Virus record (IMG/VR): IMGVR_UViG_3300022719_000039
Coordinates: 18,935-82,934 of that record
Reading direction: 5' to 3' (one strand)
Origin: a virus
DNA: 64,000 nt
In this document: in pieces, positions 1-64,000 of the stretch
How the letters are laid out: every line of letters starts with the position of its first letter
Numbering within the stretch: position 1 is the stretch's first letter
Made by a program: the position numbers and the translations under genes
Notes under the pieces: generated by a model
What the model saw: the letters and a program-made list of their open reading frames with translations, nothing else
Database searches by the model: none
Told to the model about the DNA's origin: nothing

Positions 1-3000
1 TACCGGTGTGTAAAAAACATTATTATTGCTTTCTCCTATTCTTGCATATATAAAGTCACTATCTTGTATAAACTTTTTATCTTTAAAACTAAATCTGGGA
101 TTATATATGAAAGGAGCACTGGCTACCTTATTATACTCATTGCTTTCTTTATTAACTACTAGATAACCTTTACTATTTGGCCTCCATTTTCTACCTCTAA
201 CTCTAGGAACTACATCAGGATTTTTCCAATTATTCCTGATAAAATCTCCTATATGCACAAAGTCAAACACATCCATTACATCTGACTTATTTGCTACTTT
301 TAAAGCATTTCCTAGCGTCTTACCAACACCAAGACTAACTAAGGTTTCAGTAGGTATTATATTGGAGAATGAATTCCTGCCAAAATTCATACCATTTGTA
401 GCAAAAGAATACCTTATTAAATCTTCCCCCAATTCTCTAAGGTCTACTCTATCTTGTTCTTCTTTATTTAACTTCTGTCCTTTTCTTAGCTTGGATTCAA
501 TAGTAGCATTAGTAGCATTGATCATGTTTAATAAGGATTCCGTTAAGATATTTTCTCTATTATTATCATTAACCTGTCTAAAATCTATTATGTGTAGTCC
601 TTTATTTTCTTCTATATCTGATTCACTAATTTTCGGATTTAAAAAGTCTAATATATGCTCCCCTGTACCTAGTAAATCCTTTCTCTTTTGTTTAAGCTCC
701 TTTAACTTTTGAGCAGTCGATTTATTAGATTCTCTAAGGTCATCTGCATTATTTTGAGTTATTCCCATAACTCTGGCAGTATCAATATGAGCAAAGAAGT
801 CATTTCCCAACCTTAACAGAGTTGATGTAGAAAAGTTATGAAGCCTGTTTAGTAAAGCCGGATCATTCTTTACTCCTCTGTTTACAGCAAAGTTAGATAA
901 GTTCCTATAAGCTCTGCTTGCCTGTATAAATACATTAGAATAAAATTTTAAGCTAAGTAAGTTTGAGTAATTATAGAAAGCCGCTAAAGGTTTATAAGCA
1001 CTTTCCTCTACGTCAATAATAGGAGAATCTTGTGTCAAGTCTAATGGCAATATTGCTTGTATAGCTGCTTGTTCACCAGACAAGAATCTAGGCCCTAATT
1101 GCTCTTTATTATTACCAAAGTCAAAAGGATATATGCTTGCATCCCTTATTTTATTTAGTATTTCATCTGTAGTACTTAAAAAAGGCCCTGCGCCGATAGT
1201 ATCTAACTTAGAAGCCTGTACAGTTGTGTTTATTGCATCACTAGCCTTCTTAAAAGTATAGAAGTTATGAACTACACGTAACTGATTAGATAGATAAGTT
1301 AATCTTTCTTGTGATCTATCTACTTCCTGACCTTCTTTTGTTAACAGAGGAAATTTAGAAGAATCTTTAATAGCTTTATTAAGTTGTCCAAAGCTAAAAG
1401 CTGTTACTTTATAAGGATTAAAACCTAGCCTTTGAACAACTTCTGCCCTTTTTAGCTTTTTAAATGTTTCTGCAATTACTTTTGCTCTTTCCAATGTAAC
1501 ATTTCTAGTAACTGCTATTATTTCTGTTATAATTGCTGTTTCTGCTTCTTTCCTATCATTAACTTCAGAAATTAGTCCAACAGAAGGCTGTGATATAAAA
1601 GATGCTGCTGTATTTATATCAATACCAGTAGATACTAAAGAATGAAATATAGGAAATGTTAATGTTGTAGTTCCTATTCTGCCAAGTACAGGATTATTAA
1701 CATTATCTACAGCAGCAGCTAATGTTTCTGCTGATATTTCAGTAAGAAGTTCTCCTTGTATATTTAAATTTGAACCATCTACAGTATGTCCAACATTACT
1801 AAATTCTATAGTAATACTATCTTTATCTTCATTAACTATAGAATCAGCATATCTTTTTCTAACAGTATCTACATCTAAAGCTTTTTTGCTATATTTAAAT
1901 TTAAAAGCTATGTCTTTTCTTATACGTCCTTTAATTTCTTGAGCTACAGGCAGAAAAGAATTAAGGTTAGCTGCTATACCTTTTAATTCTCTACCAGCAA
2001 TATTTTGTTTCCTAAACGATAATTGGGAGCTATAACTAGAAAAAGCCTGTTCAAGTTGTTTAACACCTTTTAATTCATCAAGTCTGTCTGCTGCTTTTTC
2101 TAGTCTACTAAATCCAGTTGCATTCAATACTTCTACTCTGTGTTTCTTATCAGATAATACAGACCTCATTATGTCAATTAATCTATTCTCTCTTGCCTGT
2201 ATAGAATTATCACTAGGTAACTTACTAGAGTTATACTTTATCTTTTTTCTGTTATTGTCCAAGTTATACCTAAACATAAATAACTCATCTACATCAAAGT
2301 CAGAATTCATTTGTACAGCTAACTCTTTAGGTATGTTTATTAAAGATGAAGATTCTTTAGGTAGGAATCCTACAACTTTTAAAACAACAGTTGTACTTTT
2401 AGAATCGGTAGGTATTCTTATGCCTAACATTTCTAAAGCTTCATCTGGTATACTATCTATTGGTACAGGATTACCATTTTTACTAAAAAACTTAGAAGTC
2501 CATCTAGGCACTAATACCTCTGCCTCCATAATATTACCTTTTTCAACATACTGTAACTCAAGACCTTCTTCCCTTTCCAAAACTTCCTTTGTATATTCTA
2601 TCCCCGTATCTAATACTTCTCCTAAATCTTCTACTGTTTGACCTCTTTTCATAAAGGTGTTAGAAAATTGTACAGCAGCAAAACCGGGTAATTTTTGATT
2701 AGTAACCCTGTTAGTAAATAACGATGTGGCTAAAGCTTCAAATTTCCTACCTAGATTAGGACTAAATAAGGGTAAATTAAACTCTTCTTTTCCTGTTAGA
2801 GGAGTTTGTAAAGCCTGATCATAATTAAGTGGTAGTAATCTGTCAGAAGCTTCTTTTCTAAATATGCTTCTTAGTTTTTGTAAATTTAATAAAGTGGTTT
2901 GTAGATCATCATTTTCTATTATTCCTCCTAACTCCTCAACTAACCTAGTTCCAGAATCTACAATGTTTTGACTATAAATATCAAAGAATAACTTTAAAAG

Positions 3001-6000
3001 CTTATCTCCTTGTATACTTTTACCATCTACTGTATACTTTTTATCTTTTTGTAAATTACCATGAAATATTCTTGAAACTTGTGTGGCCAGTTTAGTTCTT
3101 GAATCCTGAATATGGCCGGGAACTTCTAATACTGTTTGCCAGAATCTGCTTGGTATAGTTTCTATAGGGGCAGATTTAAGACTAGCTATGTTTACATTAC
3201 CTTCTTCATCATGAATCCTAGTTACATTTTTAGTTCCTACTTTAGAAGCACTGGCATATATAACTTCATCAACTCCATTCCCCTCCATATCAGTTCTTAT
3301 CTTGTCTATTTCAAGACCTTTAGTTAATCTTGGGATAAGGGGTATAGTAGAGTACTTTATTTGCCTTGTAACAAATATTCCTAAATCATTATCAAAAAAT
3401 CTACCATGATAGAATCCTTTTCTAGGTTCTAATAAGGTTTGTAACTCGTCACTTTCTAAGTTTTCCCCTCTAGAAGCTCTTTCTATTAATTCTTCTAAGT
3501 TAGGCGTTAACTTGCCTTCATCTAACAAAATATTTTTTAATCTTTCTAAAGTTATGTAACCACTAGCATCTGTACTTTCAAAATTTCTATATAAGTTTGC
3601 TGTTTCTTTATTAGTAAGTTCTTCTACTCTATTTGCAAGCTTAGAAGAAAAGACAACATCGGCAAGTACTTTATAAGTTATGTTATTTTTAGTATTAATT
3701 CCAGAACCCTTAATTCCGGGAACTATAAACCCTTTAGCCCTTTTATTTACCTGACCATCATTAGAACTTTCCTTAAATTCTGACGGACTTCCTATAAATA
3801 AATTTAAGGTTTCAGTATTAGCAATAAAATAATTTAAGGCAAACTCCGATACAAACTCATCATAGTTAAGATTTTGCTTGCTTGTAATACTTTCTATATT
3901 CTTTCTTATAGGTTCAAAAGACTCTTTAACTCTTTGAGTTTCTAAAAATACAAATTCTGCAATAGCATCTTCTATCTGTTCTATACTCTCATTTCCTTGT
4001 AAACCATTCTTTATAACACCATTTAGTCTAAGATTACTATTATTCAGACTAGGAAAATGGTGAAATTGGAATACTCTTCCAACCGGTATACCATCTTTAG
4101 AATAAACTCTATTTCCATTACTATCTAAAGTATAGTGATAATCTAATAATAACTGCTCTTCTTTAAGTCCTTCTTTTAGCTTTAATTCCCTTGTTTCAGC
4201 ATCTACTACAGGTAAACCATCGTTATCTAATTCAAACAAAGCATTTTTTGCATGAATCATGGAATCCATCTCTTGTAGTATTATATTTCTTAAAGCATCA
4301 TGTAATTCATTGCCTTTTTGAAGAACACCCCCCGGACTAAAGTTGCCTCTATATCTTTTACTTCTTATATAATAAACAACTCCACCATCTGAAGGTATAG
4401 GAATAGAATACTTGGCAGTATTAATAGTTTTTCTATTAAGTACGTCTGTATCATTTATAAACTTGAGTACGTTAATAAGATTCCAACCATTATTATCTAG
4501 TTTGCTATACTTAGTACCTACAAATTCATCAGCATTTTTAACAGCATCAAAAAGTGTGTAACCAAACCTTTCTAAAAAATCTGTATTTAGTACAGGTAAT
4601 CCTTCACTATCTGTTAAGAAATTATCTCCTTCAAACTTAACTATTTGTCTTAACCAATTTGATCTGTTTAAGTTTTTTGAATTCAAATAGTTTAATAACT
4701 GTCTCTTAAATTCTGTCTTTTCTTCTGGTATTTGAGACTTTGCAAGCGCAAAGAAATCACTTAAAAAAGTAGGCAAATAAACTGATTGCACTAAATTATT
4801 TTCCCCATTTAAATAACTATTTTCAGTTACGTCAAATCTATATAAAGAGGTTCTTCTTGTTACTCTCCTTATATCTCCTAGTATGTCTACTCCGCCCTCT
4901 GATAAAGTATTAAGTATTCTATTTAAAGGAGTTATAAATCTAAATTCTAATAAAGAGCTAGGATTACCAAAACTATTAAGACCTATTGCATCCTGTGATT
5001 CAGCTTCGAACATTTGTTCTAAGAAATTTTCCCCATCACGTACTACATCAAATCCTAGAAGGGAATAGACATTTGAAAGCTCTTTAAATATACTATCTTT
5101 ATTCTTGGGAAAGTTATCTAATAATCTCTCTAATTTGTTTATCTTAGTCCTTACTTCTTTAATGCTAAACAGCCCATCTTCAAATCTACTTAAAATGTTA
5201 GTACTCCATTCAGAAGCTAAATTCAGTTGAGGGCTATTGTTATTTGATATTAAAGTTTTATGAGTTATGCTATCATCGTCTAATAACTCTACTATATCTA
5301 AGTCTGCTCTTGGAGATTGATTAGAAAAATGAGAAAACCAAGCACTTAACCACCTCTCATTGCTTTCCAGTTGATCTTTTAGATAGCCTAAACTAGGATC
5401 AAATCTTGATAATTGTCCTAGCTTGAATAACATGCCTTCTGTACTGTGTATGTTTGCCAGATTATTTAATAAGTAGGGATATACTGAATCGAAGTCCAGA
5501 AATTGTTTAAGACCTAAAAAATTACTGGTTTTAGGCACATATCTCTTTTTACCATCTTTTGTAATATCAATTTTTTCTACAGCAAAAGTAGTTCTGATTA
5601 TGCTTTTAAGTAAGTCTGTAACTCTGTTCTTAGGATTGATACTTAACGTACCTTCATCTTCAAAAGGTTTGACAAGTAATACACTTTCCTGATTAAGAAC
5701 ATCTTCAAATGCAGCAACTCCACTTTGTTGTACTATTTTGTCCTTAGTAATCTCCCAAATGTTTCCAAACTCTGTCAGAACTCTATTAACATTTGTTCTC
5801 TGACTTTCATTTAATTCTACAGACTTTCTCTTAAAAGCATCAATTATAGTTGTCTTATGCTGTTCTTCGCTAAAGTCTGGATTATTTCTTTTAGATATTT
5901 CAAACAAAGGTATTATGGCATTTACAGCAAGCCTTGTTTCAACATTACTTAATGAACCTGTGTCAGCTTTTTTATTTGTTTCCAAAGGAATCATAAACTG

Positions 6001-9000
6001 GGTCAGATCATTATTATCTGTATTAGTATTTATATCCTCATTTTTTACATTGAAACTTAATCCCTGACCATCAAGAATTTTAGTTAATTCGTCTAACTTT
6101 GTAGGCTGACCTGTAATTTGCTCTATTATGTCTAATATTATATTCTTTAATTGTTGCCATAATGTTTCTTTTTTACCCGGAACAATATCTTTGTCAGCAG
6201 ATAAAGAAGTAAGCCATTTAGCCATACTTAGATTAGTGTATGCAAACGCTACTACTTCTTGTGGTGAATTATTAATTATATGACTAAGTTTACTCCTAAC
6301 ATCTGAAGGAGCATCAAGTATCTTATCTTTAATGCTATTAACAAAGGCTAGAAGGTCATTATCTAATCTTGCCTTATCTACAATCCCTCTTGATAAAATT
6401 GCATGAATAGCTTCATGTGCTAAAGCTTCCTCTAGGCTAACCTTTACCTCTTCAGTAGATTCTGCCATCTCTATTGCATTTCTGGCAAATGATATAGTAT
6501 TATTAGAGCTATCATATATAGCAAAAGCATTAGTATTACCTTGTGAAGATACAGATTCCGAACTCATATTAACTCCCAACTTTCTGGCGGCTTCAAGTAT
6601 AGGCATAAATTTTGAGTTTTCTAATCCAACGGATTTAGCAAAGTCTATTATGCTACCACTCCAATCAGCATTTGAAAGCTTATGAGTTACAGTACTAGTA
6701 TCTTTTTCTAATTGCTCTTTAGTAGCTAAAGGTTTTACACTTGAAAATAAAAAACCTTCATCTTCTTCTGTTTTTTGTTCCTTGTTTAAGTTAAATTCTC
6801 CTATAGCTAGAACTAGGTTAGACTTAGGTGCTTTTCCTTTAAGAGAAAAGTTAGTAATTATTTCCCCTTTACTGTTTTTAACTACTCCTACATCTGTTAC
6901 AAGTCCTCTGGTTTCATTTATAAAAGTATTATAATTAGAATAAACAGTACTATTATCTAATGGGCTAATATATTCTTTATTAGTGTTAGCCAAGTTTCCA
7001 TCTATATTCCTTAGTAATCTAGGAAGAGCTTTCTTGATTAAGGAAGATGATTCTATTTGGTCGATACTTATATCTTTAGAGGGTTTGGTTACTTTGAATT
7101 TACCATTCTTTTGTTGTATAGATTCCCTTATTCTAAGTATGGTTGTATCAGTTTTATCTTTTTTATTATAAAAAATTTCTACTCTTTTTCTAGTGCCTGA
7201 TTCATCTATATAAGATAATTCCAGTCTGTCTTGAGTAAAGTATACTCCACCTTTACCCTGAAAAGTAATCTGGTTAATAGTATCTTTTAACTTAATACCT
7301 GCCTGTGATGTTAGGAAGGAACTACTGTTAAGTGTAACATTTTCAATTAACTGTTTAATTAACCCTCCCACTCTTTCCTGAAATGGGGTAGTCAATCTTT
7401 GACTTACAAGCTTTACAGGAAACCTTTCTTCGTTAGGTGCCTCTACTACAGTATAAATAGCTCCTTTAGTATAAGTTTTATCCCTGTTATTGAGAACAGA
7501 TTCAAAATCTCTTGTTCTTCTGCTGAATTCTCTTTCAGATTCAGGAGCATTAAAGGCTTTAAGATTTGTAGAAGAAGAACCTATTGTATATAACTTAATG
7601 TTTTCCCCAAATGAATCAAATAACCTTACTTTTTTAGCTATGTTAATTATACTACCAGAGTTTAACTTTATTATTTTAGCATTACCTATATCTATACTTG
7701 ATTCTGTTTTAGATGCACCTTGCAACATCTTAGCAGCTTTATTTCTTAAAGACCTTATAGTTTGCAAATCTTTTTCAGCGCCTTTAATCCTCTCATCTTT
7801 TTCAGCCTCACTTAATGTTTGATTTCTACTTAATTTTGTCTTTAAGATTTCTATAAATTTATCTTTACCTAGTATAGTATTTACTGCTCCTATTTTATTT
7901 CCTTTACTATTTATTATTTCTATTGTTATATTATCAGGAGTTATGTTTTTTGTTTTCTTAGGTCTTACAACCCTTAAAGTTACTGTATCACCTTCAGATA
8001 ATTCCCCGTTTAATATGTCAAACATACCTGTACCCTCATCCAATGTATGTGATGAACCATCTGTAATGCTATTACTGGAATTATTAGCTGAATCTATAAG
8101 AAATATAGATGTAGTTCCTTCTAAATTAACAGATTCCTGTGGTACATTCTCTTGGGGGGTAGTTTCTTGAGAAGAAACCTCTTCTGGAATAGTTTCTTGA
8201 GTTAAAACTGGTTGTGGAGTAGTTTCTTCTGGAGTAGTTTCTTCTGGAATAGTTTCTTCTGGAATGGTTTCTTCTGGAATGGTTTCTTCTGTACGTGCAG
8301 ATTCTGTACTTTCATCTTGAGAAGAATTTACTTCTTGTAATACTCCATCAGTTCTGCTATCATCTGCATTTTCTTCATTTAAATCGGATAACTCTTTATT
8401 TCTATTTTCTTCTGGTTTCTCATTGTTTTCCCTTGCTTCTTTCCGTGCTTGATTTGCTTCCTTTAAATCGTTAAGTCTGTCTACTTCTCTATCGACTATC
8501 TTTGCAGCTTTTTCTCGTATACTAGGTTCGGGAATAGATTCAGCAAATTCTTGAAGACTTTTTATAGCATTGTCAATTTGTTCATTAGTAGCTGAATTGA
8601 AGTTAGGTATTTCAGCATTTATAGCTTCTTTTACCGCCTTGTTCAAAAACTTACTTGCATCACCTTCAATTTGTTTAAAGTCATTTTTAGCTGTTTCTAC
8701 TGCTTCTTCTGAAAAAGAATTATTTACTTCTTGTTCAAGTATGGGAACAAGTTCATCAGAGGCTAATAAGTCTGCCTCTAAGTCTATTATTTCTCTTAAA
8801 GCTGAAGTAACATTTTCATTGTTTACTTCTATATTTGATAGATCAATAACATCTTCATCCTTGTTTAATTCTTCTCTCTTTCTTTCTAGGTTTTTAATTA
8901 AGTTATCAAACCTTTTGGTAGGAGCTTCGGTAACACCTTCAGGACTATTCAAAGCATTTAAAGAGGTTCTCTCTATTTCTGATAAAACCTGAAGCTGTGG

Positions 9001-10863
9001 TATTAAAGAATTTATTGCTTTTAATGTAATTGACTTATCAACATCACCTTCAATTACATCTCTAACTTGTTTAAGTACACCTGAATTTAATTTTAAGGTA
9101 GCTAACTTATCTCTTAAATTATCTTGTTTATCTTTTTCAATAGATAATTTTCTACTCTTTGCAGCAAATCTTTTAGCCAGTAGGTTTTTAATTTCTTCTT
9201 CTTCATCTTTAACAGTTACTATCCTATTGTTTAATTCTTTAAATATAGATTCTCCTGTTTCTATACCTCTAGTTAGCTCACCTACTGCATTTTGTATACC
9301 TTCTTCTGTAGCAAACCCTAATTCTATTAGTTTTTTCTGAAAATCAACATCTTCAATCTGATTTAGAGCTAATCCTACATTACCTGAACGTGCTGAAGAA
9401 AGACCAATATCAACACCTAAATCATTTACTATTTCTCTTATCTTCCCCTCTTTACGTTCATCTGTAAATTTGCTATAGTCTACCTTTTTTCCTGAAGGAG
9501 TTTCTACAGTATCACCATCTTGTATAGATTTTATCAAACTTGCTACTTTACCTACCTTAGCTTTCCTAGCTTCTATTTCACCTAGTCTCCCTTTAAATCC
9601 TGTGGGAACATTTCTCGGCCTTACTAGTTTTGCTCCTCCTTCAAAAGCAACCCCACCTAATACACCAAAAAGAGCAGCTTCATAAAATCTTCCATCTGAA
9701 GTATATTCAGCAAGTCTTTCATCAAATGTAGAATCGTCTAATCCTACTAAGTTTTTTCCTAAAGAAAGTCCTTCCCCTGTACCTACAAAATTTACCATTT
9801 CTTCTACACCTTCAGTAAGTTGCCTTCCTGTAGAAGAATATATAGGACTAAACCTGTCCAATATCCTATCACCTATCTTGACTTCCTTCCCTAAATTAGC
9901 TTTGGATAGTCTTCTGCCTGCTCCTGCTCTTGTAAGTAATTTGCTCAACCCACCAAAAGCTACAGCAGTTTGAGCGAAGTCAAATACTATATTAGCAGAG
10001 TTTACAGCATAACTTCTCCAAGCCGCTTTAGCAGCAATAAAATCCGTTAGACTTTCTTTTGTTACTTCTCTACCTTCTTCACGAAGTTCTTTAGCTGCAT
10101 CAGATTGAAGTGCTTTTTGCCAAGCTTCTTCATTTTTAAACCTGTTGATTAACATTTGTCTTGTTTGCAGTATTACTTCCCCACCTTCTCTAAAGTTCTC
10201 ACCATTCCTCATTATTCCTGCTGCTGTACCAGTTTTTGCTAAGAATTTAGCAGTACTACCTATTCTTCTGCTTAAATTAGATAATCTTGCCAAGTATGAA
10301 GCTGCTCCTACTGTACCTACTGCTGGTAAAAGTAAACCTAGAGTTGAAAATACAGATACCCCATTTTGGAACCACCAAGCAGGGTCTTTTATATCAAATG
10401 TTTCATTAGGATTCTCTTGAAATATAGGAAATTCTTCACGTCCAAACTCCCTTATACTTCTTCCTAGTTCTATTATGTCATTATTAAAGTCAGCATCTTG
10501 ATTATTTATTTCATCGAATACTGCTTCGCCTAGCGCCCCAATAGAACCTATTCCTTCTATAGTACCACCTACAACTTCTCCTAATACTCCTTGAGCTAAG
10601 AAATTACCAAATTGATTTAAAGTAGATTGGTGTTGTGCTCTTAATAACCTATTATCTGCATTTGGTTTTATATTAAAATTAAACTTTCTAGTATCTATAG
10701 AAAAGTCAATAGCTCCTAATCCTTCCTGTGTAGGTAAACTGTTTAATACATCCTTTAAACCAGAAGGAATACCCGTAGTTATATTAGCTCCTTCTACTAT
10801 AGGAATACCCCCGGGATCATCAGTTAATCCTGCATTTACAAGACTTTCTCTACTTAACGGCAT
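1..10863 (-). CDS. Giant virion-associated RNA polymerase polyprotein (crAss-type two-barrel vRNAP plus zincin domain plus N-terminal cargo-like region); 3' end lies outside the window, >3621 aa
   Basis: ATG at 10863 (MPLSRESLVNAG...). The ORF track lists no long minus-strand ORF here, consistent with a frame that has no stop before the window edge. In-frame motifs: DFDVD at 2287-2301 in QMNSDFDVDELF, LGIRIPTDSKS near 2400-2430, KYSTIPLIPRL near 3325-3360, HEAIH at 6403-6417. Lies downstream of the crAss tail module. Confidence 0.9.
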   Translation of the reverse strand, partial: MPLSRESLVNAGLTDDPGGIPIVEGANITTGIPSGLKDVLNSLPTQEGLGAIDFSIDTRKFNFNIKPNADNRLLRAQHQSTLNQFGNFLAQGVLGEVVGGTIEGIGSIGALGEAVFDEINNQDADFNNDIIELGRSIREFGREEFPIFQENPNETFDIKDPAWWFQNGVSVFSTLGLLLPAVGTVGAASYLARLSNLSRRIGSTAKFLAKTGTAAGIMRNGENFREGGEVILQTRQMLINRFKNEEAWQKALQSDAAKELREEGREVTKESLTDFIAAKAAWRSYAVNSANIVFDFAQTAVAFGGLSKLLTRAGAGRRLSKANLGKEVKIGDRILDRFSPIYSSTGRQLTEGVEEMVNFVGTGEGLSLGKNLVGLDDSTFDERLAEYTSDGRFYEAALFGVLGGVAFEGGAKLVRPRNVPTGFKGRLGEIEARKAKVGKVASLIKSIQDGDTVETPSGKKVDYSKFTDERKEGKIREIVNDLGVDIGLSSARSGNVGLALNQIEDVDFQKKLIELGFATEEGIQNAVGELTRGIETGESIFKELNNRIVTVKDEEEEIKNLLAKRFAAKSRKLSIEKDKQDNLRDKLATLKLNSGVLKQVRDVIEGDVDKSITLKAINSLIPQLQVLSEIERTSLNALNSPEGVTEAPTKRFDNLIKNLERKREELNKDEDVIDLSNIEVNNENVTSALREIIDLEADLLASDELVPILEQEVNNSFSEEAVETAKNDFKQIEGDASKFLNKAVKEAINAEIPNFNSATNEQIDNAIKSLQEFAESIPEPSIREKAAKIVDREVDRLNDLKEANQARKEARENNEKPEENRNKELSDLNEENADDSRTDGVLQEVNSSQDESTESARTEETIPEETIPEETIPEETTPEETTPQPVLTQETIPEEVSSQETTPQENVPQESVNLEGTTSIFLIDSANNSSNSITDGSSHTLDEGTGMFDILNGELSEGDTVTLRVVRPKKTKNITPDNITIEIINSKGNKIGAVNTILGKDKFIEILKTKLSRNQTLSEAEKDERIKGAEKDLQTIRSLRNKAAKMLQGASKTESSIDIGNAKIIKLNSGSIINIAKKVRLFDSFGENIKLYTIGSSSTNLKAFNAPESEREFSRRTRDFESVLNNRDKTYTKGAIYTVVEAPNEERFPVKLVSQRLTTPFQERVGGLIKQLIENVTLNSSSFLTSQAGIKLKDTINQITFQGKGGVYFTQDRLELSYIDESGTRKRVEIFYNKKDKTDTTILRIRESIQQKNGKFKVTKPSKDISIDQIESSSLIKKALPRLLRNIDGNLANTNKEYISPLDNSTVYSNYNTFINETRGLVTDVGVVKNSKGEIITNFSLKGKAPKSNLVLAIGEFNLNKEQKTEEDEGFLFSSVKPLATKEQLEKDTSTVTHKLSNADWSGSIIDFAKSVGLENSKFMPILEAARKLGVNMSSESVSSQGNTNAFAIYDSSNNTISFARNAIEMAESTEEVKVSLEEALAHEAIHAILSRGIVDKARLDNDLLAFVNSIKDKILDAPSDVRSKLSHIINNSPQEVVAFAYTNLSMAKWLTSLSADKDIVPGKKETLWQQLKNIILDIIEQITGQPTKLDELTKILDGQGLSFNVKNEDINTNTDNNDLTQFMIPLETNKKADTGSLSNVETRLAVNAIIPLFEISKRNNPDFSEEQHKTTIIDAFKRKSVELNESQRTNVNRVLTEFGNIWEITKDKIVQQSGVAAFEDVLNQESVLLVKPFEDEGTLSINPKNRVTDLLKSIIRTTFAVEKIDITKDGKKRYVPKTSNFLGLKQFLDFDSVYPYLLNNLANIHSTEGMLFKLGQLSRFDPSLGYLKDQLESNERWLSAWFSHFSNQSPRADLDIVELLDDDSITHKTLISNNNSPQLNLASEWSTNILSRFEDGLFSIKEVRTKINKLERLLDNFPKNKDSIFKELSNVYSLLGFDVVRDGENFLEQMFEAESQDAIGLNSFGNPSSLLEFRFITPLNRILNTLSEGGVDILGDIRRVTRRTSLYRFDVTENSYLNGENNLVQSVYLPTFLSDFFALAKSQIPEEKTEFKRQLLNYLNSKNLNRSNWLRQIVKFEGDNFLTDSEGLPVLNTDFLERFGYTLFDAVKNADEFVGTKYSKLDNNGWNLINVLKFINDTDVLNRKTINTAKYSIPIPSDGGVVYYIRSKRYRGNFSPGGVLQKGNELHDALRNIILQEMDSMIHAKNALFELDNDGLPVVDAETRELKLKEGLKEEQLLLDYHYTLDSNGNRVYSKDGIPVGRVFQFHHFPSLNNSNLRLNGVIKNGLQGNESIEQIEDAIAEFVFLETQRVKESFEPIRKNIESITSKQNLNYDEFVSEFALNYFIANTETLNLFIGSPSEFKESSNDGQVNKRAKGFIVPGIKGSGINTKNNITYKVLADVVFSSKLANRVEELTNKETANLYRNFESTDASGYITLERLKNILLDEGKLTPNLEELIERASRGENLESDELQTLLEPRKGFYHGRFFDNDLGIFVTRQIKYSTIPLIPRLTKGLEIDKIRTDMEGNGVDEVIYASASKVGTKNVTRIHDEEGNVNIASLKSAPIETIPSRFWQTVLEVPGHIQDSRTKLATQVSRIFHGNLQKDKKYTVDGKSIQGDKLLKLFFDIYSQNIVDSGTRLVEELGGIIENDDLQTTLLNLQKLRSIFRKEASDRLLPLNYDQALQTPLTGKEEFNLPLFSPNLGRKFEALATSLFTNRVTNQKLPGFAAVQFSNTFMKRGQTVEDLGEVLDTGIEYTKEVLEREEGLELQYVEKGNIMEAEVLVPRWTSKFFSKNGNPVPIDSIPDEALEMLGIRIPTDSKSTTVVLKVVGFLPKESSSLINIPKELAVQMNSDFDVDELFMFRYNLDNNRKKIKYNSSKLPSDNSIQARENRLIDIMRSVLSDKKHRVEVLNATGFSRLEKAADRLDELKGVKQLEQAFSSYSSQLSFRKQNIAGRELKGIAANLNSFLPVAQEIKGRIRKDIAFKFKYSKKALDVDTVRKRYADSIVNEDKDSITIEFSNVGHTVDGSNLNIQGELLTEISAETLAAAVDNVNNPVLGRIGTTTLTFPIFHSLVSTGIDINTAASFISQPSVGLISEVNDRKEAETAIITEIIAVTRNVTLERAKVIAETFKKLKRAEVVQRLGFNPYKVTAFSFGQLNKAIKDSSKFPLLTKEGQEVDRSQERLTYLSNQLRVVHNFYTFKKASDAINTTVQASKLDTIGAGPFLSTTDEILNKIRDASIYPFDFGNNKEQLGPRFLSGEQAAIQAILPLDLTQDSPIIDVEESAYKPLAAFYNYSNLLSLKFYSNVFIQASRAYRNLSNFAVNRGVKNDPALLNRLHNFSTSTLLRLGNDFFAHIDTARVMGITQNNADDLRESNKSTAQKLKELKQKRKDLLGTGEHILDFLNPKISESDIEENKGLHIIDFRQVNDNNRENILTESLLNMINATNATIESKLRKGQKLNKEEQDRVDLRELGEDLIRYSFATNGMNFGRNSFSNIIPTETLVSLGVGKTLGNALKVANKSDVMDVFDFVHIGDFIRNNWKNPDVVPRVRGRKWRPNSKGYLVVNKESNEYNKVASAPFIYNPRFSFKDKKFIQDSDFIYARIGESNNNVFYTPV
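8161..8290 (-). repeat. Coding 15-bp tandem repeat giving a (P)EET(I/T) low-complexity linker in the giant protein
   Basis: Repeated agtttcttctggaat/ggtttcttctggaat units, translating to EETIPEETIPEETIPEETTPEETTPQ. Confidence 0.85.
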
Positions 10864-10866
10864 GCT

Positions 10867-13095
10867 TTAAAAACGTTTTTTAAGTCCTTCTATAAGTTCT
10901 TTAGATGCATTTGCTTCTGCTGCCTGTATAAATAAAAGTGTATTAATAAGGCCATCTCTTGTAGCAAATGATTTTTTAAATTCAGTACCATCATCAAGAG
11001 GAACCGTTAGTTTAAAAGGGGCTAAAGCTTCAGCCCCCCTTGCATTGTTAGAAGCTCTTTCAATCTTAGCTATAGTATTTGGTTCCTTTTTGTTTGTATC
11101 AGGATTTACCCTGTTATTAAATATTTCTACAGTGCCCTTACCCGAAGCTGTATTTTCTATTTTTGATACTTTGCTAGACATTAATAACCTAGCCGCATCT
11201 CTATTTCCTCTTTTAAGTAAAACAGGCATAATACCTATAGGAGCATTTATAGCTACTTTACCTTTGACTGCATCAGGTACGTCATCTCCATTTATATTTA
11301 CTACCAATTTAAGTTGAGGATCATCTGGTAAAGTTGCCGTACCTAATATAGTAAAGTCATCTTTATCTATGCTACCAAACTCATCTAATTCATCAGCAGT
11401 AAATTTTAATTTTTGTGTAGAAAGAGGTCTTGGTACTATACTTGAGTTTTTAAAGTCTTGATTGAATGCAGAAATTGCTATATCTTCCATTTGTTGTTTT
11501 ATTATTTTACCTTCTTTATCTTCAGGTATTGTTGTTATACCAAACGTTTCAGGTCTTATAACAGACTTGTCTTTCAATAATTCTTTCATTTTCTTAAATA
11601 CCGGATCAACTTTAGCCTGAGCTTTAAATCTTATTCTTTCTACTGTTTTTTGTTGTTCTGGTATTAAAAGAGATGTGTCAACATTATTATTTGCGGTAAG
11701 ATTGTTATTAAACTGAGTTTTTTGTTGGTTTGTAACTCCTTTTCTAAACTTAGTTTTATCCGTAATTTCAAAACCTCCTGATACACCGGGTGTAAATTCA
11801 AGTAAATGATTTTTAATTGCGTTAATTCCAGCTTGTTTAGCCTCATCTGTTACAACATGTTCTTCTAATCCTAATTCTTCTAATGCTTCTTCTTTTAATG
11901 AATTTTCGAAGTCTTGAGCATCCTTTATTTGATTATTTATTTGTTCTAATCTGGCACTTATAAAAGGTTCTAAACTAGGATCAGTATTATTTGTCAATTG
12001 ATTCTCTAATGCTGCTTTTTGTGCTTCAAATGAAGCTATACCGCTTTTTACATCTCCAACATCTTTAAAAGGCGAACCTTCTACACCTATCATGTCTATG
12101 GTAGTAAAACCACCTGTAACATCAGGATCATCATCACTACTACCTGTTGTTCTAGTACCTGTTGTTCTAGTACCTGTTACACCTTTAAATTTATCAAATC
12201 CAAATATATTGGCTGCTGTATTAGAAGCTCCTTCTATTTCTGAAGTAAATAGTACATCAGATAATACTTGTTTTACAGACTTCCCTTCATCTAGTTGTTC
12301 TTGTATTTCTTTTTTTGTATCTTCATCATCTATATTAGATAATAACTGTTCCTTCACTTGTTCATCAGTTAAGCCTGCTGTTCTTATAAAGGCTTCTTGA
12401 TCAAAAAAAGCTTTAACTGAGGGATCACGTCTTAATATATCTAATCCTGCTGCTCTTATATCATTTTCACTTGCCTGCTCTAGTTGAATAAACTGACCGT
12501 CACCTGTTGGTATTAGTCTACCACTAGACTCAAATTTACTTAGAATTTCTGAAAGTTTTTTATCTACATCTACTCTTTCTGCTACTGTTCTAGGAACAAA
12601 AGTTGTAAAACCCCCAGTTCCATCAGGTCTTGTACCTCCTTGAGCAGTAAACTCTGTTAGAGCAGCTTGTAATAATCTATTTTGTGTAGTAGCATCAAGA
12701 TCAGATTCTCTAACTTGTTCCCTAAACTTACCAAAAGCTTCTCCGCTTGTCTTTAATGCACCTAAATCACCTCCTAGCAATCTCCTTTTTACATCTCGTG
12801 CAGTTCTTCTGGCAAAACTTAACGACCTGCTCAAATCTCCTCCACTTTCTTGTATTTCATTATCTATAGAACTTCTTATATCGTTTATTGCTTGTTTTAC
12901 TTTATCTTGTTCAGTAACCAGTCCTCCTATTTCTATACTTTCATCTATGGCATCAAATAATAAATTAGATTGATTAAAAGCCTGTTGTCTGGTTTCTAAC
13001 CCCCTTGCTATTTCTTGAAAAGGTAAAGGGACAAATTGTGAAACTTGTGTTTGTCTAGGTACAAACCTAGCCGGTGTATCAAATCTGCTAGCCAT
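10867..13095 (-). CDS. Putative internal virion (cargo/ejection) protein, 742 aa
   Basis: N-terminal SQFVPLPFQE motif resembles crAss cargo proteins next to the vRNAP. Helical and coiled-coil character. Assigned mainly by synteny. Confidence 0.6.
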   Translation of the reverse strand: MASRFDTPARFVPRQTQVSQFVPLPFQEIARGLETRQQAFNQSNLLFDAIDESIEIGGLVTEQDKVKQAINDIRSSIDNEIQESGGDLSRSLSFARRTARDVKRRLLGGDLGALKTSGEAFGKFREQVRESDLDATTQNRLLQAALTEFTAQGGTRPDGTGGFTTFVPRTVAERVDVDKKLSEILSKFESSGRLIPTGDGQFIQLEQASENDIRAAGLDILRRDPSVKAFFDQEAFIRTAGLTDEQVKEQLLSNIDDEDTKKEIQEQLDEGKSVKQVLSDVLFTSEIEGASNTAANIFGFDKFKGVTGTRTTGTRTTGSSDDDPDVTGGFTTIDMIGVEGSPFKDVGDVKSGIASFEAQKAALENQLTNNTDPSLEPFISARLEQINNQIKDAQDFENSLKEEALEELGLEEHVVTDEAKQAGINAIKNHLLEFTPGVSGGFEITDKTKFRKGVTNQQKTQFNNNLTANNNVDTSLLIPEQQKTVERIRFKAQAKVDPVFKKMKELLKDKSVIRPETFGITTIPEDKEGKIIKQQMEDIAISAFNQDFKNSSIVPRPLSTQKLKFTADELDEFGSIDKDDFTILGTATLPDDPQLKLVVNINGDDVPDAVKGKVAINAPIGIMPVLLKRGNRDAARLLMSSKVSKIENTASGKGTVEIFNNRVNPDTNKKEPNTIAKIERASNNARGAEALAPFKLTVPLDDGTEFKKSFATRDGLINTLLFIQAAEANASKELIEGLKKRF

Positions 13096-13096
13096 T

Positions 13097-14566
13097 TTAA
13101 AATCTACCTATTCTTCTTAGTATGTTTGAACCAATTCCTGCTCCTACCTTTCCTGCTTTGTTTGAATTGTCTACACTATTCCCTTCATTAATAATACTTT
13201 CTGCTTCTGCATTATTACCTCTAAGATTACGGGATGATTCCCTTAGTTTAATTAAATTTTGTGGAGGAGTTCCACCATTCAGGAAGAAGTCAAACAGTTG
13301 ATCCACATCATCTAGGGTAAAGTCTACTGAGCCGGAAACTAAAGCCTTTATAATTTCTGCCCTTAATGCTTTTTCATCTCTTTTTGCTATTGATTTTTGA
13401 GCTTGATCTCTTTGTGATAACTGTGATAATGCAGATGGTACTTCACTACCTAAGAAATTCCTTGCTGCTGCTTCATTTTGTTCATTTATTATTTGTTCTT
13501 GTAGACCAGAAAGTTGATTTCTCAAAGCAAACTCGTTAGCCCTGTTTATATTTCTATTACCAACACCGCTAACATTTTGAACTGTATTCTGCGCTTCTAT
13601 TTCTCCTACCGCATCTTGAGCAGCACTATCTACAACTGCTGCATTAGATAAAAAAGCCCCTAAATTCCCACCAGTATTTCTAGCATTTTCTGTAGCTAAT
13701 CGTCTTTGATTTCTTACTTGTCTTAATGATTCATTAGGAAGGTTTACAGATTCTTCCTGTATAGGTACTAAGTCTGGTATAACAAAAGGGTCAGGAGCAG
13801 TCGTTCCTCTAATAAAGTTACTTATTATAGGGGCTACTTCAAAACCTTTCTCTACCCCCTTACCTATAGTCTTTAAAGTTTTAGTAAAGGGATTTATTTC
13901 TCTTTCTTCTTCTGTACCACTTGTATTTAAGCCCTCTTGCGCTGTCTCATCTCCTTCTTTATCTTCTTTAGTGTCTGAAGGTAAAGAAAGTCTAATAGAT
14001 TCGAACTTAGGTTCATTAAGTCTCGTTACTGTACCGTTAGCATTGAGCAATGGAAGTATTTCACTTCTTTTACTTCCCGGAATAATAACATCCCCCGGAA
14101 GTATTTCTATATCTTCTCCTCCTTGTGTATGGGTCTTTCCTCCCTGAAAGTCGGCTATAAGTTTAAATCTATCTCCTATCTTTCTAAATACGGTTTCATC
14201 TTTTTCTACCTCAACATCTAAGGGTTTGTTAAATTCTTCTATAGGTTGTTCATTTGTAGCCAAACCTTTTTGTGCAATGAATTGTGATTTATCTATCCCT
14301 ATTCCTTCATTTTGTTCCTGCACAAATTGAGCCTTTTTCAACTCTTCTTGTGCTTCTTTTCTTTTACCCTTACCAAAAGCACCACCAATCTTACCTCCTA
14401 TAAATCCTGTTAATAAGTTTGCACCGGGAACAGGAATTAATGAACCTGCTAATGTTCCCAACTGTCCACCAATCTGTTTATTTCTTTCTTGATTAAAGTC
14501 TAACCTATTAACATCATTTTGAGCAGACCTTACACCAGTTATATATCTCTTTTTTCTCTTAGCCAT
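13097..14566 (-). CDS. Putative internal virion (cargo) protein, 489 aa
   Basis: Gly-rich hydrophobic N-terminus (GSLIPVPGANLLTGFIGG), VEVEKDE...GGKTHTQGG motif typical of crAss virion proteins, and position. Confidence 0.6.
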   Translation of the reverse strand: MAKRKKRYITGVRSAQNDVNRLDFNQERNKQIGGQLGTLAGSLIPVPGANLLTGFIGGKIGGAFGKGKRKEAQEELKKAQFVQEQNEGIGIDKSQFIAQKGLATNEQPIEEFNKPLDVEVEKDETVFRKIGDRFKLIADFQGGKTHTQGGEDIEILPGDVIIPGSKRSEILPLLNANGTVTRLNEPKFESIRLSLPSDTKEDKEGDETAQEGLNTSGTEEEREINPFTKTLKTIGKGVEKGFEVAPIISNFIRGTTAPDPFVIPDLVPIQEESVNLPNESLRQVRNQRRLATENARNTGGNLGAFLSNAAVVDSAAQDAVGEIEAQNTVQNVSGVGNRNINRANEFALRNQLSGLQEQIINEQNEAAARNFLGSEVPSALSQLSQRDQAQKSIAKRDEKALRAEIIKALVSGSVDFTLDDVDQLFDFFLNGGTPPQNLIKLRESSRNLRGNNAEAESIINEGNSVDNSNKAGKVGAGIGSNILRRIGRF

Positions 14567-17500
14567 TATACAGTATGTCTTCTAAATATTGATATAATAT
14601 AGTTCAATGTCATTTCATTATCTTCACCATCAGCACTATCAAATTCCAATATAAATCTTGAGTATTTACCTTTCATCCTATCTTTGAACTGTTTTTCAAA
14701 GTCTACAACTTCTATATCACTTTCATCTATGACCGAATTAAAAGGTACATGAACTCTATACTCTGAATTTCTATAAGCAGCTTTAACCTCATTTCTGTTT
14801 AAACCATTTAAAGAATCAGTTAATACAATATTAGCCTTTCCAGTATTTTGAGTATCATTACGAACTTGTATTCTGTCAAAAGTACGTTTTACAAACTTTC
14901 CACTTCCACCAACATCTCTAACTATGTTATTTATAAGTAATACATCAAATACTTTGTCAACATTCGGTACATTAGCAATAAATTCTAAAGTGAAAGGAAG
15001 TTTGGTATCATTAAAAAACTTACCTATTTCTCCTTCACCAAAACTCCAAAGAGCTTGGTTTTTATCCAGCAGTAATTTCTTTTTAAATTTAACCGCACGT
15101 CTAGGTATAAAGTTACTAAAAGACTCCCAAAAACCTAATTTCAGGGAATAACTTATTGTAAATCCTCCTGAAGTCCCCCTTGAAATAAATACTCTTTTAT
15201 GTTTATGGTCATAGAAACTATGATAACCACTATCTTTGGATGGATTATCATTTAAATCTTCTGTTAAGTTATCAAAGAAAAAATTTGATATTCCCTTATC
15301 ACTAATTTCTTCTAATTGTTGATTAAAAAGGAAAACTTTACCCCTTACGGAATCTAACAGTATATAACCAAAAGGAGTTTCTGTATCTCCCCACTTATAT
15401 TTAGTTCCTAAAAACCCTCCATCTATATCTACTATAGGCTTTGGCTGAATACTAAAAAAGTCTCCCTTACCTAATACTAGTTCTCCTGTGGTGGTTGCAG
15501 CTTGAGAAACAGGATTAGTAAAGGTCTTATATAATGACTTTTCTGTACGTATATAAAAGTCATTAGCCCAATTAAAAGTATTGATTATTTCACCTGTATT
15601 TCTAGGTAAGTCTTGAAAATTATTAGGTAAAAATATTCTATAAGCATCTAGATGTTCCCCTTCTAGTAAAGCTTCTGAATATATACTTCTGTTGCTAAAG
15701 TTACTTATCTGTTGAAATAGTAATGGTATAGGAAAGAATATTTGTACTTCATTTTGTCTATTATACTGTTTATTATATCCTATAGAATGCCCTTTGTCAG
15801 GAAAGAAATTAAATAACCCTAAATCTCCATCTTCCCCATCTCTATTTAATATCTTTGAATATTTAGGAAAATATGGTATTGTTCCTTGATTTAAGGCCCC
15901 CGCTTCAATAGTTGGTGATTCAAAATGTTTATAATTGTAATTACCCTTTGTTTCAAACCACGTATAAACTATACTTCTTGATTTAGGAGGAAATATGAGT
16001 TGTGATTCTGTATGTATTCCCCCCCTGTCAGCCATAAGTATGGCTACCTTAGTTATAAAAGTATCCCCACCAAATACTTCTATTTCTGTATCTGGAAGGA
16101 CTGAATCATCTACTATACTTTTCCTTTCTTGGTTTAAAAAATATTCAGCACATTTTATGTAAGAAGCAGAAGTTATACCTGAATAAGGATTAGCAACTTT
16201 ATTTCTTAATGTATATATATTTAATGTAGGAGCTTCTGTATCTACTCTATATATCCAAGTTGAACCTTGATTAAAATAAAACTCAGGATTTAAATCAAAA
16301 TCACCCTCATCACTTTCTGCTTCTAATAATAATGATCCATTAGACTCCGCTATTCTTAATTCTGGATTACCGCTAAAAGGCAATGAAGTTTTTCTGTTAT
16401 TAGAATTATCATTTCCTGAAACCGCATCGAAGTAAGGTGTAACTTTATGTTTATTTCCTGTTAAAACTTTTTCTGTGCCTAATACTCCTGTACCACTATC
16501 AAAATTTAGTACATTAGCTACTGTAAAAGCTTCAGAATCTTGCAATCTTGAATCAAATAACCTTTTCGGAGTAACAGTAGCACTTTTTCTATAATGTGTA
16601 AGACTAGCTGGTTCTATAAGTCCATGTATTATATCCGGCATATAGGCAGATATTAACTTCCTTTTTATACTATTATTGTCTAGTACAGTAGAATCTAATT
16701 GTAAAAACTGTCTACCAAAACTAGGAGCAGGGAATACAAAGTTGTCATTACCAACATTTGACTCTATAACTGGTTTGAATATACCTTGAGCTATATTAAA
16801 ACCATCACCTGAATTATTTCTCTTTTGTCTTACTACATACAAACCTTGTATTAAGTCCTTAGCTGACTGTGGTATTACTACATTTTTTAGTTTTATTCCT
16901 AATACTTTTACTTTCTGATCATTACTAATTCTAACAACAAAAGGTTCAACATCATTACCGGGAGTATGATGAAACCTTACATTTCCAGAAGGATAACCAA
17001 AACCGGAAGGATAAGCTTCAGAAGATACAAAAGTACCCATTACTCCACCAGAAGCAGGGGTATTTACTGTATGGTTTCCGGGTATATGATAAGCTGCTCC
17101 TATTCTTCCTGTCTTAAATATAGGAACTATTGCAATATCATAAACCTCATCTCTCATATATCCTACAAGTTCAAAAGTTTGTTTTTCCCCCTTATAATCC
17201 TCAAAGCTATTCGTACCTTGATTAGTTATCTCTACAGGTTCTGTCCTTTGCCAATTACTTGCTATATTGGAAGATATACTAAATACTTCTCCATCTACTT
17301 TTGTAGTAAAGCCTTCATTTACAGTTACTTCTTTTATAAAATAATCTACAGTTATATTATTTGCTATGCTTTGCCAGTCTGTATCATCTATAACAGCCTT
17401 TAAATTTGATAAAACTGCTCTTCCTTGTGTTTGATTTATAGATGTAGCCCTGTCATATTGATTACCTAAAGGAGATAAGTCTACCCTTTCTAACCCACCA

Positions 17501-18399
17501 CTCTTTTGATCTGTATTGTTATATGTAAAGTCTAAAGTTTTATTACCATTACTTTCAGTTATAGCTGTTTCAGTAGGTATCCTTCCTACAACATCAGCAG
17601 TAAATACACTAGCCAAACCTTCATAATGTATAGCTATTATCTCTACTATTGGAAAAGAAGTATCAACATTATCTATTTTTATATTTATAGACTTCCCTGA
17701 ATCTGTCTCTGGTAAAGCCCCATCGAAGTTTTCTCTTCCTACATTAGAAGCCTCGTCTGTTACTGGTATAGTTTGAGATACTGGCCCTACTCCCGTTTTA
17801 TTTCCTTCTCTACTTATATACCTTACAGCAAATTGATATATGCCCGTAGGCAATGATCCACCAACGTCTACATCTATTAATTTTACTATACCTAAGTTAA
17901 AATTAAAGAATAACCTTGTATCTTTGTCAAGATTACTTTCAGAAGGAATATTATCTAAGTTTATAGCTCTTGGAGGGAATGACTTGCTTACAAAATATAT
18001 CATTCTTTCTCCTGTAAACAATGTTCTGGATATTATATCTATCTCATTGTTTATATCGAAGGAAAGTATGTTACTAGAATAATTAACCCCTGTAGAAGTT
18101 CCTGCACCAGTCCTTAATATACCAGTATATGTACCATTAGAGGAAACAGAACCTATTTCAGATATAGTATTAAGTAAATCAACTAACAGAACTATAAGCT
18201 CATCACCTAGTTCTGCTGCTCCTATAAGTCGTAAGTCAGAAGGTAGGTTTGTAAATAATTTTGTGCCTTTCTGTGTAACTAAATCCCCTGTATCTGTAAT
18301 TCTCCATCCTTTTGCATTAAAGAAAGTTCCCTCTGGCTGACTATTAAAAGCATAGTCAGATACCATACCTTTACTAAAGCTATGAATTTGTTCAGGCAT
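14566..18399 (-). CDS. Tail muzzle / stabilization protein (P22 gp10-like, crAss-type), 1277 aa
   Basis: Starts HSFSKGMVSD. Contains GSLPTGIYQFAVRY, GYMRDEVYDIAIV, FGGDTFI and a C-terminal RMKGKY. Size and position fit the crAss muzzle protein. Confidence 0.8.
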   Translation of the reverse strand: MPEQIHSFSKGMVSDYAFNSQPEGTFFNAKGWRITDTGDLVTQKGTKLFTNLPSDLRLIGAAELGDELIVLLVDLLNTISEIGSVSSNGTYTGILRTGAGTSTGVNYSSNILSFDINNEIDIISRTLFTGERMIYFVSKSFPPRAINLDNIPSESNLDKDTRLFFNFNLGIVKLIDVDVGGSLPTGIYQFAVRYISREGNKTGVGPVSQTIPVTDEASNVGRENFDGALPETDSGKSINIKIDNVDTSFPIVEIIAIHYEGLASVFTADVVGRIPTETAITESNGNKTLDFTYNNTDQKSGGLERVDLSPLGNQYDRATSINQTQGRAVLSNLKAVIDDTDWQSIANNITVDYFIKEVTVNEGFTTKVDGEVFSISSNIASNWQRTEPVEITNQGTNSFEDYKGEKQTFELVGYMRDEVYDIAIVPIFKTGRIGAAYHIPGNHTVNTPASGGVMGTFVSSEAYPSGFGYPSGNVRFHHTPGNDVEPFVVRISNDQKVKVLGIKLKNVVIPQSAKDLIQGLYVVRQKRNNSGDGFNIAQGIFKPVIESNVGNDNFVFPAPSFGRQFLQLDSTVLDNNSIKRKLISAYMPDIIHGLIEPASLTHYRKSATVTPKRLFDSRLQDSEAFTVANVLNFDSGTGVLGTEKVLTGNKHKVTPYFDAVSGNDNSNNRKTSLPFSGNPELRIAESNGSLLLEAESDEGDFDLNPEFYFNQGSTWIYRVDTEAPTLNIYTLRNKVANPYSGITSASYIKCAEYFLNQERKSIVDDSVLPDTEIEVFGGDTFITKVAILMADRGGIHTESQLIFPPKSRSIVYTWFETKGNYNYKHFESPTIEAGALNQGTIPYFPKYSKILNRDGEDGDLGLFNFFPDKGHSIGYNKQYNRQNEVQIFFPIPLLFQQISNFSNRSIYSEALLEGEHLDAYRIFLPNNFQDLPRNTGEIINTFNWANDFYIRTEKSLYKTFTNPVSQAATTTGELVLGKGDFFSIQPKPIVDIDGGFLGTKYKWGDTETPFGYILLDSVRGKVFLFNQQLEEISDKGISNFFFDNLTEDLNDNPSKDSGYHSFYDHKHKRVFISRGTSGGFTISYSLKLGFWESFSNFIPRRAVKFKKKLLLDKNQALWSFGEGEIGKFFNDTKLPFTLEFIANVPNVDKVFDVLLINNIVRDVGGSGKFVKRTFDRIQVRNDTQNTGKANIVLTDSLNGLNRNEVKAAYRNSEYRVHVPFNSVIDESDIEVVDFEKQFKDRMKGKYSRFILEFDSADGEDNEMTLNYIISIFRRHTV

Positions 18400-18411
18400 T
18401 ACCTTTCTTCA

Positions 18412-19119
18412 TTAATTTCCCTCTAAGTCTAACCTTTGAGCTTTACCTAAATTTACAAAATTTGTATCATACAATGTTGCATTAGGAATCAATCTGAACA
18501 TAATATTCTTTAACCTTTCATAACCTATTGCATCTGGTTTGTTAGCATCCCCTCTAGCCTCCATACAGTATTCATGCCATTTTTGTTCTACATATTGTAT
18601 ATCATTAAGAGCAGGCTGCTTAAATTTGAACCCTCTTAATGTTAAATGCATTGTTATCTTCCAAATTAAAGCATCTAAGTAAGACCTATTATCTGGTATT
18701 AATGGTATACCATCCTCATCTGCTGGAAATGCAAGATAATCTATGTTTATGCTACCATCTTTTACATTAGATATAATACAATCTTTCTTTATATTAATAT
18801 CTTTACTGCTAATACTTCTTTCCTTAACTAAGGTTTCTCTTTTACCATCTATTGTATTTAATGCTGGATTTATACATAATTCAGCAGCGTTTATAATTCT
18901 TACTAGTCTGTAAAAATCTCCCGGTAAGTCTCCTTTATAATTTTTAAATTTTATAGTAGCTGGTTTTTCTTCAAATTGAGCATGAGCACCTATAGCTTTA
19001 AGCCCGTCTACCAACCAGTCAATCATTGTATGATAAGGAATATTAATATCATCTTCTAAAGCCCTATCTGATATAGCTCTGGCAATTACTTCTTTGTATG
19101 AGATATATCCTGTTATCAT
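18412..19119 (-). CDS. Tail ring / tubular protein
   Basis: 235 aa with LPGDFY and IDYLAFPADEDGIPLIPDN, a crAss ring-protein pattern. Adjacent to the muzzle gene. Confidence 0.7.
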   Translation of the reverse strand: MITGYISYKEVIARAISDRALEDDINIPYHTMIDWLVDGLKAIGAHAQFEEKPATIKFKNYKGDLPGDFYRLVRIINAAELCINPALNTIDGKRETLVKERSISSKDINIKKDCIISNVKDGSINIDYLAFPADEDGIPLIPDNRSYLDALIWKITMHLTLRGFKFKQPALNDIQYVEQKWHEYCMEARGDANKPDAIGYERLKNIMFRLIPNATLYDTNFVNLGKAQRLDLEGN

Positions 19120-19556
19120 GCTTCAAATCTTTTATGCCCTCCGGGAGTTTTCATTATAACAGCTAATTTTCTCTTATTAGCATAAGAAGGAACAAATCTG
19201 AATAAAGATTTACCCCTAATCATGCACCTTTTATTATTCCAATGAAACTTGGCTATAAAACCATCACTATGCTCGTTAATATGTTTAGCTTTAATTCCTT
19301 CTTTTCTGTAAGTACCATAATCATTTGGAAGATTACCTAAATCTCCTTTGTTCTTCTTTATAGAAAATTCAGACAATCCAAAAGGTAATTCTACAACCTT
19401 TCCATCAAACATATACTTTATTAACTTTTTATTAAAATTATAAAGTATAGTACTAAAAGTTTTAAAGTTACAAAACTCTTCTCCTTTAGACTTTTTTTCT
19501 TTTTTGTAGTCTAAATATATAGTTCTAATAGAATATATTCTGTCAGTTCTCGGCAT
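19116..19556 (-). CDS. crAss IHF/HU-like protein
   Basis: Basic 146 aa with VELPFGLSEFSIKK and a C-terminal FVPSYANKRKLA. The position inside the tail module is conserved in crAss phages. Confidence 0.7.
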   Translation of the reverse strand: MPRTDRIYSIRTIYLDYKKEKKSKGEEFCNFKTFSTILYNFNKKLIKYMFDGKVVELPFGLSEFSIKKNKGDLGNLPNDYGTYRKEGIKAKHINEHSDGFIAKFHWNNKRCMIRGKSLFRFVPSYANKRKLAVIMKTPGGHKRFEA

Positions 19557-20232
19557 TTACTTTAACATCTCTGCTATCATTTTTATCATCTTTAGGTAAT
19601 GTAAACTTAGTTTGTATTTCAGAAGATAAAAGCATTTTAAATATTGTATCTAACATATCTGAATGTATAGGATATTCTACATTATATTCTACATCATCTA
19701 CATCTATCCCATTAAACTCCATGACTTCTACAGGATTCTCAAAAATACCTAGTATACCTATAGCAGAACTACTTACGCTTTTAGGTGTTTTTATGTAGAT
19801 ATAACCATCAAGCTCATACCATTTACCAAATTGTCCACCAAAATGTATATACTTGGAATAGTTTGCACTTAATCTAGTCTCTCTTTGATACTCTATTCTA
19901 CCATCTACAGAACCTACATAACCTATAGCTAAACCTACCGTTAATGATATTGGTTTAGGTATCTTGGTTTCAGTTCTTCTGGCAAAACCAGACAACTGTA
20001 TATCATTTTTACTATTAAGCTTTTCGGTATTAACTTTGCCGTCCTTACCTAAGACTTGGGAAAGTCCTTCAATATTTGTACTAATTCTATCATACTTTTG
20101 CCTTATTAGCTTTGCTCTATAATAATTTAACATATAAAGGATATGATCTTCTGTAGGTTTTTGATCATCGGAGGCTATGCCACCTCCTATCATATCTTTT
20201 ATATTATATATTATTTCTCCTAGTATTGCCAT
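19543..20232 (-). CDS. Tail ring protein (probable start ATG 20232, MAILGEIIYNI)
   Basis: YRAKLIRQ, GIFENP and EYPI motifs of ring proteins. The longer start at 20259 lies inside a terminator hairpin. Confidence 0.65.
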   Translation of the reverse strand: MAILGEIIYNIKDMIGGGIASDDQKPTEDHILYMLNYYRAKLIRQKYDRISTNIEGLSQVLGKDGKVNTEKLNSKNDIQLSGFARRTETKIPKPISLTVGLAIGYVGSVDGRIEYQRETRLSANYSKYIHFGGQFGKWYELDGYIYIKTPKSVSSSAIGILGIFENPVEVMEFNGIDVDDVEYNVEYPIHSDMLDTIFKMLLSSEIQTKFTLPKDDKNDSRDVKVNAEN

Positions 20233-20242
20233 AAGTAAAAAT

Positions 20243-20270
20243 AGGTTAGGAGGTATCACCCTCCTAACCT
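20243..20270 (-). terminator. Intrinsic terminator after the 406-aa structural gene
   Basis: Stem AGGTTAGGAG/CTCCTAACCT, followed on the minus strand by ATTTTT. Confidence 0.7.
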
Positions 20271-20302
20271 TTAGTAGAAAAACAAACCGAAAAAATGAAC
20301 TA

Positions 20303-21523
20303 TTATACGTTAGGAAGCCCTGCTCCAGCCATCCATGAATCTAATATACCTTCTACTGCATCTGCTTTAGTAGTAGCAACACTAATATCAAAAGCAAGAA
20401 CTAAAGCATTAGTTGTTTTAACAACATTACCTTCCGGTAATCCTTCTTCGTGTTCCAAGTCATACTCTATAACATATTGTGTATATGTACCAGTACTAAC
20501 TGCACGTGGCGTAAATTCATCAGAAGGAAACTGTCTTGGATTAGTAAAGCCATCAAATGAAGCAGCTACTTTCTCCATATCCCTTACTTGTTCCCAAAAA
20601 CCACGACCAATGTTAACAGGAGTTGTATAAGTAACCGTTTCTTCTTCTCCGGGAACTCCGTTTACAGGAGCAAGTGCAGCATCAAATGATACTTTTTGGT
20701 AAAAGTCAACACTACGAGTAGTTACTTTTTGTCCTTTTAATTTTATACCATAGTTTCCAGCAGCTATTGTACCAGCTAAATCTACAGTAGCAGATACATC
20801 TATAGTTTCAGTAGCACCACTATAAGGCCTGTCTAACTCAAAAGTATTAGCATCAACTACCTTTGCTACCTTGTATACCACGCTTCTAAATACAACTAAG
20901 GTTCCTACTGTTAAGCTATGAGCTGTGGCAGCTACAGTTACACTATCTTTAGTAAGTGTCGGATCCATTGTAAGCTCGGTTATCGCTCCATCCCCGGTTA
21001 CCTCAGCTATGACTTTACCTCTAAAAGCTCTATTATTATCTTTATTAACTTTCTTAGCTAAATCACTAGCTCTACTATACTGATCAGTAGCTCCTAAAGT
21101 ATTACTGTAATAATCTCTACCTGTTTGTCTATGAGGAGTTACTCTATCCTCATCATTGAAAACTATTCGTAACCTATACTCTTTAGAAGTATCCATTGCT
21201 AATGCATTAGCAGTTCCGTTATAACCTATATCGGTTACCTGTTCTACAGGAGCAGAATAAACCTCCTTCCGCCAACTTTTAACAAGATTAGCATTTATAA
21301 TATTACTTAGTTTTGCCTTACCTGCACCTACACCCAAAGCCAAGTAAATTGCATCGTTTTCAGCACCACTTGTAGGAGTTGGAGTACCAGTTAAGTTAGA
21401 CAAAGCTCTGTTTAATACCAATAAATCTCCATCAATAATTGTGGTGATAGAAGTACCGGTATTGCCTCCACTGGTATTAGTTACTAATACTTGTGTAGGT
21501 CTTTTAGAAATTGACATTGACAT
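20303..21523 (-). CDS. Structural protein, probably an auxiliary capsid protein, 406 aa
   Basis: Thr/Gly/Ala-rich with beta-strand character, in the capsid module, followed by a terminator. Confidence 0.55.
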   Translation of the reverse strand: MSMSISKRPTQVLVTNTSGGNTGTSITTIIDGDLLVLNRALSNLTGTPTPTSGAENDAIYLALGVGAGKAKLSNIINANLVKSWRKEVYSAPVEQVTDIGYNGTANALAMDTSKEYRLRIVFNDEDRVTPHRQTGRDYYSNTLGATDQYSRASDLAKKVNKDNNRAFRGKVIAEVTGDGAITELTMDPTLTKDSVTVAATAHSLTVGTLVVFRSVVYKVAKVVDANTFELDRPYSGATETIDVSATVDLAGTIAAGNYGIKLKGQKVTTRSVDFYQKVSFDAALAPVNGVPGEEETVTYTTPVNIGRGFWEQVRDMEKVAASFDGFTNPRQFPSDEFTPRAVSTGTYTQYVIEYDLEHEEGLPEGNVVKTTNALVLAFDISVATTKADAVEGILDSWMAGAGLPNV

Positions 21524-21551
21524 AGCACTATCGCTTTTTAGTTAATATAAA

Positions 21552-21992
21552 TTAATGAACTGAAAATCTTATTTGAACAGCAGCATCTAAAGCATCAGTA
21601 GCATGATCATTTACTATTGTTATAACAGCCTGTCCAGCAGTTACTGCTGCCTTCATAACTCTAGGCTGTCCAGCATCTTCATAAACACCTAATGTAGCAT
21701 GTACTATAGAATCTGCTTTAATCCTGCTATTTGTTAAGGTAATATCGGTTGTAGCACCAGCACCAGTTGCTAATGCAGCAGTAGTTATAGTACCAGACAT
21801 ACTATTTATAGTTGGTGTAGAACTTGTAGCACTTCCTTTTTCAAGAACGGTATCACCATCTGTTGCTACTTTTTGATCTATTACAGCTTCCTGCTTTGTT
21901 ATAATATCATTAGTTTTTTTCCATAATTCCCCTATGAATGTAAAGGTTTTATTAAGCTGTGTAAACTTGCTAATATCTTTTGTAATTGCCAT
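21552..21992 (-). CDS. Small structural protein (head decoration/fibre-like)
   Basis: 146 aa, Thr/Ala-rich (GTITTAALATGAGATTDITLTNSRI), in the capsid module. Confidence 0.45.
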   Translation of the reverse strand: MAITKDISKFTQLNKTFTFIGELWKKTNDIITKQEAVIDQKVATDGDTVLEKGSATSSTPTINSMSGTITTAALATGAGATTDITLTNSRIKADSIVHATLGVYEDAGQPRVMKAAVTAGQAVITIVNDHATDALDAAVQIRFSVH

Positions 21993-22003
21993 AATAATAT
22001 TAT

Positions 22004-22705
22004 TTATTCAATCCTTTGTAAATTTTGTTTATTAGTATTAATTCTATTAGATTCTATTGATTCCAGATAAGCATCAACTGCAAGTTGTACTATCTTATTA
22101 TGAGCATTCTCATTTACCTCACTGTTAACTTTCGGAGTTGACTGCGAATTTATTTTGTTTGGTCTTTTAACATAAGTAAGTAGAAATTTAGTAATAGAAA
22201 ATCCTGATACTGTCAATATAATGATTTTTCCTTCTTCATAGAAAATTCTAGGCTTTCTTTTTTTAGGTTTGTAAAAAGGATTTACTAAAGCAGCATCATC
22301 TACCTGATCTTGAGTTAAAACAGTAACTTTTCTATATACTTCAGTATTGGTACTATTCTCTTTGACTTTAGCTCTACCTCTGACATAATACTTATATGGA
22401 CTATCAGCAAGAGTACCTGAACTTGGATATAAATCTAAGGAATACGCATCACTTAAAAAAGAATAACTAGTTACACCAAGTTCTCTGGTGAAGACTATTT
22501 CTGATAAGTCATCTACTCTTAGTTGACTTTCTTCAAAACCATCTAAAAAGAAAGCATCCCTTCCTCCATAACTTAATGTAACAAACTGATCTTGTGCAAT
22601 GTTTAAAAATTCATCTATTACTTCTGGAAGGATATCAGGTGTAATACCTGCATCCCCTCTATCAGTTAGAACTTTAAATCTTATATGCATCTCATCAACT
22701 GTCAC
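22004..22705 (-). CDS. Head-tail connector ring protein
   Basis: EVIDEFLNIAQDQFV, GFEESQLRVDDLS, LTYVKRP and HNKIVQLAV match the crAss ring-protein pattern. Confidence 0.7.
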   Translation of the reverse strand: MTVDEMHIRFKVLTDRGDAGITPDILPEVIDEFLNIAQDQFVTLSYGGRDAFFLDGFEESQLRVDDLSEIVFTRELGVTSYSFLSDAYSLDLYPSSGTLADSPYKYYVRGRAKVKENSTNTEVYRKVTVLTQDQVDDAALVNPFYKPKKRKPRIFYEEGKIIILTVSGFSITKFLLTYVKRPNKINSQSTPKVNSEVNENAHNKIVQLAVDAYLESIESNRINTNKQNLQRIE

Positions 22706-23778
22706 TTCTTCTTATACTTAGAAGTTTCTACATCTGAATTTTCAGGAGTTTTTTCTGCATCTTCTACGTCTTTTACTTTTTCTACTTCTTTCACTTCATC
22801 TTTAACCTGTTTCAGTGTACTTTCTTCCTTAGTTTTAGTATCTGCTTCTTTTGTTTCCTTTTTATCGTTTCCTCCGATTATGCTATCAAGGCTTTGAAAG
22901 TCCCTTCCTTGTCCAGCAGGAGAATTTATACCTAACAACTCATTAAGTTTAGCCATTAGGCTTATCTTAATTTGTTGGTATTTTTTATTATTGAGGTTTC
23001 TTATAGCAGACTCTTTATCATGCCCAAGCATGGCATTTGAATCTACAATAATTATCTGTCCTGCTGTTTCCCTTAGTAACTTTTTATACAATAATTTATT
23101 GAGGAATACATAATCCTTAAAATTAGGATTATCAATAAAGTCAATAAACTTTCTAGGATTAGCATCAACATCTGCTCCAACCTTATCTTCTATTATATCA
23201 GGACTAACATCATCTACATTATGCCCTGTACCAGTTAGATAATCAATTTTATCGTTTAAAGTCATATCATTATATATAGAATATGCCTTAGCTCTATCTT
23301 GTCTTATGTTATTAGAAACTTTTGCAATAGCTTCCTCATTCTCCATATAAAACAAAGGTCTGGACTTTTTATCAAAAGGCCCATTTTGTACATGACGACT
23401 GTCTTTAAGTACTATAAACCTTAACAGTCCTTCAGGTAAGCTAGTATCTATTGTTTCTCCTTCATCACCTACCTCTATATTATATTCTCTCCAAAAATTA
23501 GATTTAGGACTTAAAATTCCCTTTTCCAACCCAATAGCCTTTTCAAAAAACCTTTGTAGTTCTTCATCATTTTTTAGTTCTCCTATTCTATATCTACCAA
23601 AGTTATCATATAAACCGGGAGCAAAAGTAAGTGTAGTATTTTGATATCTCTTTACTTTAGACCAAGGGTCACGAACTTTGACTGATAATTTATATATCTT
23701 ATTATAAGGCAGTTTATACTTACTGCATACAGCCTCAAGACTATCTAATTTTGTTTCTTGTACTAATTGTTCTTCCAT
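22702..23778 (-). CDS. Conserved crAss protein downstream of MCP, 358 aa
   Basis: Synteny immediately after MCP, with a K/E-rich C-terminal tail. Confidence 0.55.
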   Translation of the reverse strand: MEEQLVQETKLDSLEAVCSKYKLPYNKIYKLSVKVRDPWSKVKRYQNTTLTFAPGLYDNFGRYRIGELKNDEELQRFFEKAIGLEKGILSPKSNFWREYNIEVGDEGETIDTSLPEGLLRFIVLKDSRHVQNGPFDKKSRPLFYMENEEAIAKVSNNIRQDRAKAYSIYNDMTLNDKIDYLTGTGHNVDDVSPDIIEDKVGADVDANPRKFIDFIDNPNFKDYVFLNKLLYKKLLRETAGQIIIVDSNAMLGHDKESAIRNLNNKKYQQIKISLMAKLNELLGINSPAGQGRDFQSLDSIIGGNDKKETKEADTKTKEESTLKQVKDEVKEVEKVKDVEDAEKTPENSDVETSKYKKK

Positions 23779-23797
23779 TTTTACTTAAAGTTAAAAA

Positions 23798-23847
23798 AGC
23801 TTATAGTATACTATGTTACCTTATAAAACAAAAGTAAACTATAAGCT
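23798..23847 (-). terminator. Probable terminator after MCP
   Basis: Inverted repeat AGCTTATAGT...ACTATAAGCT, followed on the minus strand by a T6 tract. Confidence 0.55.
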
Positions 23848-23852
23848 CTTTA

Positions 23853-25316
23853 TTATTTTTCAAAAATTAATTCACCATTTGAAGTAGGGTCTTCTACCTG
23901 AATACCAACTTCTGCAAGAAGTTCCACTCTATATCCATCAATACCAGAAGCTCTCATAGTATTCATATCTTTTGCTATACCACCCATAGGATCAGTAGAA
24001 CCAGCTACATGCCACATTGCATTTTCGCTATCTGCTAGTGCTACTTTCCTTATATTAGACTTACCATTCTTTCTACCAAAGTTAAGAATAGTAAACCTAT
24101 AAGATTCTACAGGCTTTTTAGTAACAGGGTGTAAATCTCTATTATGAACAAAATCATCATAAGGAGGAAATTCTTTAACTGTTAACTCTATACCATTTAG
24201 GAACTTTACAGTTTTAAAGGCTCCCTGAAACGTTAACTCTTGTCCTTTACCACTTATAAAGGTTCCATTATCGGTAACTGTAATACCTCTGGCATTTTGT
24301 TCTTCTCTTATCGCTCTATCAAATTCCCTCATACCCATCTTACCTGTTAAAGCTACAAACTTGTGATCTCCACCCCATGCATTAGCAGAATAAGATAGTT
24401 TTAACAAAAAGTCATCCAATAATTGATAAGTAAGATTTGTATAGAACTGCACATTTGCAGGACTTATTTGTTGCCTGAAACCAGCTCCATGATATACAGG
24501 AAACCCTGATTGTCCTCTAATAGCAATATCTGTTTCAGCTACAGGCTTGCTATTAAAAGTTGTATAAACAAGCGATCTATCAATTTCCCGCATCCATTGT
24601 GATAAAGCAGTCCATTCAGCCGTCTTTGTCCATAACTTTGTGGATTTTTTAGGATCATTAGGATCACGCATTTCAATCACCATTACTTCCTTAGCAGCAT
24701 TTCTTGATACTGAATAATGCTTCCTAAGTGTGGTAAGTTGATTGATTAATGACATCGGAGTTGAATAATGAGTTCCTCCACCTTTAGAACTATATTCCTC
24801 AACGGTTGAATACATTTTACTGAACTTAGCACCCTTTTTAATTAATACAGGGTCTAAAAACTCTTGCGTTACATCAGTAAGAACTACAGTATAAACCCAC
24901 ATATTACCATCCTGATACTCATTAACTACACGAACAAATGAACCATCATCAGCACGTAAATTATCCGAGGCTTCAAATATGTTATCTTCCAGAAATATCC
25001 TGAAAGGTGTTTGAGAAATACCGGGAGTACTACCACCATCAGGACTATCCTGTGCTATACTAATAGCTCTTTCTGTTTGCCCATGAACATCCCACTTATA
25101 CTGCCTATTAGTAATAAACCTTGTATTCCCTATTCCACCTGTAAGTAGATTTAAAACATTACTTCCAGTCATACCAAAAGCATAAGCTAAAACACCATCC
25201 ATTTTTACAGGTTCGGTAAGATAAGCATTAGCTAATTGATTGGTAGTAGTTAAACCACTAAAGTCTCTGGTTGTGTAAAGTTGTAAAGGACTAATATCCT
25301 CTTTAAAAGTCGCCAT
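23853..25316 (-). CDS. Major capsid protein (crAss-type HK97 fold), 487 aa
   Basis: FSGLTTTNQLANAY N-terminus, QYKWDV, TTLRKHYSVS, and a C-terminal DGYRVELLAEVGIQVEDP. Gene order portal-scaffold-MCP. Confidence 0.88.
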   Translation of the reverse strand: MATFKEDISPLQLYTTRDFSGLTTTNQLANAYLTEPVKMDGVLAYAFGMTGSNVLNLLTGGIGNTRFITNRQYKWDVHGQTERAISIAQDSPDGGSTPGISQTPFRIFLEDNIFEASDNLRADDGSFVRVVNEYQDGNMWVYTVVLTDVTQEFLDPVLIKKGAKFSKMYSTVEEYSSKGGGTHYSTPMSLINQLTTLRKHYSVSRNAAKEVMVIEMRDPNDPKKSTKLWTKTAEWTALSQWMREIDRSLVYTTFNSKPVAETDIAIRGQSGFPVYHGAGFRQQISPANVQFYTNLTYQLLDDFLLKLSYSANAWGGDHKFVALTGKMGMREFDRAIREEQNARGITVTDNGTFISGKGQELTFQGAFKTVKFLNGIELTVKEFPPYDDFVHNRDLHPVTKKPVESYRFTILNFGRKNGKSNIRKVALADSENAMWHVAGSTDPMGGIAKDMNTMRASGIDGYRVELLAEVGIQVEDPTSNGELIFEK

Positions 25317-25349
25317 TTTTTGTATTTATTTAAATTTAAACATAGTTAG

Positions 25350-26600
25350 TTAATTTTCAACAGTCACCGAACCATCATGCATAAAAGGTATATCAGAAAT
25401 AGATACCTCTTTATTTACTTCTTCTCTAACTTGTTTTCCACCTTCTTTCCTGTCTGCTTTTGTATCATTGAGCCTTGTTAATGCTTCTTTGATTTCCTTT
25501 ACAGACTTATTACTAACTTGCTTCTTAACTTTATCCCCTAATTTAAAATTCTTCATCTTAAAGTAAGCAATTTTAAGTTGTGTTTCCTGATCATGGTCTA
25601 ACTCATTTTGAGTTTTACCATTCTTTACTGGTTTGGTTATATAATCATAAAGCTTTTTAGCTTCGTTTTTCGTTATTTCAAATTCTCCAATTTTATTTAG
25701 GTTAAGAACTTCTTCCTTAAATTGATCTGCCTCTTCCTTCCTCCTTTGTTCTTCCTGTTCGGCTTTCTGATTTTGTTCCTTAATAAGCCTTTCTTTCTTT
25801 TCTTTTTGTACCTTAGCTAAGTACTCTTGTGCTGTTTCAGCCTCTTCTTTAAGAATACCAGCATCTTCATATTTCTCAATTTTATCTTGTATCTTTTTGT
25901 TGTCAGTAATACCTTGATTTATCAAATAATGTTGAATCATAGTCTTTTGATTCAACTCTTCTTCTAAACCAACTTCCTCATAATTTATTTGATTTTTAAG
26001 GTTAAGATATTCATCAAACTTCCCACCCTTCTCATAAAATTCAAGAGCTTGTTTTAACTCTGAATCTTCAATAGACTCCTTATATATATTAATAGCTTGA
26101 TTTCTATGATCAGCCAGAAGTTGTTCAAGACCTTCTTCATCTTTAGTATACTCCTTATCATCATCAACTTCAATATAATTATTTTTTATAAGAATATCCA
26201 TAAGTGCAGAATGAGGATTTTCCTCTTCTTCACCTTTATTCTCTTCTTTAAATTCCTTCAGAAAGTTAACCTCTTCCTTAGTTCTCTCTTCCTCCTTCTT
26301 AGAGCTTATCTCTTCTATCTTAGCATCCCTTTCAGCAATAAGCTTATCTTCCTGAACTAATTCTTCTTTATTAGCAGTCGAAGGTGTATCTTTATCTTGT
26401 CTGTTTTCTTCAGGATTTATACCCTCTTTATCATTTTCCTTGTCTTCTACCCCAGACTGATTTTCAGTATTTTTTTCCTGCTCTTCGGCTTTTTCACCTT
26501 TAGTTTCTTGTTTTTCACTTTTTTCTTGTTGTTCCTCTTCTTCACCATCTATTAGTGTTGAAGGAACACTGTCCAACTGAAATTGACTATAAAAATCCAT
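25350..26600 (-). CDS. Putative scaffolding protein (acidic coiled-coil), 416 aa
   Basis: Extremely E/K-rich and directly upstream of MCP. Confidence 0.65.
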   Translation of the reverse strand: MDFYSQFQLDSVPSTLIDGEEEEQQEKSEKQETKGEKAEEQEKNTENQSGVEDKENDKEGINPEENRQDKDTPSTANKEELVQEDKLIAERDAKIEEISSKKEEERTKEEVNFLKEFKEENKGEEEENPHSALMDILIKNNYIEVDDDKEYTKDEEGLEQLLADHRNQAINIYKESIEDSELKQALEFYEKGGKFDEYLNLKNQINYEEVGLEEELNQKTMIQHYLINQGITDNKKIQDKIEKYEDAGILKEEAETAQEYLAKVQKEKKERLIKEQNQKAEQEEQRRKEEADQFKEEVLNLNKIGEFEITKNEAKKLYDYITKPVKNGKTQNELDHDQETQLKIAYFKMKNFKLGDKVKKQVSNKSVKEIKEALTRLNDTKADRKEGGKQVREEVNKEVSISDIPFMHDGSVTVEN

Positions 26601-26628
26601 GTTTTTACTATTCTTTACTTAATTAAAC

Positions 26629-26680
26629 CAAATATAAATTAGAGGTCATGAAAAACATGAAATTTTTCATGTTTTTTATG
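26629..26680 (-). promoter_or_regulatory. Bacteroidota-type -7 box (TATATTTG) with an upstream 16-bp inverted repeat, ahead of the scaffold/MCP genes
   Basis: caaatata at 26629-26636. CATGAAAAACATGAAA-TT-TTTCATGTTTTTTATG at 26647-26680, one mismatch. Confidence 0.5.
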
Positions 26681-26692
26681 AAACTTTAGCAA

Positions 26693-27028
26693 CTATACAA
26701 AGTCTCCTTGTATAGAATCCTTTTCTGTACTCTCTTCTATAGGTACAGACTTAACAGATGTAACATCAAACCTTGCTATTAAGTCATCAGGAGTTAGTTC
26801 TCCATTCTCTATCTCAAATTGATCAGGCTTTCTAGTTTCTGTTTGTATTACATCTACTTGTAATCTATATCTACCATTAACTTTCCATAGTTTTATTTCT
26901 GGTAGTTCTTTGCTATTAAATCTTAAACTAGTTATTGATTCAGGTACACTTACCTCTTTAACAACTCTACCTTCCTCGTTTTTTACCTTTATTAGTTTTG
27001 TTCCCATCATTTTTGTTTTTAATGTCAA
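26693..27028 (-). CDS. Hypothetical protein (true start may be ATG near 27010), overlapping the portal 3' end
   Basis: Co-oriented ORF filling the portal-scaffold gap. Confidence 0.55.
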   Translation of the reverse strand: MTLKTKMMGTKLIKVKNEEGRVVKEVSVPESITSLRFNSKELPEIKLWKVNGRYRLQVDVIQTETRKPDQFEIENGELTPDDLIARFDVTSVKSVPIEESTEKDSIQGDFV

Positions 27029-29429
27029 ATCTATTTTTATTTTCTTTAGCTACTTTAAGCTTGGTATCTATTTCCTTATCTTTAAGTTCCAGTTCTTTAT
27101 CTTTCTGCTCTAATTCTTTTCTCTTATTCTCTCTGTCCGTTCTAAACTTTTCTATTTCAAGTACATCTAAAACATCATTTGCATCTTGATCTGTTATACC
27201 TAAATCTGTTAATGCTTTTATTTGAGCTACTCTAATATCTTTTTCTCTATCTAATCTAGCACGTTCATCTTCTCTATCTTCTTTAGCTAATTCTCTAGTA
27301 GTTCTTTCCCTCTCTACTGATATCTGAGTTTCTCTTTCTGCTTGAGATTGTCTTTCTGCTTGATCTCTTCTCTTATCTATAGCTTTTTGTACAATATTAG
27401 TTGCTTCCGATAATGATCCTGAAGTTAATACATTAACTACATCATTTAACTCGGCTGCTCCTGAAGCAATCATATTTTCAGCTAATAATTCTATCTTCCT
27501 AAATATTCTTGAATCTCTGCTGCTATTTGTAACAAATATTCCTAATTCTGAATCATTTAAAAGTTCTCCATCTATTTCTAATACTATTCTTTCTCCATTA
27601 TCAAGAATGCCTGATAACTTCCCCCCGTCAGCATATGCTATCTGTGCTAATCTAAGTAATTGATTTAAATATTGCTCCTTGACACTATTATGTTCAAAAA
27701 ATATAGGTTCGGTTATATTAGCACTTTGGTTTATTGATCTTTCTATTCCACCAACTGTTTCTCTGCTTTGTATTTGAGCTTCCCTTTGAGGGCTAACACC
27801 AGAAACAACACTTACTAAGCTTTCAATCTTTTCAAGTATTGCTATATATTGTCCTATAACTTGAGACATAGTTCTATCTATAGATGTAAAACCATTAAAG
27901 TTAGGACTTCTTCCTTTATTTACTCCTTTCTGACCTTCTTCAAAACTATTTATGAAAGCTATGTTGCCGTTATCTAAATATTGTATCCATTTATCAATAT
28001 CCATTCCTTCGCTTTTTGGTAAATAAGCTAAATCCATTATGAATGCTTTACCTTTAGCTTTAGCCATCTCATTTTCTAACCTAAACCAAGTTATATTATA
28101 TAAGTACTGGTGTGGTTTAAGTAAGTCTACTAAACTTCTCCCTTCTGAATTTATATTGTTATATATTCTTCCTATAAAAGGTAATTTCGCTCTTCCTATT
28201 CTTCTAGGGTCTGCAATCTGATTAGGTATAGGTTGTTTTACAGGAAATATATCATCTCCTATTCTAGTCCCTTCCCATATCTCATCAATCCATTGCCATT
28301 CAATTACAAACCCTGCTTCCTTATGTTCTTCTGTAAGCTTAAAACTCTCATCTACTATTGTCTCCCTTAAATCCCCTTCTTCATCAATCCATGTAAGAAA
28401 ACCTATCTTACGCAATGCTCTCCAAGCAAAATCTGCTACCCTTATATGACTTCTAGTGCTATTATAGTAATTATCCCTATTACTATGTGGTTTATCTCTA
28501 TACGCAAATTCAGGAAAATATTTGCTACTATTCATAGCATGTCCTACATCCCCTCTATCAATCCTTCTAACTTCATCATCAGTTAAAAATTCTCCATACT
28601 CATCTATAACCTGAGAAGAAGATAAATATCTTTCTTCTCTTGCCCATTTAGAATCTTCTACTCTATCACAACTAGGGTTTTTATCAAATTCAAAACCTAA
28701 AGGATTAACTACTCTGCCAGTAGGATGGCCATTCCTTATACCTGTATAATAAAATTCTTCTCCCGCAACTAAAGCATGAAACATACCCTTATTAAATTTC
28801 TCCTCTATGTTGTCATTTTTGATTAATATTTTCATAAGTTTGCCTGACAACTCTTCTCTTCTTTCCCTATAGGTTTTATCAAATTCATCAACTACCTTTT
28901 GAGGTTCTGGTGGTAATACCTTCTGCCCTGTTACCGGATCAGTAGGTATAGTTGAAGGATCAATTAATGAATTTACTAATCTTTGTAAAGACTCTCTTAT
29001 AATTTCATTTCTTCTAGTTAAGGTTGTATTTAAAGATTCTCCACCTAATCCCATTACCTTCCAGTCAAAAGGACGGGTCATTTCTTCTCCCCTATGCAAA
29101 TTAACTTTACTTGAAACTATATTAATATCCCTTATCTTAGCAGGACTACCCATGAACTTCTCTTCAGGAATATTATAAGGATTCAATACATAATTTAAAT
29201 CATCCTCATTAAATATACTATTCATCAAGTCATAATTGACTTGTTTCCTATGCTTGCTACTTCTACCCTGATCATCAAGAGCAGCAGCCAATACATCAAT
29301 AGCTTCCATAGTATTTTCAGCCCATTTACCTGTCTTTTCCCTTCTACTTAGTTTTTGTCTTGGAATTACAGGCGTACTATGAGGATTACTTTGTGAAAAC
29401 TTATCTACTAAACTTAGGCTACTTCCCAT
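26967..29429 (-). CDS. Portal protein, 820 aa
   Basis: PRQKLS...KTGKW, GEEMTRPFDW, EIWEGTRIG, LPFIGRIYN, SLVDLLKPHQYLYN and a coiled-coil C-terminus. Follows TerL. Confidence 0.9.
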   Translation of the reverse strand: MGSSLSLVDKFSQSNPHSTPVIPRQKLSRREKTGKWAENTMEAIDVLAAALDDQGRSSKHRKQVNYDLMNSIFNEDDLNYVLNPYNIPEEKFMGSPAKIRDINIVSSKVNLHRGEEMTRPFDWKVMGLGGESLNTTLTRRNEIIRESLQRLVNSLIDPSTIPTDPVTGQKVLPPEPQKVVDEFDKTYRERREELSGKLMKILIKNDNIEEKFNKGMFHALVAGEEFYYTGIRNGHPTGRVVNPLGFEFDKNPSCDRVEDSKWAREERYLSSSQVIDEYGEFLTDDEVRRIDRGDVGHAMNSSKYFPEFAYRDKPHSNRDNYYNSTRSHIRVADFAWRALRKIGFLTWIDEEGDLRETIVDESFKLTEEHKEAGFVIEWQWIDEIWEGTRIGDDIFPVKQPIPNQIADPRRIGRAKLPFIGRIYNNINSEGRSLVDLLKPHQYLYNITWFRLENEMAKAKGKAFIMDLAYLPKSEGMDIDKWIQYLDNGNIAFINSFEEGQKGVNKGRSPNFNGFTSIDRTMSQVIGQYIAILEKIESLVSVVSGVSPQREAQIQSRETVGGIERSINQSANITEPIFFEHNSVKEQYLNQLLRLAQIAYADGGKLSGILDNGERIVLEIDGELLNDSELGIFVTNSSRDSRIFRKIELLAENMIASGAAELNDVVNVLTSGSLSEATNIVQKAIDKRRDQAERQSQAERETQISVERERTTRELAKEDREDERARLDREKDIRVAQIKALTDLGITDQDANDVLDVLEIEKFRTDRENKRKELEQKDKELELKDKEIDTKLKVAKENKNRFDIKNKNDGNKTNKGKKRGR

Positions 29430-31660
29430 GATGAATTATTATTTGTAAACAGTTTTCTATTAAAAAAATTACCTAAAGCTTTATCTACTTCTTTCTGTCT
29501 TGCACCTTCTATCCTTAATCTATAATTTTGATTCTTATGCAATATTAATAACATTAAAGATATAACCCTGTCAAAATTACCTTTGTCATTATAATTAATA
29601 AGTTCACTTAAAGCAGGTTTAGACTTTATACCCATATATTGAGGCCTTCCATCTACACCTTCTTCTACCAGAAAATCCCTTAACATTATCTCAAGTTCCC
29701 GCTTTATAGATTTAGTCATATGGATACCAAAACCTCTATTTACTGTAGTATTTTCAGTAGCCTTTAATATATCCGGTGTATTTTTTAATAAATATAACGA
29801 ACCTTTAGACTCAAAGTGAAATTTCATAGAGTTTTTCTCATTCTCATATAAGTCTAAAGCTCCATAAAACATACAAAGTCTTCTAACAATTTCATGATGT
29901 TCTGAAGCTGTTGCAGGTCTTCCTGTATACTCTGCAACTACCTTATATATAGGAGTATCGGAAAGATCATAACATTGCATTATAAAGGTAGAACCTAAAG
30001 AAGTAGAATTTGGTGCATTATCCTGATCATAAGTATCTGTAGAACCTATAAACATTCCATGTGGTATAACTGTTGATCCAAAAGCATCCAGCAATTCTTC
30101 CGGTGATGGAGGAAAATCCCATATAACTACACAGCCTTCAGCATTTGCCTCTGAATCTACAGGATAACCTGCTGGTTCTAAGTTGTTATCAATGTCTGGT
30201 TCAAACTTAACATCTTTATCAACACCAATTATAAGTTCTCCTGCTATGCCGTTTACTTCAGGAGTATCTATAGACTTTAGATAACCTAAGTATTCTTTCA
30301 TATCTCCTATAGGAAATATATTAGAATTGGTATCTAAAAAAGCTTCACTGGGAACTAAAGGACGGTTTTGTAACTCATCATTATAAGGTTTTTTAGTAGC
30401 CATTGATTTTTTCTTAGCTCTTATAATGTTAAGGTATTCTTTAGCAGCCTCTTCATTAGTTATACCTTCACTATCTTTAAACTCATTAAGGGCCTTAGTA
30501 GCTGGTACAAAGTATCCTATACTACCAGTGTTTTCCCATTCATCAGTAAAGACTAAACAATCATAAGAATCAGGATCATTAAATATAGCCTTAGCAGCTT
30601 CAGTACTTCCTCCTTCCATATCTCCACCAGTACCCATACACCAGATAGTACCTCTACGCCTTCCATCATCCATAGTTACATATTCCAAAGAGCCTAATGC
30701 ACTCGGTAATATATCGAAAAATCCTACTTCTTCAAGATATGTAAGTCCCGGTCTGGTTCCATTGCCGGCTACAGGATTATGTTTAAAAGTTCTATGATGT
30801 ATTAATGAACCAGTACCTTTAGTCTTCCAACCCCCTCCTGCCATTTTAATATCATATCTGGCTTCTATAGGTTTCTTACCTGAATCCCATGTACCTCTAA
30901 ATAATTTTGAAAAAGGCGGAGGATAATATGACTCTCTATACCTTGTTCCTCCTTCAAGTTCGTCCAAACCAAATCTTACCTTTGTTAATAAATCACTTGA
31001 ATAGGCTGCATCTATTGCTCCTACTAAAGTTTCAGACATTGTATCATTATCAACTTCATAATCAGTAGAGCCGTCCATAAGAAAATACCAACCAATGTTA
31101 CTAGCAGCAAAGTAGCTCTTACCAGTACCTCTTGACTCTATATCCATTACATTCTTTGCAGGATTAATATATAAAGGTTTTCCCATGTTCCCCGGATGAA
31201 TAGCATTAAGATATTCTCTGGCAGGTATGTATTTATAAACATTGTACCTTCTGGAATTATTAACTATAGTATCATGTATATCTTCAGAGTATTCTATTAT
31301 TCTATCCTCTTTCAAGTCCCTCAACATTTCCCTACCTTCGTATGTTATATCACAAGTACTATTTTTATCCTCTGAAAAACCACTAAATCCTCTAGCTTCC
31401 TGAAATATCTTAGACTTTTCCCACTCTAAATCTCTTAGGAAAGGTTTTGCTTTAATTTTAGACTTGGAATGTGGGTTTTTATTCAGCATTATATGCCAGA
31501 AGTTGATATAGAAATATAAATTAGGAGGCATCCATTTACCCCCTACCCAATGACCTTCAATACATCGTCTTTTTTGTTCCTTCCACCAAGTTATTCTATC
31601 ACTTGATAAAGGATGTAAATCCGGTACGTTGTTTATAAGAAAGTTTTTATTTTCTACCAT
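29414..31660 (-). CDS. terL: Terminase large subunit, 748 aa
   Basis: Walker A SRGTGKS, Walker B YLEEVG, GTGGD motif, RNase H-like DTYDQD and GNFDRV. Confidence 0.92.
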   Translation of the reverse strand: MVENKNFLINNVPDLHPLSSDRITWWKEQKRRCIEGHWVGGKWMPPNLYFYINFWHIMLNKNPHSKSKIKAKPFLRDLEWEKSKIFQEARGFSGFSEDKNSTCDITYEGREMLRDLKEDRIIEYSEDIHDTIVNNSRRYNVYKYIPAREYLNAIHPGNMGKPLYINPAKNVMDIESRGTGKSYFAASNIGWYFLMDGSTDYEVDNDTMSETLVGAIDAAYSSDLLTKVRFGLDELEGGTRYRESYYPPPFSKLFRGTWDSGKKPIEARYDIKMAGGGWKTKGTGSLIHHRTFKHNPVAGNGTRPGLTYLEEVGFFDILPSALGSLEYVTMDDGRRRGTIWCMGTGGDMEGGSTEAAKAIFNDPDSYDCLVFTDEWENTGSIGYFVPATKALNEFKDSEGITNEEAAKEYLNIIRAKKKSMATKKPYNDELQNRPLVPSEAFLDTNSNIFPIGDMKEYLGYLKSIDTPEVNGIAGELIIGVDKDVKFEPDIDNNLEPAGYPVDSEANAEGCVVIWDFPPSPEELLDAFGSTVIPHGMFIGSTDTYDQDNAPNSTSLGSTFIMQCYDLSDTPIYKVVAEYTGRPATASEHHEIVRRLCMFYGALDLYENEKNSMKFHFESKGSLYLLKNTPDILKATENTTVNRGFGIHMTKSIKRELEIMLRDFLVEEGVDGRPQYMGIKSKPALSELINYNDKGNFDRVISLMLLILHKNQNYRLRIEGARQKEVDKALGNFFNRKLFTNNNSSWEVA

Positions 31661-31844
31661 TTACCTTTTTAGGCATGAAAGTACCTAAGTATTGCAATCT
31701 TATGTCTTTCCCCTTCCTGTTATCCGCACTCTCTCTAAACTTGTATGCTGTGTACTTAAATTCATACCTACAAACTTCCCTTACTAAGTCTTCAGGTAAA
31801 TTCATTTCTTCTACTACATCTTGTATTATAGGATCAGTATTCAT
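31647..31844 (-). CDS. Small HU/IHF-like protein
   Basis: IIQDVVEEMNLPEDLVREV...IRLQYLGTF resembles the HU fold. Confidence 0.55.
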   Translation of the reverse strand: MNTDPIIQDVVEEMNLPEDLVREVCRYEFKYTAYKFRESADNRKGKDIRLQYLGTFMPKKVNGRK

Positions 31845-32368
31845 TATATCATATCAGCATCAGAAAGACTAGGTTCTTTCTTTCCTCTAACTTCTCCTTG
31901 AGTATCAGACAAAAATACTTCTTCTTTAAGCTTATTCATAGCCTTGAATATCTTTTCCTCACTTAAAATCATCTTATCTATCATATCCCAATTATCCTCA
32001 CGATAATCAAGATCATTAAAGAACTGTGTTCTCTCTTCCAGTTTTTTCTTATTAACCCTGTACTTTCTATGTAAAGTTGTATCAAACACATCAATATATG
32101 CTGAACAAAGTTCATCACACATTTTTTTATTCTTTACATAGTAGTTAGAATCCTGCATTATATTAAGACCTACTAAACTAGCTCTATCTTCAAAGGGCAT
32201 TTCAAACAATTCACTATCTATATCCCAAGTATAAGCTACAAACCACATTATACTAGAACTTTCTTCTTCTCCCTTGTCCTTTATCAAAGACTTAAAAGGT
32301 TCTATGGTCTTTAACTGCTTATGAACTTCCCAATAATTTAATGTAGAATCTAATATTTTTCTATTCAT
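31844..32368 (-). CDS. Conserved crAss-like protein upstream of TerL (terminase small subunit candidate)
   Basis: 174 aa helical protein ending VRGKKEPSLSD. Assignment rests on position only. Confidence 0.45.
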   Translation of the reverse strand: MNRKILDSTLNYWEVHKQLKTIEPFKSLIKDKGEEESSSIMWFVAYTWDIDSELFEMPFEDRASLVGLNIMQDSNYYVKNKKMCDELCSAYIDVFDTTLHRKYRVNKKKLEERTQFFNDLDYREDNWDMIDKMILSEEKIFKAMNKLKEEVFLSDTQGEVRGKKEPSLSDADMI

Positions 32369-32979
32369 TTTTCTTTATCATAATCTTCTACAACAACTTC
32401 AGAATCAAATAATCCTTCAGACTCGTTCGGTTCTATTTTAGTAATAACTTTGGTACTACTATCATTTACCCTTTTACCTTCTTCACTATACTTATAAGGA
32501 TTATCAACATAAACTTCTTCCTTTGGTACAGTTTGTTTCTTTTCCTTTTTCATTTTACTTTTCTTTTTAGTTTTGACTGTATTTTTTACATTTTTTATAG
32601 AATTGTCTTCTTTTGAAATACTTTTCTCATCATTTATTAAAAAACTAAAAGAAATTTCCAAATCTGGTATAAGCCTTTGATCAAACTTAGACATATTACT
32701 TATAATATTTTTAGTTTTTAAGTTACTTAGATGATTGTGAAAACTATTTAAACTCATATCAGCATCTGTACTCATCTTCTTTTTTCTTTCACTTGAAAAT
32801 AATAGTTCAGATAAGTATGGTTCTTCTACTTTACTAATGAGTTGAATATAATTTTTTACTAACTCTGCTAATACTTTAAGCTCACTATCTGTTATGCCTA
32901 ATGCCCCTTTAAACAAAGAAAGATAAATATGTATAAACTCATCATGATCTTTGCAATTTACTTTTATTCTTTTCATCAA
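32365..32979 (-). CDS. Hypothetical winged-helix-like protein
   Basis: ITDSELKVLAEL...MSLNSFHNHLSNLKTKNII resembles an HTH. Confidence 0.45.
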   Translation of the reverse strand: MMKRIKVNCKDHDEFIHIYLSLFKGALGITDSELKVLAELVKNYIQLISKVEEPYLSELLFSSERKKKMSTDADMSLNSFHNHLSNLKTKNIISNMSKFDQRLIPDLEISFSFLINDEKSISKEDNSIKNVKNTVKTKKKSKMKKEKKQTVPKEEVYVDNPYKYSEEGKRVNDSSTKVITKIEPNESEGLFDSEVVVEDYDKEK

Positions 32980-33139
32980 ACTTTAGTTCTACTTTAAGAC
33001 TACTATCCTTTAATATATAGGTCGTTATGTCTACTAAAATATCTGGATTATCTTCTTCGTAGCTAAACACTACCGCTTCTATAAATTCAATACACTCTAG
33101 ATATTCATCTACATCAAGTAAATATTCTATTACTCTCAT
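32942..33139 (-). CDS. Hypothetical acidic protein
   Basis: Overlapping, co-oriented ORF in the operon. Confidence 0.5.
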   Translation of the reverse strand: MRVIEYLLDVDEYLECIEFIEAVVFSYEEDNPDILVDITTYILKDSSLKVELKFDEKNKSKLQRS

Positions 33140-33462
33140 CCTCTTAATCCTGTTGTAAGATATATTTCAGCATAAGCATTATTATCAATAACCATATGCC
33201 ATTTCAATAAGTAATTTACTTTATAATTACCATTCTTATCTTTAACCTTAATAATCTTTTTTAACACAAATAAGTTACCATCATTACTTATACATACTAC
33301 TATTAATTCGTTATCAGAAAACTTATCCTTCTTAATCCAAACACTTCCTTTCTTCCTTCCTTCTCCTTTAACTCTTCTAAACCCAAAGTCCTCTGGTAAC
33401 CAGTCATTAAGTTTATAAGAATCTAATTCCTTTATTGTTCCTAAAGCAGATTCATTTTCCAT
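33136..33462 (-). CDS. Hypothetical protein
   Basis: ORF with ATGA coupling to the next gene. Confidence 0.55.
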   Translation of the reverse strand: MENESALGTIKELDSYKLNDWLPEDFGFRRVKGEGRKKGSVWIKKDKFSDNELIVVCISNDGNLFVLKKIIKVKDKNGNYKVNYLLKWHMVIDNNAYAEIYLTTGLRG

Positions 33463-33488
33463 AATTATCTAATATACACATTATAAGC

Positions 33489-33516
33489 AAAAACCCTACT
33501 CCTTAGTAGGGTTTTT
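33489..33516. terminator. Intrinsic terminator, potentially bidirectional
   Basis: AAAAACCCTACT-CCTT-AGTAGGGTTTTT perfect stem with A and T flanks. Confidence 0.75.
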
Positions 33517-33570
33517 TACTTAAACCTAAAACAACTATAACGATAACCTTAACAAACTTATGTAATCATC

Positions 33571-33774
33571 TTAATACTTCCGTAACTTAGACTTTTCATT
33601 ACTTGTTAAAGAATCATAAAGCTCATCAGGAGATTCCATTCCTCTAGCTTTATCTGCTCTCTTCTTCGATTCTTTAACATCATCTCCAAACACATTTTGA
33701 AATAATTCTGCTGCATACTGTCTGGTAACATCCAAATTTTGCTTGACATTTACAAATAACTCATCTTTTGTCAT
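33571..33774 (-). CDS. Hypothetical protein
   Basis: Co-oriented ORF. Confidence 0.55.
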   Translation of the reverse strand: MTKDELFVNVKQNLDVTRQYAAELFQNVFGDDVKESKKRADKARGMESPDELYDSLTSNEKSKLRKY

Positions 33775-33797
33775 GATATTTTCACCTTTTAATTTTT

Positions 33798-34019
33798 TTA
33801 ATAAAACTTTAATTTCTTCGGTTTATTTTCCTTTAACTTTCTAAAAGTTTTAGTAAAATCAATATATTCATCATCTGGTTTATTTGCTTCATATAATAAT
33901 TTATACCCTGCTAACATTGGCCCTATATGTCCACAACCTGAACATCTTATTCTTTTATTGTTAGCAAGAATTTTAAAATGATGAACTTCTCCACAACTAC
34001 TACAAATCTTTGCCAGCAT
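33798..34019 (-). CDS. Small zinc-ribbon protein
   Basis: CSSC...CSGC. Confidence 0.55.
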   Translation of the reverse strand: MLAKICSSCGEVHHFKILANNKRIRCSGCGHIGPMLAGYKLLYEANKPDDEYIDFTKTFRKLKENKPKKLKFY

Positions 34020-34474
34020 TAGTTTTTAGTTGACGTTAATTTAGCATGTAATTTATTCTTCAATGATATTGACTCAAATACCCCCTTTACATTATATAAG
34101 TTCATTACAGATAATTCTTTTCCCTCTATAAGTATCTGAGGCCCTACAGGTTCTACTCCCATTACTACTCTATCTCCTATATTAATGTTCATATCCTTTG
34201 CTTTTTTACTTATAGCAACTACATAAGGACATATATCCTTAGTACCTAATCCCATGTCCTTGATCTTCTTAGCAATATATTCTGTTAATTGTTTTTCCTT
34301 TCCATCCGGCACAGTTATACCAAGTTCAGCAGATAATATAGAATCAGGAAGTGTTATTAATATAGTACCATCTACTGGTCTAAAACCATACTTCCTTACT
34401 AAATCAATTTCTTTAAAAACTCTTGCTACTTCTTTCTTTACGTCATACTTTTTACTAACTCCGTTACTTTTCAT
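34019..34474 (-). CDS. GroES-like co-chaperonin (divergent)
   Basis: FRPVDGTILI...LGITVP...VVAIS...INIGDRVVM...IEGKELSVM...VKGV follows the cpn10 pattern. Confidence 0.6.
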   Translation of the reverse strand: MKSNGVSKKYDVKKEVARVFKEIDLVRKYGFRPVDGTILITLPDSILSAELGITVPDGKEKQLTEYIAKKIKDMGLGTKDICPYVVAISKKAKDMNINIGDRVVMGVEPVGPQILIEGKELSVMNLYNVKGVFESISLKNKLHAKLTSTKN

Positions 34475-34569
34475 GTTCTAATGAATTTAAATTTATACGT
34501 TAGAGAAAATAGTCCATATTCTCTAAAAATTTTAATAGCTTTCATCTGTTAGTTATCATTCTTAATTTG

Positions 34570-34791
34570 TTAATTATCATCTCTTAATTTGTCAAAAGTT
34601 AACTTTATTTTTTCCATCATAGCATCATTATTCTTTATAAGTCTATCTATTAATGCAAGTTTAGCAGGATGAAACCTATGTTCTCTCCTACTATCTTTTT
34701 TATCTAACAATAACCTCTCTCTGTAATGTATATACATTTTTGACATCTGCTTATGAGGTCTTAGTAATTGTACTAGTTCCATAATGTGCAC
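34570..34791 (-). CDS. Hypothetical protein
   Basis: Co-oriented ORF. Confidence 0.45.
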   Translation of the reverse strand: MHIMELVQLLRPHKQMSKMYIHYRERLLLDKKDSRREHRFHPAKLALIDRLIKNNDAMMEKIKLTFDKLRDDN

Positions 34792-34806
34792 TTCTTTAAT
34801 TATAAA

Positions 34807-35193
34807 TCATACATAAAATCCTATAACTTTTTTAATTTCTTTACAATTAATACATCTAATTGCCTTTCCATCTAAACTAAGCCTTAAAACATTTCTATCC
34901 TTACAAATGTTACATAAAACAGTATCCAACTCTATATCAACTAAATTATTCTTAATAAAAACTGTTGGTTGTCCAAAACCATTATTAGCTCTTATATTAT
35001 ATCCTTTACTGGCATTTGAACCGGGTAATACTTTTATTATATCTCCTGTCTTACCTATTGTATCTTTACCTATCTTTATAGGCCCGTTTACCACCCTTAC
35101 ATATCTATCTTCATTCTGCTCATATCTTTCCCTCAACGTCTTTAAGTAGTGACTAAATACATAGTCATTAAATTTTACTATACCAGACATCAT
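34807..35193 (-). CDS. Hypothetical protein with a C-terminal zinc ribbon; first gene of the leftward block
   Basis: CNIC...CINC. Confidence 0.55.
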   Translation of the reverse strand: MMSGIVKFNDYVFSHYLKTLRERYEQNEDRYVRVVNGPIKIGKDTIGKTGDIIKVLPGSNASKGYNIRANNGFGQPTVFIKNNLVDIELDTVLCNICKDRNVLRLSLDGKAIRCINCKEIKKVIGFYV

Positions 35194-35340
35194 TTAATCC
35201 GCAAAATATAAGAACTTATTTTTAGATTTCAAAGTATAATATGGCGTCAAACATGAAAAATATTAACATTTTTCATAAATTTATAAGTAATTCTTGTTTA
35301 TTCGTGAAAAATAACATAATTTGAAATAAATTAACATATT

Positions 35341-35565
35341 ATGGATACAAACATTAAACATTTTAGTGAAGAAGACTTTAGAATAATGTTAAACAGAATA
35401 ACAAAGAACGGACAAAAGTTTAGAAACTTCTCAGACTTACTAAGTAGTTATAACTTATACATACCTATAATATCATTAGTACATGATGTACTTAACGAAA
35501 AACAACAAACAGAGGAAAATATAGATACAGAATATGAAGAACTTCACAGTAAAAGAATATCTTAG
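35341..35565 (+). CDS. Hypothetical protein; first gene after the strand switch
   Basis: ORF at the start of a tightly packed plus-strand cluster. Confidence 0.55.
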   Translation: MDTNIKHFSEEDFRIMLNRITKNGQKFRNFSDLLSSYNLYIPIISLVHDVLNEKQQTEENIDTEYEELHSKRIS

Positions 35566-35734
35566 AGCTAATCCTGTTACATTAGTATATCAAGCAGTAC
35601 TTATACTTGCTTATATTGCTTTGGCTATAAGCTATAATGTTACCTTCCTCATAATGATTTTAACTTTCCAGACAATATTCTTTATATTTATTATAAAGGA
35701 TTATAAAAAGACTAAAAAGAGAGTTGAAAAATGA
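35534..35734 (+). CDS. Small membrane protein
   Basis: Two hydrophobic segments and a basic C-terminus. Confidence 0.55.
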   Translation: MKNFTVKEYLRANPVTLVYQAVLILAYIALAISYNVTFLIMILTFQTIFFIFIIKDYKKTKKRVEK

Positions 35735-36123
35735 TTTACCTTGTATATATATCAACCTTAATAATATTCATAATAGTTGCAGAAATATTCATGGACATAA
35801 GAGAATTTAATGATCCTGAAGAATTTATAGACCATAAAGGAAAGATACCATTAAGAGGAATAGCTATATTATATGCTAACTTTATTAATCTTTTACTGAT
35901 ATATCCTATAAGTAAACATGATGATATATTAACAGGAGTAGGATGTTTTATATACTCATTAGGTTTATACTGGATATTATTTGATATAGGAATAGCCAAA
36001 GTAGTTCTTAATAAAGAATGGTATTACTTAGGAAATACATCAAAATTAGATAAGATAGGAAAGATTACTAATTTTACATTAAAAGCGGGGTTAATAATAA
36101 TTAGCATAATACTATTGATATGA
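35731..36123 (+). CDS. Membrane protein
   Basis: About four hydrophobic segments and a WYYLGNTSKLDK motif. Confidence 0.6.
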   Translation: MIYLVYISTLIIFIIVAEIFMDIREFNDPEEFIDHKGKIPLRGIAILYANFINLLLIYPISKHDDILTGVGCFIYSLGLYWILFDIGIAKVVLNKEWYYLGNTSKLDKIGKITNFTLKAGLIIISIILLI

Positions 36124-36311
36124 CAGGTACAATTAAAAATATAATAGATACCTATGAAATAGCAGAGCTAGAAACAAACGGTATCTTAACTTTTTATACA
36201 GTATATACTACAAACTTAAAATACTACTATCAATTCTTTAACCATGAAAATAACCTATTGCAAGTACATACATTAAACAGAAATTTGTTCAGAGCAATAC
36301 CACTTAATTAA
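36120..36311 (+). CDS. Hypothetical protein
   Basis: ATGA-coupled ORF. Confidence 0.5.
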   Translation: MTGTIKNIIDTYEIAELETNGILTFYTVYTTNLKYYYQFFNHENNLLQVHTLNRNLFRAIPLN

Positions 36312-36313
36312 TA

Positions 36314-36496
36314 ATGCAAAAACTCATAATAACATACAATAAAAATATAGTTAAAGAAGGTGATAAAAGTTATAGAGGATGGATAAGACAATTACCTCAT
36401 ATAAATACTGTACAAGAAACAGAAAGAAGAACAAAAGAAATTATAAGAACAAAATTATATAAGTATATAAAGAACATAAATTACAGTCAAACCTAG
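36314..36496 (+). CDS. HicB-N-like small protein
   Basis: SYRGWIRQLPHINTVQETERRTKEII resembles the HicB partial RNase H fold. Confidence 0.4.
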   Translation: MQKLIITYNKNIVKEGDKSYRGWIRQLPHINTVQETERRTKEIIRTKLYKYIKNINYSQT

Positions 36497-36871
36497 ATGG
36501 AAGTATTTATAGACCTCAAAGACAGAACAGCAATAATTAAGGATAGAAGAACAGAAAACAACCTTATAGTTAATGATGCTTTTCCTATACCCCAAAACAA
36601 GATAACACCTAGCTTATTATATACTATAGACAGGAAGATACAATCCAAAAGAAATAAAGAAGAAATAGACATTATTGTACAAGTACAAGAAACAATTAAA
36701 ACAACCTATACCAACATAAATTTTACAAAACTCATACCTATAGTATCAAGTAACTTCATTAATACCCAACAACCAATACTTACCCCAATAGATTCTATTA
36801 ACATGCTCAACAAGAGCATAGAAGAGGTGGAAGTTGCAAAAAATAAAGAAAAAGATACTCTAAAATTTTGA
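36497..36871 (+). CDS. Hypothetical protein
   Basis: Abuts the previous stop codon. Confidence 0.55.
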   Translation: MEVFIDLKDRTAIIKDRRTENNLIVNDAFPIPQNKITPSLLYTIDRKIQSKRNKEEIDIIVQVQETIKTTYTNINFTKLIPIVSSNFINTQQPILTPIDSINMLNKSIEEVEVAKNKEKDTLKF

Positions 36872-36897
36872 TTTCTACTTGAAAATAATTATCTTTG
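36867..36897 (+). promoter_or_regulatory. Bacteroidota primary-sigma promoter
   Basis: TTTG (36867-36870), 19-nt gap, TATCTTTG (36890-36897). Confidence 0.65.
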
Positions 36898-37159
36898 ATT
36901 GCACGTCAATCAGGAGGCTGTGCCGTTGCTCTGACATACCTATAAAAACGGTACTCCATATATAAAGTACCGTCTTTCTAAAACATACCCCCCTACTTTA
37001 CTACAGAAAACTCAAAATCCTAGAAGGAGAAAGATGCAGTTGTTTACAATGCGGTTTACAATAAAATAAATACAGTAGTTTGTAGTAAACTTGCAATAAC
37101 ACTTACACCGGTTGCAGCAACATCTTATAACCTTAGTACAGGATGGAAGTAAAAATAAG

Positions 37160-37279
37160 AGTCATTAAGAGCAGGAGGAGAAAGGGGAAAGTATAAAAAT
37201 ATAAGTCATTAAGAACAGGGATATAAAAAATAAGAGTCATTAAGAAGGAGAATACTATTATATATATGAGTCATTAAGA
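37160..37279 (+). repeat. Four direct repeats of AGTCATTAAGA (iteron- or pac-like)
   Basis: Copies start at 37160, 37204, 37235 and 37269. Confidence 0.85.
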
Positions 37280-37311
37280 GCGGGGGGTACCTTAATCGAA
37301 GAACCCCGCAT

Positions 37312-37345
37312 TGAAATTCATGGGGCTTCACCCCCATGAATTTCA
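37312..37345. repeat. Perfect 14-bp inverted repeat
   Basis: TGAAATTCATGGGG-CTTCAC-CCCCATGAATTTCA. Confidence 0.85.
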
Positions 37346-37452
37346 TGCATCCAAAATCAAAGAACCTCTACTAAAAGCCGGGTACATATACGTATCTAGG
37401 TTAAGTAGACTTACCTATAAATAGTCTGCACAACTCTAAACCTTACAAAATC

Positions 37453-37959
37453 ATGAAAAGGTCAGAGTTTCAGAAAAAGTACTCCGTAATTAAGCAGCCC
37501 GGAGTGTATACAATTGCTGTTGCACAAAGTAGTAAACCTTTCCCACTTCTCTATGCTGATGGCGAAGAAGTTATTAGCACAAGAGAAGGAACCGAAGGGT
37601 TACCATTGCACAAACGGATTGTGAATACTTTCATAGTTCGACCTGACGCAGTGGACAAAGTAGTAGACTTCTGGAAAGGACGTGAAGAGGCGTCCGATGC
37701 CGAAGTATACGAAATGCTTCGAGATGATGAGGGAAGCCTACTGATGACAGGGAACATTATCTTCACAGAAGGTAATGATCCGGGGCCACCAATGCGTGGC
37801 CAGAAGATCAAAGTATCCATAGATTGGGTACCCAACCGGTTAGGTGAGGAAATCCTGAACATCGTGGAGACACAGATCATTGAAGCTGGTGGACAAATAG
37901 AATCCTTCAGCTTCGATGACTTCTTCGAAAACGAAGCTAAGACTAAGAAGTCTGCCTAG
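37453..37959 (+). CDS. Stand-alone early protein, 168 aa (possible OB-fold/SSB-like)
   Basis: Visibly higher GC than its neighbours, its own terminator, and an acidic-aromatic C-terminus (FSFDDFFENE). Confidence 0.6.
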   Translation: MKRSEFQKKYSVIKQPGVYTIAVAQSSKPFPLLYADGEEVISTREGTEGLPLHKRIVNTFIVRPDAVDKVVDFWKGREEASDAEVYEMLRDDEGSLLMTGNIIFTEGNDPGPPMRGQKIKVSIDWVPNRLGEEILNIVETQIIEAGGQIESFSFDDFFENEAKTKKSA

Positions 37960-37965
37960 TATAGT

Positions 37966-38000
37966 TGAGCAGGTTGGCATAGCTAACCTGCTCACTTTTT
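37966..38000 (+). terminator. Intrinsic terminator
   Basis: TGAGCAGGTTGGC-ATA-GCTAACCTGCTCA followed by CTTTTT. Confidence 0.85.
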
Positions 38001-38112
38001 AAAACTCCCTACTTAAAACTCCCTACTTAAACTTGTAAGTGAAGTTAACCTGCTTACTCTACTTAAACTTGTAAGTGAAGTAATAGTACAACTCTACTTA
38101 AACTTGTAAGTG
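38001..38112 (+). repeat. Three copies of CTACTTAAACTTGTAAGTG (36/35-nt period), preceded by tandem AAAACTCCCTACTT
   Basis: Copies start at 38023, 38059 and 38094. Confidence 0.85.
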
Positions 38113-38229
38113 GGATATTAACAAACCTAAAAACCAAATTAAAATGAAAAAGTTAGCAAATTACTTAGAGTACGACTATCTATTCCCTTCTAGGACTTCA
38201 CGATTAAGTAAAACTTAAACCAAGTAACC

Positions 38230-38430
38230 ATGACTATTAAGATAGATCAAAGATGTATACTGGAATGTCCAGTATGTAGAGAAAATATAATACCTAGTGA
38301 CAGGGTAGTTATATATAAAGGTGTAGAAACACACCTATGTTGTGCAGCAGAGGAAGAGTATAAAGAAGAGTATAGAATAGAGTACAAAGAGAACAGAAGA
38401 AGATGTAGAAAGGAGTATGCAGATGGTTAG
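38230..38430 (+). CDS. Small zinc-finger protein
   Basis: CPVC...HLCC. Confidence 0.55.
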   Translation: MTIKIDQRCILECPVCRENIIPSDRVVIYKGVETHLCCAAEEEYKEEYRIEYKENRRRCRKEYADG

Positions 38431-38605
38431 GATATACATTGATCAGGAAGGCAAGTTCCTGATACCTAAAGATGCTGTACTTACTATACTTCGGGAAGGA
38501 TATACAAGATATATGTCAGGAACTCGTAGTATAGTTATAGGAGGTAAACAGAAGTTTGTTTATCCTTCAGTGCTGCAAAGAGTTAAAAAGTTAGCAAAAA
38601 GTTAG
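38417..38605 (+). CDS. Hypothetical protein
   Basis: Overlapping, co-oriented ORF. Confidence 0.45.
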   Translation: MQMVRIYIDQEGKFLIPKDAVLTILREGYTRYMSGTRSIVIGGKQKFVYPSVLQRVKKLAKS

Positions 38606-39141
38606 TAAAATATGTTGAAAAATTTGCGGTTTTGCTGATTTTTCGTTACCTTTAAGTACTCATGTACGGGGAGGGTACTGTTTCCGCAGAATCAGTGCCT
38701 TCTCCTTTTTAATTTTATCTAGCCTCAACACGTAAGTGAAGAGTAACACAAGGAACAGCACAGATAACAGATCAAAATCCTAGAAGGGAATAGAAGGTGG
38801 GTAAACGTACTAACAAAAATTGTACAAATGTACTAACAAAGTTCAAAGTCCTAGAAGGAGAAAGAAGTTTGTACAAGTGTACTATAAAAGATAGATGCTG
38901 GAACAAGTGCTAGAACAGATGCTGGAACAGCTAAGACAAAAGCATATATAACAGGTGAAAGTTTGCTACAAAACTCCCTGACACTAAACACATATTGTAC
39001 ACTACACAAAAATTTCACATATTAATAGTATAGTGTTAAGAACATTAAACAAACTTAAACCTAAAAAAAAATAGAACATTAATTGTATAAATAGAAAAGC
39101 ATATATTAATAAGTAAAAATTCTATTTGAAATTATAACAGA

Positions 39142-39606
39142 ATGAAAAAGTTAACAACAGATGAGATAAGAAACTTCTTGTATAACGAGAAGTTATCACA
39201 GCATATAAGATATGCTATAGAAGCATTAGAGGAGTTTGAAAATACTCCCAAGTGTAAAGTTAATATGTACACTTTTCATGCTGGCAGTGGACATGTTTGC
39301 GTAGCTTGTTTAGGTGGCATTGCTGCTATAAAAAGGGCAAATGCTATAGGAGAATTTATACATCATAGGGGTATGTTAGCAGTACATGCTGACGCAGTAG
39401 ACAAGATATTAGCATACGAGCATATGCTAAATGATATCAGAGACGGTAATATACTGGCAGCTTATGAGAGACTCGGAGGGAAGGTAGAAGATATACCTGA
39501 AGAAATTGATAGTTATATTAATGTACCTAACTATCATACCGCTCCAAAAGCTTTCAAACGAACAATGCTTGATCTTGCTGATAAGTTAGAAACTTACAAT
39601 CTATAA
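39142..39606 (+). CDS. Hypothetical protein
   Basis: 154 aa with a CVACLGG motif. Confidence 0.65.
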   Translation: MKKLTTDEIRNFLYNEKLSQHIRYAIEALEEFENTPKCKVNMYTFHAGSGHVCVACLGGIAAIKRANAIGEFIHHRGMLAVHADAVDKILAYEHMLNDIRDGNILAAYERLGGKVEDIPEEIDSYINVPNYHTAPKAFKRTMLDLADKLETYNL

Positions 39607-39619
39607 TTTATAATCTATA

Positions 39620-39949
39620 ATGATGGAAATAATTAATAAAACTCCTCATCCAATCAACATAGTTGATAATGAGGGGAAGATAATAAGAACAATAGAGAAA
39701 GATAAAGTGCCTATCAGACTTGCATCTAAAACAGTACAAGTTGGAAAGATAAATAATATACCTATCTCTGAAACAAAATTCGGTGAACCAACGGGACTAC
39801 CGGAATCTGTTAAAGGTGTATTCTATATTGTATCACAACTAGTAATGAATGCTTTACCTCATAGAACTGACTTTCTTATTCCTGCTGAAGTAGCAAGGGA
39901 TAATGAAGGTAATATAATAGGTTGTAGATCATTGGGGAAATTTTTATAA
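39620..39949 (+). CDS. Conserved phage hypothetical protein
   Basis: IINKTPHPINI...GLP...YIVSQLV...RTD...P...RDNEGNIIGCRSL, a recognisable widespread phage family. Confidence 0.7.
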   Translation: MMEIINKTPHPINIVDNEGKIIRTIEKDKVPIRLASKTVQVGKINNIPISETKFGEPTGLPESVKGVFYIVSQLVMNALPHRTDFLIPAEVARDNEGNIIGCRSLGKFL

Positions 39950-39970
39950 TGTATTAAAAACCATAAGGTT

Positions 39971-40555
39971 ATGATAGATTTTTACGAGAAGATAAAAGAG
40001 TTACTTGTTTTCGAATCAGACGATGATTTCTACTATTTGCAAATATTGCAACGTAAGAAGGAAAACCCACAATTAGGATCGAATAGTAGAGTTATTAAGA
40101 ATTACTACATAGGAAGTGTAGAATATCTTGAAAGTAGGTATGAAGAGATAAAAGGATTGTGTAATCTGTTTAATGCAAGAGCTATGCTTAGACTAAATAA
40201 AAGGTCTTACAGTAAAGTAGCATTTAAAACTATGCAGAACATAGCCAATTCAATGGCTAATGGTGAATACTCTTTCATTAAAAAGTCTTATGACCGAGCT
40301 TGTGGTAATGGGCATAATGATAAGAATAAAACTTGGATAATTGATATTGATGGTAATTTTGATGATGATTATATTTTTGAACTTGTATACTATATTAATG
40401 ACTGCAGGCCAAAAGGCTATAAGTTAGTAACAGAATTATCAACTAAGAATGGATTACATATAATAACAAGACCTTTCGATTTAAGAGGTTTCAAAGATAA
40501 ATATCCTGAAGTTGAAATTCATAAGGATAACCCTATTAACTTATTTATACCGTGA
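39971..40555 (+). CDS. Conserved phage protein with AEP-like (primase-polymerase) motifs
   Basis: WIIDID and STKNGLHII resemble AEP motifs I and II. Also QRKKEN. Confidence 0.55.
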   Translation: MIDFYEKIKELLVFESDDDFYYLQILQRKKENPQLGSNSRVIKNYYIGSVEYLESRYEEIKGLCNLFNARAMLRLNKRSYSKVAFKTMQNIANSMANGEYSFIKKSYDRACGNGHNDKNKTWIIDIDGNFDDDYIFELVYYINDCRPKGYKLVTELSTKNGLHIITRPFDLRGFKDKYPEVEIHKDNPINLFIP

Positions 40556-40811
40556 AGTCGAAATTGTCTGTAATAGCAGATGTCCAAAATCATAGAACCT
40601 CTTCTAAGTTCGGGATACAATACAGGATTAAAGTAAGTTAATTAAATCTACAGATCAATTTAAAAATACATGAAAACCTTGATGCAAAAAAAGCATGGAG
40701 CTATATAGATACTAACCTTGAATCCGGTGATAAAATCGAAACAAAAATCAAAGTAAGATCAAAGATAATTCATACAGATATTTATATACTTAAAAATTAA
40801 AACCTACAGAT

Positions 40812-41849
40812 ATGAAAGTAAAGGAATGGAAAAAAGGACTATCACATGTAATGAAAGTTGTAAAAAAGTCTAACATACCTATCCTTCAACGTATAAATGT
40901 TGAAAATGGTTATATGTGGGCTTCAGATATGGAAACCTACTTAGCTTACCACATTTACTGTGATAACTTTAAAGGATTACTACCTGCTTTTGAATTCAAC
41001 TCCATAATAAAAGGACTAAATTCAGAAGACAAGATAAACCTTGTTAATCAAGGCAAGGAGATACTAATGATAGTAAATAATGATACTAAAATTACCCTTG
41101 AAACAGAAGATAGAAATCATTTCCCTAAAGTACCAATTGTGCCTCCACATGATATTGACTTGAAATATCAGGGGATGATATCAAAAGAAGATGTAAAGAA
41201 AATAAAGATAGCTTCCAAGTTTGCACGTAATAATCTGGATAAAATTCTCATAGGGAATAACATTGTTGGCACTGATGGCTTTGTAATGTATTGGGAAAGG
41301 AAGAGTGGAAGTTATAATGAAGAAAGAATACTACCTAAAAATATAGCTCGTTACCTGAAGAATTCTACTTATTCTTTACATGAGAATAGAAAAGACTTAG
41401 GTGTGTTTTTTACACCTATTGATGGTAAAGGGGTAATTTATACAAAGAAGCGTGATGAGAAATATCCTGCTTATTTATCTGTAATACCAAATGATCCTCC
41501 TTTTACAATTAATACAGACAAAAAGATATTAATGTCTAAAGTGAATCACATAATAAAAGTATCTGATTTAGACATTAAAGAGGTGAGATTTAATATACCT
41601 TTTCTTGATAATAAGATAAAATTATCAACTTTAAATAGTGATTCTAAAGTTTGTTTTGAAAGTCTTATTGATTTTGATAAAGTCTCCCCCAAACTGCCGG
41701 AAGAAGATTATGTTTTTGCTTTAAATGCTAAATTTCTATTAAGTATCTTAAAAGAATGCGAAGGAGAAAAAGTTACATTTAAATTTTCGACTCCGCATAG
41801 ACCTGTACTTATTAATGATAACTTTCTAATAATGCCAATAACAATCTAA
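40812..41849 (+). CDS. dnaN: DNA polymerase III beta sliding clamp-like protein
   Basis: 345 aa with SNIPILQRI, ASDMET, VGTDGF, KYPAYLSVIP, FALNAKFLLSIL and a C-terminal FLIMPI. Confidence 0.8.
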   Translation: MKVKEWKKGLSHVMKVVKKSNIPILQRINVENGYMWASDMETYLAYHIYCDNFKGLLPAFEFNSIIKGLNSEDKINLVNQGKEILMIVNNDTKITLETEDRNHFPKVPIVPPHDIDLKYQGMISKEDVKKIKIASKFARNNLDKILIGNNIVGTDGFVMYWERKSGSYNEERILPKNIARYLKNSTYSLHENRKDLGVFFTPIDGKGVIYTKKRDEKYPAYLSVIPNDPPFTINTDKKILMSKVNHIIKVSDLDIKEVRFNIPFLDNKIKLSTLNSDSKVCFESLIDFDKVSPKLPEEDYVFALNAKFLLSILKECEGEKVTFKFSTPHRPVLINDNFLIMPITI

Positions 41850-41863
41850 CTACTAAATTAAAA

Positions 41864-42100
41864 ATGGAAAACTCAGAGAACACCGAAAGTAGCACACAAG
41901 AGTTACGAGAAAAATTAACATACTTAGAAAAGAAAGGAAAAGAATTAGATTTTAATCTAGGTTATCTGCAAGCCATAATAGATATTCATGAGATAGGCTC
42001 AAAAGAGAAGAACCTTTCAAAAAGTGAACTTCTTTTTGAATTAGGTATAAAATTAAACAGAAAACTAAAAGACAAAATTAGTAATGAAGACAAAAAGTAA
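41864..42100 (+). CDS. Hypothetical protein
   Basis: Co-oriented ORF. Confidence 0.5.
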   Translation: MENSENTESSTQELREKLTYLEKKGKELDFNLGYLQAIIDIHEIGSKEKNLSKSELLFELGIKLNRKLKDKISNEDKK

Positions 42101-42824
42101 ATATAAAAGAGACAGATTCAAAGCTATTATACTATCAGAACTAACTCCTAGAATTAAGAAAGAAGTCTATAACCTTGTTAAAACTGCTTCAGACAGCGAT
42201 AAGGTTGATGGACATAAGAACTGGGAATTTGGTGCAGAGTTTGATAGAAAAGGGAGAGGTTCTGCACTTAATTGGAGCCTTTATGATGTGGGAAGCGATA
42301 TACATAACCGTAAAAGGTTGATTGTAATACAAGTAAGGCAGTTTATTAAAAATCCTAAACGACAGTTTGCAAATATTAGAAAGTCCTACTTTTTAATAGG
42401 CCGTAATGAAGATAATAGTGTTTTTGCACACCCTGTAGAAAGCAGGGTAATACATCATGCAATAAGTAAAGGTAATGATGTAATAAAATCTGTACAAGAT
42501 TGGATTTTTGGATGTGATTATACAAAAATCCAAAGGCAGGGGGACATAGCAGTAATACCTGTAAGAAAGAACCAACTTAAAGGGGATATATATGATAATA
42601 ATGAATATAAAATAAAACCAGAGAATGGTTCTGACAATCACTTTTTGCAGGCTTATGAAATAATGATAGATGAAAGCAAACATTGCCAAACTGTATTTGC
42701 AAATAATCCTTTTTTGCAGCACTTACCGGGTGTTCATCCTGATATAAAAGCAAAAGGATGGCATAAAATAATAATAGGAAAAAGGGCTAACTTTTATGAT
42801 TTTGCAGCACCTACTATTGATTAA
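42084..42824 (+). CDS. Hypothetical phage protein (RQGD / His-motif family)
   Basis: 246 aa with RQGDIAVIP, NHFL and LQHLPGVHP. Confidence 0.65.
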   Translation: MKTKSKYKRDRFKAIILSELTPRIKKEVYNLVKTASDSDKVDGHKNWEFGAEFDRKGRGSALNWSLYDVGSDIHNRKRLIVIQVRQFIKNPKRQFANIRKSYFLIGRNEDNSVFAHPVESRVIHHAISKGNDVIKSVQDWIFGCDYTKIQRQGDIAVIPVRKNQLKGDIYDNNEYKIKPENGSDNHFLQAYEIMIDESKHCQTVFANNPFLQHLPGVHPDIKAKGWHKIIIGKRANFYDFAAPTID

Positions 42825-42884
42825 TCATAGTAAAAAATGTAAATAAACTTAATATTTATGTAAGATAAAATAGATATAAAAACA

Positions 42885-43115
42885 ATGGCCTTATATAAAA
42901 AAGCAAAAGAAAAATGGTACAAATGGAGAGATGGCTTTTCTAATGATCCTGTAGAGGGTATACTTCTTTGGGAATTTGAACATATACATTATAGATTTAA
43001 ATTAGAAGCATATTACTGTAGAGATAGTCTCAATGAAGTAGCAATATTTAAATTCTATACTGACGAGATAGGAGGAGTATTTGAAATATATAAGTTACAC
43101 CAAAAATTTAAATGA
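42885..43115 (+). CDS. Hypothetical protein
   Basis: Co-oriented ORF. Confidence 0.55.
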   Translation: MALYKKAKEKWYKWRDGFSNDPVEGILLWEFEHIHYRFKLEAYYCRDSLNEVAIFKFYTDEIGGVFEIYKLHQKFK

Positions 43116-43116
43116 G

Positions 43117-43554
43117 ATGAATTATACATTTCACACAAAAGAAAAAGGTACTTTCAATGTACAAGTTAATAAAAATGGTACTATTACAAAAATAGAAGGT
43201 AAAGTACCTATAAAACCTATTAAAGTAGGTATGAGTATATTTAGAGCAGTTGAGATATTAACTTTAGAGTATAATAAATTACTTTTAAAGCATACAGACT
43301 TACTTAACAAATATGAAGTAACAGAGAGGCAAAGTTTCATTATAAAGGTAAACAAGCCTGATTGGAAATATAGTAGTGGTAATCATCCCATAATAGTATC
43401 ATTACTAACTCTAAAGGGTGGAAGATCGGTTAGTGCTTGTAATCACAGTTTTTCTAATGCTCTGGATAGAGCCTTATCTGAATTATTTTCTTTAAGCCAA
43501 AAAACCTTACAAAATGGAAGAAGTAATAATACCAAAAGTAAAACAATTATATAA
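43117..43554 (+). CDS. Hypothetical protein (probable start ATG 43117)
   Basis: ORF 43081-43554. The ATG just after the upstream stop is more likely than the TTG start. Confidence 0.5.
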   Translation: MNYTFHTKEKGTFNVQVNKNGTITKIEGKVPIKPIKVGMSIFRAVEILTLEYNKLLLKHTDLLNKYEVTERQSFIIKVNKPDWKYSSGNHPIIVSLLTLKGGRSVSACNHSFSNALDRALSELFSLSQKTLQNGRSNNTKSKTII

Positions 43555-43801
43555 TAATGCTGGCAATGCAATAGCAAACCATTACATAGTACAACAAAGT
43601 GATGGTACAGAGTTCTTCATATCTTATGACAAAGTAATAGTCATGAAGGATAAAAAAGGAAATATATATTTAGATGAAAATTACCATGATTATTCCAAAA
43701 CTACAACAAGGTATAGAAACACTTATCTGCTTGAAACTAATAAAAGGGTTAAAGAACTTGTAAAAAATGAAACTTACAAACTAAAAGACCTAAACAAATG
43801 A
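43514..43801 (+). CDS. Conserved phage hypothetical protein
   Basis: FISYDKVIV...DYSKTTTRYRNTYL, a common small phage family. Confidence 0.65.
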   Translation: MEEVIIPKVKQLYNNAGNAIANHYIVQQSDGTEFFISYDKVIVMKDKKGNIYLDENYHDYSKTTTRYRNTYLLETNKRVKELVKNETYKLKDLNK

Positions 43802-44007
43802 AACACTTAATAAAAGCAATACTTATATTCTTAATAGTGCTAATAAGCATAGGCTATTACTGGCCTATGCATAGACTAGCATTCATTTACCTATTACCGG
43901 GATTGGGATTTGTAATATTTATGTTCATATTGTCTTTAGTAGATAAGCCCGAAGACTAAATACTAATTCAATTCTCACACAATCTTTTTAAGTAAATTCA
44001 TTATAGC

Positions 44008-44038
44008 TTGTAAAATACCGCTATTGTTCATATATTTG
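44008..44038 (+). promoter_or_regulatory. Bacteroidota-type promoter upstream of the polymerase operon
   Basis: TTG (44008-44010), 20-nt gap, TATATTTG (44031-44038). Confidence 0.6.
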
Positions 44039-44043
44039 CATAT

Positions 44044-44220
44044 ATGAGTAGGAAAGTAGTAGTATGTATAAGCGATACAGATATAGAAGTATGGACAAGC
44101 TTGAAAAAAGCATGTGATATACATAAGTGGAAATATAATACTTTAGTTAAGTATAAGTTACCTACGTATTACAAAGAATGGATGCTAGTAAGATGTGAAT
44201 TAAATAAAATAAACAAGTGA
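44044..44220 (+). CDS. Small NUMOD1-like DNA-binding protein, 58 aa (below the ORF-track cut-off)
   Basis: MSRKVVVCISDTDIEVWTSLKKACDIHKWKYNTL... Its stop overlaps the polymerase GTG start. Confidence 0.5.
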   Translation: MSRKVVVCISDTDIEVWTSLKKACDIHKWKYNTLVKYKLPTYYKEWMLVRCELNKINK

Positions 44221-46274
44221 AAACATATATAATTACAAAACAAAGTAAAAAGTATAGTGAATTTGATTATTCTTTAAACATAGAAGATGTAGTTAATTAT
44301 TTAAAAAGTAAAGAAGATTTTGCTTTTGATACAGAGACTACAGGAACAAATGCAAGGAAACATTCAATAATTCTTGAACAATACGGTGATAAAGAATATC
44401 AGTTTGTTATAGATTGCAAAACAATACCACTGAAAAGTAGGAAGTCTTTACATAATCTACTTGAAGAAGCAAAATATACAAAGTTGACATTTCATGGAAG
44501 TTTTGATTACATTATGTGTATGGCTAATTACAATATATATCTCAATAATTATAGAGATTTATTATTAGAAGATGTCGTGACATATAACGGAATTATGAAT
44601 AATATAGAATTAAATTCATATAAAAACTTACAAGGCTTTTGGAGATATTCTATGCCCGGATTATGTAAAAAGTATTTAGGGAAGAATATACAAAAAACTG
44701 AAAGAGAAGGATTCATTAATCACAAGGGACAATTCACAAGAGATCAACTTAAATATGCTGCAAATGATATACTGTATACTTCTGCAATAGCACCAATAAT
44801 AAAAGCTAACTTAGAGAAGTATAAATTACTTATTGTTGCAGCGTTGGAAAACTATGCTGCTCCTGCTTTTGCAGAAATGGAGTTCAATGGTATAAAACTT
44901 AATAAAGATATGTGGCTAGAACTCTATAATAAAAACCTAGAAAGGGAAAAGCAGATGGAGTTAAAACTTGATGATCTTATAGTAAAAGAAGCAAACAAAT
45001 ATCCTGAATTAAACTCCTTTCTTTTAGTAGGGGAAAACGGTAAAGGTTTACAATCTGATATGTTTATTGAAACTGATAATCTAAGAAAGACTTCTATAAA
45101 CTTTAACTCAAGTAAAGATAAAGTTAAAATACTAGAAGCCATAGGTATAGATACTTGGACTTATGATAGAGTAGACGGAACTCATAAACAAACTTCTGGT
45201 AAAGAGCATATTAAAAATTTTAAAAACGATTATCCTGTAGTAAAAGAATTATTAGAATGGAGCAAAATAAACCAATTAAGAAAAACATATGGCATAAAGT
45301 TCTTACGTCATATAGATAAAGACACTAATAGAATACATACCTCCTTTGACCAAATAAAAGAAACTGGAAGATGTTCAACCAGAGTGCCTAATTTACAAAA
45401 TCAACCAAGTCTCCAAAAGTATAGGTCGTGTTATAGAGCAGAGAAAGGTAACAAGATTATTACTGCTGACTATTCTAATATGGAATTAAGACTTATAGCT
45501 GATAAGTCTAAAGATAAAACATTATTAGAAGCATTTAAAAAAGGAGAAGATGTACATAGCAAAATAGCTATGAAAATCTATAAGGCGGCTTACGGCAAAG
45601 ACATTGAAGTTTCTAAGCAAGTAAATTCTGATATAAGAAGCAAATTTAAAACGGTAACTTTTGCATTGGCTTTTGGAGCTTCAGCTTTTAACCTTACTAT
45701 GCAATTAGGCATAGACATAAAAGAAGCCGAAGAAACACTAGAAATGTATTTTACAGCATTTCCAAATTTAAGAAAGTACTTTAAGTATACAGGAGACTTT
45801 GCCGTAAGAAACGGGTATATAAGAACATATCCGCCTTATAGCAGAATAAGATGGTTTCCTGAACATGCTGACTATAAAGAATTATATACTAACACAAAAA
45901 GAGACAAAAGTGAATTTAAAAGAATGAAAAAAATAGAAGGTAATATTAGAAGAGCAGGTATGAATACACCTATACAAGGTTCTGCTGCTGATATTGTCAA
46001 AAGAGCTTTAGGTATGTGCATAAGGAGGTATAGGGAATTCAATCAGGAAAGAGATTTGCTAAAAAGAACTCCTAACTTTCCTTTTGGTTCTCCAGAACGT
46101 GCAAGATTAATACTTCAGGTTCATGATGAACTTAACACTGAAGTAGGAAAAGAATATGCTGAAGAAGTGGCCACAGACAAAGTATTCTTAATGGAAATGG
46201 CTGGTAATGGTGTAGTAGAACATGTAATCATGAAGGCTGACTATACTATAAAGGATTATTGGTCTAAGGATTAA
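44217..46274 (+). CDS. polA: Family A DNA polymerase with 3'-5' exonuclease
   Basis: ExoI FDTETTG, ExoIII YAAND, TGRCST..PNLQNQP, motif A ADYSNMELR, motif B RSKFKTVTFALAFG, NTPIQGSAAD, motif C VHDE. Confidence 0.95.
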   Translation: MKTYIITKQSKKYSEFDYSLNIEDVVNYLKSKEDFAFDTETTGTNARKHSIILEQYGDKEYQFVIDCKTIPLKSRKSLHNLLEEAKYTKLTFHGSFDYIMCMANYNIYLNNYRDLLLEDVVTYNGIMNNIELNSYKNLQGFWRYSMPGLCKKYLGKNIQKTEREGFINHKGQFTRDQLKYAANDILYTSAIAPIIKANLEKYKLLIVAALENYAAPAFAEMEFNGIKLNKDMWLELYNKNLEREKQMELKLDDLIVKEANKYPELNSFLLVGENGKGLQSDMFIETDNLRKTSINFNSSKDKVKILEAIGIDTWTYDRVDGTHKQTSGKEHIKNFKNDYPVVKELLEWSKINQLRKTYGIKFLRHIDKDTNRIHTSFDQIKETGRCSTRVPNLQNQPSLQKYRSCYRAEKGNKIITADYSNMELRLIADKSKDKTLLEAFKKGEDVHSKIAMKIYKAAYGKDIEVSKQVNSDIRSKFKTVTFALAFGASAFNLTMQLGIDIKEAEETLEMYFTAFPNLRKYFKYTGDFAVRNGYIRTYPPYSRIRWFPEHADYKELYTNTKRDKSEFKRMKKIEGNIRRAGMNTPIQGSAADIVKRALGMCIRRYREFNQERDLLKRTPNFPFGSPERARLILQVHDELNTEVGKEYAEEVATDKVFLMEMAGNGVVEHVIMKADYTIKDYWSKD

Positions 46275-46278
46275 ATTT

Positions 46279-46620
46279 ATGAAATTGTTAATAGATAAAA
46301 ATAAGAATATAAAAGTAAGAATAAAGAGTAAAAAATACAATATAGGAAAGCTGGAAAAGGTATTAGGAGATAATTCAATAAGAATTGACCTAGATAAACC
46401 TAGAGAAAGAGTAGACTTTATATATCATATATTGCCTTTATTACAGAAAAGTAATATTACTCATATATATGTAACAACTGGTGCATGGAATAATCATGGT
46501 ATTTATAAAGTTCCTATTGAAGAAATACTATTCAACGGAAAGAAAAATAACAATTCTCATCCAGATACTATAATTAGATATTCATTAGAAAGATTAAAGT
46601 TAAACCATAAAATATTTTAA
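46279..46620 (+). CDS. Hypothetical protein
   Basis: Co-oriented ORF. Confidence 0.5.
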   Translation: MKLLIDKNKNIKVRIKSKKYNIGKLEKVLGDNSIRIDLDKPRERVDFIYHILPLLQKSNITHIYVTTGAWNNHGIYKVPIEEILFNGKKNNNSHPDTIIRYSLERLKLNHKIF

Positions 46621-46622
46621 TA

Positions 46623-46889
46623 ATGTATATACTACATAAAAACTCAAAAGACGGAGATTATGAAGTACATAAAGTATTTAAAAATCTTCCTGAAATATAT
46701 GACTGGTTAGTGCAAGTTAAGAGTATAAGTTCTTTAAAAGAAAGATTAAAGTTTTCTATAATAAGAGAGAAGGCTTTAAATATGAAAAACAGTCCTGCTT
46801 ATATACACAATAAAAGTGTAAAGGATTTAGTAGATACTATTATAGAAAATTACAAGTTAAATAAAGAATTTAACCCGGATGAATTATAG
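46623..46889 (+). CDS. Hypothetical protein
   Basis: Co-oriented ORF. Confidence 0.5.
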   Translation: MYILHKNSKDGDYEVHKVFKNLPEIYDWLVQVKSISSLKERLKFSIIREKALNMKNSPAYIHNKSVKDLVDTIIENYKLNKEFNPDEL

Positions 46890-47006
46890 TATATAAACAG
46901 ATAATGAAATTACAGAATAGAAATTATTAAAGGTGAATGAATACACATAAAAATATTAAAGACTTAATTAATATCATAATTGAGATGTATGATATAAAAA
47001 ATAAAT

Positions 47007-47381
47007 GTGAAGATTAAAGGTATCTATATAATATATAATACTATCACTTTTACTACTTATATAGGTAGTTCTTTTAATATTTATCGTAGATGGCAATACC
47101 ATAAAAAGGACTTAAAAGAACAAAAACATTGTAATTATAGACTACAGGAAGATTACAATTTAACTGGAATAGAAGCTTTTCAATTTAGAACAATACACAG
47201 AATATTTAAAAAGATTACCTTAGAGAAGTTGCTAGAGTTAGAACAAAAGTATATTAATAAAGCACTTAAAAATAATATAATTCTTTATAACATAGAATTA
47301 AAAACTGACCCAAAATTCTACTATAAGAGAAAAGCTAAAGAAAGAAGAAAAAGAAAAAAGAGCAGGTATCCAAAATCATAG
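47007..47381 (+). CDS. Free-standing GIY-YIG homing endonuclease
   Basis: GIYII...YIGSS...RRWQYH...LEQKYI...YN. Confidence 0.85.
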   Translation: MKIKGIYIIYNTITFTTYIGSSFNIYRRWQYHKKDLKEQKHCNYRLQEDYNLTGIEAFQFRTIHRIFKKITLEKLLELEQKYINKALKNNIILYNIELKTDPKFYYKRKAKERRKRKKSRYPKS

Positions 47382-47421
47382 AACCTTTTCTAAGGCTGGG
47401 TGATAAACTTAAAAGATAAAA

Positions 47422-48714
47422 ATGGAAGTACAAACTAAAAAGACAAAGATGCAATATAATGTTGCTAAGTTATTCTTTAAGAAAGGGAAGTTATTGAATG
47501 ATAAGGCAAAGAATTCTGTAGACAATGGTAGAAGAGGTTCTATAATAATGCCTACAGGTACTGGTAAGACTAGAATTGGTGTAATCCTTATAGATCATTT
47601 TATCAATACAGTAAAAGTTGATAAAGTATTAGTTCTGACTCCTACAGAAGTTATAAGAGATATACAATGGAAAAAAGAATTAGAAAAGTGGAATGCGGGC
47701 GCTCTTACAAATAAGGTACAATTTGAATGTATAAATACAGCTTATAAATATAAAGATAAGGAGTTTGATCTTGTAATAGCTGATGAAGTAGATGTATTTG
47801 TGCCTAATGATGATTTATTATTTGAAAATTCCAGTAAATTTTACAAGTTCTTCATGAATAATAAAATAAAAAATCTAGTAGGATTTACAGCGGAAGTACC
47901 TTTCAATAAAAGACGTGCTATTAATAGTATTGCACCTGTATTGTTTAAGATGAATATAAATGAAGCGGTAAGTGAAGGATTCATATCAAACTTTAAAATA
48001 CTAAACTTTCCTGTTAAACTAACGGAGAAGGAACAAGAAGAATATGATGTTAATCAGGAAAAGTATTTATTCTTAGAAGAGGAATTAGGTGGAGTTATGG
48101 ATGCTTATTACAATGCACAAACACTTATGAAAAATAAAGATGGAGGTTTAGAAACTTCCCGTGCATATGCATACATGTCTTGTGTAAGAACAAGGTCTAA
48201 TATATTAATGTATGCAAAAAATAGAATTCCTTTAGTCAATCAGTTTATTGACTATATGAATAAACCTGTTATTGTTTTTAATGAATATATAGACTTAGCA
48301 AACGAAGTAAGGAAAATTAGACTAAAGAAAAATGATACAGTATGCTTTCATAACAAAATAACTCCAAAGAGCAGAAGGATTAATAATCTAAAAGAATTCT
48401 CTGATTCTCATAGCCCTATAAATGTTTTATCTACTGTTAAAGCTATAAACAGAGGCTATGATGTACCTAAAGTTAAGTTTGGAATAGTTGCTTCTTCAGG
48501 AGATTCACAGAAATATATATTCATACAAAGAATTGGAAGAGTTTTGAGGCTTGATGATGAATTAGACTCTTTAATAATACAACTCTACGTGCCAAATTCT
48601 CAAGACGAAAAGTGGCTTAAAGGAAGGACTTACGGTATTAGAAAAGATAAGATGTTATTTATAGATGATGAAAATTTTGTTAAACAAGAAATAGAAAAGC
48701 TAAATGGATTTTGA
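47422..48714 (+). CDS. Superfamily II (DExD) helicase
   Basis: PTGTGKT, DEVD, GFTA, GYDVP, QRIGRVLR. Confidence 0.9.
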   Translation: MEVQTKKTKMQYNVAKLFFKKGKLLNDKAKNSVDNGRRGSIIMPTGTGKTRIGVILIDHFINTVKVDKVLVLTPTEVIRDIQWKKELEKWNAGALTNKVQFECINTAYKYKDKEFDLVIADEVDVFVPNDDLLFENSSKFYKFFMNNKIKNLVGFTAEVPFNKRRAINSIAPVLFKMNINEAVSEGFISNFKILNFPVKLTEKEQEEYDVNQEKYLFLEEELGGVMDAYYNAQTLMKNKDGGLETSRAYAYMSCVRTRSNILMYAKNRIPLVNQFIDYMNKPVIVFNEYIDLANEVRKIRLKKNDTVCFHNKITPKSRRINNLKEFSDSHSPINVLSTVKAINRGYDVPKVKFGIVASSGDSQKYIFIQRIGRVLRLDDELDSLIIQLYVPNSQDEKWLKGRTYGIRKDKMLFIDDENFVKQEIEKLNGF

Positions 48715-49315
48715 AGAATATTTAAAATTTACTTACACTACTTGGAATGATCAGGATAATAGTACTAATCTACAACATGCTATGTTAGGACTGTTAGATG
48801 AATTAGGAGAAATAGCAAAATGCAGTAAGAAAGTTATAGGCTATAATCGAAAACTTGATAAGGATAATCTGCTAGAAGAACTTGGAGATTATATGTATTA
48901 CTTAACAAGAATTGTAGATTGTTATAAGAAGATGGAAGTTAATTTACAACTTTTTTGTTTACAAATAGATAAGGAAATTAAAATAGAAAGAAAGGGGTTA
49001 CAATTTGAAACACATGTATTATGTTTTTCTTTAGCAGCCTTAACATTAGAATTATTAGAAGAAATTAGTGAGCATAATGTAAAATCAATATTCAATAAAC
49101 TATTAAGAATTGTAGAATTGATAAATATTAACTCTTATAAGATAGGTTATAATATGAATGATGTTCTTTCAGCAAATATGGCAAAATTAAAACAAAGACA
49201 TAAAAACAAATACAACAATAAAAACCTAGAAGAAAGAGATTATAACAAAGAATCTAAAGCTATAAAACATGCAACAAGTAAAAAGGACGGTAAGGAACAA
49301 GAAGCTTCTAAATAA
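48704..49315 (+). CDS. MazG-like nucleotide pyrophosphohydrolase
   Basis: HAMLGLLDELGE...EELGDYMYY...NMAKLKQRH. Confidence 0.8.
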   Translation: MDFEEYLKFTYTTWNDQDNSTNLQHAMLGLLDELGEIAKCSKKVIGYNRKLDKDNLLEELGDYMYYLTRIVDCYKKMEVNLQLFCLQIDKEIKIERKGLQFETHVLCFSLAALTLELLEEISEHNVKSIFNKLLRIVELININSYKIGYNMNDVLSANMAKLKQRHKNKYNNKNLEERDYNKESKAIKHATSKKDGKEQEASK

Positions 49316-49508
49316 ATTACTTGACATATTCTTTAGTATAGACAGGAGCAATTTAAAACTAACTTATGACGAGGTAATAGAAAAATTAGAAGTTCTAAAT
49401 GTTAATTGTACTAAAAGAGATTTAGATGAATACTTTTCCCCTACGTTAGAGGAAGATATTAAAGATAAAGAAATATATTTAAGGGAATATTATGGAAATA
49501 AAAGATAA
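49269..49508 (+). CDS. Hypothetical protein
   Basis: Overlapping, co-oriented ORF. Confidence 0.5.
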   Translation: MQQVKRTVRNKKLLNKLLDIFFSIDRSNLKLTYDEVIEKLEVLNVNCTKRDLDEYFSPTLEEDIKDKEIYLREYYGNKR

Positions 49509-49710
49509 TATAGTAATAAATAATCTTAAAGTAGACTTTATATATAAAATAATGCATGATGATAATAGTATACCTTTTATAGAAAAGATAGAACTACTAA
49601 AAGTAGTTACTGAAAAAGATGATTCTGTACTAATATTAGATAGTACAAAAGATTTTATAGAGAAAGAAATACTTGCATCTCTTGAAAAGCAATTAGACTA
49701 TGAAAGATAA
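49492..49710 (+). CDS. Hypothetical protein
   Basis: Overlapping, co-oriented ORF. Confidence 0.5.
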   Translation: MEIKDNIVINNLKVDFIYKIMHDDNSIPFIEKIELLKVVTEKDDSVLILDSTKDFIEKEILASLEKQLDYER

Positions 49711-51118
49711 ATATTTACTCTTTGATGATGTACATGCAAATACAGAACAAAGACAAGCTATTGATGACTTAATAAAATTCTTACATTCTAATGACAGGGA
49801 GTATATATTAGTAGGCAGAGGAGGAACAGGTAAAACAACAATAATAAAAAAAGTAATAGATTATTATTGTGAGGAAATTAAAAGAACAAACAAGAAGAAA
49901 CTTTTTGGCTCTGATAACATAGTTGCAGCTACAATATCACATGCTGCAAAAAATGTTTTACAGAAGTTTATAGGAGGGGGAAAAGCTATGACTGTTGCAA
50001 AGCTATTAGCTATGAGAATGAGGATAAAAGATAATGGAGAAGTTGAGTTTACACCGGATTCTTACTTAGCTAGTATATCTGCTCCTCCTATTACTAAAGT
50101 ACAATTACTTATTATAGATGAAGCTTCTATGATCAGTAAAAAGATGTATAATCTTATAAATGAGAATATAAGTACCTTTACAAAAGTTATATATATGGGG
50201 GATAATGTTCAATTACCTCCTATAGATACTGAAAGAGTACCTAACGAGGACAGTCCAACCTTTAATATTAAAAATAAATCTAAGTTAACAGAAAGAGTAA
50301 GGCAAGGCGAGGATTCTCCTATAATACCTATATCTGATTTCTATGCAAGAAACATTGAAAAGTTTAATAATGAAGGTAAGATAGAGTTTAATCCTTTAAA
50401 GAAGAAGTACAGGATTACAGACTTTGATAAAGTAAGAAATAAAGGAGTTATATTCACAGATAGTGTTAAGTATACAATAGAACAAGCTGTTAAGGACTTT
50501 AAAGAGGATATGTCTCCTAATGCTGTAAGGTGTATATCGTACAGAAAGAATAATCCTTATAAAATTGCTCCTTATAACGTAGCTAGCATAAACAATACTA
50601 TAAGGAGTAGACTATGGAAAGATAAGAAGCAATATGTAATAGGAGATATAGTAGTAGCCAATAATCAGTTTTCAGTTGGCAGAGAGACCTTATTTTATAA
50701 TTCAGATTATATGGCAGTAACTAAAATAGAGGAAGGAGTGCATAATGAAATAGATGTATTGTTTCTTGAATTAGATACAGAGTATGATTATCTGCTGGAA
50801 AAGATACCTGTTGTATCAAACAAGGGAAGAAAAAAATACTATGCTAAATTAACAAGCTTAAAAAAGGAAGCTTTAAGCAACCCTTCTAAATGGAGAGAAT
50901 TTTATGCTTTCAAAGATAAGTTTGCTGATATAAGTTACGGTTATGCAGTTACTTCACATAAAGCACAGGGTTCAACTTATAGAAATGTCTACATATTTGA
51001 AGATGATATATTTGGAGTTTCTACTAATACAAGGAAAGAAAAAAATCAAAGTATGTATGTTTCTGTAACAAGAGCTTCTGATAAACTAATAATTTTTTCT
51101 AAACGATTCATGAAATAA
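49700..51118 (+). CDS. Dda/RecD-like superfamily I helicase
   Basis: GRGGTGKT, IIDEASM, GDNVQLPP, YAVTSHKAQGST, YVSVTRA. Confidence 0.92.
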   Translation: MKDKYLLFDDVHANTEQRQAIDDLIKFLHSNDREYILVGRGGTGKTTIIKKVIDYYCEEIKRTNKKKLFGSDNIVAATISHAAKNVLQKFIGGGKAMTVAKLLAMRMRIKDNGEVEFTPDSYLASISAPPITKVQLLIIDEASMISKKMYNLINENISTFTKVIYMGDNVQLPPIDTERVPNEDSPTFNIKNKSKLTERVRQGEDSPIIPISDFYARNIEKFNNEGKIEFNPLKKKYRITDFDKVRNKGVIFTDSVKYTIEQAVKDFKEDMSPNAVRCISYRKNNPYKIAPYNVASINNTIRSRLWKDKKQYVIGDIVVANNQFSVGRETLFYNSDYMAVTKIEEGVHNEIDVLFLELDTEYDYLLEKIPVVSNKGRKKYYAKLTSLKKEALSNPSKWREFYAFKDKFADISYGYAVTSHKAQGSTYRNVYIFEDDIFGVSTNTRKEKNQSMYVSVTRASDKLIIFSKRFMK

Positions 51119-51120
51119 CT

Positions 51121-51897
51121 ATGACAAAAAACAAAAAAGAAGATAACAATTTAATACCAGAAGAGGAAAAACAACAAAAAAACCAAAAAGGAGAAGAGTT
51201 AGTAACTCAAGAACAGGAAAAGGAACTATCTAAGCATAAACTATCTAAACTGGTAAAACCCAGTAATAGTCTTACTTTTACAGATAAGATGCTTAAAGAA
51301 GCAGAGTATCTTATAAAGACAAACTTAATGCCGGATAGTATTAATACTCCTGAAAAGGTATTACTTATTCGCCAAATGGCTACAGAATTGGGAATAGCCC
51401 CCGGTATGATGTATAGTCATGCTTTTGTATTAAATGGTAAAGCATGTATAGATGGAGTAATAGCAGGAGCAGTTCTGAGAAAAGGAGGGATTAAATGGAA
51501 GACTATAGAAGACGCTGCACCTGTCTATAAAACCGATATTGAAGGCAAAATAATAAAACATAAAAAGGTACTTAACCCAAAAACAAAGCAATACGAACTT
51601 AAACCAGATAAAGAAGGAGATAGAGGACTTATTAGAGACAAAAGAACCACTATAAGATTCTATAGAGATGAAATACAGGAAGATGTATCATGGACAATGA
51701 CAGAAGCTAAAGAAGCTGGACTATTAGATAAAAAAGTATGGAGGCAATACTTTAGAGTTATGATGTGGTGGAGAACTTTTGCAATCGGCTCAAGAAGGGT
51801 TGGCCCTGATCTTATTATGGGATATCATACTATTGAAGAATATGATGAAACAGGAACAATTTTTCTTGATGAGACAGGTGAAGCAAAGCAACTTTAG
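51121..51897 (+). CDS. RecT/Bet-like ssDNA-annealing recombinase
   Basis: ELGIAPG...FVLNGK, SWTMTEAKEAGL..K.VWRQY.RVMMWWR, PDLIMG. Confidence 0.7.
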   Translation: MTKNKKEDNNLIPEEEKQQKNQKGEELVTQEQEKELSKHKLSKLVKPSNSLTFTDKMLKEAEYLIKTNLMPDSINTPEKVLLIRQMATELGIAPGMMYSHAFVLNGKACIDGVIAGAVLRKGGIKWKTIEDAAPVYKTDIEGKIIKHKKVLNPKTKQYELKPDKEGDRGLIRDKRTTIRFYRDEIQEDVSWTMTEAKEAGLLDKKVWRQYFRVMMWWRTFAIGSRRVGPDLIMGYHTIEEYDETGTIFLDETGEAKQL

Positions 51898-51990
51898 TAC
51901 TGAAAATTTCTTAGAAATTGCTTGGATAAGTCTATATCATTCACTAATTTTATTATGTAATCATTTTAATAACCTGTAAATTTTAATTTT

Positions 51991-52431
51991 ATGAGTATCA
52001 GATTTTTCGGTAGAAGTGTTGATAATGAAAGTGAGTATGGTCCTCACTTGAGAATCAACCTAAGTAATTCCAATGTAAAATTGTCTAATAGTGTATCAGG
52101 AAAATTGTTTCCTCCCGGAACTAAAGTAAACTTTGGTTTTGACTATGAAAGTGATAATCCTAGAGCTTTCATAGCAGCAGATGAAAACAAAGGCTTTATT
52201 GTAGGAGAGAACCATACATTCTCAACTACACCTAACACTAAAAGGGTAGCCGACGCACTTGCTAAGGAAGGAGAAGGAGAAGTTCTGATTCTTTCTGTAG
52301 ACCTAGAACCTAATGATGAAATTCTTTCCGAGGATGGAATCAAGGCTTATGAATTAGAACTTGTAGACCAGTATGAATATACTAAGTCTAAAAGGTCTAG
52401 TAAAAAGTCAAAAGCAAAAGTAGAAGCTTAA
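51991..52431 (+). CDS. Hypothetical protein
   Basis: ORF followed by a terminator. Confidence 0.6.
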   Translation: MSIRFFGRSVDNESEYGPHLRINLSNSNVKLSNSVSGKLFPPGTKVNFGFDYESDNPRAFIAADENKGFIVGENHTFSTTPNTKRVADALAKEGEGEVLILSVDLEPNDEILSEDGIKAYELELVDQYEYTKSKRSSKKSKAKVEA

Positions 52432-52437
52432 ACTAAT

Positions 52438-52472
52438 GGAGTAACATAGTTATTATGTTACTCCTAATTTTT
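52438..52472 (+). terminator. Intrinsic terminator
   Basis: GGAGTAACATA-GTTAT-TATGTTACTCC followed by TAATTTTT. Confidence 0.75.
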
Positions 52473-52499
52473 ATTAAAAACTTAAAAACTATAACAACA

Positions 52500-53120
52500 A
52501 TGATTGAAGTAGATAAGAATGTACAAGTAACAGAAGAAAGCATGGGTAACAGATTTAAAGCCGGTATCCATGAAAAAGTTACACTTTCCAGTTGTAAGTA
52601 TGTAAAACCGGAAAGTGAAGATGCTAAATGGAAAGAGGCAATAGATTTTGTCTTCTCAGCTACAAAAACTTCCTATAAGAAAGATATGGAAGGAAATGTA
52701 GTTAAAAACAATCAGGGAGAAAAGATTGTAATATCTGAAGCAGGGGATTCTATAACAAAGAGAGAATTCTATGATGAAGATAGTACAGATCAGAAAAAGA
52801 AAAACTTTTCTAAAAGGATTAAGCATATCCTTACAAAGTTTGTCCCTGAAGAAGAGGCCGTAGTAAAAGGTACAACTCTTGAAAAGTTTGCAGACGCAGT
52901 TAATAAGAAATTAGAGGGTAAAACCGAGGGTGTATATCTTGATGTAAAAGTAGTAATGGATAGAGGGTATACACAAATACCTAATTATACACCATTTATA
53001 CAATTACATGGACAGAGAAACCTGACCATTTCAAGTAAAGAACTCCAAGAGGATACTGCTCCTTCAACTTTTGCTGATTTAAATACAGAAGATGAAGTGT
53101 TAGACGTGCCTTTTGAATAG
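52500..53120 (+). CDS. Putative single-stranded DNA-binding protein (start ATG 52500)
   Basis: Acidic C-terminal tail ending DEVLDVPFE, located between the recombinase and primase. Confidence 0.6.
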   Translation: MIEVDKNVQVTEESMGNRFKAGIHEKVTLSSCKYVKPESEDAKWKEAIDFVFSATKTSYKKDMEGNVVKNNQGEKIVISEAGDSITKREFYDEDSTDQKKKNFSKRIKHILTKFVPEEEAVVKGTTLEKFADAVNKKLEGKTEGVYLDVKVVMDRGYTQIPNYTPFIQLHGQRNLTISSKELQEDTAPSTFADLNTEDEVLDVPFE

Positions 53121-53204
53121 TACTGAGTAAGCCACCTCCAACGAAAACTTGCTAAAAGCTGTTAAAAGTTGGAAGCTATTCAGTGATTTATGGTTTAGGT
53201 TTGG

Positions 53205-53240
53205 GTAAGGGTACTATTAAGTTAGTACCCTTACTTTGTT
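53205..53240 (+). terminator. Intrinsic terminator
   Basis: GTAAGGGTACTA-TTAAGT-TAGTACCCTTAC followed by TTTGTT. Confidence 0.8.
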
Positions 53241-53251
53241 TAAATACTACT

Positions 53252-54244
53252 ATGATTTCTACACCAGAAGAATTAACAAAGGAAACAATTTTAAAGTATG
53301 TTGATGAAAGAAAAATATATGAGCAGGTATTAGGACATGAAGCAGAATTATATCAGTTAATAAAATCACCATTAAGACAAGACAAAAATCCTTCCTTTAA
53401 TCTTTATATCAATAAGTATAACGGTAGGATATGGTTTAAGGATTTAGGTACTGGTAAATCAGGAGATTGTTTTAAGTTAATTGAAATGCTTTACGGGTAT
53501 AGTTATCATGAAACTTTGCTTTATATAGATGACCTGTTTAATTTAAATATAGCAAAAGGTGAAAGTTTTATAAACAACAAACCCAATCAATTCCCTTCTA
53601 GGATTTCTAAACCCAAGAGAAGATCACTTATTCAAATAAAACATAAACCATTCAATCAATACGATTTAACTACATGGAAGCAATGGAATATAACATTAAA
53701 ATATTTAAAATATTTCCAAGTGTTTCATGCAAGATATGTATGGATAAATGGGTATAGGGTAGATAGACTAAGTTACACAGAAAACAATCCTACTTATGCA
53801 TATCTATTTGGAAAAAGATTTAAAATATATAAGCCTAAAGAAAAGGATAAGCAGTGGAAGTGGAGAAGTAACTGCTCTAAAGAAGATATACAAGGTTGGA
53901 AACAATTACCTGAAAAAGGTAATCATCTTATTATAACCAAATCTTATAAAGATGTAATAATGCACAGGACAATAGGTTTACCTTCTATAGCACCTAATGG
54001 TGAAGGTTACAGTATACCTTACAACAAGGTAGCAGACATAAAGAGGAGGTTTAAGAATATTCATATAATTTATGATAATGATACTACAGGTATAGAGAAC
54101 GCTAAAGTTATAGCAGAAAAATATGATTTACCTTATTCATATATACCAAAAGAGTATAATGAAAAAGACCCTTGTGAGTTTGTAGAAACTTATGGAATAA
54201 AAAAATATAAAAAATTACTATTAGACTTTAATATAATAAGTTAA
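53252..54244 (+). CDS. DNA primase (crAss-type DnaG/TOPRIM), start ATG 53252
   Basis: SPLRQDKNPSF, FKDLGTGKSGDCF, IITKSYKDV, IYDNDTTG, KDP. Confidence 0.85.
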   Translation: MISTPEELTKETILKYVDERKIYEQVLGHEAELYQLIKSPLRQDKNPSFNLYINKYNGRIWFKDLGTGKSGDCFKLIEMLYGYSYHETLLYIDDLFNLNIAKGESFINNKPNQFPSRISKPKRRSLIQIKHKPFNQYDLTTWKQWNITLKYLKYFQVFHARYVWINGYRVDRLSYTENNPTYAYLFGKRFKIYKPKEKDKQWKWRSNCSKEDIQGWKQLPEKGNHLIITKSYKDVIMHRTIGLPSIAPNGEGYSIPYNKVADIKRRFKNIHIIYDNDTTGIENAKVIAEKYDLPYSYIPKEYNEKDPCEFVETYGIKKYKKLLLDFNIIS

Positions 54245-54263
54245 CCTTAAAAACAACCGGAAA

Positions 54264-54968
54264 ATGAATGCATTTAGTGTAAAAAAAGAAGAACTATTTA
54301 ACGTTCCCATTCCTCAAAAAACTGATAGTTATACACCTGTACCTAATAGAGATTTAATACTTGCTATTGAAGAAGTATTAGATAACTACGGTTATAATAC
54401 AATAGCTGAACATTATGAATTAGGTGGTAAAGGCCAACAAATGTTTGGTTATAAGACATTAGTTAGTCCATCGTATAATGGTGATGGAGAACAACAAAGA
54501 ACTCTAGGTTTCAGAAACTCTTACAATAAAAGTTTAGCAGTAGGTATTGTTAGTGGAAGCAGAGTAATAGTATGCTCCAACCTAATGTTTGAAGGAGATA
54601 TTGTTAAATTAAGAAAACATACTACTAATGTATTTGCAGACCTATATAACATGATTGTAGATGCTATACTTGGTATAGAAATAAATTTTGAAAAACTATT
54701 GAAGGATACAGAAAGATTAAAGAGTTGTGAAATTAGTAAGACTGACATGGCTGAACTTCTGGGAAAAATGTTTATAGAGGAGGAACTTATAACATCTACA
54801 CAGCTTAACCATATAAAAAATAGTTGGAAAGAAAAAGGTGAAGAACATATGACTGGTTGGGATTTTATGAATTATTGCACTGATAGTATGAAAGTATTAC
54901 ATCCATCAACAAGGATAGATTCTCAACTAAAGGTTCATAATTATATAGATACAACCTTCAAAGCGTAA
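54264..54968 (+). CDS. DUF932-like phage protein
   Basis: YTPVPN, RNSYNKS, RVIVCSNL, RKHT. Confidence 0.75.
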   Translation: MNAFSVKKEELFNVPIPQKTDSYTPVPNRDLILAIEEVLDNYGYNTIAEHYELGGKGQQMFGYKTLVSPSYNGDGEQQRTLGFRNSYNKSLAVGIVSGSRVIVCSNLMFEGDIVKLRKHTTNVFADLYNMIVDAILGIEINFEKLLKDTERLKSCEISKTDMAELLGKMFIEEELITSTQLNHIKNSWKEKGEEHMTGWDFMNYCTDSMKVLHPSTRIDSQLKVHNYIDTTFKA

Positions 54969-54997
54969 ATTAAAAGTTAAACTTAAAAAATGAAATC

Positions 54998-55255
54998 ATG
55001 GAAAATAACTTTATAGGCGGTGGAACATTTCGATTTGGAAAATATAAGGGAAAGTCATTCATTGATGTAGCCTTATCAGACGAGGCCGATTATTTTATCT
55101 GGCTTTGGGAAAGATCGGAAAAAGGTAAATTATATTTAGATTCAGATTTACATGAATTTATTAAGAAAAACTTGTCGAGATTACGTCAAGAAGCAAAGAG
55201 ATGCAAAGAAGCCTATGAAGCCGATAGGTACGACGAGCTTATGAGAGACTGGTAA
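54998..55255 (+). CDS. Small protein with an FGKYKG motif (exodeoxyribonuclease X C-terminal-like)
   Basis: FRFGKYKGKSFIDV....DYFIWL. Confidence 0.65.
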   Translation: MENNFIGGGTFRFGKYKGKSFIDVALSDEADYFIWLWERSEKGKLYLDSDLHEFIKKNLSRLRQEAKRCKEAYEADRYDELMRDW

Positions 55256-55287
55256 AGTAGAAATTAAAGACAAAAACGTAGAAAATT

Positions 55288-56250
55288 ATGACAAAAGTTA
55301 AAGAACAGGCCAGAAAAAGGCAAAAGGGCCTAGATGCTATTACCAAGGAAATACTACCTACTACTATTTGGAAATATGATGGGCATAGAATTGTTCCTAA
55401 AAGGAATAATGGAGCCATAGAATTAAAAAATATAGAAGCCTTAAAACCGGTTACCAATATGAAGGTAACCGGTAATTACAGAGAAAGAAAAGAGCAGATT
55501 AATAAATTAAAAAGTAAGGTCGATGATAGAGAAAGCATAATTAAAGCTGTTCTACAGGATCAAAATAGACTTATGGCTTATAAGAGAAGCACAGACATTC
55601 TTGATGAAATGACATTAGAATTTCTTGAACATAGAGTATATGAGTCTAAGGAGATATTAAAGAAAAAAGATAAACAAGTTCAAAAGCAGTTAGACCTTGT
55701 AGGCCATCCTATAGTTAGTATTGCCAATAACGTTGCAGGTATTGGGAAGATGACTATTGCATATATGCTTGTATATGTTGATATAAGTAAATGCAATTAT
55801 GCAGGAAACTTATGGAGCTATGTTGGCATAGTCAAGCCTTCTTATGAAAGGTATTCAAAAGGAGAAAGTAGCGGAGGATGTAAACCACTTAGGGTGGCTC
55901 TTCATAGGACTGCTACTTCAATTATAAGAATGAGGGGCAGAACTGAAATGAATAAATATATAGAGGTTTATGATAGAGAAAAGCTAAGGTTATCTAAGTC
56001 TAGACAGATAACTAAATCCAGAAACAGAAAAGGAGAACTAAAAGAAATGGCTTGGAAAGATACTATGAAAAGCCATAGACACGGTGCAGCTATAAGGAAG
56101 GTTATTAAACATATCTGTGCTGACTGGTGGTTTGTACATAGAACTTTAGAAGGTCTGCCTACACCAGAACCTTATGTCATGGATTATTTAGGACATAAAA
56201 ACTGGATAAGACCAGAAGAAAGAGGATGGAAAATACACCCAATAAAATGA
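55288..56250 (+). CDS. TIGR-associated (Tas)-like protein: N-terminal HNH-like motif, coiled coil, IS110/Nop RNA-binding domain
   Basis: VAGIGKMTIAYML, NLWSYVG, GGCKPLRVAL, YIEVYDREK and RHGAAIRKVIK match the IS110 C-terminal/Nop domain. No DEDD RuvC domain is visible. N-terminal DGHRIVPKRNNG...KNIEAL.PVTN. Immediately followed by a dual-spacer array. Confidence 0.8.
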   Translation: MTKVKEQARKRQKGLDAITKEILPTTIWKYDGHRIVPKRNNGAIELKNIEALKPVTNMKVTGNYRERKEQINKLKSKVDDRESIIKAVLQDQNRLMAYKRSTDILDEMTLEFLEHRVYESKEILKKKDKQVQKQLDLVGHPIVSIANNVAGIGKMTIAYMLVYVDISKCNYAGNLWSYVGIVKPSYERYSKGESSGGCKPLRVALHRTATSIIRMRGRTEMNKYIEVYDREKLRLSKSRQITKSRNRKGELKEMAWKDTMKSHRHGAAIRKVIKHICADWWFVHRTLEGLPTPEPYVMDYLGHKNWIRPEERGWKIHPIK

Positions 56251-56270
56251 ACTTAATTAAAAGGGAGTTA

Positions 56271-56564
56271 ATGAATTATTAAAGATGATTAGTAGTCAAT
56301 AAACTGAAATGAATTAAAAAACCAAAAATAGTAGTCAAATAACCTAAATGAATTAATAGCCAAAATATTAATCATAACCCTTAAATGAATTAATTATAAA
56401 AAGTTTCAAAAAGAGTTAATGAATTAAAATACAATAATTTTAATATCAGGGAATGAATTAAAGGAAAGAAGAATACATGAGAAAAAAATGAATTAAATAA
56501 AATAAGTACTATAAAACTTAAATGAATTAAAGATGACAAAATCTCAAATTACTAAAATGAATTA
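56271..56564 (+). ncRNA. TIGR-like array block 1 (8 complete units plus terminal edge repeat)
   Basis: ATGAATTA at 56271, 56309, 56348, 56385, 56419, 56453, 56488, 56522 and 56557. Each unit is edge, 9 nt, loop starting with A and ending TCA/ACA/TTA/CTA, 9 nt, A. Confidence 0.85.
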
Positions 56565-56576
56565 AAACAGGAGATT

Positions 56577-56753
56577 ATGAGACAAATCCTTGCTTTCTTT
56601 GATAGAAACTACAACCGATTGTTTAATAATAAAAAATGTATTAAGGTTAATTTCCACGAAGATGAGTTTGAATATCAAGACATACTATTTGATGGTAAGG
56701 AATACTTTAGATACTTAGGTAAAGGTTGGTTAGTTAAAAAAGTTTTAATTTAA
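56577..56753 (+). CDS. Small ORF (58 aa) between array blocks
   Basis: MRQILAFFDRNYNRLF...YLGKGWLVKKVLI*, preceded by AGGAG. Confidence 0.55.
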   Translation: MRQILAFFDRNYNRLFNNKKCIKVNFHEDEFEYQDILFDGKEYFRYLGKGWLVKKVLI

Positions 56754-56762
56754 AAGTATTAA

Positions 56763-56867
56763 ACGAATTAAGGCTAGTAACTTTTCAAGAGAAAATAATA
56801 AATTAGTGCCTCCAATTTTTCAATAGAAACTAATGAATTAAAATAGTGAAAAAAATCAAAAAAAGCG
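56763..56867 (+). ncRNA. TIGR-like array block 2 (3 units)
   Basis: ACGAATTA 56763, ATAAATTA 56798, ATGAATTA 56833. 35-nt period, loops ending TCA. Confidence 0.75.
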
Positions 56868-56921
56868 GCTCAATTTTGTTAAACTAAAAAAAAATGAAAG
56901 CAAAAGAAAAAAAGAAGAAAA

Positions 56922-57182
56922 ATGGACATTAAAAAAAGGAAGATATGGTGTATTGTAGAGAGAAAAAACTTTAGTAAAGATTCAGCATCATGGGAAGAAC
57001 ATCTGATAAAAGCTAATGTTGACCATTATGAAGCGGAACAATATATTAATTCTACTAAAAACAAAAAAAGAGTCCTGTTTGCCTATGCTCGTCATCCTAT
57101 AAGTGGAACAATGGATATGATGTGGAACTTACGATATGTAGATAGTGAAAAGACGGTTAAGAAGTATGCGAAGCTTAAATAA
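56922..57182 (+). CDS. Hypothetical protein
   Basis: Co-oriented ORF. Confidence 0.55.
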   Translation: MDIKKRKIWCIVERKNFSKDSASWEEHLIKANVDHYEAEQYINSTKNKKRVLFAYARHPISGTMDMMWNLRYVDSEKTVKKYAKLK

Positions 57183-57338
57183 AATTCAATTATCACAAGA
57201 AAGGACGATGTTAACTAAAAAAGGAACATATAGTAGTTCTGAAATTCTTTCTATAGAAACTATTGAATCTTGCAGATCATACTATCGTTTAAGAAATACA
57301 GACAACCGTATTATTCACTTTAAATTAACATAAGATAA

Positions 57339-57767
57339 ATGAAAAAAGTTATTCCAGAATATAAAATAGAAGAAAACGGGGATATTGTTATAGATATAGA
57401 ACCTAAAGCAAACCATAGACCAAGATTCCAGAAGAATACTGGCACAGCCTATATACCAAATGACTACAAAAGATATGTTGAGCTTTTAAAAAGAGCCTTT
57501 AAAGATGCAAACATTCCCAAGAAAGAATGGATAGGTTTAGACATAATTTTTTACCTGAAAACAAATAAAGACCATTTTATACCGCATAGGAAGAAACCAG
57601 ACTGGGATAATCTGGCTAAAGGTGTTATGGATGCTTTAGTTAAAGCTAGGATTGTAAAGGATGATTGTACTATTTCTTATGGTTCAGTATATAAAGTTAA
57701 TAGTGTTAAAAATAAAGTCGTAGTTAAGTTATTACAGTTACATGAGTTGCCTTCCTTTATCAACTAA
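57339..57767 (+). CDS. rusA: RusA-like Holliday junction resolvase
   Basis: PKANHRPR, KKPDWDNLAKGVMDAL, DDCTI. Confidence 0.88.
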   Translation: MKKVIPEYKIEENGDIVIDIEPKANHRPRFQKNTGTAYIPNDYKRYVELLKRAFKDANIPKKEWIGLDIIFYLKTNKDHFIPHRKKPDWDNLAKGVMDALVKARIVKDDCTISYGSVYKVNSVKNKVVVKLLQLHELPSFIN

Positions 57768-57776
57768 TAAAGAATT

Positions 57777-57977
57777 ATGCATATAAAAGACTTAAAATCA
57801 TATTTAGAGGATGGAGAAGGTTCAATAGTTTATAATAAGCTGGAAGGAAAAAGATTGCAGGTTTATAACCTAGAAAGGAATACAGTTATGTTTCATGAAG
57901 TTGGAGATATTAATAAAAGAGCAGGGGCAGTAAATTATCCTTTAGATACTAAATACTATAAGTTAATAAAGAAATGA
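57777..57977 (+). CDS. Hypothetical protein
   Basis: ORF with ATGA coupling to the ligase. Confidence 0.5.
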   Translation: MHIKDLKSYLEDGEGSIVYNKLEGKRLQVYNLERNTVMFHEVGDINKRAGAVNYPLDTKYYKLIKK

Positions 57978-59188
57978 TGTATGCACTAACCAAGAATGGA
58001 AATATAAAGACATATAAAGTTTCCGTAGATGATAATACCATTCTAAGAGAATCAGGACTACTGAATGGTAAAATAACTACTAAAGAAGAAGTTATAACCA
58101 AGCCTAAAAATATAGGTAAGTCTAACGAATTAAGCCCTAATGAAGTAGCAAAAAGCAAAGCTAAACATTATACTTACCGAGCTAAGGTAGATGGTTATAA
58201 GTCTATAGATGATATAATTACAATTATAAATGAAGGCAAGTCTGAAGTAATAGGAACTGATAAGTATGTAGGAACTGAAGAGTATATATTAAAATATTAC
58301 AGAGATAACTATAAATATAACTCCGATAATTGTAGAAGACCTAAACCGATGCTTGCTAATAAAATAAGAAATGATATATTTGATAGAAACCAATCAGTAT
58401 TTGTGCAAAGAAAGTATAATGGTATAAGATGTATGGCTGCACTTATCAATTATAATATATTTCTTTTTTCCAGAGATGGAAAGTTATTCAATATTCCTCA
58501 TATCACTGAAGAATTAAAATCATACTTTAAGCCCAAAGATAATAAAAGGTTTTTCCTAGATGGAGAAATATATATTCATGGTAAAAAGCTACAAGATATA
58601 ATTTCACTTGCAAAAGCACCAGATATGTTTGAAACACTTAACTTAGAGTTTCATGTATTTGATATGGTTTTTGGTAATCATGAGACAGGGGAAGGAAATA
58701 AGAGATGGTTTGAAAGATTAGTAGAACTGACAAAACTATTTAAGAATAGAATTCAAGATAAAGTAAAACTAGTTGATACAGTCGAAGTATTTAATCAAGA
58801 CGAATTGTCAGAGATACATAATAAATTTACCAATGAGGGATATGAAGGAAGTATCCTACGTCTAGACAAAGGTCTTTATGAATTCGGATATAGAAGTAAT
58901 TACCTTCTAAAGTTAAAATCAACTTTGAAAGAGATAGTTAAAATAGAAAATGTAGTTGATACAGATAAAGAAAAAGGTATAGCCTTGTTTGTATGCAGAG
59001 ATAAAAGGGGTAACTTATTCAATTTAAGACCAAATGGTAGTGTAGGCAACAAAGTAGAATGGTTTAACCAAGCAAATACAGGTGGGCCTAAAGACCCAAC
59101 AGGAAAAGAAATAGAAATAACTTTTCATGAACACACTAAATATGGAATACCTTTTCATATAACTAAAACAAAGATAATATGGGATTAA
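57974..59188 (+). CDS. ATP-dependent DNA ligase
   Basis: PMLA, QRKYNGIRC, FSRDGK, LDGEIY, FHVFD, EGYEGSILR, LLKLK, GIPFH. Confidence 0.92.
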   Translation: MMYALTKNGNIKTYKVSVDDNTILRESGLLNGKITTKEEVITKPKNIGKSNELSPNEVAKSKAKHYTYRAKVDGYKSIDDIITIINEGKSEVIGTDKYVGTEEYILKYYRDNYKYNSDNCRRPKPMLANKIRNDIFDRNQSVFVQRKYNGIRCMAALINYNIFLFSRDGKLFNIPHITEELKSYFKPKDNKRFFLDGEIYIHGKKLQDIISLAKAPDMFETLNLEFHVFDMVFGNHETGEGNKRWFERLVELTKLFKNRIQDKVKLVDTVEVFNQDELSEIHNKFTNEGYEGSILRLDKGLYEFGYRSNYLLKLKSTLKEIVKIENVVDTDKEKGIALFVCRDKRGNLFNLRPNGSVGNKVEWFNQANTGGPKDPTGKEIEITFHEHTKYGIPFHITKTKIIWD

Positions 59189-59454
59189 CTTTTTATAATA
59201 TTAAATTCCTCGATAAATTTAACATGTTTTCTTTAGTAGACAGAGAAGATATAAAACAACTCAAGGCTGAAATATTTAATAATAACAAGGAAAGAAAAGA
59301 TAAATGTATAAAAGAAATTACTAAAATATCAGATAAGGATTACAGAGAGATTCTTTATATAGATAACTTTGTATTTCTAAGAATAGGAAGTAATTATAGA
59401 ATTATAGGAATTGATAATGAAATAGTAAAAAAATGGAAACAACAGAACAAGTAA
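59179..59454 (+). CDS. Hypothetical protein
   Basis: Overlapping, co-oriented ORF. Confidence 0.45.
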   Translation: MGLTFYNIKFLDKFNMFSLVDREDIKQLKAEIFNNNKERKDKCIKEITKISDKDYREILYIDNFVFLRIGSNYRIIGIDNEIVKKWKQQNK

Positions 59455-60425
59455 AGTTATTAGATTATTACAAAAGACCTGAAATTTCAAAGAGTGATTT
59501 AGTCTTATTTAATACAGTAGGGCCTAACAAGTTTAACTTTATAAAACAGGAGCAGTTCCTAAGATTGGAAAGTTCTCCAATAGAGGAAAGTAAAAGTTTA
59601 AAGAAAGGTAAAGCTTTACATGCTGCTATACTTGAACCAAAAGTGTTTAAAGAATTTTATGTGCCTGTAGAATATGAAACACCTAAGTCACCGCAACAGA
59701 TAAAGTTTTGTAATTTAGTAGTAGACAAGTTATCAATGCAAGTTCCATTGGATAAGTCTATATTGGAATCTGCAAAAGAATCTTATTCCAGTAAGAATAA
59801 GTCTAATAGTGATATGTATAGTACGGGCATAGGTTTATATGAGCATTTAGAAAGTTACATTGATTTTCTAAAATTTTCAAAGACTGATGAGATTGTTATT
59901 CTAACTAAGAAAGAGCATGAATACATATTGGGAGCTAAGGACGCTTTAGAAAAAGATCCGGTTACTAAAGATATTCTATATCATAAGCTTGAGGAATCTT
60001 TTGTAGAGGAAGAGATTTACTGGACAAGAGGTAATATGGACTTGAAGTCCAAGTTAGACAAGCTTGATATAGATTTTAGTAAGAAATATGCCGTGCTTAC
60101 TGATCTTAAAACTACAAAAGCACCAAATCCCAGTAGTTTTATTTGGGAAGTAAACAGATATAAAATACACTGGCAGGTTGATTACTATAAACATGCTATT
60201 ACTTGGAAATATCCAGAGCTGGAAAAGATATACAATAGAATAGTAACAGTAGAATTACAACCTCCTTTTGATCATTGTGTGTATAGTGTTGGTAGAGAAA
60301 AACTGCAAACTGCTTTTATAGAGTGGAGTAAAGTTCTGGAAGAGTTAGAATGGCACTATATAAACAATGTTTGGCAGGACAAAGATTACTATGAGAATAA
60401 GCTTGTAATAATAGATGAAGAATAA
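59433..60425 (+). CDS. PD-(D/E)XK exonuclease (RecE/ExoVIII-like, DUF3799-like)
   Basis: ISKSDL, GKALHAAILEP, KSKLDKL, TDLKTT, QVDYY. Confidence 0.85.
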   Translation: METTEQVKLLDYYKRPEISKSDLVLFNTVGPNKFNFIKQEQFLRLESSPIEESKSLKKGKALHAAILEPKVFKEFYVPVEYETPKSPQQIKFCNLVVDKLSMQVPLDKSILESAKESYSSKNKSNSDMYSTGIGLYEHLESYIDFLKFSKTDEIVILTKKEHEYILGAKDALEKDPVTKDILYHKLEESFVEEEIYWTRGNMDLKSKLDKLDIDFSKKYAVLTDLKTTKAPNPSSFIWEVNRYKIHWQVDYYKHAITWKYPELEKIYNRIVTVELQPPFDHCVYSVGREKLQTAFIEWSKVLEELEWHYINNVWQDKDYYENKLVIIDEE

Positions 60426-60437
60426 ATTAATCATCTA

Positions 60438-60540
60438 ACGAATTAATATAAAGAAAAATACAATAGTTGGCAATGAATTAAGAAAACAAAGAGTCAAAGA
60501 AAAACAATGAATTATGAGAACCAATTTTCAATACAATTAA
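60438..60540 (+). ncRNA. TIGR-like array block 3 (3 units, remote from the tas-like gene)
   Basis: ACGAATTA 60438, ATGAATTA 60473 and 60507. Same 9-nt/loop/9-nt layout, followed by degenerate ATGTTTAT at 60541. Confidence 0.78.
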
Positions 60541-60571
60541 ATGTTTATTTTAAACTAAAACTAATAAAATT

Positions 60572-60970
60572 ATGAAAAAGCTAGCATTATTAATTATCGC
60601 ATTTGTATTCTTTAGTGTTGTAGAAGCCCAGAACACAGGACAAATAAACGATGATGTGTTTAAACCTTCTAATAACATACTTCTCTCCAATGAGGTAATG
60701 ATCTTTAAAGGTGGTAAGTATCAAGGTAGTATTGTTATAGAGAGAATAGATTACGGGTTTTCAGAACAAATAAATATATTCGATGGAATATTTGATGACA
60801 ATATTAAAAGGAATGAGGATGCTTATTACGGCATTGATAGCTATAACAATAATAATTATAATAACACGAACTATAACTATGGCAGCAAAGGAGAACAAAA
60901 AAGACAAATAAATCCTTCTACTAACCCTGATTATAGACTAGCTGAAAGTTTGTTGAATTTAAGTAAATAA
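60572..60970 (+). CDS. Secreted/periplasmic protein with a signal peptide and Asn-rich tract
   Basis: MKKLALLIIAFVFFSVVEA|Q, a Bacteroidota-style SPI cleavage site. Confidence 0.65.
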   Translation: MKKLALLIIAFVFFSVVEAQNTGQINDDVFKPSNNILLSNEVMIFKGGKYQGSIVIERIDYGFSEQINIFDGIFDDNIKRNEDAYYGIDSYNNNNYNNTNYNYGSKGEQKRQINPSTNPDYRLAESLLNLSK

Positions 60971-60972
60971 CA

Positions 60973-61200
60973 ATGTACTTTAAGGTCGATCTTAATGCCA
61001 AAAGGTTTGAAGAATTGATAGAAGACTTAAAGAGGAATAGTATAGAAGAAGCTCAACTACGCAAAGTTGTTGAGCTTCTTCTTAAAAAGTTTTCAGAGGA
61101 ATTTTTTAGTTACTATACAGACATAACAACTAAAGGTTTGCCAGAAGATAATCTCAAGGTAGTGAATGATATGATTAAAAATCATAAACCCCTTTCTTAA
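60973..61200 (+). CDS. Hypothetical protein
   Basis: Co-oriented ORF. Confidence 0.5.
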   Translation: MYFKVDLNAKRFEELIEDLKRNSIEEAQLRKVVELLLKKFSEEFFSYYTDITTKGLPEDNLKVVNDMIKNHKPLS

Positions 61201-61321
61201 TGTCTTCAATAGCCCTTTCGATCTGGATGAACTTTTGTAGCTTTTCTAACTGCTTCAAAAGTTTTCCATCCAAACTAAAGTTACTTACTTTCCTTACAGG
61301 AGTTTTGATTTTAGTCAACAT
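61175..61321 (-). CDS. Small ribbon-helix-helix-like ORF, 48 aa
   Basis: Manual translation MLTKIKTPVRKVSNFSLDGKLLKQLEKLQKFIQIERAIEDIKKGVYDF. Confidence 0.4.
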   Translation of the reverse strand: MLTKIKTPVRKVSNFSLDGKLLKQLEKLQKFIQIERAIEDIKKGVYDF

Positions 61322-61443
61322 AACACAACAAAATTATGAAATAAATTTTACTTAAACAATAAAAATAATTCTAATATTTGTTATATTCACAATAGCAACT
61401 ATAACGGCATAAACAGTTGTTAAATACTTAAATAACATGAAAA

Positions 61444-61743
61444 TTGTCAAGAATTATTTGGGGAGAAGAAAATGCTAAGAGGCGGTTTTTGTCTCCCGAA
61501 GAGAAAAAAAAGAAAAATAAGTACAAAAGATTGAAAAGTAAGTATAAATTAATATCCTTTGACTATAAAGAATTAATTAAGGAAACAGAAAAGGTTATAG
61601 TAGTACAGTGTAAGTACTCTTTGATGCCTACCTTTGTAAATAAAAAATTCATAGCTAAAATCAATAGGGTTAGCAAGAAGATAACTATACCTATGACCTT
61701 ATATAGATATTTATTTTATGACCATGAACAATTTTACGAGTAA
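61444..61743 (+). CDS. Hypothetical basic protein
   Basis: Co-oriented ORF. Confidence 0.45.
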   Translation: MSRIIWGEENAKRRFLSPEEKKKKNKYKRLKSKYKLISFDYKELIKETEKVIVVQCKYSLMPTFVNKKFIAKINRVSKKITIPMTLYRYLFYDHEQFYE

Positions 61744-62518
61744 TACAGAAACATGGAAAGAATGGCTAGAAGAAGAATGGAACAAAGATTACATGAAGGA
61801 AATATTAGCCAAAGTAAACACTGTTAGAAAAAAGACAGAAGTATATCCTGATCATAAAGATATACTTAAAGCATTTAAATGTCCTATTGATAAGTTAAAG
61901 GTAGTAATTATAGGACAAGACCCTTACTACCAGAGAGGAGTTGCAGATGGACTAGCTTTTAGTACCATGCAGGATAAACGGCCAGTAACTTTAATGATAG
62001 CTTTTAAAGAAATAGCTAACTCTATATATGATTGTAACGATCCTTTATGTTATTCAAAACTATTTCCTACTAATGATCTAACTTATTGGGTAGAGCAGGG
62101 TGTATTTCTCTTTAACGCTGCACTTACTGTACAAGGAGGTTACCCTAGTTCTCATGTAGAATTATGGAAACCTTTTACTATGAAAGTAGTAGAAAGGATA
62201 ATGGAAATAAGGAAACCTATTGTATGGATGCTTTGGGGAAGAAAAGCCCAAAATATAATACCCGATGAAGAGCAAGATTTATTTTCAGTTTATAGAAATC
62301 CTACACACTTGTATATAAGTAGTTGTCACCCCGTAGCAGAATCAAGAGGAACCGGTACTTTTTTAGGTACGGGAGTATTTAAAAAGACAAACGACTTTCT
62401 TCTAAAGCATTATGGTGAGATTATTGACTGGAAAACAAATAAGGACAATATAGATGATGCCTACCACTTTACTGAAATTAAGAATCAGGCAAAAGATATG
62501 CCCAAGCTAAGAAAGTAA
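61718..62518 (+). CDS. ung: Uracil-DNA glycosylase (family 1)
   Basis: KVVIIGQDPY, ADGLAFS, WVEQGVFLFNAALTV, MLWGRKAQ, CHP. Confidence 0.93.
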   Translation: MTMNNFTSNTETWKEWLEEEWNKDYMKEILAKVNTVRKKTEVYPDHKDILKAFKCPIDKLKVVIIGQDPYYQRGVADGLAFSTMQDKRPVTLMIAFKEIANSIYDCNDPLCYSKLFPTNDLTYWVEQGVFLFNAALTVQGGYPSSHVELWKPFTMKVVERIMEIRKPIVWMLWGRKAQNIIPDEEQDLFSVYRNPTHLYISSCHPVAESRGTGTFLGTGVFKKTNDFLLKHYGEIIDWKTNKDNIDDAYHFTEIKNQAKDMPKLRK

Positions 62519-62646
62519 TGAATAGTTATGATGTCAAATAGGTATCTGGTAAGAAGTAAAGAAATAGGAGGTCAACGAACTTTATCATAATGAGGGATAA
62601 AAATGATTTAAAATGAGTTGGCCTCCTTTAATAATCGTCCTATCTG

Positions 62647-63099
62647 ATGAAGCGATATCGTAATGAACTTTTAAAAAATATAAAAATGAGCGTAGGCAAA
62701 AAAGTAAATATTCAACTACATAGTGGAAGTCCACAAAGATCAAGAAGAAAACTTGACTATTATCCTACACCACCAGAAGTGACAAAAGCACTAATGGACT
62801 TCCTTCAATTAGAACCAATGAAAATATGGGAATGTGCTTGTGATGATCTTTCTATGAGTAAAGTCTTAGAAAGTTACGGACACACTGTAATCAGTACAGG
62901 CATTGAACAAGGAACAGACTATTTAAAATCAACACAAGTTTGTGATGCGATCATCACGAATCCACCGTTCAGTCAAAGTGCTGATTTTATACAAAAGGCT
63001 TTGAGTGAAGCAAAAATCGTAGCCATGTTATTGAAAAGTCAATATTGGCACGCAAGAAAAAGGTGTGTTTATGGCTATTATAAAAAGATTGAATTATGA
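62647..63099 (+). pseudogene. N6/N4 DNA methyltransferase, apparently C-terminally truncated
   Basis: DYYPTPPE, IWECAC and IITNPPF are present, but the ORF ends shortly after SQYWHARKR. Confidence 0.6.
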
Positions 63100-63335
63100 T
63101 TGATTGGCTACAAAAAAATAAGAGCTTTTTAAGTATCAGGGCAATAGAGCAGCATCTTGAAATGCCTGATAGTACTTTGATAAAAGCTGTAAATGGTTCG
63201 CAGAATTTACCAAAGAAATACGAGGAACGTTTAAGTAAGTTCTTAATGGTTTTGTTCAATGGGGTTGTGAAAAAAGAAAATATTGGTTCACCGAATGTAC
63301 AATATGTTAGTAGGCAGAAAAGTAAAAATCTATGA
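63096..63335 (+). CDS. Small HTH-like DNA-binding protein
   Basis: LSIRAIEQHLEMPDSTLIKAVNG. Confidence 0.55.
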   Translation: MIDWLQKNKSFLSIRAIEQHLEMPDSTLIKAVNGSQNLPKKYEERLSKFLMVLFNGVVKKENIGSPNVQYVSRQKSKNL

Positions 63336-63673
63336 AAAAGTTATTTTATTACCTCCTCAGATTATTGTTTGCTCCTTTACCGCTTTACAAACCAGAGCTT
63401 TGGTATTTTAATCCTGAAACAGGCAAGTTTGAATGGATGACCTGTGAAAAAATACGCAGAACACTTACAGAAATAGACGTAGATGAAAACGGCTTTTACA
63501 TTGCTTCCATGAGAGGTAAACTCAGACCAGGTAAATACACCACAAAGGTAGCAGCAAAACATAGTTATCTTTTCAGTGATGAAGAACTGATTCAAATCAT
63601 GAAAGATAAGAAGCTAGAGCCTATTACTGAGAAGGATTTTGAGGTATTTATGATGAGACTTTTCGATGACTAA
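63332..63673 (+). CDS. Hypothetical protein
   Basis: ATGA-coupled ORF. Confidence 0.55.
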   Translation: MKKLFYYLLRLLFAPLPLYKPELWYFNPETGKFEWMTCEKIRRTLTEIDVDENGFYIASMRGKLRPGKYTTKVAAKHSYLFSDEELIQIMKDKKLEPITEKDFEVFMMRLFDD

Positions 63674-63734
63674 TTATGCAAGACGATCAAACTAAATTAA
63701 AGTGCTAAGTGCTTGACCACAAAACTAAATTAGA

Positions 63735-63938
63735 ATGAAAGTATTAATAGCTTGCGAAGAGAGCCAAACGGTGACGAAGGCTTTTAGAAAAAACGGATTT
63801 GAAGCATTTAGCTGTGATATATTGCCGTGTTCTGGTGGGCATCCTGAATGGCATATACAAGGCGATGTACTTGCATTTGAAGGGCTCGCACAAGCTATGG
63901 CAGTCCAATGGGGAGGTTTCTTAAAAGCACGGACGTAG
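63735..63938 (+). pseudogene. Internally deleted phage cytosine-methyltransferase-like gene
   Basis: The family N-terminus MKVLIACEESQTVTKAFR...HIQGDVL is joined directly to the family C-terminus FEGLAQAMAVQWG. Confidence 0.7.
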
Positions 63939-64000
63939 CCATATTGTGTACAACATTAAAAATAAAACCCGTATGGATTTTAAAGAAAGATTGACAATAA

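Follow-up and report, generated by a model that had tools for sequence, protein, structure and literature searches.

A probable dual-repeat TIGR-Tas locus of the TasH clade among the replication genes of a complete crAss-like phage genome

TIGR-Tas was published in 2025, 6,685 arrays were catalogued in 2026, and such systems are being actively studied as compact genome tools that need no PAM. What they do and what they target in nature is still described as unknown, including in a recent preprint (bioRxiv 10.64898/2026.09.09.750476). The closest described member is SpTIGR-TasH of Salicola phage CGphi29, represented by the PDB entries 9W03, 9W04 and 21KL (PMC12045711, PMC13421893). The SpTasH dyad Y289/H296 cuts the pre-tigRNA within the edge repeat (PMC13421893), and a fixed 36-nt geometry has been linked to this Y/H processing (bioRxiv 10.64898/2026.09.09.750476). 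SpTasH H54A is described as nuclease-dead, yet able to repress when it is targeted (bioRxiv 10.64898/2026.08.11.744272). Dead TasR and TasA also function as repressors, and the dead RuvC of TasR is an inactive nuclease fold that has been retained (bioRxiv 10.64898/2026.09.09.750476).

What kind of locus is found in the phage studied here? The genome is complete, AT-rich (32% GC) and 82,934 bp long, with little non-coding space; the window, meaning the whole stretch of DNA that was analysed, covers 64,000 nucleotides of it. There is a strong case that this 83-kb crAss-like phage carries a dual-repeat TIGR-Tas of the TasH clade within its replication module. Because TIGR-Tas has already been published, the locus is a new member and not a new system.

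The crAss-like nature of the carrier, which the sequence-only reading had stated, is supported by its genes. The major capsid protein shares 42-44% identity with those of crAss-like phages (cr118_1, cr113_1 and others; 146 records matched), PHROG matches identify the portal (1.2e-128) and the terminase (1e-89), the terminase-portal-capsid genes are crAss-like in size, and a giant ORF spans at least 3,621 aa. Stop-codon recoding was considered for positions 2641-10867 of the window and rejected; an open-ended giant ORF lies there. The region 53000-60600 has neither a near nor a distant DNA match in phage records. No Tas match occurs in any of the 146 phage records that carry a crAss-type capsid gene, the five large Tas-bearing contigs examined contain no such capsid gene, and a literature search returned no paper with both 'TIGR-Tas' and 'crAss'. 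The locus is a Tas in a complete crAss-like phage genome, with no other found in the group.

The tas gene (55288..56250, plus strand) encodes a protein of 320 aa whose place in the TasH clade is given by the ORF, a phmmer search of PDB chains, AlphaFold2 and Foldseek. An ORF of this length, resembling the IS110 C-terminal region and Nop proteins, had been recognised from the letters of the DNA, and the resemblance holds. The Pfam family Transposase_20 (PF02371, IS110 C-terminal) matches with 22.8 bits, the cut-off being 21.3. With phmmer, the best PDB chain is TasH of Salicola phage CGphi29 (E 3.4e-67, residues 30-315), followed by TasR (9MTY, E 6.9e-11), and the identity to SpTasH in tblastn is 41.8%. 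The AlphaFold2 model (pLDDT 90.1) was compared by Foldseek, a structural check that the sequence-only reading had proposed for its predicted Nop fold. The fold is present: TasH ranks first (9W04_B, E 3.2e-25, TM 0.84/0.87, 310 columns including the N-terminus), then TasR, then the IS621 bridge recombinase (E 1.7e-4, TM 0.44).

Three domains can be delimited. An HNH-like beta-beta-alpha unit occupies residues ~1-65, with strands at 31-34 and 49-52 and a helix at 54-61, and aligns with the N-terminal HNH-fold domain of 9W04_B. It is followed by a coiled-coil dimerisation domain (69-138; long helices 69-99 and 107-138) and by the Nop domain (~139-320). The protein does not have the make-up of an IS110 transposase, since only the C-terminal PF02371 region matches and the N-terminus is the 65-residue beta-beta-alpha unit. 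There are 121 homologs at E <= 1e-10, in two of which Pfam HNH (PF01844) is marked.

Downstream of tas lie 14 units in three blocks, all on the plus strand. Block 1 (56270..56564) has nine exact AATGAATTA edges that bound eight units of 38, 39, 37, 34, 34, 35, 34 and 35 nt. Block 2 (56762..~56876) has the edges AACGAATTA, AATAAATTA and AATGAATTA, 35 nt apart, giving two full units and a third with a degenerate 3' edge. Between these blocks is a 58-aa ORF (56577..56753, plus strand), with an AGGAG within the last edge and the bases that follow it; it has no PHROG match at E 0.01 and no Pfam match above the cut-off. Block 3 (60437..60548) has the edges AACGAATTA, AATGAATTA, AATGAATTA and AATGTTTAT and units of 35, 34 and 34 nt. 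It lies 3.9 kb downstream of tas and separates an exonuclease-like gene from the ORF that follows.

Such regularity is not expected from base composition. The window contains 24 copies of the word ATGAATTA where 8.2 +/- 2.6 are expected; 24 was reached in 0 of 100 shuffles, and nine consecutive copies lie at 56271-56557 on the plus strand. Over the full 82,934 bp, sites with at most one mismatch to AATGAATTA form 12 pairs spaced 33-40 nt apart, all on the plus strand and all within the three blocks; 50 shuffles gave a mean of 0.72 pairs and a maximum of 3. The sequence-only reading had placed the gene and a fixed-grammar array behind it within 55288-56867, and its edges and spacers do recur in units. 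Its eight spacer pairs from block 1 are reproduced exactly by a 9+9-nt parse, and its expectation that repeat finders would miss the array agrees with Tandem Repeats Finder, which sees only 2.7 copies. The loop is not a conserved repeat, and block 3 lies beyond that interval.

The units share the grammar AATGAATTA / 8 nt / AA ... [T]CA / 9 nt / AATGAATTA, in which the two bases of AA are present in 12/14 and 14/14 units. Edge positions are conserved in 12-14 of the 14 units and spacer positions in 5-9. The spacers would be 8 or 9 nt long, since the fixed grammar leaves 8 nt before AA and 9 nt after [T]CA; relatives and SpTasH use 8 nt. With 8-nt spacers the loops measure 8-13 nt, and beyond the first and last bases they have nothing in common. 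The array is of the dual-repeat type, with a second repeat that is conserved at its ends and variable in length. Because the loop varies, the units run from 34 to 39 nt and none is 36 nt, the uniform length of dual-repeat units. Box C/D-like bases flank the spacers: UUA (edge) or UCA/UUA/ACA/CUA (loop) stands before a spacer, and AA after it, the latter at the loop starts in the proportions given above and at the edges in 13-14/14. This motif is unlike UG...CCA of TasR and resembles AAG...CCA of SpTIGR. Compared by eye, the second loop base and the central position of the closing triplet showed no consistent pattern of base-pair covariation.

Do the repeats belong to a TIGR array, or are they DNA sites that happen to lie near an IS110-like gene? 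Scans with profiles yielded 71 related loci, 48 viral and 23 from metagenomes, with a maximal identity of ~56%; a single-sequence scan of viral contigs returned no closer relatives. In 65 of the 71, phased arrays with a period of 35-37 and related edges lie beside tas, and 234 of 252 spacings are 36 nt; nine are 35 nt, all of them in one locus (L079). The edges AAATGAATCA, TGAATTA and AATGAATTA are found beside tas homologs in L017, L020, L021 and L079. The closest related locus found, L079, is a metagenome contig fragment whose Tas is 56% identical in its 147 C-terminal residues. L079 shares the edge AATGAATTA exactly and follows the 8-nt / AA ... TCA / 9-nt grammar as well, but differs in its uniform 35-nt period and in a conserved loop, AAnnTATCA, in nine spacings; its N-terminal domain lies off the contig. 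The sequence-only reading would have abandoned the TIGR interpretation had the short segments proved no more variable than the repeats in homologous loci. That is not the case, because the spacers vary while the repeats are fixed in L017, L020, L021 and L079. The identity of the array as TIGR, as that reading had it, is borne out by the published TIGR grammar (PMC12045711) and by the homology of the edge to edges beside tas homologs.

Short repeats could also be DNA sites that serve the replication module, such as iterons or sites bound by a regulator, with the neighbouring gene a coincidence. The blocks do sit among genes for primase, RusA, ligase and exonuclease, and Rfam contains no matching family. 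Against this, unrelated contigs show the same edge family and two-spacer phasing beside their own tas homologs, every copy here is on the tas strand, and the protein is a TasH homolog and not a DEDD-domain transposase. DNA sites of this kind are extremely improbable here.

Another question is whether the system is intact. Irregular loops, a split array, lost histidines and a long branch could all reflect relaxed selection on a decaying, nonfunctional TIGR-Tas remnant. The tree branch of the protein is 1.28 against a median of 0.24, Asn198 of GGNK is replaced by Cys, and there is a 6-residue insertion; moreover, 0 of 14 units have the 36-nt length, without the uniform 35 nt of L079 in its place, and the loops agree only at their ends. 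On the other hand, the ORF is intact and confidently modelled, 72% of the conserved Nop columns are kept together with the Tyr/His dyad, and AT-rich DNA that drifts would not be expected to show nine edges in succession with the same 9 nt, as are seen here. The setting in a complete phage genome with scarce non-coding DNA also speaks against decay. A remnant is improbable on these grounds.

How would such a system work? By homology with SpTasH, the arrays would be transcribed with the surrounding plus-strand genes. A scan for sigma-70 promoters and terminators found 27 sites against 32 expected, Bacteroidota-type promoters being outside its scope. A Tas dimer, joined through the coiled coil, would bind each unit via its Nop domains, with the edge halves on one protomer and the loop on its partner, and would recognise the bases flanking the spacers, U-U/C-A before and A-A after each. 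The segment PYVMDYLGHKNWIRPEERGW aligns with the C-terminal processing loop of SpTasH (Y289...H296...R305), and the alignment makes Tyr296 and His303 (codons in 56173..56196, plus strand) the counterparts of Y289/H296. Tyr296 is conserved in 47/47 homologs and His303 in 44/47. These residues may cut the precursor inside AAUGAAUUA, giving tigRNAs of ~34-39 nt, and the two 8-9-nt spacers are predicted to pair with opposite strands of adjoining DNA, with no PAM. The unit lengths depart from the 36-nt geometry tied to Y/H processing, and a dual-repeat array without 36-nt units bears on the idea that this processing needs a fixed length.

Does the protein cut its targets? The HNH-like motif consists of His33, Arg34, Asn48, Asn57 and Thr61 (codons in 55384..55470, plus strand), as read from an ungapped alignment of residues 30-62 with SpTasH 27-59. 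Asn57 stands in the place of the catalytic His54 of SpTasH and Thr61 in that of His58. Histidine is found at position 57 in 44/47 homologs and 67/68 related loci, and at position 61 in 43/47 and 66/68, respectively. The match to consensus at conserved columns is 0.45 in the N-terminal domain, the lowest among the 47, and 0.72 in the Nop part. Because both histidines are replaced and the N-terminal domain is unusually diverged, the protein is probably a repressor or roadblock, one that obstructs its targets by binding to them rather than cleaving them.

It is possible, if rather doubtful, that Tas is instead a cutter like SpTasH, directed at the DNA of rival phages, of plasmids or of the host. 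The beta-beta-alpha fold is intact, with pLDDT 88-95 over the first 60 residues, and Asp31, Arg34, Gly42 and Asn48, which are invariant among homologs, are all kept. His33 is a natural variant, present in 7/47 homologs, which keep His57, and in many related loci. Since Asn is a normal ligand at the helix metal site of active HNH/HNN-type nucleases, such as N863 of Cas9, His33-Asn48-Asn57 could form a working H-N-N motif. However, nearly all relatives retain His57 and His61 regardless of residue 33. Cleavage by SpTasH is abolished by H54A, the N-terminal domain is more diverged here than in any of the other homologs, and in the sister sequence P0003 residues 33, 57 and 61 are all Asn, leaving a motif without any His.

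If the protein is a binder, what might it bind? Targets in the phage's own genome were sought with all 14 spacer pairs in the 82,934 bp, arrays excluded, using 8+8 nt, gaps of 0-2, both orders and both strands, with 182 mis-paired controls. None rose above chance: there were 0 exact matches, 2 at <=1 mismatch and 26 at <=2, against 0, 1.5 and 32.5 expected. Self-targeting was rejected at this control level, and since the whole genome was scanned, self-regulation through perfect or near-perfect self-targets was set aside. Viral contigs of IMG/VR were searched with units 10, 3 and 12 of the 14, in the single order A + rc(B). Among the 40 stretches obtained with unit 10, 12 are homologous copies of one gene, six of these matching at 18/18 nt. 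The gene is conserved, encodes 146 aa, occurs in AT-rich phages and has distant homologs in Cellulophaga and Maribacter phages. Exact 18-mers were also obtained with unit 3 (1/9 independent gap-2 clusters) and unit 12 (2/19; 80 of at least 119 stretches), so that the unit-10 match is indistinguishable from chance. Over the three units, exact 18-nt A + rc(B) matches occur in 4/32 independent gap-2 clusters, about as predicted from composition. In the near-complete target-phage contig G001, no other unit matches at <=2 mismatches.

It is tempting to combine these elements into a natural 'dead TasH', in which the cutting histidines were lost and guide processing kept, guides of 34-39 nt with free-form loops are tolerated, and a crAss-like phage directs the RNA-guided protein, as a repressor or roadblock, at other phages that share its hosts, with the 18-bp site of unit 10 as candidate target. 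As a whole, this proposal is speculative and unlikely to hold in every part. The locus is a natural case in which to ask whether TasH in the wild can do without its catalytic His. It leaves the picture of the family unchanged, and its use is that of a specimen, not of a discovery.

Among known systems, the IS110/IS621 bridge-RNA recombinases and Nop5 of box C/D snoRNPs share the Nop-type RNA-binding fold with this protein. The likeness is distant compared with that to TasH, and the locus has no DEDD/RuvC transposase domain, single bridge RNA or fibrillarin partner. MbTasA, CsTasR, PateTasR and SpTasH H54A provide precedents for RNA-guided binding without cleavage, the role that this protein may have, and the nuclease fold of dead TasR, kept but inactive, is comparable to the situation suggested here. 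The natural repressors differ in being TasA or dead-RuvC TasR with mostly stem-loop tigRNAs, and H54A is engineered; in their available parts, neither bioRxiv 10.64898/2026.09.09.750476 nor 10.64898/2026.08.11.744272 describes a natural TasH without the catalytic His. SpTIGR-TasH has the same order of HNH-like domain, coiled coil and Nop domain with a C-terminal Tyr/His loop, and likewise a dual-repeat array directly downstream of tas, with short spacers and repeats that begin A-A and end Y-C/U-A. In contrast to the locus described here, it has His54/His58 where Asn57/Thr61 are found, and uniform units of 36 nt (10+8+10+8) with the conserved loop AAGACAACCA instead of units of 34-39 nt with non-conserved loops. 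The array of the new member is divided into three blocks, and its carrier is an AT-rich, crAss-like phage.

The tas gene (55288-56250, + strand) encodes a protein of 320 aa for which Pfam returns only the IS110 C-terminal family, barely over the cut-off, and PHROGs gives the label 'transposase'. The best match among PDB sequences is TasH of Salicola phage CGphi29 (SpTasH; E 3.4e-67, residues 30-315 aligned to 27-308), followed by TasR (E 6.9e-11). The AlphaFold2 prediction, for which 47 homologs were used, reaches a pLDDT of 90.1; in a Foldseek search with it, cryo-EM chains of TasH come out on top (9W04_B, with E 3.2e-25 and TM 0.84/0.87 over 310 columns), ahead of TasR and then IS621. Among 50,697 phage records, only three match Tas: two of the Salicola phage and one of a Microcystis phage. 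In a large protein collection, 121 sequences are homologous at E <= 1e-10, with a best identity of 54%. Two peculiarities in the Nop domain set the protein apart from its seven nearest homologs: Cys at residue 198, where the Asn of GGNK is otherwise near-invariant, and a 6-residue insertion near GRTEMN (residues 218-224).

The source record is 82,934 bp long, has direct terminal repeats and a completeness of 100%; the window is its final 64 kb. Nine copies of AATGAATTA lie on the + strand, starting 20 bases past the tas stop codon and spaced at 38, 39, 37, 34, 34, 35, 34 and 35 nt. The window contains 24 copies of the word ATGAATTA, where 8.2 +/- 2.6 would be expected, and 0 of 100 shuffles reach that count. 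Over the whole genome, sites with at most one mismatch to AATGAATTA form 12 pairs at 33-40 nt, all on the + strand and confined to three places, whereas 50 shuffles gave a mean of 0.72 phased pairs and a maximum of 3. Block 1 (56270-56564, +) contains eight units. Block 2 (56762-~56876, +) contains three, with edges AACGAATTA, AATAAATTA and AATGAATTA and a degenerate 3' edge on the third. Block 3 (60437-60548, +; three units, final edge AATGTTTAT), which the sequence-only reading did not include, is 3.9 kb away from tas. Between blocks 1 and 2 is a 58-aa ORF (56577-56753, +) with AGGAG ahead of its start, in the bases that follow block 1's final edge; it matched no Pfam or PHROG family, and may be an insertion splitting the array or else not a gene. 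Tandem Repeats Finder detects only the 56290-56393 part of the array.

What is the grammar of a unit? In TIGR arrays, edge repeats alternate with loop repeats, and two short spacers lie between them (Faure et al. 2025, PMC12045711). When the 14 units were aligned both left-anchored and right-anchored, the edge was identical in 12-14 of 14 at each position, followed by eight variable positions and AA (12/14 and 14/14). The loop is of free length and closes with (T)CA (C in 12/14, A in 14/14); nine variable positions then lead to the next edge. The eight spacer pairs proposed earlier are reproduced when units are cut 9+9, but the sequence does not settle a spacer length of nine: homology with relatives suggests that the spacers may be 8+8, the ninth base being part of the repeat. 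Six units are 35 nt long, five are 34 nt and three are 37-39 nt; none is 36 nt. The loops are common only at their ends, and both ends of each unit still fall inside an intact edge. Units 1 and 2 (56290-56393) have TAGTAGTCA in common in their loops, which exceed the others in length by 3-5 nt, so there may be two types of loop in this array. In 11 of the 14 units the spacer opens with A, so that the edge extended by one base spells ATGAATTAA (Met-Asn-stop; noted at 56271-56564), a pattern that is probably just A-richness (the array regions are 49% A).

The N-terminal domain of this Tas protein has diverged at its nuclease motif. This stretch has the consensus D-T-D-R-I...P-K...G-G-x-Y...N...P-x-x-H-M-K-R-H-G in the family and reads D-G-H-R-I...N-G-A-I...N...P-V-T-N-M-K-V-T-G here. 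Position 57 is His in 44 of 47 homologs and position 61 in 43 (67/68 and 66/68 in related loci); the protein has Asn57 and a Thr61 found in it alone among the 47. Position 57 pairs, in a gap-free alignment, with SpTasH His54, and H54A is the nuclease-dead SpTasH mutant of Guan et al. (bioRxiv 10.64898/2026.08.11.744272). At conserved columns the N-domain matches the consensus at 0.45, the lowest of 47, against 0.72 for the Nop part. In the tree its branch is long (1.28; median 0.24) and pairs, with support that is not strong (89/86), with a sister protein, P0003, in which residues 33, 57 and 61 are all Asn. This pair is nested in a clade of eight (100/99) whose remaining members retain both histidines. 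Published tigRNAs are 36 nt and cleaved within the edge repeat, for which SpTasH uses Y289/H296 (PMC13421893); the corresponding dyad, Tyr296 and His303, is retained. Cutting has probably been lost and guide handling kept, with the caveat that His33-Asn48-Asn57 could form a working H-N-N site. Function in vivo, processing, and binding as against cutting are all matters that we infer at this locus. Repression is described for TasA and dead TasR (Xu et al. 2026, bioRxiv 10.64898/2026.09.09.750476) and for SpTasH H54A (bioRxiv 10.64898/2026.08.11.744272). In a Tas homolog from a viral contig (L029), Arg and Gln replace the two HNH histidines and Glu replaces the processing one, yet its gene still adjoins a regular 36-nt array with seven edges; this could be a further case of a naturally inactive TasH.

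Which DNA might the guides address? The Tas dimer is described as needing no PAM and as pairing its two spacers, A and B, with opposite strands of the DNA (PMC12045711; bioRxiv 10.64898/2026.09.09.750476; PMC13421893; bioRxiv 10.64898/2026.08.11.744272). Statements on an '8-nt 3' overhang' and 'C-5' (PMC12045711) imply that a target strand should carry spacer A and then spacer B in reverse-complemented form. Both orders were scanned on the phage's own genome, where no spacer pair matched beyond chance, and on G001, a candidate target contig 94% complete. In this form unit 10 (56797-56831) matched 40 stretches in public viral contigs, 12 of them homologous copies of one site (18/18 nt in six, 17/18 in six; L098:379-816 (+), L082, L092, L096, L097, L101, L104, L108, L110, L117, L118 and L119). 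The site encodes I-E-T-W-R-H in a conserved 146-aa protein of AT-rich phages (PHROG 17028, function not known), to which proteins of Cellulophaga and Maribacter phages and one record annotated 'repressor protein' are distantly homologous; no homolog of the gene was found in the carrier phage. Units 3 and 12 likewise gave exact 18-mers in public viral contigs, and by these controls the unit-10 match is at chance level. Across the three scans, the right central bases occur in 4 of 32 independent gap-2 clusters among the matches listed, against roughly 2.4 expected from composition. On G001 no unit besides 10 matches at <=2 mismatches. Together with the own-genome result and the chance-level match, this means that no target is assigned; the unit-10 site is a candidate from sequence matching, and a lead only.

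The carrier is related to crAss-like phages, with a capsid protein 42-44% identical to theirs and portal and terminase matches at 1e-128 and 1e-89. One uninterrupted reading frame, no shorter than 3,621 aa (1-10863, - strand), runs past the window start, and a giant gene of this kind is typical of crAss-like phages. The 146 phage records matching its capsid and the three matching Tas do not overlap. None of five large Tas-bearing contigs has its capsid type, a weak result since the search gave no match whatsoever.

How does the locus compare with known systems? Xu et al. (2026, bioRxiv 10.64898/2026.09.09.750476) catalogue 20,096 tas loci and 6,685 arrays, and box C and box D bases are described on the spacer flanks (PMC12045711; bioRxiv 10.64898/2026.09.09.750476; PMC13421893; bioRxiv 10.64898/2026.08.11.744272). 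The locus fits published systems in protein, layout and spacer-flanking bases, and the TIGR-Tas interpretation first made from the sequence is therefore supported: this is a genuine TIGR-Tas system of the TasH clade, of a kind already known. Among 71 related loci (48 viral, 23 metagenomic), 65 have a phased array beside tas with a period of 35-37. The layout in relatives is edge AA[AG]TGAAT[CT]A (10), 8, loop AAGAnAnCCA (10) and 8. With duplicate proteins removed, 252 spacings remain: 234 of 36 nt, nine of 35 nt (every one in the metagenomic locus L079), four of 37 nt and five of other lengths, three of which come from a chain in L037 that is doubtful. The closest locus, L079 (56% identity across the last 147 residues), has an identical edge, but its unit is uniformly 35 nt with loop AAnnTATCA, in contrast to the 34, 35 and 37-39 nt found here. 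The final, altered edge of its array (L079:463-860), AATGAATGA, seemingly provides the ATG of the downstream ORF. Dual-repeat guides are reported as uniformly 36 nt, a length linked to the reach of the Y/H dyad (Xu et al., bioRxiv 10.64898/2026.09.09.750476), and the present array is an exception to that rule. Three departures are of specialist interest: the irregular unit length, the replaced catalytic histidines and the crAss-like carrier.

Follow-up and report, generated by a model that had tools for sequence, protein, structure and literature searches.

A tasH-like gene encoding a protein of 320 aa lies at positions 55288..56250 (+ strand) of the window, by which we mean the whole 64,000-nucleotide stretch of DNA that was analysed. 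Sequence comparison and structure modelling identify the product as a clear homologue of TasH, the HNH-bearing effector of the TIGR-Tas RNA-guided system. We judge it probable, with a likelihood of roughly 0.6, that the protein is a natural, nuclease-impaired TasH that would still make and bind tigRNAs and act as a guided DNA binder; this judgement draws on the sequence, on models and on analogy with characterized Tas effectors. Two metal-holding histidines of the HNH domain are lost and its fold is predicted to be kept, so guide-RNA-directed DNA binding without efficient cutting is the probable outcome.

Gene identity and domain architecture

The genome carrying the gene is 82.9 kb long and phage-like. 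The gene was identified from its open reading frame and from phmmer, AF2, Foldseek and Pfam results. In phmmer comparisons the 320-aa ORF matched the structurally solved SpTasH over residues 30-315 (E 3.4e-67, approximately 42% identity) and TasR (9mty) with E 6.9e-11. The closest relative over the whole protein was 54% identical, and when residues 1-70 served as query, the sole match was the window protein itself (1 match among 3 candidates). The AF2 model of the whole protein had a pLDDT of 93.7 and was superimposed by Foldseek on 9w04_B with TM scores of 0.83/0.86 over 310 columns. Pfam detected Transposase_20 at residues 147-220 (22.8 bits, cutoff 21.3). Neither Pfam nor the model revealed a RuvC/DEDD domain at the N-terminus, where an HNH domain is found instead. 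The assignment made in an earlier note on this DNA, TasH type and not an IS110 recombinase, is thus borne out by the absence of RuvC and by the succession of HNH, coiled-coil and Nop domains.

Two long helices (residues 69-99 and 107-138; 55492..55701, + strand), assigned by DSSP of the AF2 model, align with the solved TasH within the same 310 columns and form the predicted coiled-coil dimerisation region, the dimerisation role being taken from homology to SpTasH. The Nop domain (55708..56247, + strand) contains Tyr296 (codon 56173-56175, + strand) and His303 (codon 56194-56196, + strand), which correspond in the alignment to Y289 and H296 of SpTasH, the dyad that, according to the accessible text of the SpTasH report, cuts the array transcript into tigRNAs (PMC13421893). 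Among 121 TasH sequences the Tyr was present in 121 and the His in 105, and H275, R285 and R312 are also retained in the Nop domain of the window protein.

The sequence was found again, with zero differing letters over the whole stretch, in contigs of runs X1 and X2. Contigs of run X3 contained identical pieces covering 55200-56023 and 56150-56950, and run X4 yielded short identical pieces that include part of the 5' end of the gene (55256-55406) and leave codons 57 and 61 uncovered. The four runs come from a single study, and the window itself may derive from two of them.

The N-terminal HNH module

The N-terminal module (residues 1-66; 55288..55485, + strand) was defined by models, Foldseek and HMM comparison. 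Residues 30-62 (nt 55375-55473) read YDGHRIVPKRNNGAIELKNIEALKPVTNMKVTG and agree letter for letter with the HNH-like sequence quoted earlier. The beta-beta-alpha fold by which the HNH proposal was to be checked was predicted, with strands at 31-34 and 49-52 and a helix at 54-61, preceded by a helix at 2-11. A model of the domain alone had a pLDDT of 94.2 (AF2), a confidence that owes much to an alignment dominated by canonical relatives. Its best Foldseek matches were 9w04_A/B (TMq 0.76-0.77), followed by HNH nucleases, and the best 26 rows returned by VIA-align were all HNH-bearing entries with Z scores of 3.9-6.7, the range 5-6.7 being classed as moderate in the tool's documentation.

An HMM built from the N-termini of 120 relatives, with the window sequence left out, matched the ORF with 58.8 bits (E 1.3e-17), and the next best of the 542 ORFs of the 82.9-kb genome had an E value of 2. 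The N-terminus alone scored 64.5 bits, and the best of 1000 shuffled versions 13.2 bits, which rules out a chance likeness to HNH. No Pfam HNH match was obtained for the window protein at E values up to 10; one TasH family member (P0090) does pass Pfam HNH PF01844, with 26.9 bits against a cutoff of 21.4. A 3261-aa protein (P0239) with 16 stretches matching residues 30-60 was rejected as spurious, being a fibronectin-III repeat protein. The net charge of the N-terminus, +8, is not distinctive (family median +4, 5-95% range -2 to +9). Confidence in the predicted beta-beta-alpha HNH fold of the module is high.

Residues of the nuclease site

In profile alignments to colicin E7 and to the HNH domain of a group II intron maturase, the second His of the doublet HH lies opposite Arg34, and the two histidines of the helix are matched by Asn57 and Thr61, of which Thr61 corresponds to the final helix His in colicin E7. 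The HNH register proposed earlier is therefore right. In the segment Asp31-Gly32-His33-Arg34 (55378..55389, + strand), His33 occupies the D/H metal-ligand position, the register being set by the HH doublet of colicin and maturase; in the alignment of 121 TasH sequences this position is D in 93, H in 25, N in 2 and K in 1. Asp31 and Arg34 are present in all 121. The earlier note had regarded Arg at the general-base position as atypical; it is the family norm, shared by 121/121 relatives including the active SpTasH, so that the general-base His with which strand 1 ends in colicin-type domains is missing from the window protein just as it is from the relatives. This family-wide Arg may help to explain why the SpTasH nuclease is slow; the wild-type enzyme is described in the accessible text as working at 0.01 per min.

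The suggestion that the distal histidines are replaced withstood the comparison. Asn57 (AAT, 55456..55458, + strand) stands, by family alignment, at the position of SpTasH His54, which is His in 118/121 relatives and, in a set of 209 distinct TasH proteins, in 200. Thr61 (ACC, 55468..55470, + strand) stands at the position of SpTasH His58 in both the family and the colicin E7 alignments, a position that is His in 116/121 relatives. Two of the three colicin-type metal-ligand positions are lost in this way. As far as the accessible parts of the publications tell, the SpTasH mutant H54A has no catalytic activity and acts as a repressor of GFP (bioRxiv 10.64898/2026.08.11.744272), and colicin E9 H131A, altered at the position equivalent to Thr61, lost Mg-dependent nicking (PMC3973344). 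The SpTasH mutant carries Ala, not Asn, at this position, which calls for caution in reading the window protein as dead, as does the presence of His33 at the first ligand position, a residue shared with 25/121 canonical members.

The near-invariant Gly41 and Tyr44 are lost as well: the alignment of 121 sequences shows Asn41-Gly42-Ala43-Ile44 (55408..55419, + strand) in place of the family motif G-G-x-Y, whose first Gly occurs in 116/121 and whose Tyr in 114/121 sequences. The HNH residues kept are Asp31, Arg34, Gly42, Asn48, Pro54 and Met58, the first four of which are invariant. All six core HNH positions are canonical in 116/121 TasH sequences. At HNH positions conserved in at least 90% of sequences, the window protein deviates at 4 of 9 (family median 0), ranking 5th of 209.

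Recurrent loss of the site within the family

The ratio of HNH identity to identity in the rest of the protein was 0.65 for the window protein (median 0.98), and the three lowest ratios among the 121 sequences belonged to exactly the three sequences without His57. In the larger set His57 is absent from 9 of 209 distinct TasH proteins, and several other site residues tend to be lost with it: His61 in 7/9 of these proteins vs 4/200 others (Fisher p 3.7e-9), D/H at position 33 in 6/9 vs 5/200, and Tyr44 in 7/9 vs 12/200. Loss of Gly41 showed no association with loss of His57 (1/9 vs 15/200). On trees built without the HNH columns, loss of His57 required 9 changes, a count that becomes 8 under a sister relation of P0002 and P0004, which was not rejected in the AU test. 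As reconstructed from these sequences, the H54-equivalent residue is lost in 8-9 independent TasH lineages. The replacements in the other lineages without His57 are R/Q, T and W, Arg57 occurring in three of them. One of these lineages, L023, which is separate from that of the window protein and has a degenerate site, still possesses a clean 36-nt TIGR array.

The placement of the window protein varied with the method. FastTree grouped it with P0009 when full-length sequences were used and placed it basal to a 10-member clade when the non-HNH part was used, and IQ-TREE put it in a starred 5-member clade. By sequence it forms a long branch whose exact sister is unsure. A possible sister is P0004 (relation not rejected, p-AU 0.558), which shares Asn57 and whose three ligand positions are all occupied by Asn. 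If Asn57 has persisted since the two proteins diverged, as may be the case, it could be under constraint.

These observations bear on the strongest competing explanation, according to which the protein is an active nuclease with an 'HNN-like' site, in which a hydrated Mg2+ or Mn2+ would be bound by His33 and Asn57, perhaps together with Asp31, and both strands would be cut, possibly with altered metal preference or rate. Asn at this helix position ligates Mg2+ in HNH domains of the Cas9 and T4 endonuclease VII type, and both are among the structural neighbours of the window module. Such a site would also suit the presence of His33, the intact predicted fold with its four invariant residues and the possibility that Asn57, common to the window protein and P0004, is being maintained. 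Against it, losses at positions 57, 61, 33 and 44 go strongly together within the family, a pattern that resembles decay rather than a single well-defined alternative site; P0004 with its three Asn residues and the R/Q, T and W replacements elsewhere point the same way. Moreover, the HNH domain is the fastest-diverging part of exactly the proteins that lack His57, and the colicin E9 result speaks against nuclease function without the His equivalent to Thr61. We regard an active enzyme of this kind as rather unlikely.

TIGR-like arrays and genome context

Nine AATGAATTA edge repeats, exact or near-exact, follow the stop codon and bound eight units of 34-39 nt (block 1, 56270..56565, + strand), the edge being exact in 8 consecutive copies. 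Each unit consists of the edge, a 9-nt spacer A, a loop and a 9-nt spacer B. The loops are 7-12 nt long and weakly conserved, with A first and mostly TCA last. Two units of approximately 34 nt follow a 58-aa ORF (block 2, 56763..56840, + strand), and a satellite array of three units has the same grammar as block 1 (block 3, 60438..60543, + strand), so that the grammar recurs in two further intergenic blocks. The two alternating short repeats and paired 9-nt spacers that mark a TIGR array were thus found, with atypical unit lengths and loose loops. The arrays of TasH relatives have AATGAATCA-type edges.

A search of the phage's own 82.9-kb genome with the 13 spacer pairs gave no self-target above chance, a result that counts against the reading as a guided DNA binder. 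Targets were sought as A + revcomp(B) with gaps of 0-2, a geometry that we derived from the cleavage rules in the accessible text of PMC12045711, and the other orientation was also tried for 8 units. At up to 2 mismatches there were 3 matches (1.2 ± 1.1 for shuffled spacers), the best having 2 mismatches, and at up to 3 mismatches there were 18 (19.6 ± 4.6). No Rfam match was obtained in 54900-61000 at E values up to 1. In 54900-57400, promoter-like sites numbered 12 (11.3 ± 3.2 in shuffles) and terminator-like sites 2 (0.8 ± 0.9), none of the latter at the array ends. For the neighbouring DNA ligase, tblastn returned distant phage ligases only, with at most 32% identity.

The uneven units, which contrast with the constant 36 nt seen in dual-repeat arrays, and the poorly conserved loop repeats could be taken to mean that the whole locus is decaying and non-functional, the HNH substitutions being further relics of an eroding system. 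The long branch would agree with this, as would the mean identity outside the HNH domain (0.49 vs 0.57-0.65 for the other sequences listed) and the deviation at 4/50 conserved non-HNH positions (median 1). However, the reading frame is intact over 320 codons and its model is confident, the Y/H dyad and the Nop residues are retained, the edge repeat has stayed exact through its run of copies and its grammar is repeated elsewhere, and contigs from 3 to 4 runs of the one study carry the identical sequence. General decay is, on balance, improbable.

Proposed function and its implications

An intrinsic nickase, in which altered HNH chemistry would cut one strand only, had also been suggested; it finds no support and is very improbable, because SpTasH is described, in the accessible parts of two reports, as a symmetric homodimer whose two identical HNH domains cut one strand each (PMC13421893; bioRxiv 10.64898/2026.08.11.744272), so that a substitution in the gene alters the sites for both strands equally, and the nicking reported for SpTasH when one spacer is mismatched, which does place nicking within the family repertoire, stems from target and guide and not from the protein.

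Of the alternatives raised in the earlier note, a dead binder or repressor is the best supported by sequence and model. We infer that DNA cleavage by the window TasH is abolished or greatly slowed. The Tyr/His dyad would process the transcript of its own dual-spacer arrays into tigRNAs, and the resulting particle would bind DNA in a programmable manner, for instance as a roadblock or as a repressor of transcription, with the degenerate HNH domain kept as a DNA-contacting or structural module. Precedents are found in dead-RuvC TasR, in TasA and in the engineered SpTasH H54A, which act as guided DNA binders according to the accessible text of the respective preprints (bioRxiv 10.64898/2026.09.09.750476; 10.64898/2026.08.11.744272).

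More tentatively, TasH may have been converted naturally 8-9 times among the 209 proteins sampled into effectors with a degenerate HNH, at least one lineage keeping its array; the phage copy would then be a natural 'dTasH' with three dispersed guide blocks, silencing genes of the host or of rival phages instead of cutting them. In the searchable TIGR-Tas and SpTasH literature, covered mostly by titles and abstract openings, we met no description of a natural TasH whose HNH site is degenerate. TIGR-Tas is a young field, and the natural repressors documented so far are dead-RuvC TasR and TasA. If the proposed function is correct, cutting would have been given up repeatedly during evolution of the HNH branch as well, such proteins would offer ready-made compact DNA binders of approximately 320 aa, and regulation, not defence, would emerge as a common role of phage TIGR systems.

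Comparison with known systems

The nearest characterized system is SpTasH, the TIGR-associated HNH nuclease of Salicola phage CGphi29 (PDB 9W02-9W04, 9VZX, 21KL). The two proteins share the HNH/coiled-coil/Nop architecture, the fold, the invariant HNH residues Asp, Arg and Asn and the Tyr/His dyad; both genes are phage-borne and have an array just downstream. They differ in the metal site (D30, H54 and H58 in SpTasH, H33, N57 and T61 in the window protein), in the motif G-G-x-Y, which is N-G-x-I in the window protein, and in the HNH-docking platform, where T240/Q241 of SpTasH correspond to R247/K248. Replacement of the family T/Q at these platform positions showed no association with loss of His57 (3/9 vs 79/200). 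The arrays differ as well: the SpTasH repeats are GCGAGCCA and GACAACCA in uniform 36-nt units, whereas the window has its own edges, loose loops and units of variable length.

Also close are dead-RuvC TasR (PateTasR, CsTasR) and the nuclease-less TasA, described in the accessible part of a preprint as RNA-guided transcriptional repressors (bioRxiv 10.64898/2026.09.09.750476). These too are Tas effectors in which, as far as that text goes, the nuclease site is naturally degenerate or absent and guided DNA binding is kept; dead-RuvC TasR retains its dead nuclease domain, which contacts DNA, and one of these proteins has its catalytic pocket occupied by an Arg, reminiscent of Arg57 in the three TasH lineages. 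Unlike them, the window protein is of the HNH type, belongs to a dual-repeat system and keeps the Y/H dyad, and its inactivity is deduced from sequence.

Outside the Tas proteins, the best matches to the TasH N-terminal profile were colicin E7/E9, pyocin DNase and the HNH domain of a group II intron maturase (6ME0), with E values of 7.7e-4 to 4e-3. They share with TasH the pattern G-G-x-Y ... D-N ... P-x-x-H-x-x-x-H. In place of the HH doublet of the colicins, TasH has D/H and then Arg, and compared with the colicin HNH the window protein additionally lacks both helix histidines and the Tyr. With the IS110 recombinases (IS621, ISCro4) it shares the C-terminal Nop-like domain (Pfam Transposase_20), and IS110-family structures matched its model in Foldseek with E values of 5e-5 to 1.6e-4 and TM scores of 0.43-0.46. 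In contrast to these recombinases, which have an N-terminal RuvC/DEDD domain and a bridge RNA, the window system has an HNH domain and a TIGR array.

Identification of the TasH-type effector

The tasH-like gene (window 55288..56250, plus strand) is an ORF of 320 codons. In a phmmer search of PDB sequences its product matched SpTasH, the TasH of Salicola phage CGphi29, in a single stretch covering residues 30-315 (E 3.4e-67), and TasR with an E value of 6.9e-11. The AlphaFold2 model, computed from an alignment with 120 relatives (mean pLDDT 93.7, pTM 0.88), was superposed by Foldseek on the TasH chain 9w04_B of the TasH-tigRNA-dsDNA complex over 310 columns with TM scores of 0.83/0.86; the next matches after TasH were TasR and then IS110 recombinases. 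The sole Pfam match above the cutoff was Transposase_20 (22.8 bits), the Nop-like domain common to IS110 recombinases and this protein. Taken together, the phmmer, Foldseek and Pfam results identify the protein as a TasH-type effector. A truncated IS110 recombinase was ruled out by the sequence match to SpTasH and the structural match to TasH, and the earlier note's view that this is not an intact IS110 recombinase agrees with the placement by both phmmer and Foldseek.

The window is the final 64 kb of one 82,934-bp contig with a G+C content of 31.8%. The genes around tasH are of the replication and recombination type, encoding a primase-like protein with weak Toprim and zinc-ribbon matches, DUF932, RusA and an ATP-dependent DNA ligase. 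Directly upstream, an 85-aa ORF (window 54998-55255) had a sub-threshold match to an ExoX-like C-terminal motif (22.8 bits, cutoff 26.5). Contigs from four sequencing runs of one study agreed letter for letter with the stretch around tasH wherever they covered it; in three of them, X1 to X3, this included the HNH codons. Two of the four runs may be the source of the window DNA.

Fold and register of the HNH module

With an HMM of the N-terminus built from 120 other sequences, the tasH ORF scored 58.8 bits (E 1.3e-17) among the 542 ORFs of the genome; the N-terminus itself scored 64.5 bits, compared with 13.2 bits for the best of 1000 shuffles. The beta-beta-alpha fold on which the earlier note had made its reading depend was predicted in both the full and the domain-only model (strands 31-34 and 49-52, helix 54-61; domain-only pLDDT 94.2, the confidences leaning on alignments with mostly canonical rows). 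The top Foldseek matches of the domain-only model were TasH 9w04_A/B (TMq 0.76-0.77), followed by the Gme HNH nickase, the HNH domains of Cas9 and IscB, pyocin and colicin DNases, McrA and T4 endonuclease VII. VIA-align, run independently against 48,161 chains, placed HNH-bearing entries in all of its first 26 rows, with Z scores of 3.9-6.7, moderate by the tool's own note. Since both models show this fold and the nearest structures are TasH and HNH nucleases, the modelling argues that the HNH module is real.

Residues 30-62 (nt 55375-55473, plus strand) read exactly YDGHRIVPKRNNGAIELKNIEALKPVTNMKVTG in the translated ORF, as had been quoted. When 30 TasH N-termini (alignment A2) were searched as a profile, they matched the group II intron maturase HNH domain 6me0_C at E 7.7e-4 and the colicin E7 DNase at E values of about 2e-3 to 4e-3. 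These alignments pair position 33 (D or H) with the first His of the HH doublet and Arg34 with its second, Asn48 with the motif Asn, and positions 57 and 61 with the two helix histidines, so the proposed HNH register was correct. Colicins use the second doublet His as general base and their remaining three histidines as metal ligands. His131 of colicin E9 coordinates zinc (PMC3973344).

Substitutions at the metal site

Site counts were made in an alignment of 121 sequences, that is, 120 proteins including the window's own, and SpTasH. Arg34 had been taken for an anomaly, but it is the family norm: it occurs in 121/121 sequences, SpTasH among them, which is an active Mg-dependent nuclease. Because of this invariance Arg34 is uninformative about the window's copy. 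In a wider TasH set, Arg occupied the canonical general-base His position in 199/209 sequences and His in four distant members. The reported cleavage rate of SpTasH is 0.01 per min, about 6,000-fold below that of SpCas9, and this slowness may be linked to the absent general-base His.

The substitutions of the distal histidines proved genuine departures from the family. Asn57 and Thr61 stand where SpTasH has H54 and H58, in columns with His in 118 (Asn in 2, Arg in 1) and 116 of the 121 sequences, respectively. Two further near-invariant positions are changed, Asn41 (Gly in 116/121) and Ile44 (Tyr in 114/121). Retained are D31, G42 and N48 (each 121/121), H33 (family D 93, H 25, N 2, K 1), R34, P54 and M58. 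The SpTasH mutant H54A is reported to be catalytically inactive, yet it binds DNA and represses GFP (bioRxiv 10.64898/2026.08.11.744272), and colicin E9 H131A, equivalent to Thr61, lost Mg-dependent nicking according to a secondary citation (PMC3973344). Residues 247-248 (window 56026-56031) are Arg-Lys; their SpTasH equivalents, T240/Q241, have been suggested to form a platform on which the HNH domain docks. T and Q are present in 163/209 and 137/209 family members, respectively, and change at these positions showed no association with loss of His57 among the 209 TasH (3/9 vs 79/200).

These substitutions could also belong to an active nuclease with an Asn-liganded metal, a reading that we regard as possible but doubtful. 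His33 is still there, Asn is known as a Mg2+ ligand in other HNH subfamilies, the SpTasH evidence concerns H54A and not H54N, and Asn57 may be conserved with the relative P0004. What weighs against it is the way in which the site was lost across the family.

Pattern of site loss across the family

For each of the 121 sequences, mean identity in the HNH region was divided by mean identity over the remainder of the protein. This ratio had a median of 0.98 and was 0.65 for the window protein; the three lowest ratios (0.56, 0.58, 0.65) belonged to exactly the three sequences without His57. The wider set pooled proteins with ORFs from 47/50 viral loci; after exclusion of sequences below 280 aa, with a gap at any of six core positions, or duplicated, 317 proteins were reduced to 224 and then to 209 distinct ones. 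Nine of the 209 lacked His57. Of these nine, seven had also lost His61 (vs 4/200 with His57; Fisher p 3.7e-9), six D/H at 33 (vs 5/200; p 3.4e-7) and seven Tyr44 (vs 12/200; p 5.2e-7), whereas Gly41 was lost in 1/9 vs 15/200 (p 0.52). The window protein was off consensus at 4/9 HNH positions conserved to at least 90% (family median 0; rank 5th of 209) and at 4/50 such positions outside the HNH region (median 1). The residues at 57/61 in the nine variants were N/T, N/N (twice), R/Q (three times), T/H (twice) and W/Q (once). Joint loss of the whole site with such varied replacements is the pattern predicted by inactivation, and not the one that a single defined alternative chemistry would produce.

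FastTree on the non-HNH columns gave 9 changes of the His57 state, as did a quick IQ-TREE analysis restricted to 61 of the 209 rows, namely SpTasH, the nine variants with the three nearest neighbours of each, and every seventh remaining row. In the latter, the variants P0064, L023 and P0125 fell in separate starred clades among canonical relatives, and the window protein grouped with P0003 to P0006 in a clade of five, also starred. A tree uniting the window protein with P0004 was not rejected (2.4 log-likelihood units better, p-AU 0.558), so the trees point to 8 or 9 separate losses of His57 among the 209 TasH. Asn57 may thus have been inherited from a common ancestor with P0004, in which case positions 33 (H vs N) and 61 (T vs N) may have since diverged.

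P0064, L023 and P0133, three lineages apart in the trees, share the Arg57 and Gln61 pair, which recalls the Arg described as filling the dead RuvC pocket of PateTasR. Another form of HNH erosion was seen in a TasH relative (L047:1829-2749 and P0172): about nine residues are deleted, and with them the loop that joins the two HNH strands, and Cys replaces the invariant Arg.

Guide arrays and RNA processing

Y296/H303 correspond to the Y289/H296 dyad by which SpTasH is reported to process pre-tigRNA (PMC13421893); H275, R285 and R312 are also retained. Directly after the tasH stop codon, array block 1 (window 56270-56565) contains nine AATGAATTA edges and eight units of 34-39 nt in the order edge, 9-nt spacer, loop, 9-nt spacer; the loops (7-12 nt, A at the start, mostly TCA at the end) vary in length and sequence. 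Units of the same grammar form two intergenic blocks, block 2 with two units (window 56763-56840) and block 3 with three (window 60438-60543), the latter at a distance of about 4 kb from tasH. The edge variant ACGAATTA opens both blocks. Between blocks 1 and 2, a 58-aa ORF (window 56577-56753), the beginning of which extends into the slot that follows the ninth edge, had no Pfam match. The edge AATGAATTA appears to be a family variant, because AATGAATCA-type edges, which differ by one letter, are common in the arrays of relatives on viral contigs. Dual-repeat TIGR arrays have been described as uniform 36-nt units, from which the window array deviates. The degenerate-site relative L023 (core state D-N-R-N-R-Q) keeps a clean 36-nt array with GCGAGCCA / GACAACCA repeats; site loss and guide retention therefore co-occur outside the window.

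Function and comparison with known systems

By homology, the architecture, fold, processing dyad and adjacent guides are as in TasH. We consider it probable (roughly 0.6) that the protein is a naturally nuclease-impaired TasH. [quoted passage not shown] Having lost two of its three metal ligands and the active-site Tyr, the protein would cleave very slowly or not at all, and the particle, once bound, would block transcription or other transactions. Against such a binder, no DNA target above chance was found for the 13 spacer pairs in the phage's own genome (82.9 kb). A decaying locus seems improbable, and the intrinsic nickase that the earlier note had offered is very unlikely, since a homodimer carries two identical HNH domains.

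In the text consulted, Faure et al. write of a 'predicted active HNH' and term RuvC active or inactive. The September 2026 preprint (bioRxiv 10.64898/2026.09.09.750476) describes dead TasR and TasA as repressors, and inactive HNH domains are absent from all seven of its passages using 'HNH' or 'TasH'. Engineered H54A is the only inactive form in the consulted parts of other TasH papers, and among the titles and abstract openings listed for the TIGR-Tas literature, none concerns a natural dead TasH. As dead TasR has already been described, a degenerate-HNH TasH is interesting rather than startling. By analogy, the HNH domain of a nuclease-impaired TasH may persist as a DNA contact, as the dead RuvC domain does, and TasR with a dead RuvC, TasA and SpTasH H54A are precedents for the guided blocking proposed for the window protein.

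What the first reader, a model, noticed from the sequence alone, without database searches (positions are those of the whole stretch)
60438..60548. Orphan satellite array 4 kb downstream with the same unit grammar
Seen: between the RecE-like exonuclease and a secreted protein lie three units (atataaaga/atagttggc, agaaaacaa/aagaaaaac, tgagaacca/atacaatta). They have the same edge repeat and 9+9 layout, and start with the same ACGAATTA variant as block 2. This independent recurrence argues against chance in AT-rich DNA. Inference: guide cassettes are dispersed across the replication operon and act in trans.
Basis: partly seen in the sequence, partly recalled or inferred. Interest (0 to 1): 0.8.

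Follow-up and report, generated by a model that had tools for sequence, protein, structure and literature searches.

The report
Satellite TIGR guide-RNA mini-array in phage
The three short repeats are most likely a small extra set of guide-RNA genes for this phage's own TIGR-Tas RNA-guided DNA-binding protein, placed six genes away from that protein's gene; it is an ordinary member of a recently described system in a slightly unusual position.

Summary
At 60437-60543 (+ strand) three 34-35-nt units fill the gap between an exonuclease VIII-like gene and a gene with a signal-peptide-like start. Each unit starts with the edge repeat AAYGAATTA of the TIGR array that directly follows a TasH-like tas gene 4.2 kb upstream (55288-56250; E 3.4e-67 to SpTasH). 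Two consecutive edge pairs at unit spacing are far beyond chance: 0.005 pairs per shuffled genome, 10 observed, all in blocks 1 and 3. A model built only from blocks 1-2 recovers block 3 as its best new hit (E 9.8e-6). The best reading is a satellite TIGR mini-array, co-transcribed with replication genes, cut by the conserved Tas Y/H dyad and used in trans. It is not a true orphan, because tas lies in the same operon. No target was found in the phage's own genome. Expression and processing are untested. Same-repeat arrays separated from tas by genes occur in 3 of 102 related TasH-like loci (L025, L039, L224). This scan has already noted more widely dispersed TIGR arrays in other phages. It is a new member of a known kind, of modest interest.

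The parts
55288..56250 (+). tas gene: 320-aa TasH-like Tas protein (Nop domain, coiled coil, degenerate N-terminal HNH)
   Evidence: phmmer against PDB: SpTasH 21kl_A at E 3.4e-67, residues 30-315 aligned to 27-308. Pfam Transposase_20 at E 1.2e-4. Y296 and H303, which align with the SpTasH Y289/H296 processing dyad, are invariant in 24 homologues. The residue aligned to SpTasH H54 is N57.
56270..56565 (+). Block 1: main TIGR array, 8 units of 34-39 nt plus a ninth full edge repeat
   Evidence: ATGAATTA at 56271, 56309, 56348, 56385, 56419, 56453, 56488, 56522 and 56557.
56577..56753 (+). 58-aa ORF with an AGGAG ribosome-binding site, lying between blocks 1 and 2
   Evidence: no Pfam or PHROG family.
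56762..56870 (+). Block 2: 3 units with edges AACGAATTA, AATAAATTA and AATGAATTA; the last unit has no recognisable 3' edge
   Evidence: aligns in register with block 3.
56879..56889 (+). Trailer motif TTAAACTAAAA after block 2
   Evidence: One of only 2 exact copies in the window; the other follows block 3.
59433..60425 (+). Exonuclease VIII (RecE)-like PD-(D/E)XK nuclease gene; its stop is 12 nt before block 3
   Evidence: phrog_412 at E 5.4e-25; Pfam DUF3799 at E 1.3e-8.
60437..60471 (+). Block 3 unit 1 (35 nt): edge AACGAATTA, spacer A ATATAAAG(A), loop ending ACA, spacer B ATAGTTGG(C)
60472..60505 (+). Block 3 unit 2 (34 nt): edge AATGAATTA, spacer A AGAAAACA, loop AAGAGTCA, spacer B AAGAAAAAC
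   Evidence: The model built from blocks 1-2 only scores 60472-60514 at 23.1 bits, E 9.8e-6, the best non-training hit.
60506..60543 (+). Block 3 unit 3 (34 nt) plus a 3'-truncated terminal edge AATG (60540-60543)
   Evidence: model hit 60519-60543 at 10 bits, E 0.14. Arrays ending in a 3'-truncated edge are described in PMC12045711, section 4.
60550..60560 (+). Trailer motif TTAAACTAAAA after block 3, 12 nt before the next start codon
60572..60970 (+). 132-aa ORF with a signal-peptide-like N-terminus; no family match

Best explanation
Block 3 is a three-unit satellite TIGR (tandem interspaced guide RNA) mini-array belonging to this crAss-like phage's own TasH-like Tas protein.

Shown by sequence:
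- It has the same edge repeat, the same AA...YCA loop position, the same strand and the same 34-35-nt unit as the tas-adjacent array.
- Its spacers are unique.
- It ends in a 3'-truncated edge.

Inferred mechanism:
- Only 12 nt separate it from the exonuclease stop codon, so it is transcribed by read-through as part of the + strand replication and recombination operon.
- Tas dimers bind the edge and loop motifs.
- The conserved Y/H dyad in the Tas C-terminal tail cuts inside the edge repeats and releases two fully flanked tigRNAs. A third tigRNA has only a truncated 3' edge.
- The histidine whose H54A change inactivates the SpTasH nuclease is asparagine here. The likely outcome is therefore binding or repression rather than efficient cleavage.
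- The targets are not in the phage's own genome. They are presumed to lie in the host or in competing elements.
For: - Tas identity: E 3.4e-67 to SpTasH over residues 30-315.
- Processing dyad: Y296 and H303 are invariant in 24 homologues. Their role is taken from passages of PMC13421893.
- Chance excluded: 10 edge pairs at 33-39 nt against 0.005 per shuffle.
- Cross-validation: a sequence-only model built from 10 units of blocks 1-2 gives block 3 unit 2 as its best non-training hit, at 23.1 bits and E 9.8e-6.
- Family grammar: the SpTIGR edge AGCGAGCCA and the edge here, AATGAATTA, differ only by transitions. L012 (Tas 47% identical) has the identical edge with 36-nt units, and it uses AGCGAATTA-type variants like the ACGAATTA seen here.
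- The spacers of block 3 match no other spacer better than 7 of 9.
- Blocks 2 and 3 align in register and share an exact 11-nt trailer.
- Parallels elsewhere: L039 has six same-repeat mini-arrays between genes, including a gp32-like SSB gene. L025 and L224 each have an array separated by one gene.
- Faure et al. report that minimal arrays of 1-3 units are processed if the edges are complete (PMC12045711, section 5).
- No Rfam family matches and there is no significant RNA fold (z 0.15), as expected for dual-repeat tigRNAs.
- In crAss-like phage cr118_1 the exonuclease gene overlaps the next gene, so the 146-nt gap here is an addition to a compact backbone.
Against: - There are no expression, processing or binding data.
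- No close relative of this phage was available, so conservation of block 3 could not be tested. The nearest Tas is 54% identical.
- The loop repeat is short (8-9 nt) and poorly conserved, and the units are 34-35 nt rather than the canonical 36.
- The last unit has only a 4-nt terminal edge.
- No terminator-like site follows the block.
- No target was found. Matches of A+rc(B) or rc(A)+B in the 82.9-kb genome are no commoner than for mismatched spacer pairings: 0 exact and 1-2 one-mismatch hits, against about 0.9 in controls.
- The spacers are 56% A, close to simple A-rich intergenic sequence.
- The bare three-edge pattern is frequent in a large viral collection (119 or more stretches) and nearly always lacks a Tas gene in the stored stretch.
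Confidence: 0.8

Rival explanations
1. Block 3 is a non-functional relic. On this view it is a piece of the array, or a copy of the block 2 module, moved by recombination when the RusA-ligase-exonuclease genes were inserted or rearranged. It may be transcribed but contributes no useful guides.
For: - Blocks 2 and 3 share a first-edge variant, the number of units and an exact 11-nt trailer, which suggests a common origin by duplication.
- The last unit has a truncated edge.
- The spacers are A-rich (56% A) and have no detectable target.
- The loop motif is weak.
Against: - All three edges are intact: two match the block 1 consensus 8 of 8, and one is the variant also used in block 2.
- The spacers differ completely from those of block 2, so any duplication is old. 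The repeats have nonetheless been kept.
- Truncated terminal edges are normal in TIGR arrays (PMC12045711, section 4).
- Gene-separated arrays recur in L025, L039 and L224.
Confidence: 0.12
2. The units serve mainly as Tas-dependent RNA-processing sites. Cutting the polycistronic transcript between the exonuclease gene and the downstream gene would set the stability or translation of the flanking mRNAs. Guide production would be secondary.
For: - The array fills the whole intergenic gap, from 12 nt after one gene to 28 nt before the next.
- The Y/H RNase dyad is conserved.
- Blocks 2 and 3 are each followed by the same 11-mer just upstream of a start codon.
- The mini-arrays of L039 also sit in intergenic gaps and end in a conserved hairpin trailer.
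Against: - No data address this, and no published precedent was seen in the sections I read.
- The unique spacers and the complete motif sets flanking each spacer are what guides need; cleavage sites alone would not need them.
Confidence: 0.05
3. The block is a chance repeat in AT-rich DNA, or a set of protein-binding iterons or a promoter element unrelated to Tas.
For:
- Three ATGAATTA copies at this spacing occur in at least 119 viral contigs, many from giant viruses.
- One sigma-70-like match lies on the minus strand at 60473-60445, but such matches are at chance level across the region: 34 found against 33.9 expected.
Against: - Edge pairs at unit spacing are expected 0.005 times per genome. 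The only places they occur are next to tas and here.
- The block shares its strand, loop offset and edge variant with blocks 1-2.
Confidence: 0.03

Closest known systems
SpTIGR-TasH of Salicola phage CGphi29 (Faure et al. 2025, PMC12045711; PDB 21kl, 9w03; PMC13421893)
   Same: - The Tas protein is homologous over nearly its full length (E 3.4e-67, about 42% identity).
- The Y/H processing dyad is conserved.
- The array is a dual-repeat array on the tas strand.
- The edge repeat has the same pattern: AGCGAGCCA there and AATGAATTA here, differing by transitions only.
- Loops start with AA and end in YCA or CCA.
   Different: - SpTIGR, as I read it in L001 (tas plus 3 kb either side), is one contiguous array directly after tas with strict 36-nt units, a well conserved 10-nt loop and a GC-rich terminator-like hairpin.
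- Here there are three blocks separated by a 58-aa gene and then by at least six ORFs, the units are 34-39 nt and the loops are degenerate.
- The H54 and H58 equivalents are N57 and T61.
IMG/VR viral contig locus L039 (TasH-like, 42% identical Tas)
   Same: - It has several 2-5-unit mini-arrays with one repeat pair.
- They lie in intergenic gaps on the tas strand, among replication and recombination genes (gp32-like SSB, DUF2828).
- They extend up to 2.9 kb from tas.
- Each ends in a truncated edge plus a shared trailer.
   Different: - It has six arrays rather than three.
- Units are strictly 36 nt and the repeats are GC-rich.
- The trailer is a clear hairpin (GAAGGYTGRYTTC); here the shared trailer is an AT-rich 11-mer with no convincing stem.
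Dual-repeat TIGR arrays as catalogued by TIGRFinder (Xu et al. 2026 preprint, 10.64898/2026.09.09.750476)
   Same: The preprint describes arrays as upstream, downstream, flanking or inside tas, and speaks of a 'flexible genomic location' (section 5).
   Different: - The text I read does not mention arrays separated from tas by several unrelated genes. The words orphan, dispersed and multiple arrays are absent.
- Its Fig. 1d and the supplements, which could show such arrays, were not visible to me.
CRISPR arrays remote from cas loci
   Same: Guide arrays can sit away from the effector genes and still be used in trans.
   Different: The repeat architecture, the protein family (Nop rather than Cas) and the dual-strand split-spacer targeting are all unrelated, and no adaptation genes are known for TIGR.

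Membership tests
Dual-repeat TIGR array (Faure et al. 2025) | Association with a gene for a Nop-domain Tas protein | tested here: met
   tas lies at 55288-56250, 4.2 kb upstream on the same strand in the same genome, and matches SpTasH at E 3.4e-67. It is not adjacent: at least six ORFs and two other blocks lie between.
Dual-repeat TIGR array (Faure et al. 2025) | Conserved edge repeat recurring about every 36 nt | tested here: met
   AAYGAATTA at 60437, 60472 and 60506, plus a truncated AATG at 60540. Spacings are 35, 34 and 34 nt. Chance expectation is 0.005 pairs per genome.
Dual-repeat TIGR array (Faure et al. 2025) | A second, alternating loop repeat of 8-12 nt | tested here: inconclusive
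   The loops are AAAAATACA, AAGAGTCA and AATTTTCA. Only the leading AA and the final YCA or ACA are shared, and the length is 8-9 nt. The same weak loop is seen in blocks 1-2.
Dual-repeat TIGR array (Faure et al. 2025) | Two variable spacers of about 8-9 nt per unit | tested here: met
   All six spacers of block 3 are unique, with at most 7 of 9 identity to any other spacer. The choice between 8 and 9 nt is not resolved.
Dual-repeat TIGR array (Faure et al. 2025) | [quoted passage not shown] | tested here: inconclusive
   Edges start with AA(T/C)G and end in TTA. Loops start with AA and end in TCA or ACA. This is similar but not identical, and assigning the boxes rests on analogy with SpTIGR and L012, not on a structure.
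Dual-repeat TIGR array (Faure et al. 2025) | Array ends in a 3'-truncated edge followed by a terminator | tested here: inconclusive
   A truncated edge AATG is present at 60540-60543. No terminator-like site lies in 60426-60571, and the fold z-score is 0.15.
Dual-repeat TIGR array (Faure et al. 2025) | Transcribed and processed into about 36-nt tigRNAs bound by Tas | not testable with these tools
   This needs small-RNA sequencing or a pull-down. Only the processing dyad (Y296/H303) is shown to be conserved.
TasH (HNH-bearing Tas) | N-terminal HNH domain with its catalytic histidine (SpTasH H54) | tested here: not met
   H54 aligns with N57 and H58 with T61. H54A is the nuclease-dead mutant in preprint 10.64898/2026.08.11.744272 (passages). 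The window protein has H33 where SpTasH has D30, so an HNN-type site cannot be excluded.

The most novel reading that the evidence does not exclude
TIGR mini-arrays may be self-contained cassettes (first-edge variant, 2-3 units, truncated edge, shared trailer) that spread into intergenic gaps of phage replication operons. There, Tas-dependent cutting at the edge repeats would both make guides and split the polycistronic mRNA, coupling guide supply to the expression of neighbouring genes. The genes caught between arrays would mark the edge repeats as recombination points for cargo. Examples are the 58-aa ORF and the RusA-ligase-exonuclease segment here, a lipoprotein-like gene in L224 and a gp32-like gene in L039.
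Probability: 0.12. Interest if true: 0.6.

Novelty: new member of a known kind. Interest (0 to 1): 0.33.

Why it matters
- Surveys of TIGR-Tas systems look for arrays around tas. A complete phage genome with three blocks of one array family, one of them at least six ORFs away, shows that guide counts taken only next to tas can be too low.
- Small arrays of 2-3 units in intergenic gaps should be looked for across the whole genome.
- This places a TasH-like system with an altered HNH site in a crAss-like phage, and therefore probably in a phage of Bacteroidota.
- The gain is incremental. The kind of element is known, the distance is only 4.2 kb, and this scan has already noted much more scattered TIGR arrays in other phages (those notes were not checked here).

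Tried and rejected
1. Close relatives for a conservation test. A single-protein scan of IMG/VR with Tas and with the exonuclease, and blastn of 55288-61000 against phage records, all found nothing. The nearest exonuclease homologues in phage records are 25-28% identical. A site-by-site comparison of block 3 was therefore impossible.

2. Self-targeting. I tested A+rc(B) and rc(A)+B with 9+9 and 8+8 spacers, gaps of 0-2 and up to 3 mismatches against the whole 82.9-kb genome. Nothing exceeded nonsense arrangements or 20 permuted A/B pairings. I derived the A+rc(B) orientation from the stated 8-nt 3' overhangs and the 'C-5 rule', and tested both orientations anyway.

3. Targets in large collections. 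I did not try this. A 16-17-mer is expected tens of times by chance in collections of this size, by my own rough estimate, and Xu et al. make the same point.

4. Scan of IMG/VR for three ATGAATTA copies at unit spacing. Many come from giant-virus contigs. Among the stored stretches only L147 (the same contig as L012) had a full-length Tas; L135 and L120 gave 41-42-residue partial matches. The pattern alone is not diagnostic.

5. Flagged distal arrays that I rejected.
- L013 is a 12-nt tandem repeat.
- L046 is not a TIGR pattern.
- The 2-copy hits in L037, L040 and L012 (3697-3778) are chance.
- The distal arrays of L031 have different repeats and flank a second, divergent Tas (hhalign probability 98.3%). 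That locus has two systems, not satellites.

6. Other negative checks.
- The model hit at 42375-42410 (11.5 bits) has no edge repeats.
- Rfam found no family at E up to 1 in 55000-61500.
- Promoter-like and terminator-like sites are at chance level.
- There is no significant fold.
- The protein embedded in L224 and the 132-aa protein here are unrelated.

7. Literature. The searches, and term look-ups in PMC12045711 and 10.64898/2026.09.09.750476, found no description of gene-separated or 'orphan' dual-repeat arrays. One search returned only unrelated papers. Supplements and figures were not visible and may show such arrays.

Full report
WHAT IS THERE

The window is bases 18935-82934 of an 82,934-bp contig whose ends overlap by 127 bp. 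That makes it a complete, circularly permuted or terminally redundant phage genome, with 31.8% G+C. Its major capsid protein (23853-25316, minus strand) is 42-44% identical to those of crAss-like phages. From about 52 kb to the end of the window, every ORF of 100 aa or more lies on the + strand. They include:
- a DnaG-like primase
- a DUF932 protein
- RusA
- an ATP-dependent DNA ligase
- a PD-(D/E)XK nuclease that matches PHROG 412, 'exonuclease VIII'

THE TAS GENE AND THE THREE BLOCKS

ORF 55288-56250 encodes a 320-aa protein. It matches the solved TasH of Salicola phage CGphi29 at E 3.4e-67, with residues 30-315 aligned to 27-308.

The 8-mer ATGAATTA recurs nine times directly after this gene (56271 to 56557) at 34-39-nt spacing; this is block 1. 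A 58-aa ORF follows. Block 2 then has three units (56763 ACGAATTA, 56798 ATAAATTA, 56833 ATGAATTA).

The finding is block 3: 60438 ACGAATTA, then 60473 and 60507 ATGAATTA, with spacings of 35 and 34 nt. It occupies the 146-nt gap between the exonuclease stop codon (60425) and the start codon of a 132-aa ORF (60572). That ORF has a signal-peptide-like N-terminus by eye.

Each block 3 unit reads as follows: edge AAYGAATTA, about 8-9 variable nt, a short loop that begins AA and ends ACA or TCA, then about 9 variable nt. After the third unit comes AATG, the first four bases of another edge.

IS IT MORE THAN CHANCE?

Yes. Pairs of A[CT]GAATTA lying 33-39 nt apart occur 10 times on the + strand of the whole genome: 8 in block 1 and 2 in block 3. 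None occurs on the minus strand. In 200 dinucleotide-preserving shuffles the mean is 0.005 and the maximum is 1.

It gives 13 real hits, all inside the three blocks, but also a mean of 4.49 hits per shuffle (maximum 11).

As a cross-validation I aligned 10 units from blocks 1 and 2 only and built a sequence-only covariance model from them. I then scored every position of the window on both strands with the filters off.
- Block 3 unit 2 (60472-60514) scored 23.1 bits at E 9.8e-6. This is third overall and the best hit outside the training set.
- Unit 3 gave 10 bits (E 0.14).
- The first 19 nt of unit 1 gave 6.1 bits. The rest of unit 1 shares an edge with the unit 2 hit.
- The only other non-training hit below E 0.1 (42375-42410) has no edge repeats.

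WHAT KIND OF ELEMENT IS IT?

The architecture is that of a dual-repeat TIGR array as defined by Faure et al. (PMC12045711, sections 4-8 and 10 read). [quoted passage not shown] The RNA is processed into tigRNAs whose two spacers pair with opposite DNA strands.

Two comparisons anchor the grammar.
- The Salicola array (L001) reads RAGCGAGCCA, 8 nt, AAGACAACCA, 8 nt. The edge here, AATGAATTA, differs from AGCGAGCCA only by transitions.
- IMG/VR locus L012 has a Tas 47% identical to this one and exactly the edge AATGAATTA. Its units are strictly 36 nt (9+8+10+9). Its downstream array uses AGCGAATTA, AATGAACCA and AGTGAATTA as variants. The ACGAATTA that opens blocks 2 and 3 therefore lies within the family's allowed variation.

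These relatives suggest 8-nt spacers. I could not decide between the two.

THE TAS PROTEIN

The residues aligned to the SpTasH Y289/H296 dyad are Y296 and H303, and both are invariant in an alignment of 24 homologues. According to passages of PMC13421893 and section 13 of the Xu et al. preprint, this dyad cuts pre-tigRNA within the edge repeat.

In contrast, H54 of SpTasH aligns with N57 here and H58 with T61. The H54A mutant of SpTasH is nuclease-dead but still represses transcription (preprint 10.64898/2026.08.11.744272, passages). The window protein has H33 where SpTasH has D30, so an HNN-type active site cannot be ruled out.

An earlier follow-up note in this scan (e1-6143183) reached the same 'degenerate HNH' reading. 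Xu et al. (sections 12-13) show that nuclease-less or nuclease-dead Tas proteins act as RNA-guided repressors.

HOW BLOCK 3 MOST LIKELY WORKS

Sequence shows the following:
- the same strand, repeats and register as blocks 1-2
- unique spacers, with no other spacer more than 7 of 9 identical
- the flanking motifs on both sides of all six spacers, because the truncated terminal AATG still supplies the motif that follows spacer B of unit 3

The rest is inferred:
- Only 12 nt separate the exonuclease stop codon from the first edge. The block is therefore transcribed by read-through with the operon.
- Tas cuts at the edges.
- Two fully flanked tigRNAs, and a third with a short 3' edge, load onto Tas dimers.
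- These direct binding, or possibly weak cutting, at 16-18-bp sites.

Faure et al. state that arrays of one to three units are processed if the edges are complete. There is no Rfam match and no significant secondary structure (z 0.15). That fits unstructured dual-repeat guides. It does not fit a riboswitch, a terminator or a stem-loop tigRNA.

TARGETS

I searched the whole phage genome for spacer A followed by the reverse complement of spacer B, and for the opposite arrangement. I used 8- and 9-nt spacers with gaps of 0-2. There were no exact hits. There were 1-2 one-mismatch hits, against about 0.9 for permuted A/B pairings, and nonsense arrangements gave similar counts. There is thus no sign that the guides regulate the phage's own genes.

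The spacers are 56% A, against 41% A on the local + strand. This is unexplained.

ORIGIN AND PARALLELS

Blocks 2 and 3 align in register. Both start with ACGAATTA, both have three units, and both are followed by the exact 11-mer TTAAACTAAAA. Those are the only two exact copies in the window. Their spacers share nothing. This looks like a cassette that was duplicated long ago, or that is built to a common plan.

In the distant crAss-like phage cr118_1 the order is primase, ATPase, resolvase, a hypothetical gene, exonuclease and another hypothetical gene. The genes are tightly packed and the exonuclease overlaps the next gene. The tas gene and the array-filled gaps here therefore look like additions to a compact replication module.

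I also surveyed related loci. There were 102 TasH-like loci with distinct tas DNA from IMG/VR and metagenome contigs. Of these, 52 have at least 3 kb of flank on one side.
- Most arrays lie within about 200 bp of tas.
- Same-repeat arrays separated from tas by genes were verified by eye in three loci.
  - L039 has six mini-arrays over 5.3 kb, interleaved with a gp32-like SSB gene and a DUF2828 gene. Each ends in a truncated edge plus a conserved hairpin trailer.
  - L025 has one 219-aa ORF between the arrays.
  - L224 has a 142-aa ORF with a lipoprotein-like start between two arrays.
- Three other flagged loci were rejected. L013 and L046 are not TIGR arrays. L031 carries a second Tas with its own arrays.
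- My detector needed at least two units with both repeats, so single units would have been missed.

COMPARISON WITH WHAT IS KNOWN, AND NOVELTY

The element is a TIGR array and its protein is a TasH relative, so the kind is known (2025). Three things are slightly unusual: the gene-interrupted layout, the short and variable loops (units of 34-39 nt against a 'fixed 36 nt' in Xu et al.), and the crAss-like host genome.

The texts I read describe arrays upstream, downstream, flanking or inside tas, and three stem-loop sub-arrays separated by about 450 nt. They do not describe arrays several genes away. The words orphan, dispersed and multiple arrays are absent from both papers. Figures and supplements were not visible.

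Earlier notes of this scan report far more scattered TIGR arrays in other phages (e1-6026265, e1-6096012, e1-6003784, e1-5686227 and others). I did not check those, and they are not evidence for this case. They do mean that this layout is not new to the scan.

VERDICT

I put the confidence that it is a working satellite TIGR mini-array at about 0.8. The main rival is a non-functional relic, at about 0.12. Interest is modest, at 0.33.

Because of that, the three contigs listed for the identical Tas protein could not be compared. That comparison would have been the best computational test of selection on block 3.

Noticed in passing
window 56557-56762: The ninth edge repeat of block 1 runs straight into AAACAGGAGATT-ATG, the ribosome-binding site and start of a 58-aa ORF with no family match. 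Block 2 resumes 10 nt after its stop codon, so a small gene sits inside the array. L224 shows the same design, with a 142-aa ORF that has a lipoprotein-like start lying between two arrays.
   Followed up: partly
window 56879-56889 and 60550-60560: The exact 11-mer TTAAACTAAAA occurs only twice in the window. Each copy lies just after a three-unit block and 5-12 nt before an ATG. It might be a degenerate terminal edge (AACTAAAA against AACGAATT), a 5'-UTR element or a cassette trailer.
   Followed up: partly
L039 8590-13870: A 96.9-kb viral contig has six TIGR mini-arrays of 2-5 units in successive intergenic gaps around a TasH-like gene. Each ends in the truncated edge AAGCG plus a conserved trailer with a GAAGGYTGRYTTC hairpin.
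   Followed up: partly
L031 9850-16400: Two different TIGR-Tas systems lie 4 kb apart on one viral contig. One is TasH-like with AAGCGAGCCA and AAGAAACCCA repeats. The other is a divergent 377-aa Tas (hhalign probability 98.3%) flanked by arrays with TGCGAGCTA and TGAAATCTA repeats. A RecA-like gene lies between them.
   Followed up: partly
window 55288-55490: The residue aligned to the SpTasH nuclease-essential H54 is N57, and H58 aligns with T61. H33 replaces SpTasH D30. Homologue P0003 lacks all of these histidines. The HNH site seems to be decaying or changing in part of this clade.
   Followed up: partly
window 56270-56392: The first three units of block 1 are 38, 39 and 37 nt long because their loops are longer (ATTAGTAGTCA, AAATAGTAGTCA, AATATTAATCA). 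The other units are 34-35 nt. Published dual-repeat tigRNAs are described as a fixed 36 nt.
   Followed up: no
window blocks 1-3 (14 units): The spacers are 56% A, against 41% A on the local + strand. With opposite-strand pairing, this predicts targets of the form A-rich half followed by T-rich half.
   Followed up: no
window 60507-60575: Most edge repeats read ATG-AAT-TAA, a two-codon start-stop ORF. The last edge of block 3 instead opens a 22-codon frame that ends at the TGA overlapping the start codon of ORF 60572. This is probably coincidental.
   Followed up: no
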